Shown here one piece after another: positions 1 to 64,000 of a stretch of 64,000 nt of DNA. The notes beneath the pieces are model-generated. The model saw only the letters and a program-made list of their open reading frames with translations, was not told where the DNA came from and searched no databases. The DNA is taken from positions 62,001 to 126,000 of the forward strand of contig NW_003314376.1 of assembly GCF_000143415.4 (NCBI RefSeq), read 5' to 3'. This DNA comes from Selaginella moellendorffii. Its lineage: Eukaryota > Plantae > Lycopodiophyta. Every line of letters starts with the position of its first letter. Within the stretch, counting starts at the first letter, position 1. The position numbers were made by a program, and so were the translations under genes.

Positions 1-290
1 CACGACGTTGGTTGCCTGGAACACGATCATCATGGGACATGCACGTCTTCTATCAGATGCAACGAGAAGCTGGCCTGCCTCCAAACGCTGAGACTTTGCA
101 TGGAGCAGCAAAACGTCGTTTCCTGGGAACAACCTTTGCTCTTGACTGCTACGAGCAAGCCGCAGCCAAACGCTCAGACTTTCATGGTGGCGCTCAAGGC
201 ACGCGGCGACTTAGCAGAGAAGAGCAGATCTGGGAGAGAAATCTGGAGGGAATCCACTACTCAGCGTGGTCGCTCAATGAGAGAAAAGCT
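1..290 (+). pseudogene. Degenerate PLS-class PPR gene fragment (3' end of an arm A copy)
   Basis: Frameshifted PPR-like phrases: VAWNTIIMG, FYQMQREAGLPPNAET, NVVSW, PNAQTFMVALKA. Confidence 0.7.
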
Positions 291-2080
291 TTTCTTGGGA
301 GGTCGGTAAACTTTGCAAGGAAAGAGTGTCATGCAAGGTTGATGGAGCCGTCAATTAAAGATGGTACCTCAAAAGATGCGAAAGGATCCTAGCTGGCACA
401 CCTTGGTGAAGAGATAAAAAATATGAGAGACAATACTTATCTCTTAATTAAATTGCTGTGAGTAATTTAGTTATAAACTTATTTAAGATTAAGATTATAG
501 TAGAATAAACAATAAATTGCTACACGTTGCATGTAGCAACGCTTGGTTTGATTAATACTAGTGTCATTATTACTTATTAATCTAATTGATCAAATAAAAT
601 TTATAATTATAAGCATGTTTGTAATTCATGTATACAAGATTAATTTTATTGCATATCAACCATTAGATGGTAGAATTAAAAAGAATATACTAGAAAAGGT
701 TTAAGAAAGTGTATAAACTATAAACATGTTTATAAATTTTAAATACAAAATTAATTTAAATGAATAACAACCGTTAGATGGTAAAATATCCTAGAATATC
801 CAAGCATACTCTAGGTATATTCAATACCATCCCAGTCCCCATATAAAGCAAACCAAAAATATACTAGAAAGTGTTTATAGGGAAGTTTATAAATTATAAA
901 TAAAAAGATTAATCTAAATGAACAACAACTATTAGATATTAAAATATCCTAGAATCTCCAAGCATAGTTTAAGTATGTTCAATACCATCGTAGGTTTGCT
1001 GAAGCAAACCAGTTATGGATCTATAGTGTTTGGTCACTTTAAACCTATAGAAGCTTATTCACAAACTTATTTACATTATTATATAGAACGTTTTCCCCAA
1101 ATTTTTTTTGATTAAACCCATATTAAAACTTGGGAGTTAAGTTTCTCCTAGATTTTGTTGTTGATTAGATGTTATGTTTTTCTTTCAACCATGCTCTGTA
1201 CAAATATACAAACTTTATAATTATAATTCAAGTTCTTTAAATCTTTTTTAATTTCATATTAGTAGACGAGAAACAACAAAGATATGAACATTACAAATAC
1301 TTGGTCAAAGGAAGCAAACACAGCATACTCAAAAGCATTATAGTTGAAAGAAAATAATAGCCATCAAGCAGGAATACCATCATTATGAGTATATAATTCT
1401 CAAGTATGGAAGTGATATTATAAATGGGAAGCTTTACAACATCATAATCAACCAATTCCCAAGTTGCAATTACATATAAACATTAAAATTCTGAAATCTT
1501 TCATCCTTTGCATAGGATGGATCCAAATGTTAAAGTTTGGATTCATCATAACGTCTGAACATGAGGTGAAAATAATAGATATTGGTATTGTATTTGAAAC
1601 TAAAATAAAATTTATCTATAAATTACACTGAAAACAATATAGGGCATTTCTTATAATTACACTCAAAGAAAGAGTTAATTCTTCAATAGAAGAAAAACGT
1701 GCAACCATCACGAAACTTAAATGTATCAACGACCTTGTCTAGATAAGCTGAAAGAAGGCACAAAGAAACTTGCCAAGCATCAGCAAGACAAAAGCACACA
1801 ATTTACTTTGGACAACTCTCTATCATGAAATCAAAAAAGATTTAAAGAACTTGAATCATAGTTACAAAGTTGTACATTTGTACAGGACAGAATGTAACAT
1901 CTAATCTACTTGGAGAAGCTTGAGTCCCAAGTTTTCAAGTTAAGTTTAAGTGACCAAACACCATAGATATATAATTTCCTATATAAATAACCATTTGTGA
2001 AATATGATCCAGAGCATGATTGTCTCTGATATTTTTATCTTTTGACCATGGTGTGCCCCCTAAGATCCTTTCGCCTTTTA

Positions 2081-2500
2081 TCATCTTTGTTTGGGTTTTG
2101 TTGATGGCTCCGTCATACACTCTTTCTCCATTTTCCTCACAAAGTTTACCAACAAGCTCCCGAGATGAGCAACACCTCCTAATACCCTCTCCACAATAAG
2201 ATTGTATGTCCATTCCCATCCCTGAAATAACATGTCATTGATGAAAAAGTCAAAGAACAAGATACTTACCATGTGTAAGGAGATAAGCTCCAGAGCCTTC
2301 ACAGCTTTTCATGAAACTGACAAGCTTCAGTTTCGCCTTCACAAGGAGGTATTTGGCTTACGTGATGCTTAGGCCAAGATGGTCGAGCTAGTTAGAAGTC
2401 CCTGACTTCAAGCTGTTTTAGCTATAAGATGAAACAAAAAAGCTATGAACTAAAAACTATAGTACCTATGAACATCATGCTTCATAAGGCACTCTCCAGG
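2081..2500 (-). pseudogene. Multi-exon host gene fragment in the arm B tail (also ~12190-12600 and ~55170-55560)
   Basis: 48-nt GTAAGT...TTTCAG intron at 2269-2222 joins KALELISLHM to GWEWTYNLIVERVLG; a second ~44-nt GT..AG intron near 2465-2421. Confidence 0.45.
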
Positions 2501-3130
2501 TACTTCAAATGAGTAGTGCAAGAGGAAGTGCCGGAGTAATACTGAACTTGGGGCGGAAAACTTCTTGAGAGGCAGCCACGTCTCCACACTTCCTATAGAC
2601 TGTGATGAGTGAGCATGCGAGTAGTGGATTCCGTCCAGATTTCTCTTCCAGATCTGCGAGTGGAGCCTCTTCGCCTAAGTCGCCCCGTGCCTTGAGCGCC
2701 ACCATGAAAGTCTGAGCGTTGGGCTGCCGGCTTGCTCATAGCGCTCGAGAGCAAAGGTTGTTCTCGGTGTATCCCAGGAAACGATGTTTTGCTGCTCCAT
2801 GCAAAGTCTCAGCGTTTGGAGGTAGGCCAGCTTCTCGTTGCATCCGATAGAAGAAGTGCATGTCCCGTGATGATCGTGTTCCAGGCATGTTTCTTCGTCC
2901 TCCTGAACACTTCTGACGCTTCCACATGTCCACGAGGCTGCTTGCGACAAATGCATCGGCTTCGTATTCACAATTTGTGAGGCGAGAGTGTTGCTTTCCA
3001 GGATAGGTAGACCAACCTATCCTGTTCTTCGTCCCATCCTGTCGAACAACCTGTGTTGCAAGCTGCAGTGTAGACTTCGACCATACTTTCACAATTGCAC
3101 TTGCTTGATTCCCGGCTTATGATGCTCTTG
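2500..3130 (-). pseudogene. Degenerate PLS-class PPR gene fragment (arm B)
   Basis: YEADAFVASSLVDM, FYRMQREAGLPPNA and LLACSLITVYRKCGDVAASQEVF motifs spread over shifting frames. Confidence 0.75.
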
Positions 3131-4428
3131 ACTCTGGAGAAACTTATCTGGCCACTATGCCCTGTACTGCTTCTTCTGTCGAAGTTGAGATTTGAGCGCC
3201 TGCAAGAATAGAGAGCAAAAGTAGTACGTTACATTTTCTCAAACCTTTCGTCTCGAGCAACCTCTCTGGCCTTTGGAGGTGCACCAACGTCTGCTCCCTT
3301 GTCACCTCTAGAGGATAGCTTGTAAATCCTTCATCAAATCGAAACTTGGTAGGTTCTTGCTCTACCTTCCAATCCATGTTCCGAGCCAGTTGTGTCATAA
3401 CTTCCAAGTCTGGCGACTTCCACCAGTCAACCCTTGTATGTGATCTCTGGGTGAGGTCACTGTCAGTGAGCAAGAGCCTACTGTCTTCTTGCTCTGCAAC
3501 TTCATCTCCTTGAAGATTGTGACAACACATGCACTGTGCTGACTTACGTGTCACTGCCAGTGTTGGCAGGACACTTTGCGGAGAATTCCAGTGTACCATT
3601 GCTGTGGGAACTACGAGTGTGAGCATCCAGCTGTTTCTTCTCAGTCGGTGAATCGTCCACCACAACTTCCAGATGATCCGTCACTTCGATCTGCCACCCG
3701 GGCTCCTGAAAGATCGCATTCCTGTGCTGCTTCCTTTGAGATAACATGTATCGCTCAATCACCAAATGCACTCCACAGTATAGGTATGATATTTCGAAAA
3801 GAGAAATGGATATCTTTCCAATCCTAATGTCCTACTTGCAGTGACACGCCACTTTGCATACTTTGAATAACGAAACTCTTTTTTTTTCTCGTTTTTCAAC
3901 TTAGCACTCATTGAATGTGATCATGGAGACACAAGCCATCAGCGTGCACAAACTACTTCCTCTACAGAAAACTGGGGAAAAGAAACACGAGATAAATATC
4001 TATCCATTGCTGTTTTGATAGTCTCACGGTGCCCAACCGAAAGCATGAGACTGATAGATGCAAAAATGCAAGTTGGATTATCTTTGTCATGTAGATGGCA
4101 TCCTTGTTGTCTTCACGCTCCTGCCTACCAGTCTTCTTTTTCTCGGTCGGTGCAGGTCTCTTATTATGGCTGCCTCTATTGCAGACACAACATATCAAAG
4201 TAGTTTCCATAATGTCAGAGGCAAAAGCAAAAGAATTAACCCATCTGGGTACTGGAGTAAAAGCCAGTTTGTCACAGTCGGTAGAGCAGCAATCCAGTGA
4301 CCCAACAGTGGAGGGAACTGGCACCATCCGGTTTTACTTCTTCATCGTGGATCCCTAGCTCCTCAAGTGGTCAACCATAGTCAACACCAGTAAAATCGGT
4401 CAAAATGCTTGGAATGATTGAAAATAGT

Positions 4429-4501
4429 TGGAGATGCCAGGTATCGATCCCGGTGCCTCTCGCATGCTAAGTGAGCGCTCTACCATCTGAACTACATCCC
4501 C
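4429..4501 (-). tRNA. tRNA-Ala(AGC), one anticodon-stem mismatch (possible pseudogene)
   Basis: 73 nt GGGGATGTAGTTCAGATGGTAGAGCGCTCACTTAGCATGCGAGAGGCACCGGGATCGATACCTGGCATCTCCA, followed by a TTTT terminator. Confidence 0.85.
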
Positions 4502-5074
4502 TTAGCATAGAAACAAAAATGCAAAGCTTTTCTCTTCACCATTCTAGTACTCATCCTTGGAGATTATAGTGTCTTTTTTGTCACATTTCAAGAGTTTTTT
4601 TATTGATTCTAGAGCTCTAGCTATGGAGGAAAGTACTCCAGTTTTGCTGTGTAGTGTTAGTTATCCAAAACCAAAAGATATACCATGTATTTGGTTAGTT
4701 GGGTAAAATTGATGTATTTGGAGTTTTAAACTTTAGATGAAACAAGTTTTAAATTTGAAAAGAACACTTTACAACAATAACAATAAGGTAAACATTAGCA
4801 GTTTCTCAAGAAATTCTAAAAATGAGAAAAAATAAATATGTGAAAATTACAAATGCATAATCAAATGAAGCAAAGGCAACATACTTAAGGGCATTATAGT
4901 TAAAGGCAAAAGTTAAAATTCCTAACATTAAACAACAATACCATCATTACAAGTATATAATTTTCAATTATGGAATTGATACTATAAATAAGACAATTTA
5001 CAACATCACAATAAACTAATTCCCATACATATACTTCCTACATTTGGTGAGTCTTTAATCCCTTATAAACATAT

Positions 5075-7928
5075 TGTAAGGTTTGTAAATATATGTATGT
5101 ATATATATATATGTATTACCCTAGTTAGGTAATACACTAATTATAGTATTATAGCATATGAACTGTCCATTTGGGACCAAATCTGATCCATTCATTTTTG
5201 TATATAAGCATGGGTCTAAACCCTAATTAATATACCTATTCCTATATACTGAACACTCATATTAGTGTAGGTGAAAGGCATTGCAATTTATCCCTAAAGG
5301 GCAAAGCTTTTTGATAGTGCTTTGCTCTAGTGTTTGGGATTGTGCTTTTTTATTATTATTTCTTCATTTTATTATAGATCTAGATTTGTATTAGCTTTTT
5401 GCAAGATTTAGAATTCTAGTTATCGTTGTGCTTAGATTTGCTCTTTCTTCTGATCATTATTGCATTCTCTTCCTTTACCATACCATGCCGTCATCGATCA
5501 AAAAGTATGTCACTTGAGGTTGTTAATACTGCTCCGTTGGATCTAACTTTTGGTGCTGTGGCATGTGATCATATTGGTATTGTGCCCATCCTTGATGTGT
5601 TGTTTGTTGGTTTCCAACTTTTGTGGGATGTGATTATACAGCTTATCCTGTTCTCATGTTTCTACCATCTTCTATTGATGTGGAGTGTTATCATGATATT
5701 GATTGGTGAGCTATGGATGATGCAATTTAATTCTTGGAGAATGTTTGAGGATCAAGTTTGTGTAAAGACAATGTGTACGAACTCGGGTGGATTCCAAAGT
5801 GTGATGATGAACTTGATTATTATGGAGATAGTTTTGGAGATGAAGTGGAGGTTTTGCGAAGTAGGTGTCAATATTTCAATTTGTTATCTAATCCTTTCTC
5901 TTTCCCTTTTGCTCTTTCCCAACTATTTTTTTATTTTTTGGCCTAAGCCACCTTCTCAAGTTCCTAGTATTTCTTCTTCATCTGTAATGGTTTCTTTTTT
6001 TGGCACATCGATCATTTATGACTCTCATGATTCTAATTCTTAATCCAGTGTTGAGTTGAGTGTTTTCTATCCTCCTCATACTAATCTGGATATTAAGTGT
6101 GTCCATGAAGTTGAGAATCTTGTTTTTGTTTCATTGGTAAAGTCTTTGATTAGTTCTGGTATTGAGTATTTCCCTGTTCCAAGGGTTGAGTCACTTTGGC
6201 CAGAGTTTTGGGTTGAATGCATATCCCCACTTGTGAGTGCCATTGAGAGCCTTTGCTTTACTATTGCTCATGAGGAGTTTATATATTCCCTTGAGAGTGT
6301 GAATGTTGTTATTGATTTTCCCATATCAAGTGTTAAGTTGTGTGTTGAGAAGGTTGAGTGGTGTGAATCTTTTGCTTATATTGTGGCTGAAATATTTTAC
6401 GAAAGGAAATCCACTATTGACCAAGCTTTAAGTATATATTCTTTTGATTTTCCATTTTTGCATTGCCAATTATTGCAAATTCCTCTTCCAATGTTTCTTT
6501 ATTTACTTTTTCTTCTTATACAATTGCTTTTACTCAATTTTTCTTGTTTTCTCCTTTTTGCCTTTACACTTCAAACTTTTTTTTCTTTAGAGGAAAGTCA
6601 GGTCCGAGATCGAGTCCGAGATCGAATCTGAGACTAAGTCCAATACTAATACAGGTCAAGGGGTGAAAGCCCAAAGCATGCGTCTCCCAAGGGGGGGGGG
6701 GGGGGGGGGGTTGCAAAGAGTTCCAAAAGTATAGTAGGGATAGTGAGGTCCTGGAACTAGTCTTGAAGGAACTCTCTAGTGGTGCTTCCAAACTGACTTG
6801 AGGTTGAGACTGGGGCCGAGGGGCCTTGGGTGGGAGTGAGCATGGGCCTGAGTGGTGCCGGAGGGGCCACCTAGGGAAGCGCTCAAGAGCAGCTCCCACT
6901 CCCGAAAGGGAAACCGACTGAGGTGCTCCCGGCTCATGTGGAGTGGTGCCCCACTTAAGTACCTTATGGCTCATTGGTCCTCGCCCTTCCTAGGGTCTTG
7001 GGCCTTCCCTTCGAGATGGAAGTGGGGGGGTAGAGGTACCCATACCGGGCCGTTAAGCCATGGTGTTTCGCCCCGATGTCCCAAAGTAAGTGTTGCACCC
7101 AAGGCTTGGGATTTAGAGGGTCCCATGATCAAGTCTTGTTGTACCAAGGGGTGTTAGGAACCTAGAGGCTTGGTGTGCTTGGCTGCTTGTGCCTGCGGGG
7201 AGTGTAGCCGAACCTTAAGTCCAGTCTAACCTGGGGAGGGGGATTGGGAGAGATTTAGAAATCCATGGATGGATGGCTAACGCTCCGTTACTCGTGCAGT
7301 GAGTAGCTGAAACCAAGTAGGACCAAGTAGGAACTGGTACAATAGGCGGGAACCTTGGCGAGGGAACTTAGCACAAGCCAAGGCAGTGTTGGTCGGATAG
7401 ACGAGGTAAACTGGCAAATTGGAAAGGAAAAATTTGTAGCTTACAAGAATGTGAAAGACGAATGGAGTGAGTCTGACCTCCCTAGTGCAAAGTTATAGTT
7501 GCGTGGTTGGTTTGAGCATTTGGGAGTTGCATAAAGAGTTGCAACTAGTCCATCAAGGTTCTATAGTGGGCTAATGATTATGCCATGGCTTTAAATTTTA
7601 TTTCAGTCATAGTTATCAGCAACTTTATTGGTGGTTTTGTGCGAGTTTCAGATTATTGTGGTAATTTATAATTGCCCAATAGAAGCTCCAGATGTTCCAC
7701 CTGACTTATTATTATCACCTTTTCATATTCCAAAAGGGAGGATGGTGTAAAGTTTGTAAATACATATATGTATATATATGTATTACCCTAACTAGGTAAT
7801 ACACTAATTATAGTAGTATAACATATCCACTGTCCATTTGGGACTAAATCTGATCCATCCATTCTTATATATAAATAGGGGCCTAAACTTTAATTAATAT
7901 ACCTATTCCTTTATTCTGAGCACTCAAA
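5075..7928 (+). mobile_element. Non-autonomous LTR element (NA) copy 1, carrying a chromovirus LTR remnant
   Basis: LTRs 5075-5261 and 7746-7928; degenerate tRNA-Ala-type PBS; PPT AAAAGGGAGGATGG; ATAT on both flanks; no recognisable RT. Confidence 0.8.
6595..7445 (+). mobile_element. 5'-truncated LTR of the chromovirus
   Basis: Matches 49480-50309; ends TTACA followed by the target duplication AGAAT. Confidence 0.85.
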
Positions 7929-8675
7929 ATATATATTAAGTTGTACATTCTTGAGGTCAGTAGGAAGGCATTGATTTGCTTGTTACAACTTACAAGTTCC
8001 AAAGGCATTAGTTTGGTTTTGGTACAAGATCCAGGCAGGACAACATGCTTGGAATACAAGGAATGGAGAGAGGCCACCTTGAAACAAAATCCATCACCTA
8101 ATAAGCTTTTAATAATTGGTTTCTTTGGATTGATCAAGCATGCCCAATATCTCTATTTGTTTATTCAGAAAAGCAAATGCACTTAAATTTTGAAAGAATG
8201 TGAAGGTGACATTTCCAATTTTGAACTTTTGTAAGAAAAACAAGTTACTCATTTTAAAAGACTTTTAGCTATACAAATATGTTGTTTACTAGCAAACCAA
8301 AATACCAATTAATATTAGTGTTTAGACAATTTGATTGTACAGAAGACCATACCACTTGATTTATATTGTGTTGGTTTTACCAATTGCTTTACTCATCCTC
8401 TTGCATAACACTGCAAAGCAAAACACTATCCCTTTTCCTCCTCCTCTTGTGATTACTATTACTATAATATGTATTATTATTATAAGCATTAGTAACATTC
8501 TTCATGGTTGCCTGCAGATGCAGCTTCTTGGCTATAGAAACTTGCTGGAGATGGTGGGCTTTCCAAAGCTCATCTCTCAAAAGGCTCTTGAAATGCAACA
8601 AAAGCTGCCAGAATCTCCAAGGATGAGTATTAGAATGGTGAAGAGAAAAGTTTAGCATTTTTGTTTCTTTGCTAA

Positions 8676-8732
8676 GGGGAGATAGCTCAGATGGTAGAGC
8701 GCTCGCTTAGGGATCAATAACCAGCATCTCCA
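8676..8732 (+). pseudogene. tRNA-Ala pseudogene with a 16-nt internal deletion (arm A)
   Basis: GGGGAGATAGCTCAGATGGTAGAGCGCTCGCTTAG joined to GGATCAATAACCAGCATCTCCA; 3' anticodon arm and variable region missing. Confidence 0.8.
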
Positions 8733-9181
8733 AATATGTTTGATTATTGGATCGTTCCAGGCGTTTTGACCGATTTTTACTGGTGTTGACCTCTGGGGGA
8801 GCTATGGATGGATGTTGCACCGTGAGACTGTCAACAGAGCAATGCATAGATATTTATCTTGTGTTTCTTTTTCCCACATTTTTGCAAACGAGTAAACAAG
8901 TTTCGTTCACTGCAAGTACATTAGGATTGAGCCTGGAAAGGAGTTGCCATCAAATTAAAGATGTTGAAATATTGAGCATTTCGTGATTGTGAGATTAAAT
9001 CGCTGTTCACATCTAGGTTTGGGCTCTTTGGCATGCTCAGTTCAAGTCCGACAATCCACAGCACTTGTTTTTTTCACAAAGCCAAAAGTACCTCTTTATT
9101 TTCTATTTTCTAAGTCAAGGGTTAGGTTATAATCTTTCTCGCTTGGATTTTTCTATTGTCGAAGCTCTCGTCAGGTAAGCT

Positions 9182-9946
9182 ATGGTCTCTCGCGCTCACG
9201 CCGCCCCAACGCTTGCCCGCCGAGCTCCAGCGCCCTGGCATGGCGGCCATCACCGAGCTTCACACCCGCGAGCTCCAGCTCTAGCTCCAGCACATCCACC
9301 ACACCACCATGGACACCATCCTCGAGGAGCCCACGAGCCAGTACCAGCTTTAGCTCCAGTTCTTCAAGGTGACGCTCCAGTTCGAGCCCCAGCGCCAGCT
9401 GCTTTCGTTCACCCTGCTCGCGGCCACCCTGCTCATCTAGCTCCAGCGCCTGATTCTCGCCACCACGATCCAGCTCCAGCAGCAGCAGTGTACCATCGTC
9501 ATCACGGTGATGGAGCCCCTCTGGTTGTTCACCACCATCACCATGGTCACCACCATGGTCACCACCATGGAGGACGCCACAACCACCACCACCACCACCA
9601 CCACCATCGTCGCGAGGGTCACGACGCAGCAGTGGCCACACCAACACCCGCAGCAGTAGTTACAGTGGTTCGGAGGACGCCGTGGTCGCTGCTCCAGCTT
9701 CTTCTGTGGGTTTTGGTTGCGATCTTGGTGCTGCTCGCATTCTTTTTGCTCGTGCGATGGATGTTCTCTCGGAGGAAGCAGCGCAGTAATGCGATCTTTC
9801 AGGATCCCGGGTGGCAGATCGAAGTTGTGGTGGACGATTCTCTGACTGAGAAGAAACAGCTGGAAGCTCACACTCGTGGTTCGCACAGCAATGGCACTCT
9901 GGGATTCTCCTCAAAGTGTCCTGCCAACACTGGCAGTGACGCGTAA
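9182..9946 (+). CDS. His/Pro/Ala-rich single-pass membrane protein (AGP/PERK-like ectodomain), copy 1
   Basis: 254-aa ATG ORF; AP repeats, poly-His, a hydrophobic stretch (LLQLLLWVLVAILVLLAFFLLV) then RRKQR; open in 4 copies. Confidence 0.65.
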   Translation: MVSRAHAAPTLARRAPAPWHGGHHRASHPRAPALAPAHPPHHHGHHPRGAHEPVPALAPVLQGDAPVRAPAPAAFVHPARGHPAHLAPAPDSRHHDPAPAAAVYHRHHGDGAPLVVHHHHHGHHHGHHHGGRHNHHHHHHHHRREGHDAAVATPTPAAVVTVVRRTPWSLLQLLLWVLVAILVLLAFFLLVRWMFSRRKQRSNAIFQDPGWQIEVVVDDSLTEKKQLEAHTRGSHSNGTLGFSSKCPANTGSDA

Positions 9947-10329
9947 GTCAGCACAGTGCCTTGTCACATGGAAGATTGTGTACAAACAATCTTCAAGGAG
10001 ATGAAGTTGCAGAGCAAGAAGACAGCAGGGTATTGCTCACGGACGGTGAAGATCACATACAAGGGTCCACTGGTGGAAGTTATTGCACAGCTGGCTCGGA
10101 ACATGGACTGGAAAGTAGAGCAGGAACCTACCAAGTTTCGATTTGACTGAGCTATCCTCTAGAGGTGACGGGGGAGCAGACGTTAGTGCACCTCCAAAGG
10201 CCAGAGAAGTTGCTTGAGACGAAAGGTTTGAGAAAAGGTAACGTACTACTTTTGCTCTCTGTTCTTGCAGGTGCTCAAATCTCAACTTCGATGAGAAGAA
10301 GCAGAGCAGGGCATAGCGGCCAGATAGGT

Positions 10330-10760
10330 TTCTCCAGAGTCAAGAGCATCATAAGCCAGGAATCAAGCAAGTGCAAAATTGTGGAAGTATGGTCGAAGTC
10401 TACACTGCGGCTTGCAACACAGGTTGTTTGACAGGATGGGACGAAGAACAGGATAGGTTGGTCTACCTCGCAAATTAACCCAATGCATTCGTCGCAAGCA
10501 GCCTCGTGGACATGTGGAAGCATCAGAAGTGTTCAGGAGGACAAAGAAACACGACGTTGGTTGCCTGGAACACGATCATCATGGGACATGAGAACAACCT
10601 TTGCTCTTGAGTGCTATGAGCAAGCCGCAGCCAAACGCTCAGACTTTCATGGTGGCGCTCAAGGCACGCGGCGACTTAGCAGAGAAGAGGCTCCACTCGC
10701 AGATCTGGGAGAGAAATCTGGAGGGAATCCACTACTCAGCGTGGTCGCTCAATGAGAGAA
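10330..10760 (+). pseudogene. Degenerate PPR fragment (arm A)
   Basis: Same decayed PPR motifs as 1-290. Confidence 0.65.
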
Positions 10761-12609
10761 AAGCTTTTCTTGGGAGGTCGGTAAACTTTGCAAGGAAAGA
10801 GTGTCATGCAAGGTTGATGGAGCCGTCAATCAAAGATGGTACCTGAAAAGACGCGAATGGATCTTAGCTGGCACACCTTGGTGAAGAGATAAAAAATATG
10901 AGAGACAATACTTATCTCTTAATTAATTTGCTGTAGTATCATTCATTGAGTAATTTAGTTATAAACTTATATTATAGTAGAATAAACAAAAATATACTAG
11001 AAACTGAAGTTTATAAATTATAATAAAAAATATTAATCTAAATGAACAACAACTATTAGATATTAAAATATCCTAAAATCTCCAAGCATAGTTTAAGTAT
11101 ATTCAATACCACTATAGGTTTTGCTGAAGCAAACCAGTTATGGATCTATAGTGTTTGGTCACTTTAAACCTATAGAAGCTTATTCACGAACCTATTTACA
11201 TTATTATATAGAACTTTTTTCCCAAAACTTCTTTGATTAAACCCATATTAAACTTGGGAGTTAAGTTTCTCCGAGATTTTGTTGTTGATTAGATGTTATG
11301 TTTTTCTTTTAACCATGCTCTGTACAAATATATAACTTTTATAATTATAATTCAAGTTCTTTAAATCTTTTTTAATTTCATATTAGTAGACGAGAAACAA
11401 CAAACATATGAACATTACAAATAGCAAACACAGCATACTCAAAAGCATTATAGTTGAAAGTAAAAAATAGCCATCAAGCAGGAATACCATCATTATGAGT
11501 ATATAATTGTCAAGTATGGAAGTGATATTATAAATGGGAAGCTTTACAACATCATAATCAACCAATTCCCGAGTTGCAATTACATATAAACATTAAAATT
11601 CTGAAATCTTTCATCCTTTGCATAGGATGGATCCAAATGTTAAAGTTTGAACATGAGGTGAAAAAAATAGATATTGGTATTGTATTTGAAACTAAAATAA
11701 ACTTTATCTATAAATTACACTGAAAAAAATATAGGGCATTTCTTATAATTTCACTCAAAGAGAGAGTTAATTCTTCAATAGAAGAAAAACGTGCAACCAT
11801 CACGAAACTTAAATGTATTAACGACCTTGTCTAGATCAGCTGAAAGAAGGCACAAAGAAACTTGCCAAGCATCAGCAAGACAAAAGCACACAATTTACTT
11901 TGGACAACTCTCTATCATGAAATCAAAAAAGATTTAAAGAACTTGAATCATTGTTACAAAGTTGTACATTTGTACAGGACAGAATGTAACATCTAATCTA
12001 CTTGGAGAAGCTTGAGTCCCAAGTTTTCAAGTTAAGTTTAAGTGACCAAACACCATAGATATATAATTCCCTATATAAATAACCATTTGTGAAATATGAT
12101 CCACAGCATGATTGTCTCTGATATTTTTATCTTTTGACCATGGTGTGCCCCCTAAGATCCTTTCGCTTGTTTTCATCTTTGTTTGGGTTTTGTTGATGGC
12201 TCCGTCAATCTTGCATTACACTCTTTCTCCATTTTCCTCACAAAGTTTACCAACAAGCTCCCGAGATGAGCAACACCTCCTAATACCCTCTCCACAATAA
12301 GATTGTATGTCTATTCCCGTCCCTGAAATAACATGTCATTGATGAAAAAGTCAAAGAACAAGATACTTACCATGTGTAAGGAGATAAGCTCCAGAGCCTT
12401 CACAGCTTTTCATGAAATTGACAAGCTTCAGTTGTTTCGCCTTCACAAGAAAGTACTTGACTTACGTGATGCTTAAGACAAGATGGTCGAGCTAGTTAGA
12501 AGTCTCTGACTTCAAGCTGTTTTAGCTATAATATGAAACAAAAAAGCTATGAACTAAAAACTATAGTACCTATGAACATCATGCTTTGTAAGGCACTCTC
12601 CAGGTACTT

Positions 12610-13210
12610 CAAATGAGTAGTGCAAGAGGAAGTGCCGGAGTAATACTGAACTTGGGGCAGAAAACTTCTTGAGAGGCAGCCACGTCTCCACACTTTCTAT
12701 AGAATGTGATGAGTGAGCACGCGAGTAGTGGATTCCGTCCAGATTTCTCTTCCAGATCTGCGAGTGGAGCCTCTTCGCCTAAGTCGCCCCATGCCTTGAG
12801 CGCCACCACGAAAGTCTGAGCGTTTGGCTGCTGGCTTGCTCATAGCACTCGAGAGCAAAGGTTGTTCTCGGTGTATCCCAGGAAAGGATGTTTTGCTCAG
12901 CGTTTGGAGATAGGCCAGCTTCTCGTTGCATCCGATAGAAGAAGTGCATGTCCCATGATGATCGTGTTCCAGGCATGTTTCTTCGTCCTCCCGAACACTT
13001 CTGACGCTTCCACATGTCCACGAGGCTGCTTGCGACAAATGCATCAGCTTCATATTCACAATTTGTGAGGCGAGAGTGTTGCTTTCCAGGTAGACCAACC
13101 TATCCTGTTCATCGTCCCATCCTGTTGAACAACCTGTGTTGCAAGCCGCAGTGTAGACTTCGACCATACTTTCACAATTGCACTTGCTTGATTCCCCGCT
13201 TGTGATGCTC
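12610..13210 (-). pseudogene. Degenerate PPR fragment (arm B, subtype 2)
   Basis: Paralog of 2500-3130. Confidence 0.7.
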
Positions 13211-13841
13211 TTGACTCTGGAGAAACTTATCTGGCCACTATGCCCTGTACTGCTTCTTCTCATCAAAGTTGAGATTTGAGCGCCTGCAAGAATAAAGAGC
13301 AAAAGTAGTACGTTACATTTTCTCAAACCTTTCGTCTTGAGCAACCTCTCTGGCCTTTGGAGGTGCACCAACGTCTGCTCCCTTGTCACCTCTAGAGGAT
13401 AGCTTGTAAATCCTTCATCAAATCGAAACTTGGTAGGTTCTTGCTCTACCTTCCAATCCATGTTCCGAGCCAGTTGTGTCATAACTTCCAAGTCTGGCGA
13501 CTTCTACCAGTCAACCCTTATATGTGATCTCTGGGTGAGATCACCGTCAGTGAGCAAGAGCCTACTGACTTCTTGCTCTGCAACTTCATCTCCTTGAAGA
13601 TTGATTCTACACAATCTTCCCTGTGACAACACATGAACTGTGCTGACTTACGTGTCACTGCCAGTGTTGGCAGGACACTTTGCGGAGAATTCCAGTGTAC
13701 CATTGCTGTGGGAACTAGCAGTGGAGGGAACTAGCACCATCCGGTTTTACTTCTTCATCGTGGATCCCTAGCTCCTCAAGTGGTCAACCATAGTCAACAC
13801 CAGTAAAATCGGTGAAAACGCTTGGAATGATTGAAAATAGT

Positions 13842-13902
13842 TGGAGATGCCGGGTATCGATCCTGGTGCCTCTCGCATGCTAACCATCTGAGCTACATCC
13901 CC
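13842..13902 (-). pseudogene. tRNA-Ala(AGC) pseudogene with a 12-nt deletion
   Basis: Same as 4429-4501 but lacking the 3' D-stem and 5' anticodon stem. Confidence 0.8.
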
Positions 13903-14367
13903 TTAGAATAGAAACAAAAATGCAAACCTTTTCTCTTCACCAATCTAGTATTCATCCTTGGAGATTTGGGCATCTTTTGTCACATTTCAAGAGTTTTTTT
14001 ATTGATTCTAGAGCTCTAGCTATGGAGGAAAATACTCAAGGTCATGAGATTTCATCTTGGCAACGTCTTATTAAGTGCTCCAGGTTTAAGGCCGAGGGAT
14101 TTGTGGAGCATACCCCTGAGAATCAAAAGAGATGCATGTGGAATCCACAGGATGGGTTGCTTGATGCGTACGACAGGGCACTCCTTGCAAAGCTGGCAAC
14201 CATGAAGAATGTTACTAATGCATATAATAATAATACATATAGTAATAGTACAAACAAGAGGAGGAACAAGGCTAGTGAATTATTTTGCTTTGCAGTGTTA
14301 TTCAAGATGGGTAGAAGCAATTGGTAAAACCAACACAATATAAATCAATTGGTATAATCTTTAGTAC

Positions 14368-17300
14368 TGTGAGGGCCAAGTGTATGGCTACGATGCTGTA
14401 TACTAATATTAGCATAGTGAGATTTTAGTAGCTGTCAGATTGGTTTCAATCCGGACCACTCGCTCTTGTATATAAGCTAGGGTTTTTGGGCTAATGGATA
14501 TGCACATTTCTGTATTACCTTTTTATATTCTAAGCACTTACATTGGTGGAAATGAAGGACATTTTTGATTGTCCCTGAGGAGTGCTTAGATTTGGGATTT
14601 TGGTTTAGATCTAGCTTTTGCATTGTCTAGATCTAGTTTTTTCCATTTCTTTTCTTTTGTTCTTTCCTTTTAGGATTTTGGTTTAGATCTAGCTTTTTGC
14701 ATTGTCTAGATCTACCATTTCCTTCTAACTTTTTGTCATTTCTCTTCTTTTGCTCTTTCTTTTTCATTAATCTTCATGGCAGATTAACAATTTCCTCCTT
14801 TGACTTTGGAGCGCAGTTAGTACAATTGCTTAATACTATGCGCTTGCAATTGAACAACCAAACTCAGTTGATGGCGGCGTTCACAGCACGTGGTACAACT
14901 CCTCCTGCTCTTGGTGCCAATCCTCGCGTTCGGCCAGAGTTCTTTCGCGGGAATCCTGGGGATGATATGTACCATTGGTTCGATCACTTCACGGTGATTG
15001 CCATATATCATTCTTGGGATGATGCTCGACGTTTGCGTGAGTTTCCCACGTGTCTCCAAGGGACGGCGTTATAGTGGTACAATGGTTTGAGTGCAACCAC
15101 TCATGGGGATTGGAGTGTTCTCCCGGACATCTTCAAACACGCCTTCGGATATGCTGATGACTGTGATGATGCCTTCCAACAATTGCATCGTCTTCGCCAA
15201 GGGCCATCTGAGTCGGTGATGCAATTTGGCATTCGTTTCCGAAGTCTTTTGCTTCGTGTGGAGCCAAATATGTTGGAGCGGATCAAGCTAGGAATGTTGT
15301 GGCCAGCACTTTGTCAAAATCTTGTCGGAATTGTGCATGCACTTGTTCCCACCACCCTTGATGATTCTCTTCACTGGCACAATGTTATTAGACGTCGCCT
15401 CTTCCACTTCTCACTGCACGTCCTTCAGCTTCACTTCCTATAGGTGATGGTCCTGTTCCAATGGAGGTTGATGCTGTTGTTGCTTGAGTCCAAAGACAAA
15501 GGCGAGAACGTGGTTGTGGCTGTGATGTTCGCTGCTAGGCATGTGATGAAGTTGGTTATACTTATTAGCGTTGTCGGCGTTTTTCGGATTGGCGACCTCC
15601 ATTTCCTAGGGGGAGACTTTGGTGTCAGCAACGTCCTGTTGGTGCTGCTGCAATGGACAGTTTGGACACCAAGATGCATCCGGGAAATGAGGAGTCGCAC
15701 GAGTAATGGAGGGACCTTGCGCAAATAAGTCAGTGACCCCTCCATCTTTCTTTCGGGAGTATCATCAAGGGGTTCAGTCAGCACTGGTTCATCCAGTGTT
15801 TACTTTCCAAGTTTGTTTTTATAACAAGAGGTCTCCTATTATTCTCTCCATGTTAGTTGATACTGGTTCGAGTTTATCTTCTATTGCTCGACCTGTTGCC
15901 ACACGTTGCCATCTACACTTGCGTCGTGCGACAGAACCAGTTTTCATTCTTTATGGCAATGGCCATACACATGCATGTGCACGGGATGAGGCGGACCTGG
16001 TTGTGCGTGTGGGCGATCTCGAGTTTAAATTGCAGTCATTGCGGGTGGTGCCGAGTCAAGCTTTTGACCTCATTCTTGGTATGGATTGGTTGCAGCGCAA
16101 TCATGCTAAGTGTGATTTTGAAACTTCTCCCCCTTGTCTTATACTTCCTTATGTTTCATCCATTCCTCTCACTTCTGTACCTCTTTGTCCCTTTACTTCT
16201 ACCTATACTTCCATTACTTTTGTTTCCCCACTATTTCCTCTTATGTTTCCATCTTGTTTTGCTCTTCCCTTTTCCGATCCCTCCGACGATCTTTGTGTTG
16301 CAACGGTAGACTGGCCCATGAAGGAGTATTCTGATCTCTTTGAATTTGATCTATCGTCTGGGGCTAAGATTGCCACACGTCATCCAATTCTAACCAGGGA
16401 TGCTCGTCCAATCAAGGTTCCCGTTCATCATCGGTCACCCAAGGAAATCAAGATTTTACGTGCAAATGTCAAGGAGATGTTGGAGAAGGGTGTTATTCGG
16501 AAGTCGTGGAGTCCTTAGGCATGTGAACCTCATCTTGTGACGAAGCCTAATGGGAGTATTCGTTTCTGCATCGACTATTTTCCATTAAACAAAGTGACGA
16601 TTCCAAATGTGTATCCTCTTCTTCACATTGCTGATCTCTTGGATCGTCTGGGGCAAAGTCGTTAGTTCACCAAGCTAGATCTTGCTTCTGGGTACTAGCA
16701 AGTACCGATGGCCAAAGAAGATATTCCTAAGACTGATTTTCGTACACCATTTGGTTTGTACGAGTTTTTGGTGATGCCGTTTGGTTTGAACAATGTTCCA
16801 GCAACCTTCTAGTAGATGATGGACGAGGTTCTTTGCCATATGCCAGAGGTGATTGCTAACTTCATTGATGATGTCTTGTTCCACTCGGAGGGGACGTGGG
16901 AGGAACACGTTCGTGATGTTTGTAAAGTGTTGGATCGGCTATGCGATGTTGGTTTAAAGCTGAAGCGGACAAAGTGCGTGTTTGGGTCCAAGGATACAAC
17001 TTATCTTGGGTACTATATTTCTCGTGAGGTTTTGCAAGTTGATCCTAACAAACTTGTGGCTGTTCTAAAGTTCCTTACTCCGAAGTGTGTGAATGATGTG
17101 TAGCGCTTCTTGGGCAAGGTGCAGTATCTCGGTCGTTTTGTGGATCATCTTTCTGATCACACTACACCGTTGCAAGTGTTGCTGAAGTCGTCAATATCAT
17201 CTTTCATCTGGTCTTCGGATTATGAGCGGGCGGTCGAAGATCTCAAAGAGCTATTGATGACTCCTTTGGTTTTGGCATATCCTGATTACACTTGACCTTT

Positions 17301-19374
17301 TATTTTGCGCGTGGATGCTTCTGACATTGGTCTTGGAGGTGTGTTGATGCAAGAGAGCTCGAGTGTGCTTGGTCAGCGCTATCCCATTGCGTATATAAGC
17401 CATACATTACAACCAGCGGGAACTACTCCACGACAGAGAAGGAGTGTTTAACAGTAGTTTGGGGTTTCAAGAAACTTCATGCATATCTACATGGTTTTCA
17501 GACATTACTTGAAGGTGATCATGCTACTATTACTTCATTATTGAAGAGGAAGAACCTAGTTGGTCGTACTGCTCGATGGGCTTTGAAGCTTCAGATATAT
17601 GATTTTGATGTTGTTCATCGCCTAGGGAGTTCTTTGGCTGATGCTAATGCCCTTTCTCGAGCTCCTCTTCCTTCTCCATTCTCTTCTCATGTTTCTGACA
17701 AGCCTGTTGTTCCAGCCTCTGTGGATTTTCTAGACGAGGATTTTGTGCCGTCGGCGGTTGCTGTACTTGATGTTCAGTGTCCACAAGGCACAGAGCAAGA
17801 TCTACCTTCTCTTGATGAGGTTTGCGAGGCTCAAAAGCTTGAGGTGTGGATTCGAAGGCTTCGAGATGGGTTTGAGAATCTTGCATCACTTGCTGATAAC
17901 TTGCCTTTCCAGCATTTACATTCTCAATATTGCCTCGAAGATAACCTTCTTTGTTTTGTGGGGACGGATCCTGATGATCATTTACGACTGGTGGTGCCTT
18001 TTATCTTTATTCCGCGGTTTCTCCATGCCTACCATGATTCTCCTGTTCTGGGTGGGCATATGGGACATTGTCGTGTAATTGAGAAGCTGCGCAGGTCTTT
18101 CTATTGGCCGGAGATGCGACATGATATTATCTGGTATGTGTGTAGCTGCGTTTGATGCCAAGCTCGTAATACTCCCCTTCGGGCTGCGAAAGGACGGTTG
18201 GAGTCAATTGCAGTTTCCTGTCCGTTTGAATTGGTGGCATTTGATCTAATGGGACCTTTTCCACGGTCGACTGCTAGCAATGAGTATGTTATTATTGCTT
18301 TTGACTACTTGACTCGTTAGGTGGAAGTTGGTGCTCTTGCTAGTGCCTCTGCAACTACTGTTAGATACTTCCTTCTCAATCAAGTGGTGTTCTAGCATTC
18401 TTGTCCAGAGCGGATTCTTTCAGATAATGGGCCCGCATTTATGGCTGAGGCATTTCATGTTTTGACGTCTCGGCTGGGGATACGCTACACTTTCACGAGT
18501 CCTTATCATCCACAATCAAACGGGCTACTGGAATGGCTCGTTCAGACATTCAAGAGGATGATTGCGAAGTATGTGAACTTTCAGCATTCGGATTGGGATG
18601 GTTATTTGCCGTCTCTTCGGTATGCATATGTCACAGGGGTGCAGAGTTTTGTTGGTGCTTCACCATATAAACTTTTATATGGTCATGATCCAATATTACC
18701 AACGAAGCTGGGTTTACCTTCGCGATTGCCACCAGCTGCGGATGCTAAGTCATGGGATCAGTATTTGACGAGCATTCTTCCACTTGTCCGAGCGGAGTCT
18801 GCCGAACACTTAGGCCGCGTACAAGTGAGACAACAATAGCAGTACAACTCCTATCATCGTCCACTTGCGGAGTACAAAGTGCATGATTTAGTGTTAGTCC
18901 GTTTTCCCCATCTTACGGTACGTGGTTTATCTAAGGGGCTCCTTGCATAGTGGAAAGGACTGTATCGGGTGTTGCGGCAAGTTCAACCACAAGTTTATGA
19001 GGTTCAGCAAGATGTCCAATAGGCCGATCCTCCAGAGATTGTGCATGTGCAGCGGTTAAAACGCTTCATACAAAGGGATCAAGAGCACTTAATACCACCT
19101 ACAGTTCCACCGATGCCTCCTCCTGATGTTTCTCCAGATCCCGGCCCATCTACAAGAGAACCCTGATAGTCTTTCATTATTCCGAGAAGAGGGGATGATG
19201 TGAGGGCCAAGTGTACGATTACAATACTGTAAACTAATATTAGCGTAGTGGGATTTTGGTAGCCATCGGATTGGTTTCAATCCGGACCACTCACTCCTGT
19301 ATATAAGCTAGGGTTTTTTGGGCTAATGGATATGCACATTTCTGTATTCCCTTTCCATATTCCAAGCACTCACA
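14368..19374 (+). mobile_element. Ty3/gypsy LTR retrotransposon G1 (no chromodomain seen, short LTRs), decayed
   Basis: LTRs 14368-14542 and 19199-19374 (TG...CA); PBS 14544-14554; Gag; protease (LVDTGSS); RT (FIDDV); RNase H (DAS); integrase (YHPQSNG); PPT GAGAAGAGGGGATGA; many stops. Confidence 0.93.
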
Positions 19375-20455
19375 ATATATATTTATAAATAAACATTTAC
19401 TTATAAATTACTCATAAAATAACAAAAGGATATTTTTTAAAGTTACACTCAAAGTAATAAATGTATATTCAGTAATACTAAATATAGTGAATTTATTCTG
19501 TATAATTGGTCAGAAGGTAAAACCTCTATTAAATAGGAAATATTGCCACTCAGATCTAAATATTATTTAAATTTAAATTTTTTAAAAATGCCTGTTTAAT
19601 AAAAATATTGCCACGAAAACATTAAGAAATTATTCTTTCGTGTACCAGAATATTTGAAAATATTTTTAATGACTCCTTTTGCTCACTCTATTATCAGATC
19701 TGTATAGGACTACATTAAGTTGTACATTCTTGAGGTCAGTAGGAAGGCATTGATTTGCTTGTTACAACTTACAAGTTCCAAAGGCATTAGTTTGGTTTTG
19801 GTACAAGATCCAGGCAGGACAACATGCTTGGAATACAAGGAATGGAGAGAGGCCACCTTGAAACAAAATCCATCACCTAGTAAGCTTTTAATAATTGGTT
19901 TCTTTGGATTGATCAAGCATGCCCAATATCTCTATTTGTTTGTTCAGAAAAGCAAATGCACTTAAATTTTGAAAGAATGTGAAGGTGACGTTTCCAATTT
20001 TGAACTTTTGTAAGAAAAACAAGTTACTCATTTTAAAAGACTTTTAGATATACAAATATGTTGTTTACTAGCAAACCAAAATACCAATTAATATTAGTGT
20101 TTAGACAATTTGATTGGTACAGAAGACCATACCAGTTGATTTATATTGTGTTGGTTTTACCAATTGCTTTACTCATCCTTTTTCATAACACTGCAAAGCA
20201 AAACACTATCCCTTTTCCTCCTCCTCTTGTGATTACTATTACTATAATATGTATTATTATTATAAGCATTAGTAACATTCTTCATGGTTGCCTGCAGATG
20301 CAGCTTCTTGGCTATAGAAACTTGCTGGAGATGGTGGGCTTTCCAAAGCTCATCTCTCAAAAGGCTCTTGAAATGCAACAAAAGCTGCCAGAATCTCCAA
20401 GGATGAGTATTAGAATGGTGAAGAGAAAAGTTTAGCATTTTTGTTTCTTTGCTAA

Positions 20456-20512
20456 GGGGAGATAGCTCAGATGGTAGAGCGCTCGCTTAGGGATCAATAA
20501 CCAGCATCTCCA
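20456..20512 (+). pseudogene. tRNA-Ala pseudogene with an internal deletion (arm A)
   Basis: Identical to 8676-8732. Confidence 0.8.
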
Positions 20513-20964
20513 AATATGTTTGATTATTGGATCGTTCCAGGCGTTTTGACCGATTTTACTGGTGTTGACCTCTGGGGGAGCTATGGATGGATGTTGCACC
20601 GTGAGACTGTCAACAGAGCAATGCATAGATATTTATCTTGTGTTCTTTTTCCCACATTTTTGCAAACGAGTAAACAAGTTTCGTTCACTGCAAGTACATT
20701 AGGATTGAGCCTGGAAAGGAGTTGCCATCAAATTAAAGATGTTGAAATATTGAGCATTTCGTGATTGTGAGATTAAATCGCTGTTCACATCTAGGTTTGG
20801 GCTCTTTGGCATGCTCAGTTCAAGTCCGACAATCCATCACAAGCTCTTATTTTTTTCACAAAGCCAAAAGTACCTCTTTTATTTTCTATTTTCTAAGTCA
20901 AGGGTTAGGTTATAATCTTTCTCGCTTGGATTTTTCTATTGTCGAAGCTCTCGTCAGGTAAGCT

Positions 20965-21711
20965 ATGGTCTCTCGCGCTCACGCCGCCCCAACGCTTGCC
21001 CGCCGAGCTCCAGTGCCCTGGCATGGCGGCCATCACCGAGCTTCACACCCGCGAGCTCCAGCTCTAGCTCCAGCACATCCACCACACCACCATGGACACC
21101 ATCCTCGAGGAGCCCACGAGCCAGTACCAGCTTTAGCTCCAGTTCTTCAAGGTGACGCTCCAGTTCGAGCCCCAGCGCCAGCTGCTTTCGTTCACCCTGC
21201 TCGCGGCCACCCTGCTCATCTAGCTCCAGCGCCTGATGCTCGCCACCACGATCCAGCTCCAGCAGCAGCAGTGTACCATCATCATCACGGTGATGGAGAC
21301 CCTCTGGTTGTTCACCACCATCACCATGGTCACCACCATGGAGGACGCCACAACCACCACCACCACCACCATCGTCGCGAGGGTCACGACGCAGCAGTGG
21401 CCACACCAACACCTGCAGCAGTAGTTACAGTGGTTCGGAGGACGCCGTGGTCGCTGCTCCAGCTTCTTCTGTGGGTTTTGGTTGCGATCTTGGTGCTGCT
21501 CGCATTCTTTTTGCTCGTGCGATGGATGTTCTCTCGGAGGAAGCAGCGCAGTAATGCGATCTTTCAGGATCCCGGGTGGCAGATCGAAGTTGTGGTGGAC
21601 GATTCTCTGACTGAGAAGAAACAGCTGGAAGCTCACACTCGTGGTTCGCACAGCAATGGCACTCTGGGATTCTCCTCAAAGTGTCCTGCCAACACTGGCA
21701 GTGACGCGTAA
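20965..21711 (+). CDS. His/Pro/Ala-rich membrane protein, copy 2
   Basis: 248-aa ORF; differs from copy 1 mainly in His-tract length. Confidence 0.65.
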   Translation: MVSRAHAAPTLARRAPVPWHGGHHRASHPRAPALAPAHPPHHHGHHPRGAHEPVPALAPVLQGDAPVRAPAPAAFVHPARGHPAHLAPAPDARHHDPAPAAAVYHHHHGDGDPLVVHHHHHGHHHGGRHNHHHHHHRREGHDAAVATPTPAAVVTVVRRTPWSLLQLLLWVLVAILVLLAFFLLVRWMFSRRKQRSNAIFQDPGWQIEVVVDDSLTEKKQLEAHTRGSHSNGTLGFSSKCPANTGSDA

Positions 21712-22099
21712 GTCAGCACAGTGCCTTGTCACATGGAAGATTGTGTACAAACAATCTTCAAGGAGATGAAGTTGCAGAGCAAGAAGACAGCAGGGTCTTG
21801 CTCACGGACGGTGAAGATCACATACAAGGGTCCACTGGTGGAAGTCACCAGACTTGGAAGTTATTGCGCAGCTGGCTCGGAACATGGACTGGAAAGTAGA
21901 GCAGGAACCTACCAAGTTTCGATTTGACTGAGCTATCCTCTAGAGGTGACGGGGGAGCAGACGTTAGTGCACCTCCAAAGGCCAGAGAAGTTGCTTGAGA
22001 CGAAAGGTTTGAGAAAAGGTAACGTACTACTTTTGCTCTCCGTTCTTGCAGGTGCTCAAATCTCAACTTCGATGAGAAGAAGCAGAGCAGGGCATAGCG

Positions 22100-22480
22100 G
22101 CCAGATAGGTTTCTCCAGAGTCAAGAGCATCATAAGCCAGGAATCAAGCAAGTGCAAAATTGTGGAAGTATGGTCGAAGTCTCGTCGCAAGCAGCCTCGT
22201 GGACATGTGGAAGCATCAGAAGTGTTCAGGAGGACAAAGAAACACGACGTTGGTTGCCTGGAACACGATCAGCATGGGACATGCACGTCTTCTATCAGAT
22301 GCAACGAGAAGCTGGCCTGCCTCCAAACGCTGAGACTTTGCATGGAGCAGCAAAACGTCGTTTCCTGGATTTTGCCAAGAACAACCTTTGCTCTTGAGTG
22401 CTATGAGCAAGCCGCAGCCAAACGCTCAGACTTTCAAGAGAAATCTGGAGGGAATCCACTACTCAGTGTGGTCGCTCAAT
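22100..22480 (+). pseudogene. Degenerate PPR fragment (arm A)
   Basis: Paralog of 10330-10760 with further deletions. Confidence 0.6.
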
Positions 22481-25400
22481 GAGAGAAAAGCTTTTCTTGG
22501 GAGGTCGGTAAACTTTGCAAGGAAAGAGTGTCATGCAAGGTTGATGGAGCCGTCAATCAAAGATGGTACCTGAAAAGACACGAATGGATCCTAGCTGGCA
22601 CACCTGGTGAAGAGATAAAAAATATGAGAGACAATACTTATCTCTTAATTAATTTGCTGTGAGTAATTTAGTTATAAACTTATTTAAGATTAATATTATA
22701 GTAGAATAAACAATAAATTGCTACACGTTGCATGTAGCAATGCTTGGTTTGCTTAATACTAGAGTTATTATTACTTATTAATCCAATTGATCAAATAAAG
22801 TTTATAATTATAAGCATGTTTGTAATTCATATATACAAGATTAATTTTATTGCATATCAACCATTAGATGGTAGAATTAAAAAGAATATACTAGAAAAGG
22901 TTTAAGAAAGTTTATAAATTATAAATACAAAATTAATCTAAATGAATAACAACCGTTAGATGGTAAAATATCCTAGAATATCCAAGTATATTCTAGGTAT
23001 ATTCAATACCATCAAACCAAAAATATACTAGAAAGTGTTTATAGGGAAGTTTATAAATTATAAGTAAAAAGATTAATCTAAATGAACAACAACTATTAGA
23101 TATTAAAATATCCTAGAATCTCCAAGCATAGTTTAAGTATGTTCAATACCACCATAGGTTTGCCGAAGCAAATCAGTTATGGATCTATAGTGTTTGGTCA
23201 CTTTAAACCTATAGAAGCTTATTCACAAAAACTTGGGAGTTAAGTTTCTCCTAGATTTTGTTGTTGATTAGATGTTATGTTTTTCTTTCAACCATGCTTT
23301 GTACAAATATACAAACTTTATAATTATAATTCAAGTTCTTTAAATCTTTTTTAATTTCATATTAGTAGACGAGAAACAACAAACATATGAACATTACAAA
23401 TACTTGGTCAAAGGAAGCAAACACAGCATACTCAAAAGCATTATAGTTGAAAGTAAAAAATAGCCATCAAGCAGGAATACCATCATTATGAGTATATAAT
23501 TGTCAAGTATGGAAGTGATATTATAAATGGGAAGCTTTACAACATCATAATCAACCAATTCCTGAGTTGCAATTACATATAAACATTAAAATTCTGAAAT
23601 CTTTCATCCTTTGCATAGGATGGATCCAAATGTTAAAGTTTGGATTCATCATAACGTCTGAACATGAGGTTAAAAAAATAGATATTGGTATTGTATTTGA
23701 AACTAAAATAAAATTTATCTATAAATTACACTGAAAACAATATAAGGCATTTCTTATAATTACACTCAAAGAGAGAGTTAATTCTTCAATAGAAGAAAAA
23801 CATGCAACCATCACAAAACTTAAATGTATCAACGGCCTTGTCTAGATCAGCTGAAAGAAGGCACAAAGAAACTTGCCAAGCATCAGCAAGACAAAAGCAC
23901 ACAATTTACTTTGGACAACTCTCTATCATGAAATCAAAAAAGATTTAAAGAACTTGAATCATAGTTACAAAGTTGTACATTTGTACAGGACAGAATGTAA
24001 CATCTAATCTACTTGGAGAAGCTTGAGTCCCAAGTTTTCAAGTTAAGTTTAAGTGACCAAACACCATAGATATATAATTTCCTATATAAATAACCATTTG
24101 TCAAATATCATCCAGAGCATGATTGTCTCTGATATTTTTATCTTTTGACCATGGTGTGCCCCCTAAGATCCTTTCGCCTGTTTTCATCCTTTGGAACTTG
24201 TAAGTTGTAACAAGCAAATCAATGCCTTCCTACTGACCTCAAGAATGTACAACTTAATGTAGTCCTATACAGATCTGATAATAGAGAGAGCAAAAGGAGT
24301 CATTAAAATATTTTCAAATATTCTGGTACACGAAAGAATAATTTATTAATGTTTTCGTGGCAATATTTTTATTAAACAGGTATTTTAAAAAAATTTAAAT
24401 TTAAATAATATTTAGATCTGAGTGGCAATATTTCCTATTTAATAGAGGTTTTACCTTCTGACCTAATTTAAAGAATAAATTCACTATATTTAGTATTACT
24501 GAATATACATTTATTACTATAAAATCCATTTGAGTGTAACTTTAAAAAATGTCCTTTTGTTATTTTATGAGTAATTTATAAGTAAATGTTTATTTATAAA
24601 TATATATCAAATTCAAATACACTACCAATATATGGAGGTGCACCAACGTCTGCTCCCTTGTCACCTCTAGAGGATAGCTCGTAAATCCTTCATCAAATCG
24701 AAACTTGGTAGGTTCTTGCTCTACCTTCCAATCCATGTTCCAAGCCAGTTGTGTCATAACTTCCAAGTCTGGCGACTTCCACCAGTCAACCCTTGTATGT
24801 GATCTCTGGGTGAGATCACTGTCAGTGAGCAAGAGCCTACTGCCTTCTTGCTCTGCAACTTCATCTCCTTGAAGATTGATTCTACACAATCTTCCCTGTA
24901 ACAACACATGCACTGTGCTGACTTACGTGTCACTGCCAGTGTTGGCAGGACACTTTGCGGAGAATTCCAGTGTACCATTGCTGTGGGAACTACGAGTGTG
25001 AGCATCCAGCTTTTTCTTCTCAGTCGGTGAATCGTCCACCACAACTTCCAGATGATCTGTCACTTCGATCTGCCACCCGGGCTCCTGAAAGATCGCATTC
25101 CTGTGCTGCTTCCTTTGAGATAACATGCATCGCTCAATCACCAAATGCTCTCCACAGTATAGGTATGATATTTCAAAAAGAGAAATGGATATCTTTCCAA
25201 TCCTAATGTCCTACTTGCAGTGACACGCCACTTTGGATACTTTGAATAACGAAACTCTTTTTTTCCTCGTTTTTCAACTTAGCACTCATTGAATGTGATC
25301 ATGGAGACACAAGCCATCAGCGTGCACAAACTACTTCCCTACAGGAAACTGGGGAAAAGAAACACGAGATAAATATGTATCCATTGCTGTTTTGATAGTC

Positions 25401-25790
25401 TCACGGTGCCCAACCGAAAGCATGAGACTGATAGATGCAAAAATGCAAGTTGGATTATCTTTGTCATGTAGATGGCATCCTTGTTGTCTTCACGCTCCTG
25501 CCTACCAGTCTTCTTTTTCTCGGCCGGTGCAGGTCTCTTATTATGGCTGCCTCTATTGCAGACACAACATATCAAAGTAGTTTCCATAATGTCAGAGGCA
25601 AAAGCAAAAGAATTAACCCATCTGGGTACTGGAGTAAAAGCCAGTTTGTCACAGACGGTAGAGCAGCAATCCAGTGACCCAACAGTGGAGGGAACTGGCA
25701 CCATCCGGTTTTACTTCTTCATCGTCAAGTGGTCAACCATAGTCAACACCAGTAAAATCGGTCAAAATGCTTGGAATGATTGAAAATAGT

Positions 25791-25863
25791 TGGAGATGCT
25801 GGGTATCGATCCCAGTGCCTCTCGCATGCTAAGTGAGCGCTCTACCATCTGAACTACATCCCC
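25791..25863 (-). tRNA. tRNA-Ala(AGC), one anticodon-stem mismatch
   Basis: 73 nt; T stem CTGGG/CCCAG fully paired; TTTT downstream. Confidence 0.85.
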
Positions 25864-26438
25864 TTAGCATAGAAACAAAAATGCAAAGCTTTTCTCTTCA
25901 CCATTCTAGTACTCATCCTTGGAGATTCTAGTGTCTTTTTTGTCACATTTCAAGAGTTTTTTTATTGATTCTAGAGCTCTAGCTATGGAGGAAAGTACTC
26001 CAGTTCTGCTGTGTAGTGTTAGTTATCCAAAACCAAAAGATATACCATGTATTTGGTTAGTTGGGTAAAATTGATGTATTTGGAGTTTTAAAATTTAGAT
26101 GAAACAAGCTTTAAATTTGAAAAGAACACTTTACAACAATAACAATAAGGTAAACATTAGCAGTTTCTCAAGAAATTCTAAAAATGAGAAAAAAAATAAA
26201 TATGTGAAAATTACAAATGCATAATCAAATGAAGCAAAGGCAACATACTTAAGGGCATTATAGTTCAAAGCAAAAGTTAAAAGTCTTAACATTAAACAAC
26301 AATACCATCATTACAAGTATATAATTTTCAATTATGGAATTGATACTATAAATAAGACGATTTACAACATCACAATAAACTAATTCCTATACATATACTT
26401 CCTACATTTGGTGAGTCTTTAATCCCTTATAAACATAT

Positions 26439-28683
26439 TGTAAGGTTTGTAAATACATGTATGTATATATATGTATTACCCTAGCTAGGTAATACACTAA
26501 TTATAGTATTATAGCATATGAATTATCCATTTGGGACCAAATCTGATCCATTCATTTTTGTATATAAGCATGGGACTAAACCCTACTTAATATATCTATT
26601 CCTATATCCTAAGCACTCACATTAGTGGAGGTGAAAGGCATTGCAATTTATCCCTAAAGGGCAAAGCTTTTTGATAGTGCTTTGTTCTAGTGTTTGGGAT
26701 TGTGTTTTTTTATTCTTATTTCTTCATTTTATTATAGATTTAGATTTGTATTAGCTTTTTGCAAGATTTAGAATTCTAGTTATCGTTGTGCTTAGATTTG
26801 CTCTTTCTTCTGATCATTATTGCATTCTCTTCCTCTACCATACCATGCCGTCATCGATCAAAAAGTATGTCACTTGAGGTTGTTAATACTGCTCCGTTAG
26901 ATCTAACTTTTGGTGCTGTGGCATTTGATCATATTGGTATTGTGCCCATCCTTGATGTGTTATTTATTGGTATCCAACTTTTGTGGGATGTGATTATATG
27001 GCTTATCTTGTTCTCAATGTTCTACCATCTTCTATTGATGTGGAGTGTGATCATGATATTGATTTGTGCAATTTAATTCTTGGAGAATGTTTGAGGATCA
27101 AGTATGTGTAAAGACAATGTATACGAACTCGGGTGGATTCCAAAGTGTGATGATGAGCTTGATTATTATGGAGATAGTTTTGGAGATGAAGTGGAGATTT
27201 CACGAAGTAGGTGTCAATATTTCAATTTGTTATTTAATCCTTTCTCTTTCCCTTCTGCTCTTTCCCAACTATTTTTTAATTTTTCGGCCTGAGCCATCTT
27301 CTCAAGTTCTTAGTATTTCTTTTTCATTTGTAGTGTTTTTCTTTTTTTGGCTCATCAATCATTTATGACTCTCATGATTCTAATTCTCAGTCTAGTGTTG
27401 AGTTGAGTGTTTTCTATCCTCCTCATACTAATCTAGATATTGAGTGTATCCATGAAGTTGAGAATCTTGCTTTTGTTTCGTTAATAAAGTCTTTGATTAG
27501 TTCTGGTATTGAGTATTTCCCTATTCCAAGGGTTGAGTCACTTTGGCCAGAGTTTTGGGTTGAATGCATGTCCCCATTTGTGAGTGCCACTGAGAGTTTT
27601 TGCTTTACTATTGCTCATGAAGAGTTTATATATTCCCTTGAGAGTGTGAATGTTGTTATTGATTTTCCCATATTAAGTGTTGAGTTACGTTGAGTGGTGT
27701 GAATCTTTTGCTTATATTGTGGCTAAAATATTTTACGAAAGGAAATCCCATATTGACCAAGCTTTAAGCATATATTCATTTGATTTTCCATTTTTGCATT
27801 GCCAATTATTGCAAATTCCTCTTCCAATGCTTCTTTATTTACTTTTTCTTCTTTCACAATTGCTTTTACTCAATTTTTCTTGTTTTCTCCTTTTTGCCTT
27901 AACACTTCAAACTTTTTTTTCTTTAGAGGAGGGGGTAGAGGGGATAGATGGGAATTCGGCCCCGATGATGGAGTGAGGACGAGCGAATACGATAGTGGAA
28001 CGAGGACGAATGATATGGATTGTAGAGTGAGGACGAGCATAGCAAGTTTGAACGAAACATCCAGCTCCAATGTAATGAGGCCGAATAGATGCGATAGTGG
28101 AGTGAGGCCGGACATAGATGGCAGAGTGAGGACGAGCGCAGTAAATCCAAAAGGAGCTAGTGTTTCAAAACCATTTTTTCTTCGAGGAGGGGATAAGGAG
28201 AATGTGAAAGACGAATAGAGTGAGTCTAACCTCCCCAGTGCAAAGTTATAGTTGCGTGGTTGGTTTGAGCATTTGGGAGTTGCATAAAGAGTTGCAACTG
28301 GTTCATCAAGGTTCTATAGTGGGCTAATGATTATGCCATGGCTTTAGATTTTATTTCAATCATGGTTATCATCAACTTTATTGGTGGTTTTGTGCAAGTT
28401 TCAGATTATTGTGGTAATTTATAATTGCCCAACAGAAGCTCCAAATGTTCCACTTGACTTATTATTATCACCTTTTCATATTCCAAAAGGGAGGATGGTG
28501 TAAAGTTTGTAAATTCATATATGTATATATATATGTATTACCCTAGCTAGGTAATACATTAATTATAGTAGTATAACATATTGACTGTTCATTTGGGACT
28601 AAATCTGATCCATCCATTCTTGTATATAAGTAGGGGCCTAAACTTTCATTAATATACCTATTCCTTTATTCTGAGCACTCACA
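26439..28683 (+). mobile_element. Non-autonomous LTR element (NA) copy 2, uninterrupted
   Basis: LTRs 26439-26621 and 28499-28683; PBS-like TAGTGGAGGTG; PPT; ATAT flanks; empty AGAAT site near 28200. Confidence 0.85.
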
Positions 28684-29903
28684 ATATATATTTTATAAAT
28701 TATATGGCTTTTGGGATGGATCCAAATCTTAAAATTTGGGTTCACTGCAATATCTTAATATGGAGGGTTTATGACATTGGAAAACAACTAGATATTGCTA
28801 TTGTATTTGAATTTGATATATATTTATAAATAAACATTTACTTATAAATTACTCATAAAATAACAAAAGGATATTTTTTAAAGTTACACTCAAATGGATT
28901 TTATAGTAATAAATGTATATTCAGTAATACTAAATATAGTGAATTTATTCTGTAAATTAGGTCAGAAGGTAAAACCTCTATTAAATAGGAAATATTGCCA
29001 CTCAGATCTAAATATTATTTAAATTTAAATTTTTTAAAAATACCTGTTTAATAAAAATATTGCCACGAAAACATTAAGAAATTATTCTTTTGTGTACCAG
29101 AATATTTGAAAATATTTTAATGACTCCTTTTGCTCTCTCTATTATCAGATCTGTTTAGGACTACATTAAGTTGTACATTCTTGAGGTCAGTAGGAAGGCA
29201 TTGATTTGCTTGTTACAACTTACAAGTTCCAAAGGCATTAGTTTGGTTTTGGTACAAGATCCAGGCAGGACAACATGCTTGGAATACAAGGAATGGAGAG
29301 AGGCCACCTTGAAACAAAATCCATCACCTAGTAAGCTTTTAATAATTGGTTTCTTTGGATTGATCAATGCCCAATATCTCTATTTGTTTGTTCAGAAAAG
29401 CAAATGCACTTAAATTTTGAAAGAATGTGAAGGTGACGTTTCCAATTTTGAACTTTTGTAAGAAAAACAAGTTACTCATTTTAAAAGACTTTTAGCTATA
29501 CAAATATGTTGTTTACTAGCAAACCAAAATACCAATTAATATTAGTGTTTAGACAATTTGATTGGTACAGAAGACCATGCCAGTTGATTTATATTGTGTT
29601 GGTTTTACCAATTGCTTTACTCATCCTCTTGCATAACACTGCAAAGAAAAACACTATCCCTTTTCCTCCTCCTCTTGTGATTACTATTACTATAATATGT
29701 ATTATTATTATAAGCATTAGTAACATTCTTCATGGTTGCCTGCAGATGCAGCTTCTTGGCTATAGAAACTTGCTGGAGATGGTGGGCTTTCCAAAGCTCA
29801 TCTCTCAAAAGGCTCTTAAAATGCAACAAAAGCTGCCAGAATCTCCAAGGATGAGTATTAGAATGGTGAAGAGAAAAGTTTAGCATTTTTGTTTCTTTGC
29901 TAA

Positions 29904-29953
29904 GGGGAGATAGCTCAGATGGTAGAGCGCTCGCTTAGGGATCAATAACTCCA
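29904..29953 (+). pseudogene. tRNA-Ala pseudogene (arm A, doubly deleted)
   Basis: As 8676-8732 with a further 7-nt loss. Confidence 0.7.
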
Positions 29954-30733
29954 AATATGTTTGATTATTGGATCGTTCCAGGCGTTTTGACCGATTTTAC
30001 TGGTGTTGACCTCTGGGGGAGCTATGGATGGATGTTGCACCGTGAGACTGTCAACAGAGCAATGCATAGATATTTATCTTGTGTTTCTTTTTCCTACATT
30101 TTAGTAAACGAGTAAACAAGTTTCGTTCACTGCAAGTACATTAGGATTGAGCCTGGAAAGGAGTTGCCAACAAATTAAAGATGTCTTATCTTTTTGAAAT
30201 ATTGAGCATTTCGTGATTGTGAGATTAAATCGCTGTTCACATCTAGGTTTGGGCTCTTTGGCATGCTCAGTTCAAGTCCACAGCGTCACAAGCTCTTGTT
30301 TTTTTCACAAAGCCAAAAGTATGACTCTGGAGAAACCTATCTGGCCGCTATGCCCTGCTCTGCTTCTTCTCATCGAAGTTGAGATTTGAGCACCTGCAAG
30401 AACAGAGAGCAAAAGTAGTACGTTACCTTTTCTCAAACCTTTCGTCTCAAGCAACTTCTCTGGCCTTTGGAGGTGCACTAACGTCTGCTCCCCCGTCACC
30501 TCTAGAGGATAGCTCAGTCAAATCAAAACTTAGTAGGTTCCTGCTCTACTTTCCAGTCCATGTTCCGAGCCAGCTGCGCAATAACTTCCAAGTCTGGTGA
30601 CTTCCACCAGTGGACCCTTGTATGTGATCTTCACCGTCCGTGAGCAAGACCCTGCTGTCTTCTTGCTCTGCAACTTCATCTCCTTGAAGATTGTTTGTAC
30701 ACAATCTTCCATGTGCCAAGGCACTGTGCTGAC

Positions 30734-31492
30734 TTACGCGTCACTGCCAGTGTTGGCAGGACACTTTGAGGAGAATCCCAGAGTGCCATTGCTGTGCGAA
30801 CCACGAGTGTGAGCTTCCAGCTGTTTCTTCTCAGTCAGAGAATCGTCCACCACAACTTCGATCTGCCACCCGGGATCCTGAAAGATCGCATTACTGCGCT
30901 GCTTCCTCCGAGAGAACATCCATCGCACGAGCAAAAAGAATGCGAGCAGCACCAAGATCGCAACCAAAACCCACAGAAGAAGCTGGAGCAGCGACCACGG
31001 CGTCCTCCGAACCACTGTAACTACTGCTGCGGGTGTTGGTGTGGCCACTGCTGCGTCGTGACCCTCGCGACGATGGTGGTGGTGGTGGTGGTGGTTGTGG
31101 CGTCCTCCATGGTGGTGACCATGGTGGTGACCATGGTGATGGTGGTGAACAACCAGAGGGGCTCCATCACCGTCATGATGATGGTACACTGCTGCTGCTG
31201 GAGCTGGATCGTGGTGGCGAGCATCAGGCGCTGGAGCTAGATGAGCAGGGTGGCCGCGAGCAGGGTGAACGAAAGCAGCTGGCGCTGGGGCTCGAACTGG
31301 AGCGTCACCTTGAAGAACTGGAGCTAAACCTGGCACTGGCTCGTGGGCTCCTCGAGGATGGTGTCCATGGTGGTGTGGTGGATGTGCTGGAGCTAGAGCT
31401 GGAGCTCGCGGGTGTGAAGCTCGGTGATGGCTGCCATGCCAGGGCGCTGGAGCTCGGCGGAGCGTTGGGGCGGCGTGAGCGCGAGAGACCAT
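30734..31492 (-). CDS. His/Pro/Ala-rich membrane protein, copy 3 (inverted)
   Basis: 252-aa ORF inside the inverted segment 30322-31522. Confidence 0.6.
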   Translation of the reverse strand: MVSRAHAAPTLRRAPAPWHGSHHRASHPRAPALAPAHPPHHHGHHPRGAHEPVPGLAPVLQGDAPVRAPAPAAFVHPARGHPAHLAPAPDARHHDPAPAAAVYHHHDGDGAPLVVHHHHHGHHHGHHHGGRHNHHHHHHHRREGHDAAVATPTPAAVVTVVRRTPWSLLQLLLWVLVAILVLLAFFLLVRWMFSRRKQRSNAIFQDPGWQIEVVVDDSLTEKKQLEAHTRGSHSNGTLGFSSKCPANTGSDA

Positions 31493-32499
31493 AGCTTACC
31501 TGACGAGATAGGAAAATCCAAGACCAAGTATTTGTAATGTTCATATGTTTGTTGTTTCTCGTCTACTAATATGAAATTAAAAAAGATTTAAAGAACTTGA
31601 ATTATAATTATAAAGTTTGTATATTTGTACAGAGCATGGTTGAAAGAAAAACATAACATCTAATCAACAACAAAATCTAGGAGAAACTTAACTCCCAAGT
31701 TTTAATATGGGTTTAATCAAAAAAGTTTTGGGGAAAAAGTTATATATAATAATGTAAATAAGTTTGTGAATAAGCTTCTATAGGTTTAAAGTGACCAAAC
31801 ACTATAGATCCATAACTGGTTTGCTTCAGCAAACCTATGGTGGTATTGAACATACTTAAAATATGCTTGGAGATTCTAGGATATTTTAATATCTAATAGT
31901 TGTTGTTCATTTAGATTAATCTTTTTATTTATAATTTATAAACTTCCCTATAAACACTTTCTAGTATATTTTTGGTAAACCTATGGAATGGTATTGAATA
32001 TACCTAGAATATGCTTGGATATTCTAGGATATTTTACCATCTAACAGTTGTTATTCATTTAGATTAATTGTTTTTATAATTTATAAAAATGTTTATAATT
32101 TATAAACTTTCTTAAACCCTTTCTAGTATATTCTTTTTTTATTCTACCATCTAATGGTTGATATGCAATAAAATTAATCTTGTATATATGAATTACAAAC
32201 ATGCTTATAATTATAAACTTTATTTGATCAATTGGATTAATAAGTAATAATAACACTAGTATTAAGCAAACCAAGCGTTGCTACATGCAACGTGTAGCAA
32301 TTTATTCTTTATTCTACTATAATATTAATCTTAAATAAGTTTATAACTAAATTACTAACAGCAAATTCATTAAGAGATAAGTATTGTCTCTCATATTTCT
32401 CTTCACCAAGGTCCTTTCGCGTCTTTTCAGGTACCATCTTTAATTGACGGCTCCATCAACCTTGCATGACACTCTTTCCTTGCAAAGTTTACCGACCTC

Positions 32500-33000
32500 C
32501 CAAGAAAAGCTTTTCTCTCATTGAGCGACCACGCTGAGTAGTGGATTCCCTAGTGGAGCCTCTTCTCTGCTAAGTCGCCGCATGCCTTGAGCGCCACCAT
32601 GAAAGTCTGAGCGTTTGGCTGCGGCTTGCTCGTAGCAGTCAAGAGAAAAGGTTGTTCCCAGGAAACGACGTTTTGCTGCTCCATGCAAAGTCTCAGCGTT
32701 TGGAGGTAGGCCAGCTTCTCGTTGCATCTGATAGAAGACGTGCATGTCCCATGATGATCGTGTTCCAGGCAACCAACGTCGTGTTTCTTTGTCCTCCTGA
32801 ACATTTCGATGCTTCCACATGTCCACGAGGCTGCTTGCGACGAATGCATTGGGTTAATTTGCGAGGTAGACCAACCTATCCTGTTCTTCGTCCCATCCTG
32901 TCGAACAACCTGTGTTGCAAGCCGCAGTGTAGACTTCGACCATACTTTCACAATTGCACTTGCTTGATTCCCGGCTTATGATGCTCTTGACTCTGGAGAA
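32500..33000 (-). pseudogene. Degenerate PPR fragment, A/B recombinant
   Basis: B-type variants above ~32900, A-type variants below ~32865. Confidence 0.65.
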
Positions 33001-34295
33001 ACTTATCTGGCCACTATGCCCTGTACTGCTTCTTCTCTCGAAGTTGAGATTTGAGCGCCTGCAAGAATAGAGAGCAAAAGTAGTACGTTACATTTTCTCA
33101 AACCTTTCGTCTCAAGCAACCTCTCTGGCCTTTGGAGGTGCACCAACGTCTGCTCCCTTGTCACCTCTAGAGGATAGCTTGTAAATCCTTCATCAAATCG
33201 AAACTTGGTAGGTTCTTGCTCTACCTTCCAATCCATGTTCCAAGCCAGTTGTGTCATAACTTCCAAGTCTGGCAACTTCCACCAGTCAACCCTTGTATGT
33301 GATCTCTGGGTGAGATCACTGTCAGTGAGCAAGAGCCTACTGTCTTCTTGCTCTGCAACTTCATCTCCTTGAAGATTGATTCTACACAATCTTCCCTGTG
33401 ACAACACATGCACTGTGCTGACTTACTGCCAGTGTTGGCAGGACACTTTGCGGAGAATTCCAGTGTACCATTGCTGTGGGAACTACGAGTGTGAGCATCC
33501 AGCTGTTTCTTCTCAGTCGGTGAATCGTCCACCACAACTTCCAGATGATCCGTCACTTCGATCTGCCACCCGGGCTCCTGAAAGATCGCATTCCTGCGCT
33601 GCTTCCTTTGAGATAACATGCATCGCTCAATCACCAAATGCTCTCCACAGTATAGGTATTATATTTCAAAAAGAGAAATGGATATCTTTCCAATCCTAAT
33701 GTCCTACTTGCAGTGACACGCCACTTTGGATGCTTTGAATAACGAAACTCTTTTTTTCCTCGTTTTTCAACTTAGCACTCATTGAATGTGATCATGGAGA
33801 CACAAGCCATCAGCGTGCACAAACTACTTCCCTACAGGAAACTGGGGAAAAGAAACACGAGATAAATATCTATCCATTGCTATTTTGATAGTCTCACGGT
33901 GCCCAACCGAAAGCATGAGACTGATAGATGCAAAAATGCAAGTTGGATTATCTTTGTCATGTAGATGGCATCCTTGTTGTCTTCACGCTCCTGCCTACCA
34001 GTCTTCTTTTTCTCGGCCGGTGCAGGTCTCTTATTATGGCTGCCTCTATTGCAGACACAACATATCAAAGTAGTTTCCATAATGTCAGAGGCAAAAGCAA
34101 AAGAATTAACCCATCTGGGTTTTGGAGTAAAAGCCAGTTTTTCACAGACGGTAGAGCAATCCAGTGACCCAACAGTGGAGGGAACTGGCACCATCCGGTT
34201 TTACTTCTTCATCGTGGATCCCTAGCTCCTCAAGTGGTCAACCATAGTCAACACCAGCAAAATCGGTCAAAATGCTTGGAATGAATTAAAATAGT

Positions 34296-34368
34296 TGGAG
34301 ATGCCAGGTATCGATCCCGGTGCCTCTCGCATGCTAAGTCAGCACTCTACTATCTAAACTACATCCCC
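34296..34368 (-). pseudogene. tRNA-Ala(AGC), degenerate
   Basis: 73 nt with several D-arm and anticodon-stem substitutions. Confidence 0.75.
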
Positions 34369-36789
34369 TTAGCATAGAAACAAAAATGCAAAACTTTTCT
34401 CTTCACCATTCTAGTACTCATCCTTGGAGATTCTAGTGTCATTTTTTGTCACATTTCAAGAGTTTTTTGATTGATTCTAGAGCTCTAGCTATGGAGGAAA
34501 GTACTCCAGTTCTGCTGTGTAGTGTTAGTTATCCAAAACCAAAAGATATACCATGTATTTGGTTAGTTGGGTAAAATTGATGTATTTGGAGTTTTAAACT
34601 TTAGATGAAACAAGTTTTAAATTTGAAAGGAACACTTTACAACAATAACAATAAGGTAAACATTAGCAGTTTCTCAAGAAATTCTAAAAATGAGAAAAAA
34701 TAAATATGTGAAAATTACAAATGCATAATCAAATGAAGCAAAGGCAACATACTTAAGGGCATTATAGTTAAAGGCAAAAATTAAAAGTCTTAACATTAAA
34801 CAACAATACCATCATTACAAGTATATAATTTTCAATTATGGAATTGATACTATAAACAAGACGATTTACAACATCACAATAAACTAATTCCCATATATAT
34901 ACTTCCTACATTTGGTGGGTCTTTAATCCCTTATAAACATATTGTAAGGTTTGTAAATATATGTATGTATATATATGTATTACCCTAGTTAGGTAATACA
35001 CTAATTATAGTATTATAGCATATGAACTATCCATTTGGGACCAAATCTGATCCATTCATTTTTGTATATAAGCATGGGTCTAAACCCTAATTAATATACC
35101 ATATTAGTGGAGGTGAAAGGCACTGCAATTTATCCCTAAAGGGCAAAGCTTTTTGATAGTGCTTTGTTCTAGTGTTTGGGATTGTGCTTTTTTATTATTA
35201 TTTCTTCATTTTATTATAGATCTAGATTTGTATTAACTTTTTGCAAGATTTAGAATTCTAGCTATCGTTGTGCTTAGATTTGCTCTTTCTTCTTATCATC
35301 ATTGCATTCTCTTCCTCTACCATGCCATGCCGTCATCGATCAAAAAGTATGTCACTTGAGGCTGTTAATACTGCTCTGTTGGATCTAACTTTTGGTGCTG
35401 TGGCATGTGATCATATTGGTATTGTGCCCATCCTTGATGTGTTGTTTGTTGGTATCCAACTTTTGTGGGATGTGATTATATGGCTTATCCTATTCTTATG
35501 TTTCTACCATCTTCTATTGATGTGGAGTGTGATCATGATATTGATTGGTGTGCTATGGATAATGCAATTTAAATTCTTGGAGAATGTTTGAGGATCAAGT
35601 TTGTGTAAAGACAATGTGTACGAACTTGGGTGGATTCCAAGGTGTGATGATGAGCTTGATTATTATGGAAATAGTTTTGGAGATGAAGTGGAGGTTTTGC
35701 GAAGTAGGTGTCAATATTTCAATCTGTTATCTAATCCTTTCTCTTTCCCTTCTACTCTTTCCCAACTATTTTTTAATTTTTCAGCCTAAGCCACCTTCTC
35801 AAGTTCCTAGTATTTCTTCTTCATCTGTAATGTTTTCTTTTTTTGGCACGTCGATCATTTATGACTCTCATGATTCTAATTCTCAATCCAGTCTTGAGTT
35901 GAGTGTTTTCTATCCTCCTCATACTAATTTGGATATTGAGTGTATCCATGAAATTGAGAATCTTGCTTTTGTTTCATTGGTAAAGTCTTTGATTAGTTCT
36001 GGTATTGAGTATTTCCCTGTTCCAAGGGTTGAGTCACTTTGGCCAGAGTTTTGGGTTGAATGCATATCCCTACTTGTGAGTGCCACTGAGAGCCTTTACT
36101 TTACTATTGCTCATGAGGAGTTTATATATTCCCTTGAGAGTGTGAATGTTGTTATTGATTTTCCCATATCAAGTGTTAAGTTGTGTGTTGAGAAGGTTGA
36201 GTGGTGTGAATCTTTTGCTTATATTGTGGCTAAAATATTTTACAAAAGGAAATACCCTATTGACCAAGCTTTAAGCATATATTCTTTTGATTTTCCATTT
36301 TTGCATTGCCAATTACTACAAATTCCTCTTCCAATGCTTCTTTATTTACTTTTTCTTCTTTTACAATTGCTTTTACTCAATTTTTCTTGTTTTCTCCTTT
36401 TTGCCTTGACACTTCAAACTTTTTTTTCTTTAGAGGAGGGGGTAGAGGGGACGGATGGGAGTTCGGCCCCGATGATGGAGTGATGACGAGCGAATATAAT
36501 AGTGGAGCGAGGACGAATGATATGGATTGTGGAGTGAGGATGAGCATAGCGAGTTTGAACAAAACATCCAGCCCCTACATAATGAGGCCAAATAGATGCG
36601 ATAGTGGAGTGAGGCTGGACATAAATGACAGAGTGAGGACAAGCGCAGTAAGTCCAAAAGGAGCTAGTGTTTAAAAAAAAAAAAATTCTTCAAGGAGGGG
36701 ATAAGGAGAATTGTAAGGAACGGACTCCCCGAGATGTTGTAAGCTAAAGGATCCCCGAAAGCATGACCAAAATGACAAAGAGTTCATCG

Positions 36790-37085
36790 GATGGGACCTA
36801 GTCAAAGATTGAGTCCAAGACCGACTCTGAGACTGAGTTCGAGATAGAGTCCGGGATCGAGCTGAGGCCGAATCGGAGACCAAGATCGAGACCAAGTTCG
36901 AGACCGAGTTCGAGATAGAGTCCGAGATCCAAATCGGGTCCGAGACCGTGTCCGAGGTCGAGTCCGAAGTCGAGTCCGAGATTGGGTCCGAGATTGGGTC
37001 CGAGATTGGGTCCGAGATCAAGTCCGAGACTGAGTCCGAAGTCGGGTCCGAGATCGAGTCCAAGATTGAATCTGAGACTAAGTCC
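36790..37085. repeat. CpG-rich 6/12-bp tandem repeats (GAGTCC/GAGATC type) in the chromovirus LTR; also 49295-49520
   Basis: Repeated GTCCGAGATCGA and GTCCGAGACTGA units. Confidence 0.85.
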
Positions 37086-39538
37086 AAATACTAATACGGG
37101 TCAAGGGGTGAAAGCCCAAAGTGTGCGTCTCCCGGGGGGGGGGGGGGGCGGGGCTGTGGGGGGTTCCAAATTCCAAAAGTATTCCAAAAGGGATGGAAGT
37201 GGGGGGGTAGAGGTACCCATACCGGGCTGTTAGGCCACGGTGTTGCACCCAAGGCTTGGGATTTAAAGGGTCCCATGATCAAGTCTTGTTGTACCAAGGG
37301 GGGTTAGGAACCTGGAGGCTTGGTGTGCTTGGCTGCTTGTGCCTGCAGGGAGTGTAGCCGAACCTTAAGTCCAGTCTAACCCAGGGAGGGGGATTGGGAG
37401 AGATTTGGGAATCCGTGGATGGATGGCTAACGCTCCATTGCTCGTGTAGTGAGTAGCTGAAACCAAGTAGGACCAAGTAGGAGCTGGTACAATAGGTGGG
37501 AACCTTGGCGAGGGAACTTAGCACAAGTTAAGGCAATGTTGGTCGGATAGATGAGGTAAGCTGGCAAATTGGAAAGGAAAAATTTGTGGCTTACAATTTG
37601 GTATCGGAGCCTTTTCCTGAGTTCTAGCAAAGGATAGAGGCGGATTTCTGGGAGATGGCAAGGGCAGGGCATAAGAAAACCCAGGCGGAGACGGAACCTC
37701 CACCGGAGCTCGAGCCTACAGTCGAACAAGAGGGTATGGATGAGGAATCCTTGCATGAGGAGGACTCCAGTGAGGAAACTTCCAAACAGGAGTCTGGTGG
37801 TGAGGTTCGGTCGTCCAAGGCACGATTGGACGTTCTAGAAGGACAATTGGCACAGACCAATGCTCTGTTGGAGACTCTCGTACGCAAGCTAAAGCGTGAT
37901 GAGAAGCAGAAGAAAATGCGAAAGACTGTGGATGCTGGTAGTGCAGAAGGTGCGGACCCGTCGGTAGGGACTGAGGCAAAACCAGACAAGGTTGAACAGA
38001 CCGAAGTGGAATCAATCCCTCAGGCAGTTCCCAAGTACAAACCAAAGCCCTCACCGGTCTTCAAGGGAGTGAATGACTATAAGGTGGTGGAGGATTGGTT
38101 TTACGATATGGAGGATTACTTCCGAGCGTTGCGGTTACCAAGCTCGGAGAAGGTCCCATGTGCAAAACCATACTTGGCAGATAATGCCAAGTCTTGGTGG
38201 AAAACGACGGAGGCCAACGAAGCCACTTGGGAAATGATGAAGGCGAGGATCTGTGCGACTTATGTTCCTCCGAATGCTACTCTGCATCTAAGAGACGAGC
38301 TGAGTAGGCTGAAGCAGACCAGAACCATTCAAGAGTATGTGAATGGGTTTATGGCAAAGAGGATACTTGTCACAGACATGGGGGATATGGACGCTTTCCA
38401 TGCCTTCATATCGAGTTTGCAAACCTGAGCTCGCAGTGAGGTGATGCGTTGGAACCCAACCAACTACAAGGAAGCGTTGGATGCAGCCATCAAGGTGCAT
38501 TTCAATGATAACCTGCGAAAGGGGAACACGACGGGGTCGAGGTCCACGTTTAGCAAAGGGGCCAAACCAAGGGGAACGTATAGCAAAGGGAAATTCAAGA
38601 AGAGTTTCTCTAAGAATGAGTCCTCGGGGTTCTAGAAAGGCAAATCCGGCGGCCAGCGAGCAAGTACATGGGGGAGTCAAGCAAAAAGAGACAAACCCAT
38701 AGATAAGAAGGTCAAGTCATATAGTAACATGGGAAACAACGTATGCTACAACTGTGGTGAAGCGGGACACTTTTTGAGGGAATGTCCCTACCCAAAGAAG
38801 GCTAGAGCCAATATGGCCATCAAGTCGGGTGAAGTCCAAACTAAGGTATGTGATCCAGTCCCTAACTCAAAGTTACTCATTACACGAGCAACTTTGGTAG
38901 AAAGTCGTTTGCGACATCTACTAGCCCTCCGAGGGAAGCTCGGAGGTAACTTTGTTAAGATCCTTATTGACACGGGTGCATCGGATAATTTTGTGGTTGC
39001 AGACATAGTCCGGCAAGCCGGACGAATGGTGCAGTGGCTAGGCGAACCAAGGACTATAGAGTTTGTTCAAGGTAGCCAAAGCACCGATGAGGTACTTCGA
39101 CAAGCGAGAGTTGAAGTAGGGACATGGAAAGTGGACATGGATTTCACCGTGTTAGACATGGCGGGATTTGACGTGATCTTCAGAATGGATTAGTTCAATC
39201 GGTTCGTGGTAGCCCTGCATGGACAAGGTAGAAACCTTGTGGTACTGGCGAATGCCCAAGGAAAGAGATCTAGGGTGGAGGCCTAGGATCTAAAGGTAGG
39301 GCAAAGCAGGGCCAAAGATTCTTGTTTAAACCTGGTGTCCACGAGAGGACAACTCACTAAAGGAACTAAGGCGGCCTTTTTGTGCTTACTCTCAGTGAAG
39401 AGTGACAAAAAGACAAAAACGGAAGAAGTACCTTTAGTGATCCAACGGGTGTTGGATCAATTCCAAGATACCATGCCGGAGGAGTTACTGGCGGGGTTGC
39501 CCCCCGCACGACCGATAGAACATAAGATTGAGCTGGTC

Positions 39539-39700
39539 GAGGGTGCTGAGGCAATGGTTCATCCCCCCTATCGTTTGAACGAAAAAGAACTTGAGGGTGC
39601 TGAGGCGATGGTTCGTCCCCCCTATTGTTTGAACGAAAAAGAACTTGAGGGTGCTGAGGCGATGGTTCGTCCCCCCTATCATTTGAACGAAAAAGAACTC
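39539..39700 (+). repeat. In-frame 3 x 54-bp tandem repeat at the RT N-terminus
   Basis: EGAEAMV(H/R)PPY(R/C/H)LNEKEL three times, starting at 39539, 39593 and 39647. Confidence 0.95.
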
Positions 39701-41627
39701 GAGGAGCTCAAGTGCCAACTAAAGGAGTTGGTGGAAAAAGGGTATGTTAGGTTGAGCAAGTCGCCGTATGGGGTGCCGGTGTTATTTGTGAAAAAGAAAG
39801 ATGGATCTATGCGCATGTGCGTAGACTATCGGTTGCTCAACAAGTATACAAAGAAGAACAAATACCCTTTGCCAAGGATTGAGGACCTGTTCGATAGGTT
39901 GGGAAAGGCAAAATACTTCTCGAGGATTGACTTGAGGTCAGGATACTACTAGATCAGGGTAGCAGAGGAAGATGTCGAGAAGACAACCTGTCGAACTAGA
40001 TATGGGAGCTTTGAGTTTTTGGTGATGCCTTTTGGGCTGTGCAATGCGCCAGCAACGTTTTTGGCGTTGATAAACCATATCTTTGTACCCTATCTGGATC
40101 ACTTCGTGGTCGTCTATATCGACGACATCCTGATCTATAACGAGACGCTAGAGGATCATGCCGAACACTTGGCAAAGGTGTTTGAGAAGCTAAGGGAACA
40201 CAAGTTGTATGCTAAAGAGAGCAAATGTGACTTTGCTCAACAAGAGGTAAAGTTTCTCGGGCATGTGGTGGGCCAGGACAGGCTCAAGGTGGACCCAGAG
40301 AAGGTTCAAGCGATCCAGGAATGGGAGCGACCATGGAATGTACATGAGTTGAGGGCGTTCTTGGGGCTATGCAACTACTACCGAAAGTTTATCAGACACT
40401 ATTCGAGAGTAGCCCTACCCTTAACGGACCAAACAGGAAAGGGAATGATCGTATGGATAGCGGAATACAAGGCAGCATTTGTCCACCTCAAAGGGAAGTT
40501 GAGGAAGGCTCCCGTGTTGGCATTACTAGACTTTAGTAAGGACTTCGAGGTAGAAACGGATGCTTCAGACTTTGCGTTGGGTGCAGTTTTGAAGCAAGAC
40601 AACCATCCAGTAGCGTTCTTCTCGAAGAAGTTAGACAAGGCTCAACAGAAGTGACTTGCCCACGAGAAGGAATTGTTTGTGGTGGTCAAGGCACTCAAGG
40701 AGTGGCGACACTACCTTGGGAGACACTTCAAGGTTTACACGGACAATGTGGGAACGAAACACTTTTTGTCACAGCCCGACCTGAGAGGGAAATAGGATCA
40801 GTGGGCCAATGCCTTGGCCGAGTTTGATTGCGAGATTCTGTACAAGCCTAGGAAGAGCAACATCGTGGCAGATGTGCTAAGTCGAAAAGCGAGCTTGAGG
40901 TTGGCGATATCCAGTGCGACAGCAACCTTTTGGGACGATGTGCGGACAACATATGAGAATAATGGTCTAGCACAAGAAGTGTTGCTAAGGAATCTAGAGG
41001 CACGGGAAGCTCACCAGAGAGGTGAGCTGCCAACGGAAGAGAAAACAGGCTATACAGAACGCAATGGAGTCATCTATTATAAGCAAACGTGGGTGTATGT
41101 TCAAGAAGGGGAACTAAGGAAGGTAGCTTTAGAAGAGTGTCATGATGGACCTCTTGCGGGACACGGTGGAGTGCCCAAGATGATGGGCTTACTCAAAAGG
41201 AAGTACCATTGGCCAGATATGGCTAAGGACGTCCAAGACTATGTAAAGACATGTCCAACATGTCAGTAGATCAAAGCCGTGATTATGGCTAGTGGGGGCT
41301 TGTTGCAAAGCATCCCAATTCCAGATCGTCCGTGGAAATGTCTTACGATGGACTTTATCATGGGACTCCCCCTAAGCGAGGGGTTTGATGCGATATTCGT
41401 GGTGGTGGACCGATTTTTGAAGATGGCACATTTCATACCCACCACAACGGATGTGGATGCGGAAGGTGTGGCAAAGCTGTTCTTCGAACAAGTGGTTCGA
41501 GTGCGGGGAAGGCTAGAAGAGATTATCTCAGATCGAGATAAAATCTTCACTAGTAGGTTCTAGAGAACTCCCCTGGAACAGTATTGCACCAAGTTGAAAT
41601 TCAACACAGTCTATCACCCACAGACAG

Positions 41628-41674
41628 GTATGGGGTATTAAGTCAAGTTTGATGGCACTAACACTTCTTGATAG
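41628..41674 (+). other. Spliceosomal intron 1 in integrase (47 nt)
   Basis: CAG|GTATGG...CACTAAC...TTGATAG|AC; removal gives YHPQTDGQTERVN. Confidence 0.88.
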
Positions 41675-42376
41675 ACGGACAAACGGAAAGGGTGAATAGG
41701 CAGCTGGAGGATTATTTGTGATGATATATCTCGGGAGACTAGACCGATTGGGTAAGTCATTTGGGACTTAAGCTCTATTTCGTTAAAGTGAGAATTGTCA
41801 TTATCCTACTTGTAAAATAAGGTTTCCAAACCTTTATATAGTATATAAATATAACAAAATTCAACTGCATTGAGGCACATGCCATTTTATTTTAAACAAG
41901 GAAATGTCTACTCAATCACTTCTCCTCCTCCTGCCACTGCCTCACCTCTCTCTTCTCCTTGTCATCGTCATCCAATTTCTTTCCATCCTTTTAATATTGG
42001 CTCAGTTGCTCCGAGTCTAGGTGGAGCCCAAGTCCCCATTCAATCTTTACTTTCCCTTTATTAATAAAACAACTTCGTAAACTTCCAATAACATGCTGTA
42101 ACACTTCTAGTATAATGCAAATCCTCTCAAAGAATTGTCTTTTAATATTAATACAATGGCATGGAACCCCATGCCATAATAAGTTACATTTTTAAATAAA
42201 TACATACCATCTCAGACTGTTATTTTTTGCCTCCAACGCCTATACAATAATCTTGGAATTTCAACACTCTCCACACTATTAGGATTTAAACCCAATAGTA
42301 ATGCCATCTCTTCTCTAATACGTCCATGCTCATGTTTAGTGGTCAAGTCTGGAAACCTCGTCTCGCCCTTCATTGT

Positions 42377-43195
42377 TCAGTAGTAGGGGATCACGTCTGC
42401 GATGTCGGGTGTTACTGGACTTGCCAGCATCTTCTGCTTTAGTTTCTCCACCCACTCATCAAATACTAGCCTGTGGTTGTATTTGCTTTGGATGTCGATA
42501 CGGCTTACGTCGATTGTATATACATTGTTGGAATAGTAACAAGTACTATTATCTGCGACGATTTTTGCTGCCTCTTCTTGCTCTTTCTGCTCTTTGCGGC
42601 TCTTCTTTTTGGTGGGTGTAGTGTTCGAACCCGAGGCAATGGCATCACCGAGTAGCTTCTTTTTTGGAGCAGGAGAGTTGGACGTCGACTTGAGCTTGAC
42701 CACCCTTTTCTGCTTCAGGGTAGTTTCCAGATCGACCCCCTTTTCCTTCGCTTCGCGAACTGAAGGCACTCTCAACGGCTCAATGTTGGAATATAGTTTT
42801 TGAACATCGCCGTAGGTGAGGTCCGTGGATTCCATGTGATCTTCATAGACCCGTAGCGTCTTTGAAATTGTGGGCCTCCTGGACAACCTCTCCCTAGCTC
42901 CCTCTAGGAATTCCTCATAGCCGCTGCCCCCCTCCAGGAAGCCGCTAGGATGTGCAAGGTGGATCTTGAAGGCGGACGCTGTCTCTACCACAAGTGCCAG
43001 TCCATATTCTTGCATGGAACTGCATGGAGTGTCTGTCACTTGGATGAGGATCCCCATGCATTCTTTTCTCCCACCATCTGTGTTGTACAGCCTCAGATCC
43101 TCGCCTTCCATCCCGAAAGTCCAACTGGTGAGCTCCTCCCCCTTCTCTGCATCCACATTGACAGTGGCTGGAAGAAGAACGCAATTCCTCGCCTG
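42377..43195 (-). CDS. Transposon accessory ORF/exon of unknown function
   Basis: ~270 open codons after a TTTCTGAACAG acceptor-like site; basic KKK clusters; reading continues past the TGA towards a GTATGT donor. Confidence 0.5.
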   Translation of the reverse strand, partial: QARNCVLLPATVNVDAEKGEELTSWTFGMEGEDLRLYNTDGGRKECMGILIQVTDTPCSSMQEYGLALVVETASAFKIHLAHPSGFLEGGSGYEEFLEGARERLSRRPTISKTLRVYEDHMESTDLTYGDVQKLYSNIEPLRVPSVREAKEKGVDLETTLKQKRVVKLKSTSNSPAPKKKLLGDAIASGSNTTPTKKKSRKEQKEQEEAAKIVADNSTCYYSNNVYTIDVSRIDIQSKYNHRLVFDEWVEKLKQKMLASPVTPDIADVIPYY

Positions 43196-44044
43196 TTCAG
43201 AAATGCACAACAATTAGAGCTGACAGATGAAAAGCTAGCAGCTGGAAATAACGTGAGGCCACACGCCATTCACCACTGCATCAGATGTCTTGAGGCTGCA
43301 TCCTAAGATGGCGTGAGGCTACACGCCATCTGTAACCGGACTGCACTCGAGAGCCCAATCGGTGCATGCCAATGTTGCTACTGAATGGCATGTGGCCTCA
43401 TGCCATTTTCTACTTGGCCTAAAAGACTTACCATTTGAAGCCGAATGGAGGCGTGACAATCGAGGCCGGACTCGCTGGCGAATGTGCACTGTGTGTGCAG
43501 CGGATCGTAGCAGCAAGGCTACTCTGCCACTTACAGTTGGAGACTGGCGCTGAAATCTCTCGGGACGCCAAGTGGGCTGCGTGTGGGTGGCGGAGTAGGC
43601 GGCAGAGTTGGCGGCGAAGTTACAAACTGGGTGTGTCTTGAAGTGGACGCCGATGCACACGAGCGCGATGCGAGCGCGAGTGTGATGCAAGCGCAAGTGG
43701 ACGCCGATGCACACGAGAAACCTGTAGAGAAGGTAGATGAGCGCGAATGTGAGCGTGATCGCGAGTGCGAGCGCGAGTACGAAGCAAAATGCAAAACCTA
43801 ACCTCACACGCGTGAAATATCACGACGGTTGGTAATCCCGCAACGTCATCATTCCTCGGACTTGGGCACCACCATTAATTTCTGGATCGCCGCGCGCATG
43901 CATGCACGTGAAATCCAAAAGAAATCCGCAACGTCATCATTCCTCAGACTACATGCACGCGAAATCCAAAAGAAAGATCATGATTGGGATATCATTTAAT
44001 ACCCTCGCTATATTTATACCATGCATGATTGGATATTCCAAAGC

Positions 44045-45420
44045 ATCTTGTATTTCCAAAAATGCCAGATGTTCAGCTAAATAAAGAATGGTATACAATG
44101 TCCTTCTTGATGACCCTGCAAAGAAGCATCTCGATCGGACACCACATGAGACCACACGAGCTTTACAATGTTTCAGGGGCATTTGCCATAGATCCGACCG
44201 TTATTTTGCTCCAAGATTCTACAGTTTTGTGTGCATTGACCTTTCCATCGACACTGCAAAGGGACATCACAATCAGATGTGGGATCACAAGAAACCAACT
44301 TCACTAACTCTGGTTTCACCAAGATCTACATAAGGAGTTATGAAATGAAAGGACCCTCTTTATTGAAATGTGTTTATGGTCCTAGGGGCATTGTGACATA
44401 TCAAAGGATTTTGCATCAAGTTCTGTATTTGCATGTTTATCAAGCTACTGAATTGCTAAACCCTAAACCCTAAATATGTGGCAAATGCTGCGTGAAGAAA
44501 GATGCCCTTTTTGGGCAAATGCTGTAAAAGGCAGATGCCGAGCAGTTACACGGCAAATAATCTTCGCGTGGATCGCTGACATGGCATGGCAAAGTTCGAA
44601 TCACTGACATGGCACAGCTGGATCGAGGCAAGGACATGATGTGAAAAAGTTCAACGTTTGATAGCAAAGTCTAGAATCTACTCAGTTTGAAATTTGTCAG
44701 AGGAATTATAAAATCTGGTTTGTCAGAGGATTTGATGTGATGTTCAAGCGTGTGGGCTCATGCAATTTTGATCCCAAAAAATGCACCAAAAAATGCTCGG
44801 CGCCATCTGGCGTTATCTCTTGAATGGCGTGGGGCCGCATGCCATTTTCAGGGGCACATAGGAGTATATTCCTAGAATATTCTGACACGTGCTAGATATT
44901 TTTGGAGTTTTTTGGAGATCCAACCGTTAGATCGCAACTAGATTTTATAGAATGGTATACAATGTCTTTCTTAATGACCCTGCAAAGAAGCATCTCGATC
45001 GGACACCACATGAGACCACACGAGCCTTACAATGTTTCAAGGGCATTTGCCATAGATCCGACCGTTATTTTGCTCCAAGATTCTACAGTTTGGTGTGCAT
45101 TGACCTTTCCATCGACACTACAAAGGGACATCACAATCAGATGCGGGATCACAAGAAACCAACTTCACTAACTCTGGTTTCACCAAGATCTACGTAAGGA
45201 GTTATGAAATAAAAGGACCCTCTCTATTGAAATGTGTTTATGGTCCTAGGGGCATTGTGACATATCAAAGGATTTTGCATCAAGTTCTGTATTTGCATGT
45301 TTATCAAGCTACTGAATTGCTAAACCCTAAACCCTAAACCCTAAACATGTGGCAAATGTTGTGTGAAGAAAGATGCCCTTTCTGGGCAAATGCTGTAAGA
45401 TGCAGATGCCGAGCAGATGT
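44045..45420 (+). repeat. Internal direct duplication (~450 bp; ~44085-44545 and ~44950-45415), each copy with (CCCTAAA)2-3
   Basis: Near-identical blocks beginning AGAATGGTATACAATGTC. Confidence 0.85.
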
Positions 45421-46640
45421 ATCTCAGGCTAGCGAAGGGGACAAACAAAAACTAGCTATAAACATGACGGGATGCAAATAGATTACTAGGCTGGTCCTGC
45501 GAAAATCAAAAACCATAATTGAAAACATTGAAAATGCAAAAAGAAAGGTTTATAATATTTTTGAATTTTAAGCAACCAAAGGAATGTAAGTAGGGCATGT
45601 GTTTGTAAGTTTAAAAATGCCTCAACCACTTAAATTCCCAAGTAAATAAAGTTGTTTCTATTTTTGGTACAGGTAAACTTTATAACGTGTGGGCTCATGC
45701 AATTTTGAACCCAAAAATGCACCAAAAAATGCTCGACTAGCATTATTCTTTGAATGGCGTGTGGCCTTATATTGCCATAAATGGACGTACACACACAGCA
45801 TAATTATTCCTTTACACGGCGAATAATCTTGGCGCGGATCGCTGACATGGCATGGCAAAGTTCGAATCACTGACATGGCACAGCTGGATCGAGGCAAGGA
45901 CATGATGTGACAAAGTTCAACCTCCGACAGCAAAGTCTAGAAGCTACTCAGTTTGAAATTTGTCAGAGGAATCATAAGATCTGGTTTGTCAGAGGATTTG
46001 ATGTGACGTTCAAGCGTGTGTTATTTTTGAATTCTCGAACTCATTCCTAGGTTTATCATTTTTGTGCGCCGTGTTCTTGGTTCCGCTGAGCGCAGTGAGC
46101 GCTGCTTGTGTAAGCGGCGTTGTGAGCTATGGTTTATGCGTCTACGAGCGGTTGCGGCATTGCGAGCGCCATTGCGAGCGGCAGTTTATGCGAGTGGCAG
46201 TTTGTGCGAGCGGCGCTATGAGCAATTGCAGTGTTGCGAGCGGCGCTACGAGTAGTTGCGGTGTTGCGAGCGGCACTGTCTTTGGTGTGGCTACCGCTTC
46301 CTCTTGATATTCGGCACTTGTGCTTCCTGGTATGTTCACCATGGAATGGCTTAGGACCACATTTAGAAATGGCATGAGGCCACATGCCATCTTGGGCCCT
46401 TGCAATTTTATGGCTAGCGTATTGTCATGTATGTTTTTACTTGCTTGCAACTGTGTGTATATCAAGATGGCATGAGGCCTCATGCCAATTTTGTGAATGC
46501 AAAATTTCACGTGGGTGTCAATAGCATGTTTGAATAATGGCATGTGGCCTCATGCTATTGAGGTTGTTTGGTATGTTATGATTTAGGCCATTCTCCAATC
46601 ATTTTTTGTATGGTCTTAACTTCTTTTCTGCACTTTTAGA

Positions 46641-47552
46641 ATGGCCTCTGCAAGTGCGACACATGTTCCCTCCGTGGATCTTAAGAACCATGCTACATGG
46701 ATTCAGGCAAAGGTGTTTCTAAACAACCCCGAGGGGGAGGTGGTAGCTGAGGGTTTAGCCACAGTTGTCGATCCAAGAGATGCGGTTGCTAATCAAGAAT
46801 TGGGCTGGGATGATATTGGAGTTGCGATTTTAGAGGTTGTTGACATAGAAGAAAACAGTCTGACTATTGGAAGCATTGTGCGGTGGAAATTGAGGCACTT
46901 AATGTTTGAGAATGTGAAGGATTCACAATCAAACACCATTACAACTGATGACAGAACATCTCTTCATGGGAAAAGAAAGTACACCTTCCTAAAGTGCAGC
47001 CAAAGGGATCTGAGCAACGAACCGAAAAGGCAGAAAATGGCGATGGAGGTTCGAATGGTCTCGACAGTTGTTTGTTGCAAGAGGAGGTGCTGTCAACATG
47101 CTGATTGGGATGCTATTGAAGAGGAGAGAGCAAGATAAAAGACATTGTCCTGGAAGGCAGCTCACAATTTTGTGTATGAGGCATTACGGTCATCTGTTGA
47201 TGCTTCAGAACATCAGGTGGGGGGCATGGTCTTCCAGAGGGGTTTGGTCTGCATGAAGGCATGGAGAATCATTTATGGAGTCCCTCGAACCACATTCTAC
47301 AGAATCAAAACTGAGTTCGAGGAACAAAGGGTTCAACAGGCAGTCCATGGGAATGACGGTACTCATAAAACCAGGGGTCATGTTGTATATGGAGAGGCAA
47401 TCTTCAAGAGGTTTGTCGAGACATGTAACAAGCAGCACTTTTTTCCCTTTGCACTAGTATATCTTAATACCGGTCTGAGAAATAGAATGGCATGTGCCCT
47501 CAGGCCTTTTACTAAATCACCTTTGAAAGAAATGCAAGCCTCTATGTTGTAA
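46641..47552 (+). pseudogene. Truncated transposase N-terminus (Tnp1/En-Spm-like domain plus a Cys-rich Sola-like region)
   Basis: VVAEG..VDP..ELG..IGSIVRW, then CCKRRCC, VCMKAWRIIYGV and HGNDG; one internal TAA that is TAC in the second copy; no catalytic domain seen. Confidence 0.55.
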
Positions 47553-48377
47553 AAAAAAGGTACTAGAGAAATTCCTTAATAATATGAATGTTATTTAGTT
47601 TCATGAAAATACACTAAGGGTCAAATGAGTTAAATGACTTCTCCAGACTAGCAATGCCTCTTGCTACACCTTCACAATTAGATTCGTTAGAAAAAGATAA
47701 CATTGAATAATATCTAAATGTTCTCACCATTAAGTTATATGTCTGGCTAATAGGAATGACGTTCATCTTGGAAAGCTCACCACATGCTCAATGAACAAAC
47801 AAATAGTGTGTGCGCGCATGCCATCGCTCTTCTTTAGCTTTAGATTCGGCTTGTTCACCTTGACAATGAGATTTATTATACAACTAGATGGACTCAGTCT
47901 GGACACAAAGTCACCGCGCTAGTCACTATGCCCCAGATATGTCTAGCCCCTAGACAAAAAACATATAATTTCACGTCATTTTCAAATACTTGAAAATTTG
48001 TACCTAGTCCCATTTTACTGAATAAATCCCACTTTAACGAAATAGAGCATACTTGCAGAAATGTGTTATAACAACTCACCACATTCGAGTATCGGGGTGA
48101 GTCCATGGGAAGTCATCAATGGGTGAGCTATTAAAGGTCCCGTGGAACTTAGCGTGGCCAAGTATCATGGAGAGTTACCTGCAGTGGAGGCATTCACGGC
48201 GGAAAGACTCAACATTTGGAATCTAGTGACGGATTCCTTGGAACGGGCGCAACAAAGACAAACCAAGTACGCGAACCAGAAGCGCCGGGATATAAAGTTC
48301 TAAGCTGGGGAGAAGGTGTGGCTGAACACCAAGAACCTCAGACTACCAAGTGGGATCAGCTGAAAGTTGACCCAAAG

Positions 48378-48429
48378 GTAAAAATGCATGTATTCCTGTA
48401 AATGAATTGATCTGGAGTTCCTTAAGCAG
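48378..48429 (+). other. Spliceosomal intron 2 in integrase (52 nt)
   Basis: AAG|GTAAAA...CCTTAAGCAG|GT; removal gives KLTQRFAGPY and brings the chromodomain into frame. Confidence 0.88.
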
Positions 48430-48913
48430 GTTCGCGGGGCCTTATGAGATTGAGGCACAAATCGGTAAAGTGGCTTACTGTCTTCGACTTCCTCGAGAGA
48501 TGGGGAAGATGCACCTAGTGTTCCACGTAAACTTACTCAAGCTGTACTTTGAGGATCCGCTTCGCAAGGACCAAGTAAGACCTTTACCTGAGGTTATCCA
48601 AGGGGAAGAGGAATACGAAGTCGAGGCCATCCTCAATGTGCGCAAGAGCAAGCGACAAGGAAGTGAGGTGAGAGAGTTCCATGTGAAGTGGAAAGGATTT
48701 CCACACTGGGAAGCAACATGGGAACCGGAGGAGAACCTAGCGAACGCGCAAGATTTAGTGGAGGAATTTCTGCAAGGCAAAACTCGATGTACTTATGCAA
48801 AGTTCAATTAAAGTATCAATTTGCAAAGTTGAGCAATAGCATATGTTGAGACCCGAAGGCATGCCGAAGGTAAGCTAATTAGCACGGGTTAGCTAGGTCG
48901 ACTAGGCGTAGAG

Positions 48914-49040
48914 CACTACACCTGACTCCCCGTGGGGATGTCGAATCCGTAGACGTATTCTACGGAGGTTGGGTTCGAGTCCCAACCCCCTAGTAAAGCA
49001 AAGCTGGGTTCAAGTCCCGACCCCATACTAGGGCGTGGTG
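48914..49040 (+). other. Putative structured RNA element with two tRNA-like T-arms in the chromovirus 3' UTR
   Basis: Hairpins TCCGTAGA/TCTACGGA and GGTTGGG-TTCGAGT-CCCAACC, a second GGG-TTCAAGT-CCC, and enclosing stems CTAGTA/TACTAG and CACTAC/GTGGTG. Confidence 0.5.
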
Positions 49041-51549
49041 AGTTGAGGGGTATAGGGACACTTATATTCTGTTGTCATGGGCTCTAGGCCGGGGAGGCTA
49101 ACTTAGGCACACCGCTAAGTGGGGGGATGCCCCCGGAGACATGGTCAACAAGATGTAGGATAAAAAAAGACGTTCGATGTGGGCATCGAACTTCTTCTAT
49201 GGGTGGTAGAGTTGTAAGGAACCAACTCCCCGAGATATCGTAAGCGAAAGGATCTCCGAAAGCATGACCGAAACAACAAAGAGTTCATCGGATGGGACCG
49301 AGTCGAAGATCGAGTCCAAGACTGACTCTGAGACCGAGTTCGAGATAGAGTCCAAGATCGAGCCAAGGCCGAATCGGAGACCGAGTTCGAGACTGAGATC
49401 CAAATCGGGTCCGAGACTGAGTCCGAGGTCAAGTCCGAAGTCGAGTCCGAGATCGGGTCCGAGATCGAGTCCAAGACTGAGTCCAAAGTCGGGTCCGAGA
49501 TCAAATCTAAGACTAAGTCCAAATACTAATACGGGTCAAGGGGTGAAAGCCCAAAGCGTGCGTCTCCCAGGGGGGGGGGCTGCAAAGAGTTCCAAAAGTA
49601 TAGTAGGGATAGTGAGGTCCAGGAACCAGTCTTGAAGGAACTCTCCAGTGGTGCTTCCAAATTGAGTTGAGGTTGAGACTGGGGCTGAGGGGCCTTGGGT
49701 GGGAGTGAGCATGGGCTTGGGTGGTGCCAGACGGGCCACCCAGGGAAGTGCTCAAGAGCAGCTCCCACTCCCGAAAGGGAAACCGACTACGGTGCTCCCG
49801 GCTCATGTGGAGTGGTGCCCCACTTGAGTACCTTATGGCTCATTGGTCCTTGCCCTTCCTAGGGGCTTGGGCTTTCCCTTCGGGATGGAAGTGGGGGGGT
49901 AGAGGTACCCATACCGAGCCGTTAGGCCATGGTGTTTCGCCCCGATGTCCCGAAGTAAGTGTTGCACCCAAGGCTTGGGATTTAAAGGGTCCCATGATCA
50001 AGTCTTGTTGTACCAAGTTAGGAACCTGGAGGCTTGGTGTGCTTCGCTACTTGTGCTTGCAGGGAATGTAGCCGAACCTTAAGTCCAGTCTAACCCGGGG
50101 AGGGGGATTGGGAGAGATTTGGGAATCCGTGGATGGATGGCTAACGCTCCGTTGCTCGTGTAGTGAGTAGCTGAAACCAAGTAAGACCAAGTAGGAGCTG
50201 ATACAAAAGGCAGGAACCTTGGCGAGGGAACTTATCACAATCCAAGGTAGTGTTGGTCTGATAGACGAGGTAAGCTGGCAAATTGGAAAGGAAAAATTTA
50301 TGGCTTACAAAAATGTGAAAGACGAATGGAGTGAGTTTGACCTCCCCAGTGCAAAATTATAATTGTGTGGTTGGTTTGAGCATTTGGGAGTTGCATAAAG
50401 AGTTGCAACTAGTTCAACAAGGTTCTATAGTGGGCTAATGATTATGCCATGGCTTTAAATTTTATTTCAGTCATGGTTAGCAGCAACTTTATTGGTGGTT
50501 TTGTGCAAGTTTTAAATTCTTGTGGTAATTTATAATTGCCCAACAGAAGCTCCAGATGTTCCACCTGAGTTATTATTATCACCTTTTCATATTCCAAAAG
50601 GGAGGATGGTGTAAAGTTTGTAAATACATATATGTATATATATGTATTACCCTAACTAGGTAATACACTAATTATAGTAGTATAATATATCGACTGTCTA
50701 TTTGGGACTAAATCTGATCTATCCATTCTTGTATATAAGTAGGGGCCTAAACTTTAATTAATATATCTATTCCTTTATTCTAAGCACTCAAAATATATAT
50801 TAAGTTTTACATTCTTGAGGTCAGTAGGAAGGCATTGATTTGCTTGTTACAACTTACAAGTTCCAAAGGCATTAGTTTGGTTTTGGTACAAGATCCAGGC
50901 AGGACAACATGCTTGGAATACAAGGAATGGAGAGAGGCCACCTTGAAACAAAATCCATCACCTAGTAAGCTTTTAATAATTGGTTTCTTTGGATTGATCA
51001 AGCATGCCCAATATCTCTATTTGTTTGTTCAGAAAAGCAAATGCACTTAAATTTTGAAAGAATGTGAAGGTGACGTTTCCAATTTTGAACTTTTGTAAGA
51101 AAAAAAAGTTACTCATTTTAAAAGACTTTTAGCTAAACAAATATGTAGCTAAATATGTTTACTAACAAACAAAAATACAAATTAATATTAGTGTTTAGAC
51201 AATTTGATTGGTACAGAAGACCATACCAGTTGAATTATATTGTGTTGGTTTTACCAATTGCTTTACTCATCCTCTTGCATAACACTGCAAAGCAAAACAC
51301 TATCCCTTTTCCTCCTCCTCTTGTGATTACTATTACTATAATATGTATTATTATTATAAGCATTAGTAACATTCTTCATGGTTGCCTGCAGATGCAGCTT
51401 CTTGGCTATAGAAACTTGCTGGAGATGGTGGGCTTTCCAAAGCTCATCTCTCAAAAGGCTCTTGAAATGCAACAAAAGCTGCCAGAATCTCCAAGGATGA
51501 GTATTAGAATGGTGAAGAGAAAAGTTTAGCATTTTTGTTTCTTTGCTAA

Positions 51550-51606
51550 GGGGAGATAGCTCAGATGGTAGAGCGCTCGCTTAGGGATCAATAACCAGCA
51601 TCTCCA
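51550..51606 (+). pseudogene. tRNA-Ala pseudogene with an internal deletion (arm A)
   Basis: Identical to 8676-8732. Confidence 0.8.
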
Positions 51607-52043
51607 AATATGTTTGATTATTGGATCGTTCCAGGCGTTTTGACCGATTTTACTGGTGTTGACCTCTGGGGGAGCTATGGATGGATGTTGCACCGTGAGA
51701 CTGTCAACAGAGCAATGCAAAGATATTTATCTTGTGTTCTTTTTCCCACATGTTTGCAAACGAGTAAACAAGTTTCGTTCACTGCAAGTACATTAGGATT
51801 GAGCCTGGAAAGGAGTTGCCATCAAATTAAAGATGTTGAAATATTGAGCATTTCGTGATTGTGAGATTAAATCGCTGTTCACATCTAGGTTTCTCTTCGG
51901 CATGCTCAGTTCAAGTCCGACAATCCACAGCTCTTGTTTTTTTCAAAAAGTACCTCTTTATTTTCTATTTTCTAAGTCAAGGGTTAGGTTATAATCTTTC
52001 TCGCTTGGATTTTTCTATTGTCGAAGCTCTCGTCAGGTAAGCT

Positions 52044-52802
52044 ATGGTCTCTCGCGCTCACGCCGCCCCAACGCTTGCCCGCCGAGCTCCAGCGCCCTGG
52101 CATGGCGGCCATCACCGAGCTTCACACCCGCGAGCTCCAGCTCTAGCTCCAGCACATCCACCACACCACCATGGACACCATCCTCGAGGAGCCCACGAGC
52201 CAGTGCCAGGTTTAGCTCCAGTTCTTCAAGGTGACGCTCCAGTTCGAGCCCCAGCGCCAGCTGCTTTCGTTCACCCTGCTCGCGGCCACCCTGCTCATCT
52301 AGCTCCAGCGCCTGATGCTCGCCACCACGATCCAGCTCCAGCAGCAGCAGTGTACCATCATCATCACGGTGATGGAGCCCCTCTGGTTGTTCACCACCAT
52401 CACCATGGTCACCACCATGGTCACCACCATGGAGGACGCCACAACCACCACCACCACCACCATCGTCGCGAGGGTCACGACGCAGCAGTGGCCACACCAA
52501 CACCCGCAGCAGTAGTTACAGTGGTTCGGAGGACGCCGTGGTCGCTGCTCCAGCTTCTTCTGTGGGTTTTGGTTGCGATCTTGGTGCTGCTCGCATTCTT
52601 TTTGCTCGTGCGATGGATGTTCTCTCGGAGGAAGCAGCGCAGTAATGCGATCTTTCAGGATCCCGGGTGGCAGATCGAAGTTGTGGTGGACGATTCTCTG
52701 ACTGAGAAGAAACAGTTGGAAGCTCACACTCGTGGTTCGCACAGCAATGGCACTCTGGGATTCTCCTCAAAGTGTCCTGCCAACACTGGCAGTGACGCGT
52801 AA
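52044..52802 (+). CDS. His/Pro/Ala-rich membrane protein, copy 4
   Basis: 252-aa intact ORF. Confidence 0.65.
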   Translation: MVSRAHAAPTLARRAPAPWHGGHHRASHPRAPALAPAHPPHHHGHHPRGAHEPVPGLAPVLQGDAPVRAPAPAAFVHPARGHPAHLAPAPDARHHDPAPAAAVYHHHHGDGAPLVVHHHHHGHHHGHHHGGRHNHHHHHHRREGHDAAVATPTPAAVVTVVRRTPWSLLQLLLWVLVAILVLLAFFLLVRWMFSRRKQRSNAIFQDPGWQIEVVVDDSLTEKKQLEAHTRGSHSNGTLGFSSKCPANTGSDA

Positions 52803-53199
52803 GTCAGCACAGTGCATGCCTTGTCACATGGAAGATTGTGTACAAACAATCTTCAAGGAGATGAAGTTGCAGAGCAAGAAGACAGCAGGGTCTTGCTCAC
52901 GGACGGTGAAGATCACATACAAGGGTCCACTGGTGGAAGTCACCAGACTTGGAAGTTATTGCGCAGCTGGCTCGGAACATGGACTGGAAAGTAGAGCAGG
53001 AACCTACTAAGTTTTGATTTGACTGAGCTATCCTCTAGAGGTGACGGGGGAGCAGACGTTAGTGCACCTCCAAAGGCCAGAGAAGTTGCTTGAGACGAAA
53101 GGTTTGAGAAAAGGTAACGTACTACTTTTGCTCTCTGTTCTTGCAGGTGCTCAAATCTCAACTTCGATGAGAAGAAGCAGAGCAGGGCATAGCGGCCAG

Positions 53200-53720
53200 A
53201 TAGGTTTCTCCAGAGTCAAGAGCATCATAAGCCAGGAATCAAGCAAGTGCAAAATTGTGGAAGTATGGTCGAAGTCTACACTGCGGCTTGCAACACAGGT
53301 TGTTTGACAGGATGGGACGAAGAACAGGATAGGTTGGTCTACCTCGCAAATTAACCCAATGCATTCGTCGCAAGCAGCCTCGTGGACATGTGGAAGCATC
53401 AGAAGTGTTCAGGAGGACAAAGAAACACGACGTTGGTTGCCTGGAACACGATCATCATGGGACATGCACGTCTTCTATCAGATGCAACGAGAAGCTGGCC
53501 TGCCTCCAAACGCAGAGACTTTGCATGGAGCAGCAAAACGTCGTTTCCTGGGAACAACCTTTGCTCTTGACTGCTACGAGCAAGCCGCAGCCAAACGCTC
53601 AGACTTTCATGGTGGCGCTCAAGGCACGCGGCGACATAGCAGAGAAGAGGCTCCACTCGCAGATCTGGGAGAGAAATCTGGAGGGAATCCACTACTCAGC
53701 GTGGTCGCTCAATGAGAGAA
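53200..53720 (+). pseudogene. Degenerate PPR fragment (arm A)
   Basis: TLVAWNTIIMGHARL, FYQMQREAGLPPNA, PNAQTFMVALKA. Confidence 0.7.
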
Positions 53721-55569
53721 AAGCTTTTCTTGGGAGGTTGGTAAACTTTGCAAGGAAAGAGTGTCATGCAAGGTTGATGGAGCCGTCAATCAAAGATGGT
53801 ACCTGAAAAGACGCGAATGGATCTTAGCTGGCACACCTTGGTGAAGAGATAAAAAATATGAGAGACAATACTTATCTCTTAATTAATTTGCTGTAGTATC
53901 ATTCATTGAGTAATTTAGTTATAAGCTTATTTGAGATTAATATTATAGTAGAATAAACAAAAATATACTAGAAAGTGTTTATACTGAAGTTTATAAATTA
54001 TAATCAAAAAAATTAATCTAAATGAACAACAACTATTAGATATTAAAATATCCTAGAATCTCCAAGCATAGTTTAAGTAAACCACTTATGGATCTATCAC
54101 TTTAAACCGATAGAAGCTTATTCACAAACCTATTTACATTATTATATAGAACTTTTTTCCCAAAACTTCTTTGATTAAAAACATATTAAACTTGGGAGTT
54201 AAGTTTCTCCAAGATTTTGTTGTTGATTAGATGTTATGTTTTTCTTTTAACCATGCTCTGTACAAATATATAACTTTTATAATTGTAATTCAAGTTCTTT
54301 AAATATTTTTTAATTTCATATTAGTAGATGAGAAACAACAAACATATGAACATTACAAATACTTGGTCAAAGGAAGCAAACACAGCATACTCAAAAGCAT
54401 TATAGTTGAAAGTAAAACATAGCCATCAAGCAGGAATACCATCATTATGAGTATATAATTCTCAAGTATGGAAGTGATATTATAAATGGAAAGCTTTACA
54501 ACATCATAATCAACCAATTCCCAATGTTTACATATAATGTTTACATATAAACATTAAAATTCTGAAATCTTTCATCCTTTGCATAGGATGGATCCAAATG
54601 TTAAAGTTTGGATTCATCATAACGTCTGAACATGAGGTGAAAAAAATAGATATTGGTATTGTATTTGAAACTAAAATAAACTTTATCTATAAATTACACT
54701 GAAAACAATATAGGGCATTTCTTATAATTTCACTCAAAGAGAGAGTTAATTCTTCAATAGAAGAAAAACATGCAACCATCACGAAACTTAAATGTATTAA
54801 CGACCTTGTCTAGATCAGCTGAAAGAAGGCACAAAGAAACTTGCCAAGCATCAGCAAGACAAAAGCACACAATTTACTTTGGACAACTCTCTATCATGAA
54901 ATCAAAAAAAATTTAAAGAACTTGAATCATAGTTACAAAGTTGTACATTTGTACAGGACAGAATGTAACATCTAATCTACTTGGAGAAGCTTGAGTCCCA
55001 AGTTTTCAAGTTAAGTTTAAGTGACCAAACACCATAGATATATAATTTCCTATATAAATAACCATTTGTGAAATATGATCCAGAGCATGATTGTCTCTGA
55101 TATTTTTATCTTTTGACCATGGTGTGCCCCCTAAGATCCTTTCGCCTGTTTTCATCTTTGTTTGGGTTTTGTTGATGGCTCCATCAATCTTGCATTACAC
55201 TCTTTCTCCATTTTCCTCACAAAGTTTACCAACAAGCTCCCGAGATGAGCAACACCTCCTAATACCCTCTCCACAATAAGATTGTATGTCCATTCCCGTC
55301 CCTGAAATAACATGTCATTGATGAAAAAGTCAAAGAACAAGGTAAGGAGATAAGCTCCAGAGCTTTCACAACTTTTCATGAAACTACCAAGCTTCAGTTT
55401 CGCCTTCACAAGAAGGTACTTGACTTACGTGATGCTTAGGCCAAGATGGTTGAGCTAGTTAGAAGTCTCTGACTTCAAGCTGTTTTAGCTATAAGATGAA
55501 ACAAAAAAGCTATGAACTAAAAATTATAGTACCTATGAACATCATGCTTTGTAAGGCACTCTCCAGGTA

Positions 55570-56170
55570 CTTCAAATGAGTAGTGCAAGAGGAAGTGCCA
55601 GAGTAATACTGAACTTGGTGCAGAAAACTTCTTGAGAGGCAGCCACTTCTCCACACTTCCTATAGAATGTGATGAGTGAGCACGCGAGTAGTGGATTCCG
55701 TCCAGATTTCTCTTCCAGATCTGCGAGTGGAGCCTCTTCGCCTAAGTCGCCACGTGCCTTGAGCGCCACCACGAAAGTCTGAGCGTTTGGCTGCTGGATT
55801 GCTCATAGTGCTCGAGAGCAAAGGTTGTTCTCGGTGTATCCCAGGAAAGGATGTTTTGCTCAGCGTTTGGAGGTAGGCCAGCTTCTCGTTGCATCCGATA
55901 GAAGAAGTGCATGTCCCATGATGATCGTGTTCCAGGCATGTTTCTTCGTCCTCCCGAACACTTCTGACGCTTCCACATGTCCACGAGGCTGCTTGCGACA
56001 AATGCATCAGCTTCGTATTCACAATTTGTGAGGCAAGAGTGTTGCTTTCCAGGTAGACCAACCTATCCTGTTCATCGTCCCATCCTGTCGAACAACCTGT
56101 GTTGCAAGCCGCAGTGTGGACTTCGACCATACTTTCACAATTGCACTTGCTTGATTCCCCGCTTGTGATG
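55570..56170 (-). pseudogene. Degenerate PPR fragment (arm B, subtype 2)
   Basis: Paralog of 12610-13210. Confidence 0.7.
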
Positions 56171-57492
56171 CTCTTGACTCTGGAGAAACTTATCTGGCCA
56201 CTATGCCCTGTACTGCTTCTTCTCATCAAAGTTGAGATTTGAGCGCCTGCAAGAATAGAGAGCAAAAGTAGTACGTTACATTTTCTCAAACCTTTCGTCT
56301 TGAGCAACCTCTCTGGCCTTTGGAGGTGCACCAACGTCTGCTCCCTTGTCACCTCTAGCGGATAGCTCGTAAATCCTTCATCAAATCGAAACCTTGTGGG
56401 TTCTTGCTCTACCTTCCAATCCATGTTCCGAGCCAGTTGTGTCATAACTTCCAAGTCTGGCGACTTCCACCAGTCAACCCTTGTATGTGATCTCTGGGTG
56501 AGATCACCGTCAGTGAGCAAGAGCCTACTGACTTCTTGCTCTGCAACTTCATCTCCTTGAAGATTGATTCTACACAATCTTCCCTGTGACAACACATGCA
56601 CTGTGCTGACTTACGTGTCACTGCCAGTGTTGGCAGGACACTTTGCGGAGAATTCCAGTGTACCATTGCTGTGGGAACTACGAGTGTGAGCATCCAGCTG
56701 TTTCTTCTCAGTCGGAGAATCGTCCACCACAACTTCCAGATGATCCGTCACTTCAATCTGCCACCCGGGCTCCTGAAAGATCGCATTCCTGCACTGCTTC
56801 CTTTGAGATAACATGCATCGCTCAATCACCAAATGCTCTCTACAGTATAGGTATGATATTTCAAAAAGAGAAATGGATATCTTTCCAATCCTAATGTCCT
56901 ACTTGCAGTGACACGCCACTTTGGATACTTTGAATAACGAAACTCTTTTTTTCCTCGTTTTTCAACTTAGAACTCATTGAATGTGATCATGGAGACACAA
57001 GCCATCAGCGTACACAAACTACTTCCCTACAGGAAACTGGGGAAAAGAAACACGAGATAAATATCTATCCATTGCTGTTTTGATAGTCTCACGGTGCCCA
57101 ACCGAAAGCATGAGACTGATAGATGCAAAAATGCAAGTTGGATTATCTTTGTCATGTAGATGGCATCCTTGTTGTCTTCACGCTCCTGCCTACCAGTCTT
57201 CTTTTTCTTGGCCGGTGGAGGTCTCTTATTATGGCTGCCTCTATTGCAGACACAACATATCAAAGTAGTTTCATAATGTCAGAGGCAAAAGCAAAAGAAT
57301 TAACCCATCTGGGTACTGGAATAAAAGCCAGTTTGTCACAGACGGTAGAGCAGCAATCCAGTGACCCAACAGTGGAGGGAACTAGCACCATCCGGTTTTA
57401 CTTCTTCATCGTGGATCCCTAGCTCCTCAAGTGGTCAACCATAGTCAACACCAGTAAAATCGGTCAAAACGCTTGGAATGATTGAAAATAGT

Positions 57493-57565
57493 TGGAGATG
57501 CTGGGTATCGATCCCAGTGCCTCTCACATGCTAAGCGAGCGCTCTACCATCTGAGCTACATCCCC
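57493..57565 (-). tRNA. tRNA-Ala(AGC), best-preserved copy
   Basis: GGGGATGTAGCTCAGATGGTAGAGCGCTCGCTTAGCATGTGAGAGGCACTGGGATCGATACCCAGCATCTCCA; all stems pair allowing G-U; TTTT terminator. Confidence 0.9.
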
Positions 57566-58023
57566 TTAGAATAGAAACAAAAATGCAAAGCTTTTCTCTT
57601 CACCAGTCTAGTACTCATCCTTGGAGATTTGGGCGTCTTTTGTCACATTTCAAGAGTTTTTTGATTGATTCTAGAGCTCTAGCTATGGAGGAAAATACTC
57701 AAGGTCATGAGATCTCATCTTGGCAACGTCTTATTAAGTGCTCCAGGCCGAGGGATTTGTGGAGCATACCCCTAAGAATCAAGAGAGATGCATGTGGAAT
57801 CCACAGGATGGGTTGCTTGATGCATACGACAGGGCACTCCTTGCAAAGCTGGCAACCATGAAGAATGTTACTAATGCTTATAATAATAATACATATAGTA
57901 ATAGTACAAACAAGAGGAGGAACAAGGCTAGTGAATTATTTTGCTTTGCAGTGTTATTCAAGATGGATAGAAGCAATTGGTAAAACCAAGACAATATAAA
58001 TCAATTGCTATGATCTTTAGTAT

Positions 58024-60290
58024 TGTGAGGGCCAAGTGTACGGCTACGATGCCGTATACTAATATTAGTGTAGTGGGATTTTGGTAACCGTCAGATTGCT
58101 TTTAATTTGGACCACTTGCTCTTATATATAAGCTAGGGTCTTTTGGGCTAATGGATATGCACATTTCTATATTCCCTTTCCATATCCTAAGCACTCACAT
58201 TGGTGGAGATGAGGGGCACTTTTGATTGTCCCTAAGGAGTGCTTAAATTTGGGATTTTGGTTTAGATCTAGCTTTTGCATTGTCTAGATCTAGCTTTTTC
58301 CATTTCCTTTCTTTTGTTCTTTCTTTTTAGGATTTTGGTTTGGATCTAGCTTTTTGCATTGTTTAGATCTACCATTTGCTTCTAACTTTTTGTCATTTCT
58401 CTTCTTTTGCTCTTTCTTTTTCATTCGACAAGGGCAAGGACGTGGTCGTGGCTGTGATGTTCGCTGTTGGGCATGTGATGAAGTTGGTCATATCTCGAGT
58501 TTAAGTTGTAGTCATTGCGGGTGGTGCCGAGTCAAGTTTTTGACCTCATTCTTGGTATGGATTGGTTGCAGCGCAATCATGCTAAGTGTGATTTTGAAGC
58601 TTCTCCCCCTTGTCTCATATTTCCTTATGTTTCATCCATTCCTCTCACTTCTGTACCTCTTTGTCCCTTTATTTTTACCTCTGCTTCCATTACTTTTGTT
58701 TCCCCACTATTTCCTCCTATGTTTCCATCTTGTTCTGCTCTTCCCTTTTCCGATCCCTCCGACGATCTTTGTGTTGCAGCGGTGGACCGGCTCATGAAGG
58801 AGTATTCTGATCTCTTTGAATTTGACTTATCGTCTGGGGCCAAGATTGCCACACGTCATCCAATTCCAACCAGGGATGCTTGTCCAATCAAGGTTCCCGT
58901 TCGTTGTCGGTCACCCAAGGAGATCAAGATTTTACGTGCAAATGTCAAGGAGATGTTGGAGAAGGGTGTTATTCGGAAGTCGTGGAGTCCTTGGGCATGT
59001 GAACCTCATCTTGTGACGAAGCCTGATGGGAGTATTCGTTTCTGCATCGACTATCGTCCATTAAACAAAGAGACGATCCCAGATGTGTATCCTCTTCCTC
59101 ACACTGCTGATCTCTTGGATCGTCTGGGGTGAAGTTGTTAGTTCACCAAGCTAGATCTTGCTTCTGGGTACTGGCAAGTACCGATAGCCGAAGAAGATAT
59201 TCATAAGACTGCTTTTCATACACTATTTAGTTTGTACGAATTCTTGGTGATGCCGTTTGGTTTGAACAATGCTCCAGCAACCTTCCAGCGGATGATGGAC
59301 AAAGTTCTTTGCGATATGCCGGAGGTGACTGTTGACTTCATTGATGATGTCTTGTTCCACTCGGAGGGGACATGGGAGGAACGTTTGTGATGTTTGTAAA
59401 GTGTTGGATCGGCTACACGATGTTGGTTTAAAGCTGAAGCAGACAAAGTGCGTGTTTGGGTCCAAGGATACAACTTATCTTCGGTACTATATTTTTCGTG
59501 AGGGTTTGCAAGTTGATCCTGACAAACTTGTGGTTGTTCTAAAGTTCCCTACTCCGAAGTGTGTGAATGATGTGTAGCGCTTCTTGGGCAAGGTGCAGTA
59601 TCTCGGTCATTTTGTGGATCATCTTTCTAATCGCATTGCACCATTGCGAGCATTGCTGAAGTCGTCAACATCATCTTTCATCTGGTCTTCAGATTATAAG
59701 CGGGCGTTCGAGGATCTCAAAGAGCTATTGATGACTCCTCCGATTTTGGCATATCCTGACTACATTCGACCTTTTATTTTACACGTGGATGCTTCTAACA
59801 TTGGTCTTGGAGGTGTGTTGATGCAAGAGAGCTCGAGTGTGCCTAGTTAGCACCATCCCATTGCATATATAAGCCATACGTTACAACCAGCGGAAATGAA
59901 CTACTCTACGACAGAGAAGGAGTGTTTAGCAGCAGTTTGGGGTTTCGAGAAACTTCATGCATATTTACATGGTTCTCAGACGTTACTTGAAGGTGATCAT
60001 GCTGTTGTTACTTCATTATTGAAGTGGAAGAACCTGGTTGGTCGTACTGCTCGATGGGCTTTGAAGCTTCAGATCTATGATTTTGATGTTGTTCATCGCC
60101 CAGGGAGTTCTTTGGCTAATGCTCATGCCCTTTCTTGAGCTCCTCTTCCTTCTACATTCTCTTCTTATGTTTCCGATGAGCCTGTTGTTCCAGCCTCTGT
60201 GAATTTTCTACACGAGGATTTTGTGCCGTCGGCGGTTGCTGTACTTAACATTCAGTATCCACAAGGCACAAAGCAAGATCTACCTTCTCT
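58024..60290 (+). mobile_element. G1 gypsy copy 2, internally deleted and 3'-truncated
   Basis: 5' LTR 58024-58199; PBS TGGTGGAGATG at 58201-58211; most of gag and the protease start deleted; RT and RNase H remnants. Confidence 0.9.
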
Positions 60291-60470
60291 GTCCAGATTT
60301 CTCTTCCAGATCTGCGAGTGGAGCCTCTTCGCCTAAGTCACCCTGTGCCTTGAGCACCACCACGAAAGTCTAAGCGTTTGGCTGCTGGCTTGCTCATAGC
60401 ACTTGAGAGCAAAGGTTGTTCTCGGTGTATCCCAGGAAAGGATGTTTTGCTTAGCATTTGGAGGTAGGCA
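60291..60470 (-). pseudogene. Displaced PPR fragment from arm B subtype 2
   Basis: Matches ~55700-55878. Confidence 0.75.
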
Positions 60471-61179
60471 AGTGAGTGCTTGGAATATGGAAAGGAAATA
60501 CAAAAATGTGCATATTAATTAGCCCAAAAACCCTAGCTTATATATAGGAGCGAGTGGTCCAGATTGAAACCAATCCAACGGCTACCAAAATCCCACTACG
60601 TTAATATTAGTATACGGCATCGTAACCGTACACTTGGCCCTCACATCATCCCCTCCTCTCGGGATAATGGAAGACCATCAAGGTTCTCTTGAAGATGGGC
60701 CGGGATCCGGAGGAACATCATGCTGAACCTGAGGAGGAGGCATCGGTGGATCTGTAGGTGGTATTAACTCCTCCTGATCCCTTTGTATGAAGCGTTTTAG
60801 CTGTTGCACATGCACAATCTCTGGAGGATCGGCCTGCTGAACGTCATGCCGAACCTCATAAACTTGTGGTCCAATTTTTTGCAACACTCGATATGGTCCT
60901 TTCCATTGCGCAAGAAGCCCCTTAGATAAACCATGTACCGTAAGATGGGGAAAACGGACTAACACCATATCATCCACTTTGTACTTCGCAGGTAGACAAT
61001 GATAGGAGTTGTAGCGCCATTGTTGTCCCATTTGTACGCAGCCTAAGTGTTCAATAGACTCCGCTCGGACAAGTGGAAGAATGCTTGTCAAATACTAATC
61101 CCATGATCTAGCATTGGCAGCACGTGGCAATCGCTAATTTAAACCCAACTCCGTTGGTAATATTGGATCATGACCATAT
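60471..61179 (-). mobile_element. G1 gypsy 3' end (integrase tail, PPT, 3' LTR) in inverted orientation
   Basis: LTR 60471-60645; PPT 60646-60660; WKGPYRV. Confidence 0.9.
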
Positions 61180-64000
61180 ATGCTCTATTTCGTTAAAGTG
61201 GGATTTATTCAGTAAAATGGGACTAGGTACAAATTTTCAAGTATTTGAAAATGACGTGAAATTATATGTTTTTTGTCTAGGGGCTAGACATATCTGGGGC
61301 ATAGTGACTAGCGCGGTGACTTTGTGTCCAGACTGAGTCCATCTGGTTGTATAATAAATCTCATTGTCAAGGTGAACAAGCCGAATCTGAAGCTAAAGAA
61401 GAGCGATGGCATGCGCGCACACACTATTTGTTTGTTCATTGAGCGTGTGGTGAGCTTTCCAAGATGAACGTCATTCCTATTAGCCAGACATATAACTTAA
61501 TGGTGAGAACATTTAGATATTATTCAATGTTATCTTTTTCTAACGAATCTAATTGTGAAGGTGTAGCAAGAGGCATTGCTAGTCTGGAGAAGTCATTTAA
61601 CTCATTTGACCCTTAGTGTATTTTCATGAAACTAAATAACATTCATATTATTAAGGAATTTCTCTAGTACCTTTTTTTTACAACATAGAGGCTTGCATTT
61701 CTTTCAAAGGTGATTTAGTAAAAGGCCTGAGGGCACATGCCATTCTATTTCTCAAACCGGTATTAAGATATACTAGTGCAAAGGGAAAAAAGTGCTGCTC
61801 GCTACATGTCTCGACAAACCTCTTGAAGATTGCCTCTCCATATACAACATGACCCCTAGTTTTGTGAGTACCGTTGTTCCCATGGACTGCCTGTTGAACC
61901 CTTTGTTCCTCGAACTCAGTTTTGATTCTGTAGAATGTGGTTCGAGGGACTCCATAAATGATTCTCCATGCCTTCATGCAGACCAAACCCCTCTGGAAGA
62001 CCATGCCCCCCACCTGATGTTCTAAAGCATCAACAGATGACCGTAATGCTTCATACACAAAATTCCGAGTTGCCTTCCAGGACAATGTCTTGTATCTTGC
62101 TCTCTCCTCTTCAATAGCATCCCAATCAGCATGTTGACAGCACCTCCTCTTGCAACAAGCAACTGTCGAGACCATTCGAACCTCCATCGCCATTTTCTAC
62201 CTTTTTCGGTTCGTTGCTCAGATCCCTTTGGCTACGCTTTAGGAAGGTGTACTTTCTTTTCCCATGAAGAGATGTTCTGTCATCAGTTGTAGTGGTGTTT
62301 GATTGTGAATCCTTCACATTCTCAAACACTAAGTGCCTCAATTTCCACCGCACAATGCTTCCAATAGTCAGACTGTTTTCTTCTGTGTCAATAACCTCTA
62401 AAATCGCAACTCCAATATCATCTCAGCCCAATTCTTGATTAGCAACCGCATCTCTTGGATCGACAACTGTGGCTAAGCCCTCAGCTACCACCTCCCCCTC
62501 GGGGTTGTTTAGAAACACCTTTGCCTGAATCCATGTAGCACAGTTCTTAAGATCCACGGAGGGAACATGCGTCGTACTTGCGGAGGCCATTCTGAAAGTG
62601 CAGAAAAGAAGTTAAGACCATACAAAAAATAATTGGAGAATGGCCTAAATCATAACATACCAAACAACCTCAATAGCATGAGGCCACTTGCCATTATTCA
62701 AACATGCTATTGACACCCACGTGAAATTTCGCATTCACAAAATTGGCATGAGCCCTCATGCCATTAGTGGTACCACTAATCGCATGAGGCCTCAAAATGT
62801 AAACCTTTTCCCCAACCCTGAAGGCCATTCTGAAAGTGCAAAAAAGAAGTTAAGACCATACAAAAAATGNNNNNNNNNNNNNNNNNNNNNNNNNNNNNNN
62901 NNNNNNNNNNNNNNNNNNNNNNNNNNNNNNNNNNNNNNNNNNNNNNNNNNNNNNNNNNNNNNNNNNNNNTGGCCTAAATCATAACATACCAAATAGCATG
63001 AGGCCTCATGCCATCTTGATATACACACAGCTGCAGGCAAGTAAAAACATACATGACAATACGCTAGCCATGAAATTGCAAGGGCCCAAGATGGCATGTG
63101 GCCTTATGCCATTTCTAAATGTGGTCCTAAGCCATTCCATGGTGAACATACCAGGAAGCACAAGTGCCGAATATCAAGAGGAAGCGGTAGCCACACCAAA
63201 GACAGTGCTGCTCGCAACACCGCAACTACTCATAGCGCCGCTCGCAACACCGCAACTGCTCGTAGCGCCGCTCGCACAAACTGCCATTCGCATAAACTGC
63301 CGCTTGCAATGGCGCTCGCAATGCCGCAACCGCTCGTAGACACATAAACCACAGCTCACAACACCGCTTACACAAGCAGCGCTCACTACGCTCAGCGGAA
63401 CCAAGAACACGGCGCACAATAATGATAGACCTAGGAATGAGTTCGAGAATTCAAAAATAACACACGTTTGAACGTCACATCAAATCCTCTGACAAACTAG
63501 ATCTTATGATTCCTCTGACAAATTTCAAACTGAGTAGCTTCTAGACTTTGCTGTCGGAGGTTGAACTTTGTCACATCATGTCCTTGCCTCGATCCAGCTG
63601 TGCCATGTCAGTGATTCGAACTTTGCCATACCATATCAGCGATCCACGTCAAGATTATTCGCCGTGTAAAGGAATAATTATGCTGTGTGTGTACGTCCAT
63701 TTATGGCAATATAAGGCCACACGCCATTCAAAGAATAATGCTAGTCGAGCATTTTTTGGTGCATTTTTGGGTTCAAAATTGCATGAGCCCACACGCTATA
63801 AAGTTTACCTGTACCAAAAATAGAAACAACTTTATTTACTTGGGAATTTAAGTGGTTGAGGCATTTTTAAACTTACAAACACATGCTCTACTTACATTCC
63901 TTTGGTTGCTTAAAATTCAAAAATATTATAAACCTTTCTTTTTGCATTTTCAATGTTTTCAATTATGGTTTTTGATTTTCGCAGGACCAGCCTAGTAATC
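61180..64000 (-). mobile_element. Second copy of the Sola-like DNA transposon (runs off the window)
   Basis: Starts with the TIR ATGCTCTATTTCGTTAAAGTG; reverse complement of ~45480-48050; flank ATAT. Confidence 0.88.
62870..62969. other. Assembly gap (100 N)
   Basis: N run. Confidence 1.

Follow-up and report, generated by a model that had tools for sequence, protein, structure and literature searches.

Sense-strand introns in LTR retrotransposons are described as normally lost in copying, a loss used by the classic retrotransposition assay (PMC12786077). Ogre, a Ty3/gypsy element of the Tat lineage in pea and Medicago, is reported to keep a sense-strand polyprotein intron in its genome; a subset of its transcripts is spliced, making the whole polyprotein translatable (PMC6317226). 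In BARE1 of barley and the EVADE/Ty1-copia short-gag system, gag and pol form one frame that contains a small intron, and the spliced RNA is described as kept from copying (PMC3735527, PMC5580714). For BARE, the translated and the packaged RNA are described as separate pools (PMC3735527). An Arabidopsis study records no such conserved splicing in Ty3/gypsy elements (PMC5580714). Penelope-like elements keep introns through retrotransposition; those characterised in the cited account are located in the 5′ UTR or N-terminally, and their retention is ascribed to an unusual mechanism (PMC8557442). Among chromoviruses, Galadriel and Galahad are described from vascular and non-seed plants (PMC2864245, PMC6317226), and the Tcn1 clade is described as self-priming, without a tRNA primer site (PMC6317226).

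The element analysed here carries two short intron-like segments in its integrase. It lies in a window of 64,000 nucleotides of Selaginella moellendorffii (contig NW_003314376.1, positions 62,001 to 126,000), which is a tandem array, and is organised as follows (positions of the window).

36707–36711, + strand: left target-site duplication AGAAT; the right copy, 50310–50314, reads AAAAT
36712–50309, + strand: whole Ty3/gypsy element with chromodomain, delimited by an LTR pair and a 5-bp target duplication, empty site in the window
36712–37595, + strand: 5′ LTR, TG...CA, 884 bp
37599–37611, + strand: primer-binding site of tRNA type, TGGTATCGGAGCC
37655–41627, + strand: exon 1, with Gag, zinc knuckle, protease, RT, RNase H, integrase HHCC and the first two catalytic Asp
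41628–41674, + strand: intron 1, 47 nt, phase 1, GTATGG...TAG, with the second Asp on one side and the catalytic Glu on the other
41675–41769, + strand: exon 2 part one, integrase-core helix with the catalytic Glu
41770–48050, no strand assigned: nested DNA transposon-like element with 25-bp terminal inverted repeats and a 4-bp duplication ACTT (41766–41769, 48051–48054)
48055–48377, + strand: exon 2 part two, core end and linker
48378–48429, + strand: intron 2, 52 nt, phase 2, GTAAAA...CAG, within the SH3-like domain, just ahead of the GPY/F motif
48430–48811, + strand: exon 3, remaining SH3-like domain and chromodomain (48614–48772), stop-free until its end
49199–49212, + strand: purine-rich tract (weak) preceding the 3′ LTR
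49213–50309, + strand: 3′ LTR, TG...CA, 1097 bp

The TG...CA LTR pair with a short target duplication, the domain order Gag-PR-RT-RH-IN and the chromodomain at the integrase C-terminus identify the element as a chromovirus. The SH3-like domain and the chromodomain match Pfam families PF24626 (E 3.6e-12) and PF00385 (E 3.4e-17). Exon 1 contains an in-frame 54-nt triplication (39539–39704). We take the primer-binding site to correspond to initiator tRNA-Met. The two LTRs are identical in 741 of 813 aligned columns (K2P 0.095). A single AGAAT at 28199–28203, in another tandem unit of the window, represents the empty site, and an LTR piece at 6602–7445, with AGAAT directly after its end, is a duplicate from the same insertion. 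The 5-bp duplication and the empty site show that the element was inserted by integrase; this evidence is one site, seen directly. The nested element is missing from other family copies, as 31 contigs pass from 41769 directly to the integrase sequence that follows it. In Pfam searches neither the nested element nor the flanking host frames had an informative match; the only hit was a sub-threshold DUF350 in four repeat frames. The window also holds a second Ty3 element, with an uninterrupted integrase.

The initial annotation had placed two GT-AG segments at the positions listed for introns 1 and 2 and had called them the only frame breaks besides the nested transposon; the positions are correct, and the segments are the only frameshifts outside that transposon. 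Its single frame from 37655 to 41627 indeed has no frameshift but holds 9 of the 15 premature stops of this copy, with 3 + 3 more between the introns. The window copy is dead. Both segments have GT...YAG ends and their removal restores the frame, as with U2-type spliceosomal introns. For two arbitrary segments, GT..AG ends would occur by chance with a probability of 2.3e-4, allowing 3 and 5 equivalent cuts. Their T content is 34% and 33%, with 20% in the flanks, an enrichment that is likewise a trait of U2-type introns. A branch-like ACTAAC is present in intron 1; intron 2 is without a clear branch-site motif, and its donor looks weak. A putative host intron on the minus strand (2222–2269) has GTAAGT...TTTCAG ends. 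Comparison of intron 1, intron 2 and the other window DNA found no resemblance, the best matches being 11–13 nt, and thus no introner source was found. Predicted folding of the introns is no better than that of shuffled sequences (z 0.53 and 0.60 for the introns by themselves, −1.41 and −0.87 when flanks are included), so that a structured packaging signal is not evident.

Excision restores the integrase motifs, as had been proposed. The D(35)E spacing becomes canonical, with 35 residues from the second catalytic Asp to the Glu (X at the first junction), and relatives align gap-free. Of 26 relatives, 24 show no gap where the exon ends meet at junction 1, and the other 2 are without the region; at junction 2, 17 are gap-free, 8 do not reach across and 1 is gapped. 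The Glu column matches the integrase chains of Ty3 and foamy virus, aligned through homologue P0160; by its numbering, we take it to be the catalytic residue. Location inside the integrase core, claimed for both introns, applies to intron 1, which falls in the Asp–Glu interval, but not to intron 2, which falls in the C-terminal SH3 domain of Tf2 type. With intron 1 retained, the polyprotein would end at 41639, four codons in and ahead of the catalytic Glu; with intron 2 retained it would end at 48379, with the SH3-like domain incomplete and the chromodomain not reached. Retaining either segment stops translation, so a complete integrase requires both to be removed, in agreement with the proposal that only spliced RNA encodes it.

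The element shares with Ogre a genomic sense intron in the polyprotein and the need of splicing for the whole polyprotein. However, Ogre has an intron/spacer between protease and RT and no chromodomain, whereas this chromovirus has two introns of 47–52 nt in the integrase, and its unspliced RNA leaves RT and RNase H translatable. Membership in Ogre is rejected by the continuous frame from protease to RT and by the chromodomain. In BARE1 and EVADE, splicing removes pol expression and boosts Gag, whereas here it creates the complete integrase. Penelope-like elements are non-LTR elements with a GIY-YIG nuclease, unlike this LTR element with integrase introns. The novelty asserted initially is therefore narrower: our literature search found no intron within any retrotransposon integrase, but splicing-dependent pol is known from Ogre. 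Splicing as a gate to RT-RH-integrase is already known; what is new is the integrase location and the two tiny introns.

Relatives recovered by protein search are distant, with 60% identity at best in RT-RH. No near family member was found in these searches, the best full-length match being about 50–52%, and further protein searches gave at most 50%, 51% (retroelement matches) and 55%. The nearest described group may be the Galadriel/Galahad chromoviruses, which share domain order, chromodomain and tRNA-type primer site with the element. The relatives spanning the intron sites are uninterrupted. The tRNA-type primer site contradicts membership in the Tcn1 clade. In an RT-RH tree of 41 hand-picked proteins out of 120, none labelled by clade and with no named reference, the element groups with seed-plant and Riccia proteins in a 24-row clade (95/87); this clade weakly (83/55) adjoins a Riccia-containing group. 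Among 240 proteins, the HP[QE][TS] motif runs on into [DN]GQ in 143 of 151 cases, the other 8 being truncations, substitutions or an unrelated motif, and short proteins show no preference for ending where intron 1 lies. The conserved stretch upstream of the GPY/F motif is kept in 109 of 115 proteins (186 examined). Since the distant relatives are uninterrupted, we judge from these alignments that the introns were probably gained in this lineage. A search for the same intron in viral contigs returned 0 matches by protein and 0 by two patterns. In metagenome contigs the CAC-His version of the pattern gave two matches, both by chance, and neither sequence matches the element in tblastn or blastn. 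The first is part of a long frame unrelated to retroelements, the second of a signalling locus of bacterial appearance (named by eye).

Both segments are present throughout the family in DNA, and the possibility that they are private insertions of one copy is contradicted. In DNA run X1, 18,160 family contigs cover intron 1 and 3,741 cover intron 2 at flank depth, among contigs at least 80% alike. Summed contig depth, which is not a copy number, is 807k and 943k in the two intron 1 bins (30-bin range 181k–1353k) and 687k–927k over intron 2 (range 264k–1099k). By identity, from <90% up to >99%, the 18,160 contigs divide into 2298/6957/6214/2691. The introns are kept in bridging contigs that are 17–19% diverged, for example with 47 differences in 275 nt, and one contig from a second sample (X4) crosses intron 2 gap-free, with 19 differences. 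The acceptor at 41672 reads CAG in 752,388 of 784,823 of the depth. No intron-less junction was seen in X1 among all 4 joints at intron 2 or among the best 15 of 40 joints at intron 1, all being other deletions; contigs drop rare variants, so these counts apply to the commoner copies. Both segments are inherited family-wide and are common to essentially all copies seen.

The junction reads predicted by the initial annotation appear for intron 1, in one read, but not for intron 2. The family is almost silent in two RNA libraries, with 1 read each over 1801 nt (about 12% of runs X23 and X24). One X23 read, reconstructed from bin depths because joints are listed only from 3 reads up, skips exactly intron 1. 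The bin solutions are unique (4+40+35+61+1 = 141 bases over 41582–41769), and the resulting gap, 41626–41672, is among the three equivalent ways to cut out intron 1. Positions 41610 and 41724 are covered by the read, whereas 41672 is not; at 6 of 6 listed covered sites it carries the family-majority letter. None of the 5 reads at intron 2 crosses the segment; 3 of them run into it and end at 48402.

We consider it probable that this high-copy chromovirus family obtains its complete integrase only from doubly spliced RNA and its genome from unspliced RNA. Intron 1 would be taken out of RNA as in the single read, and intron 2 would be spliced likewise. The inheritance of the introns makes it likely that unspliced RNA is packaged. 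Spliced RNA would be mostly excluded from reverse transcription, because intron-less copies would otherwise have spread. The likeliest route may be two RNA pools as in BARE, one spliced and translated, the other unspliced and packaged. The single gag-pol frame would then yield integrase at a dose below Gag, protease and RT, and regulation would not be required. That host splicing acts as a selected two-key control of integration, with RNAs differing by 99 bases strictly sorted and intron-less copies not spreading, is possible but doubtful. If so, genome RNA would make particles and cDNA without integrase, and doubly spliced mRNA would supply the integrase.

In the P element, splicing of the third intron is regulated. 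A similar switch here, with tissue-, germline- or stress-specific splicing licensing integration in some cells, would suit two separate introns that must both go, the clean early stops on retention and the conservation of both introns across copies up to 19% diverged; we regard it as unlikely, as the family is almost silent in both RNA libraries and retention is explicable without regulation. Somewhat less likely still is that the two segments are insertions that disabled a non-autonomous subfamily, which is served by integrase from a rare intron-less helper. The window copy is dead, contigs can hide rare variants, those compared were at least 80% alike, and spliced RNA and an intron-less gene are indistinguishable by the X23 read, which could stem from a rare intron-less genomic copy. 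However, the GT-AG ends fall at the exact frame-restoring points (p about 2e-4), the segments are T-rich with a mostly CAG acceptor, and the joints listed for the 3,741 contigs at intron 2 include no intron-less junction. At all 6 listed sites the read agrees with the majority of copies, which bear the intron, so any helper would be a near-identical copy that most simply itself arose through splicing. An origin of the introns in a single genomic copy, followed by spread through DNA-level duplication with no RNA passage, would fit the tandem array, the duplicated LTR piece and the one insertion site seen, but is highly improbable given contigs in all identity classes, a summed depth (no copy number) thousands-fold that of single rare contigs (about 110–290), and the LTR pair, target duplication and empty site that belong to the window copy itself.

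Under the favored reading of doubly spliced mRNA and unspliced genome, a high-copy family with two ordinary-looking integrase introns must keep its spliced and unspliced RNA apart although no large difference in structure distinguishes the two. The 99-base difference is a marker through which the choice of genome RNA by retroelements would be directly testable. The family shows what is likely an intron gain within a retroelement. Beside frameshifting and short-gag splicing, it would also provide a third means of adjusting the ratios of proteins made from one gag-pol frame, and ORF-based annotation would mislabel such families as integrase-defective.

The integrase of this Ty3/gypsy chromovirus is interrupted by two short GT-AG segments, and a complete integrase frame requires the removal of both. 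The features are as follows.

36712–50309: LTR retrotransposon with an LTR pair and a flanking duplication
41628–41674: intron 1, GT-AG segment of 47 nt
41770–48050: nested DNA element of 6.3 kb with a 4-bp duplication
48378–48429: intron 2, GT-AG segment of 52 nt

The initial annotation had proposed both GT-AG segments, and they are confirmed at these coordinates; the probability of GT..AG ends at both by chance is ~2.3e-4. From 37655 on, a single frame carries Pfam domains for Gag, zinc knuckle, protease, RT, RNase H, integrase HHCC and integrase core; an SH3-like domain and a chromodomain come at the end. Intron 1 separates the second catalytic Asp of the integrase from the Glu, and the Asp-Glu spacing is exactly 35 with X at the junction. 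The Glu column aligns, via one homologue, to the Ty3 and foamy-virus integrase chains, and by numbering we take this Glu to be the catalytic residue. Intron 2 lies directly before the GPY/F motif, within the SH3-like domain and outside the core. Across junction 1 the exon ends can be aligned gap-free with 24 of 26 relatives, and across junction 2 with 17 of the 26, most of the others simply not reaching the site; together with the spacing of 35, this bears out the claim that excision restores the integrase motifs. When retained, intron 1 stops translation at 41639 and intron 2 at 48379. Both introns are T-rich, and no special folding was found in either. Very short introns, along with plant-type features (the primer site, PPR-like fragments identified by eye, and the homologues), point to a host among land plants outside the seed plants, for example Selaginella: the median Selaginella intron is 59 bp, versus 100–238 bp in the other species of the same table (table in PMC3729371).

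The window consists of tandemly arrayed units. The two LTRs of the element, 884 and 1097 bp long, agree in 741 of the 813 columns that could be aligned (K2P 0.095), and the element is flanked by AGAAT on one side and AAAAT on the other. An empty site with a single AGAAT is present at 28199–28203 in another unit of the array; the element therefore arrived by integrase-type insertion. With 15 premature stops and the 6.3-kb nested DNA element, this copy is dead. Directly upstream of the RT domain, a 54-nt unit is triplicated in frame (39539–39704). Short GAGTCC/GAGATC-like units form degenerate arrays in both LTRs (36820–37090, 49320–49520), and the 5' LTR is missing a block that the 3' LTR has. 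The nested DNA element is DNA transposon-like, with 25-bp inverted ends and an internal 471-bp repeat; its frames at 42377–43213 (minus) and 46641–47441 (plus) have no Pfam match. A second copy (97–98%, reverse orientation) lies near the window end at 61181–64000 and includes a 100-N assembly gap at 62870–62969.

The array (1–57700) comprises five to six units of 8–12 kb with 92–98% identity, some pieces inverted, carrying broken PPR-like fragments (by eye) and a His/Pro-rich frame. At 6602–7445 a truncated LTR is followed by the element's right flank and by AGAAT; this is a duplicate of the element's own insertion in another unit, which rules it out as an independent family copy. Two further decayed Ty3/gypsy elements lie at about 14370–19377, with short LTRs and an uninterrupted integrase, and at about 58294–60135. 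Inside one unit, about 8676–8710 resembles, by eye only, the 5' half of a tRNA-Ala gene.

For inheritance, public sequencing runs were matched to the stretches around both introns. DNA run X1, which may be the sample from which the window derives, has 18,160 contigs that fit 40000–41800 (2691 at identity of at least 99%, 6214 at 95–99%, 6957 at 90–95% and 2298 below 90%). Depth across intron 1 equals that of the flanks, and the 47-nt skip is absent among the best-supported 15 of 40 joints, contigs being prone to lose rare variants. At the third-last base of the intron 1 acceptor, the commoner CAG accounts for 752,388 of 784,823 in depth. The nested DNA element served as a control: 31 contigs depart at 41769 and resume in the downstream integrase, the pattern of a private insertion. 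At intron 2 (3,741 contigs) depth again equals that of the flanks, and the 52-nt skip is absent from all four joints; in the second sample, X4, one contig crosses intron 2 without a gap. Contigs 17–19% diverged from the element copy bridge each intron. The two segments are thus real and family-wide, in agreement with the proposed inheritance; direct observation covers a single insertion site. Summed X1 depth exceeds that of rare single contigs by a factor of thousands; although it does not measure copy number, it suggests that copies number in the hundreds or thousands.

No close family member was found in protein collections. An RT-RH tree of 41 proteins hand-picked from 120 homologues, with a best identity of 60%, places the element in a 95/87 clade alongside seed-plant proteins and a group that contains Riccia; we tentatively read these as Galadriel and Galahad, clade names that follow PMC2864245 and PMC6317226. 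A search for intron-less relatives was productive: 143 of 151 motif occurrences among 240 proteins run straight through site 1 and 109 of 115 through site 2, with the proviso that some NCBI gene models may hide predicted introns, although many matches are assembly-level ORF calls. Both introns were therefore likely gained within the element's lineage, as judged from these comparisons. No second intron-bearing lineage turned up when viral and metagenome contigs were scanned with sequence patterns.

The family is nearly silent in the ~12% read of each of two RNA runs, X23 and X24. One X23 read covers the intron 1 stretch. Each of its bin depths fits a single whole number of bases (4, 40, 35, 61, 1), giving 141 bases over 41582–41769 that skip 41626–41672; of the three equivalent ways to cut intron 1, this is the leftmost. 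The table of sequence differences is concordant, with 41610 and 41724 inside the read and 41672 outside it, and the read carries the family-majority letter at all six listed sites covered. Its first mate maps to the minus strand, which would fit sense RNA in a stranded library. The skip is one molecule, under the threshold for reporting a joint, and could stem from an intron-less genomic copy as well as from splicing of intron 1. The single X24 read ends upstream of the intron. None of five reads (X23 and X24) crosses intron 2, so of the two junctions anticipated in RNA only the first has a matching read, and splicing of intron 2 is only inferred. Three of the five (48320–48402) enter intron 2 and halt at 48402 in both runs, followed by unlike sequence; their first mates are on the strand opposite to the X23 spliced read, and they likely represent a transcribed, shortened copy elsewhere.

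Family DNA retains both introns, and the reverse-transcription template would be unspliced RNA. This RNA could encode Gag to RNase H with a truncated integrase, while full integrase would come solely from doubly spliced mRNA. Copying of spliced RNA would yield an ordinary element with one frame, and none appears among the listed joints; this implies that spliced RNA is mostly kept out of copying. A possible route would be separate translated and packaged pools as in BARE, where only the packaged pool is unspliced and has the R region (PMC3735527).

Plant LTR elements are generally without introns, Ogre and EVADE being the exceptions named in a 2025 review (PMC12786077). Translation of RT-RH-INT in Ogre already depends on splicing (PMC6317226), whereas splicing yields Gag only in BARE and copia and an accessory export protein in Cer1 (PMC10309623); Penelope-like elements keep introns (PMC8557442), and introners are elements themselves acting as introns (PMC12130899). 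Among the matches listed by full-text searches of the open literature, none describes introns within the integrase of a retrotransposon; an earlier annotation could exist in subscription journals, Repbase or supplements. Family-wide introns in the integrase would extend the splicing-dependent pol expression already known from Ogre.

Follow-up and report, generated by a model that had tools for sequence, protein, structure and literature searches.

Very probable, family-wide and spliced introns inside the integrase of a Ty3/Gypsy chromovirus of Selaginella moellendorffii

An LTR retrotransposon that carries an intron on its sense strand normally loses it within one replication cycle, and intron loss of this kind is the classic proof of an RNA intermediate. 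How, then, can a segment with the look of a spliceosomal intron sit in the catalytic core of a retrotransposon integrase? The question is raised by a 64,000-nt stretch of the S. moellendorffii genome (the window, to whose positions all coordinates refer), at 41628..41674 on the forward strand. In our judgement it is highly probable that these 47 nt are a real, family-wide, spliced intron.

This segment (intron 1) is of the GT-AG type and in phase 1, and lies within the DDE core, four codons upstream of the catalytic glutamate of a Ty3/Gypsy chromovirus integrase. It begins with GTATGG and ends with TTGATAG, has a GC content of 38% against 45-46% in its flanks, and contains a branch-point-like CACTAAC at 41656..41662 on the same strand (the CTAAC at 41658-41662), whose A lies 13 nt upstream of the intron end and which probably serves as the branch point. 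The U2-type features of the intron are its GT...AG ends plus the donor and branch consensus. For random window segments of the same length set at this site (199,284 trials), the chance of GTR...YAG ends is 0.32%, and with a branch-like YTRAY added it is 0.06%. No other match to intron 1 longer than 11 nt was found within the window. An antisense intron at 41628-41674 was rejected, as the minus strand has no GT-AG there.

With the intron retained, the frame reads ...YHPQT GMGY-stop, the stop falling four codons into the 47-nt segment. The exon that follows picks up at GQTERVN, in which the Glu is encoded at 41686. From the second catalytic Asp (41531) to this Glu there are 35 residues, X standing at the split codon, and the same D-35-E spacing was found in 165/165 pattern-matching homologs (241 were fetched, the other 76 having no pattern match); the canonical D,D(35)E spacing is restored only without the 47 nt. 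A sequence-only reading of the locus had proposed a 47-nt phase-1 intron with a CTAAC just upstream of the DDE glutamate, and its coordinates, phase and motif could all be re-derived. The exact ends it gave fit as well, with the reservation that an AG precedes the donor, so that the boundaries may slide by 2 nt. It had also taken the unspliced frame to end the protein before the glutamate; this holds for the frame as read, but not for the protein of this copy, which already has nine stops upstream, and the effect of intron 1 on the protein therefore pertains to the family. The uninterrupted YHPQSNG motif to which it pointed in a neighbouring element, G1, is indeed present (at 18504), but G1 belongs to a distant Ty3 lineage and is too weak a control to be used as one. 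G1 itself (14370-19375) has LTRs and many stops, with no chromodomain seen, and a partial second copy, 93% alike, lies at 58492-60290.

The element that harbours intron 1 is a Ty3/Gypsy chromovirus LTR retrotransposon, as its LTRs, primer-binding site (PBS), gag-PR-RT-RH-INT order, chromodomain and D,D(35)E triad attest. Its features all lie on the forward strand. The 5' LTR (36712..37595, TG...CA) is 92% identical to the 3' LTR (49213..50309) over 814 aligned columns, the pair differing at 63 positions (46/63 transitions), and the 5-bp flanks of the element agree at 4/5. By its sequence, the PBS at 37599..37611 is of the tRNA type, which we take to be that of initiator-Met. Pfam matches cover gag, zinc knuckle, protease, RT, RNase H, H2C2, rve, SH3 and chromodomain. 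Exon 1 (37655..41627), delimited with Pfam, translation and tblastn with the homologous protein P0242, holds gag, zinc knuckle, protease, RT, RNase H, the H2C2 part of the integrase and the codons of its first and second catalytic Asp, at 41351 and 41531. It is a single frame, broken in this copy by 9 stops, one of them at 41561 just upstream of intron 1. Exon 2 is in two parts, 41675..41769 with the catalytic Glu codon and 48056..48377 with the integrase helical region and the start of the SH3 domain; exon 3 (48430..48811) carries the remaining SH3 and the chromodomain up to the stop (Pfam SH3_Tf2-1 3.6e-12, Chromo (PF00385) 3.4e-17). A 54-nt unit forms an in-frame triple tandem at ~39540-39715, before the RT domain, where P0242 has no repeat. 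The aromatic residues of the chromodomain presumably occupy the cage positions. A passage of PMC6317226 places caged chromodomains in non-seed plants and algae only, by which the host would likely be a seedless plant.

What breaks exon 2 is a 6.3-kb insertion with terminal inverted repeats (41770..48055, no strand assigned), which is private to this copy because DNA and probable-RNA contigs join 41769 directly to 48056. It is flanked by a 2-4-bp target duplication of ambiguous register, and related sequence occurs in inverted orientation at 61179-64000. The insertion carries an ORF at 46620-47552 (+), whose cysteine-rich pattern recalls, as we presume, Sola-type transposases, and a second ORF at 42377-43213 (-); neither is matched by Pfam. 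With 9 stops before intron 1, more after it and this insertion, the present copy is old and dead; an intact copy of the family was not observed. Since it retains LTRs, PBS, a near-perfect target duplication and both introns, it transposed with the introns in place.

The surroundings are rich in repeats. Positions 1-36500 and 50300-58400 hold multi-copy repeats, nested and 1-4 kb in length, which are 93-99% alike and occur in both orientations; some carry histidine-rich low-complexity ORFs. A 4-kb duplication (6602-10590 / 49481-53466, 96%) begins within the 3' LTR of the chromovirus and extends into flanking repeats, and a further LTR piece lies in the flank at 28199-28692. An assembly gap of 100 N (62870-62969) is far from the introns.

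The second intron of the integrase (48378..48429, forward strand) is 52 nt long, of the GT-AG type and in phase 2, and lies within the SH3 (GPY/F) domain. It breaks the frame and falls between KLTQ and FAGPY of that domain; the chance of canonical ends there is 0.47% in random-segment trials. With regard to a possible origin from introners, mobile elements that generate introns and would place one intron sequence at unrelated sites, introns 1 and 2 show no sequence match to each other, and intron 2 has no other match at E<=2 within the window. Two further candidates downstream, one of the GC-AG type (~48776-48839) and one marked by a donor-like word (48870), were rejected, neither being skipped in the sole contig of the probable-RNA run X20 that covers the site.

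Are these segments a property of one copy or of the family? We searched sequencing runs at a threshold of at least 85% likeness to this copy; the DNA runs X1 and X2 represent one sample and the RNA runs other samples. On 39730-41800, X1 gave 20,748 DNA contigs, with a summed depth in the intron 1 bin of 910k vs 564k and 567k in the adjoining bins; on 48056-49290, X2 gave 14,988 DNA contigs, with a depth over intron 2 of 66k/68k vs 55k/31k beside it, summed contig depth not being equal to copy number in either case. Thousands of DNA contigs, 85% to >99% alike, cover the internal region, and the family is clearly a many-copy one. Two contigs ~85% identical to this copy cross intron 1 with 0 gaps and with its length kept. 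The 47-nt skip is not among the best 15 of 38 joints in X1, of which the lowest listed has a depth of 146, so that a rare intronless copy is possible. The 52-nt junction of intron 2 occurs in 0 contigs of X2, although unrelated deletions at a depth of 8-22 appear there (15 of 16 joints). DNA depth over both introns matches that of the flanks and no DNA contig has the intron 2 junction; the introns are therefore family-wide. That the 47-nt segment might be copy-specific or variable at its ends, which the sequence-only reading had named as its own refutation, was pursued in part, for presence and length, and is not borne out by the undiminished DNA depth and the two gap-free contigs. A sequencing or assembly error and a copy-specific insertion were both rejected as sources of the segment, which is carried across DNA contigs.

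Evidence that the introns are removed comes from a 2,500-nt contig (depth 11.2) of run X18, which is RNA by an automated guess. The contig aligns in four gap-free pieces (39875-41625 to contig positions 1-1751, 41673-41769 to 1752-1848, 48058-48375 to 1852-2169 and 48428-48758 to 2170-2500), and leaves out precisely 47 nt at one joint and 52 nt at the other, the latter being classed GT..AG. X18 has 2 records on the stretch where the DNA run X1 gave 20,748, and is therefore unlike genomic DNA and transcriptome-like. As the sole X18 contig at both intron sites is doubly spliced, both introns were likely removed from the same transcript, although a contig is not a single molecule. Three raw RNA runs, X21, X22 and X23 (9.2 million each), gave 1, 1 and 0 reads. 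The X21 read, from a different sample and study, has bin depths of 0.54/0.33/1/0.24, that is 38+23+70+10 letters; the 23 letters of the intron bin equal 70-47, from which the 47-nt deficit follows. The sole X22 read ended at ~41603, short of intron 1, and so is uninformative, and X23 had 0 reads on 48056-49290. Contigs of X20 enter intron 2 from both sides, so that the intron is either retained there or the sequence there is DNA; this signal fits two RNA pools and inefficient splicing alike. Support from spliced RNA is thin, consisting of one contig whose RNA status is guessed and one raw read.

A trace of selection was sought by codon position, with the 32 coding rows of the X18 contig (among 40 of the 167 listed) and a threshold, <80% of DNA depth, that we chose ourselves. 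Downstream of intron 1, 7/8 family-variable sites fall on the third codon position of the spliced frame (p=0.003 relative to 1/3), as against 9/24 of the sites at which this copy alone differs (Fisher p=0.037 vs 7/8). The upstream control is without contrast (10/17 vs 14/23 third positions, p=1). The third-position bias points to selection on the spliced frame, but is suggestive only.

Where did the introns come from? Identity to the best-matching proteins is 55-64%, and the RT-RH region is 55-61% identical to angiosperm and other single-ORF chromoviruses. In an RT-RH tree (FastTree, 174 rows; 11/185 hits dropped for short alignment; no labelled reference included) the element pairs with P0138 as its sister (98), and both fall within a 95-row clade (97) that also contains single-ORF chromoviruses of angiosperms. 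From its features and tree neighbours, without labelled references, it appears to be Galadriel/Galahad-like. P0242, a cluster-mate of P0138, is one uninterrupted 1,578-aa ORF that aligns over both intron sites. Because this nearest relative has an uninterrupted ORF, the simplest reading is a probable intron gain in the present lineage, although the P0242 contig could be RNA-derived. The integrase motif is contiguous in 98/101 and 45/51 of the proteins reaching it (strict pattern; 120 examined per set), and no insertion in the motif was seen among these homologs, the exceptions being residue variants or truncated proteins, plus P0107. In the latter (865 aa, from an unrelated Ty3 element on a JGI contig) the predicted protein departs from the motif directly past QTDG and ends 35 residues on, which could reflect either a frameshift or an intron left unspliced, one codon beyond the present position.

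A Gag search of the protein collection gave 1 weak match at 29% and no close relative, and RT-RH searches of viral contigs gave no relative. In metagenome contigs, a pattern describing an intron at this very position (fixed codons, gap 30-60) gave 1 chance match; the pattern is narrow, so that the blank says little. This match, L001, was rejected as a same-position intron; it lies inside one long unrelated ORF (101-3330), presumably importin-like, and has no similarity to the window.

How, then, could such introns persist? We consider it probable that this two-intron multi-copy chromovirus family makes its integrase from spliced mRNA only and replicates from intron-retaining RNA, the two forming separate pools. 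Unspliced RNA would give Gag-PR-RT-RH and an integrase cut before the catalytic Glu, and the doubly spliced RNA would give the complete integrase. The reverse-transcription template would be the intron-retaining RNA, with spliced RNA largely kept from reverse transcription; if spliced RNA is excluded from replication, it would be understandable that no intronless copy was observed. The sorting we favour would be one of separate translation and packaging pools, as for BARE1.

Sorting would be superfluous if the introns were simply spliced inefficiently: most RNA would then stay unspliced and enter particles by mass action, while the integrase would come from a small spliced share. The shortness of the introns (47 and 52 nt) and the intron 2 letters in X20 contigs agree with this, and the level of foamy-virus pol mRNA is set by a suboptimal splice site, as part of PMC7828637 reports. 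However, the sole X18 contig at the sites is doubly spliced, and intronless copies would be expected in proportion to splicing, yet 0 X2 contigs have the intron 2 junction; we regard this account as unlikely. The family might instead be non-autonomous and owe its spread to a partner without introns that has diverged by more than 15%, its own splicing being incidental. A distant partner would be missed at our 85% threshold, the single fully seen copy is dead and expression is very low; against this stand two independent frame-breaking segments, precisely removed, with chance ends of 0.3% and 0.5%, and the downstream third-position bias, which together leave such a partner quite improbable.

The contig and the read that are without the 47 nt might also derive from an expressed intronless genomic copy, either a retrocopy or the ancestral form. 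The RNA status of X18 is guessed, the run stems from a different sample than the DNA, and some of its letters are rare or absent in X1/X2. But the same 47 nt are missing in two samples from two studies, X2 is without the intron 2 junction and a retrocopy would itself need splicing, so that we give this origin very little weight. Hardly credible to us is a gain of the introns in a domesticated or immobile locus followed by DNA-level duplication: the window does have multi-kb duplications, one including part of this LTR (6602-10590 / 49481-53466), but the copy at hand is bounded by an LTR pair of its own, with a PBS and a target duplication, and the internal region is covered by those thousands of DNA contigs, 85% to >99% alike.

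The reading with spliced integrase mRNA and an intron-retaining template can be extended. A candidate third intron (38846..38900, forward strand, 55 nt, AAG/GTATGT ... TTGGTAG) lies between the zinc knuckle and the protease. It has a strong donor, CTAAC and acceptor, and keeps the frame when retained; without it, the frame would shift and meet a stop 7 codons past the acceptor. Donor-like AG/GTRWG words occur 4 times in 4,170 nt, so this donor could be due to chance. Removal of the candidate could give a Gag-only message, EVD/BARE1-like. In the fuller scheme, which we hold to be possible but rather doubtful, the element would have gained several short spliceosomal introns and would run its expression by splicing, with a Gag-only message (38846-38900), a doubly spliced integrase message and, as the only RNA to be packaged, an unspliced genomic one, which cannot encode active integrase, spliced RNA being actively excluded from replication.

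A family that keeps two frame-breaking integrase introns likely must separate the RNA that is translated from the RNA that is copied, and the 47- and 52-nt differences provide built-in markers of which RNA pool gets packaged. The family is also a documented case of a retroelement that probably gained introns. Pipelines will score families of this type as frameshifted and dead. We found no LTR element with introns inside the integrase in the literature, though Repbase, the REXdb additional files, supplements and subscription papers could hold one; the portions seen of PMC7175516, PMC2911113, PMC12477816, PMC7730604, PMC13148404, PMC13547354 and PMC2864245 contain no integrase intron. What we describe is very probably an LTR retrotransposon that uses introns placed inside its integrase, these being real, family-wide and spliced.

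Several known systems share parts of this design. Ginger1 DNA transposons carry a Gypsy-like integrase with 1-4 mostly GT-AG introns (as given in part of PMC2836005), but they are cut-and-paste DNA elements with TIRs that encode an integrase and no RT, whereas the present element has gag, PR, RT, RH and LTRs; intron retention poses no problem for Ginger1, because it has no RNA intermediate. Penelope-like elements retain spliceosomal introns through retrotransposition, according to a section of PMC8557442, but have no LTR and no DDE integrase, and replicate by another mechanism. In foamy viruses Pol is translated from a spliced mRNA and not from genomic RNA (part of PMC7828637); there the splice removes gag upstream and leaves pol itself uninterrupted, whereas here the integrase is interrupted. 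Among chromoviruses, most members of the Tcn1 clade are without a tRNA primer-binding site and self-priming (a passage of PMC6317226), unlike the present element, in which a tRNA-type PBS follows the 5' LTR. The plant chromoviruses Galadriel/Galahad share with it a single gag-pol frame, a chromodomain and a tRNA PBS, but differ from it in that none of the homologs reaching the motif shows an insertion there.

Plant LTR elements are generally without introns, with Ogre and EVD as exceptions and BARE1 similar, as stated in part of a 2025 review (PMC12786077). The Ty1-copia element EVD, with its shGAG RNA, and barley BARE1 splice to make Gag, and BARE packages an uncapped, non-polyadenylated RNA pool and translates another (sections of PMC5580714 and PMC3735527). 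As here, splicing yields two RNA classes; the difference is that their unspliced RNA encodes the full Pol and the spliced one Gag only, whereas here the unspliced RNA cannot encode integrase. The present element works most like Ogre, a plant Ty3 element (Tat clade) that also uses splicing: an intron between PR and RT is spliced from a subset of transcripts and allows translation of the whole polyprotein, as a passage of PMC6317226 describes. In contrast to Ogre, PR and RT here share one frame, and the two introns, of 47-52 nt, lie inside the integrase of a chromovirus, one of them in the DDE core.
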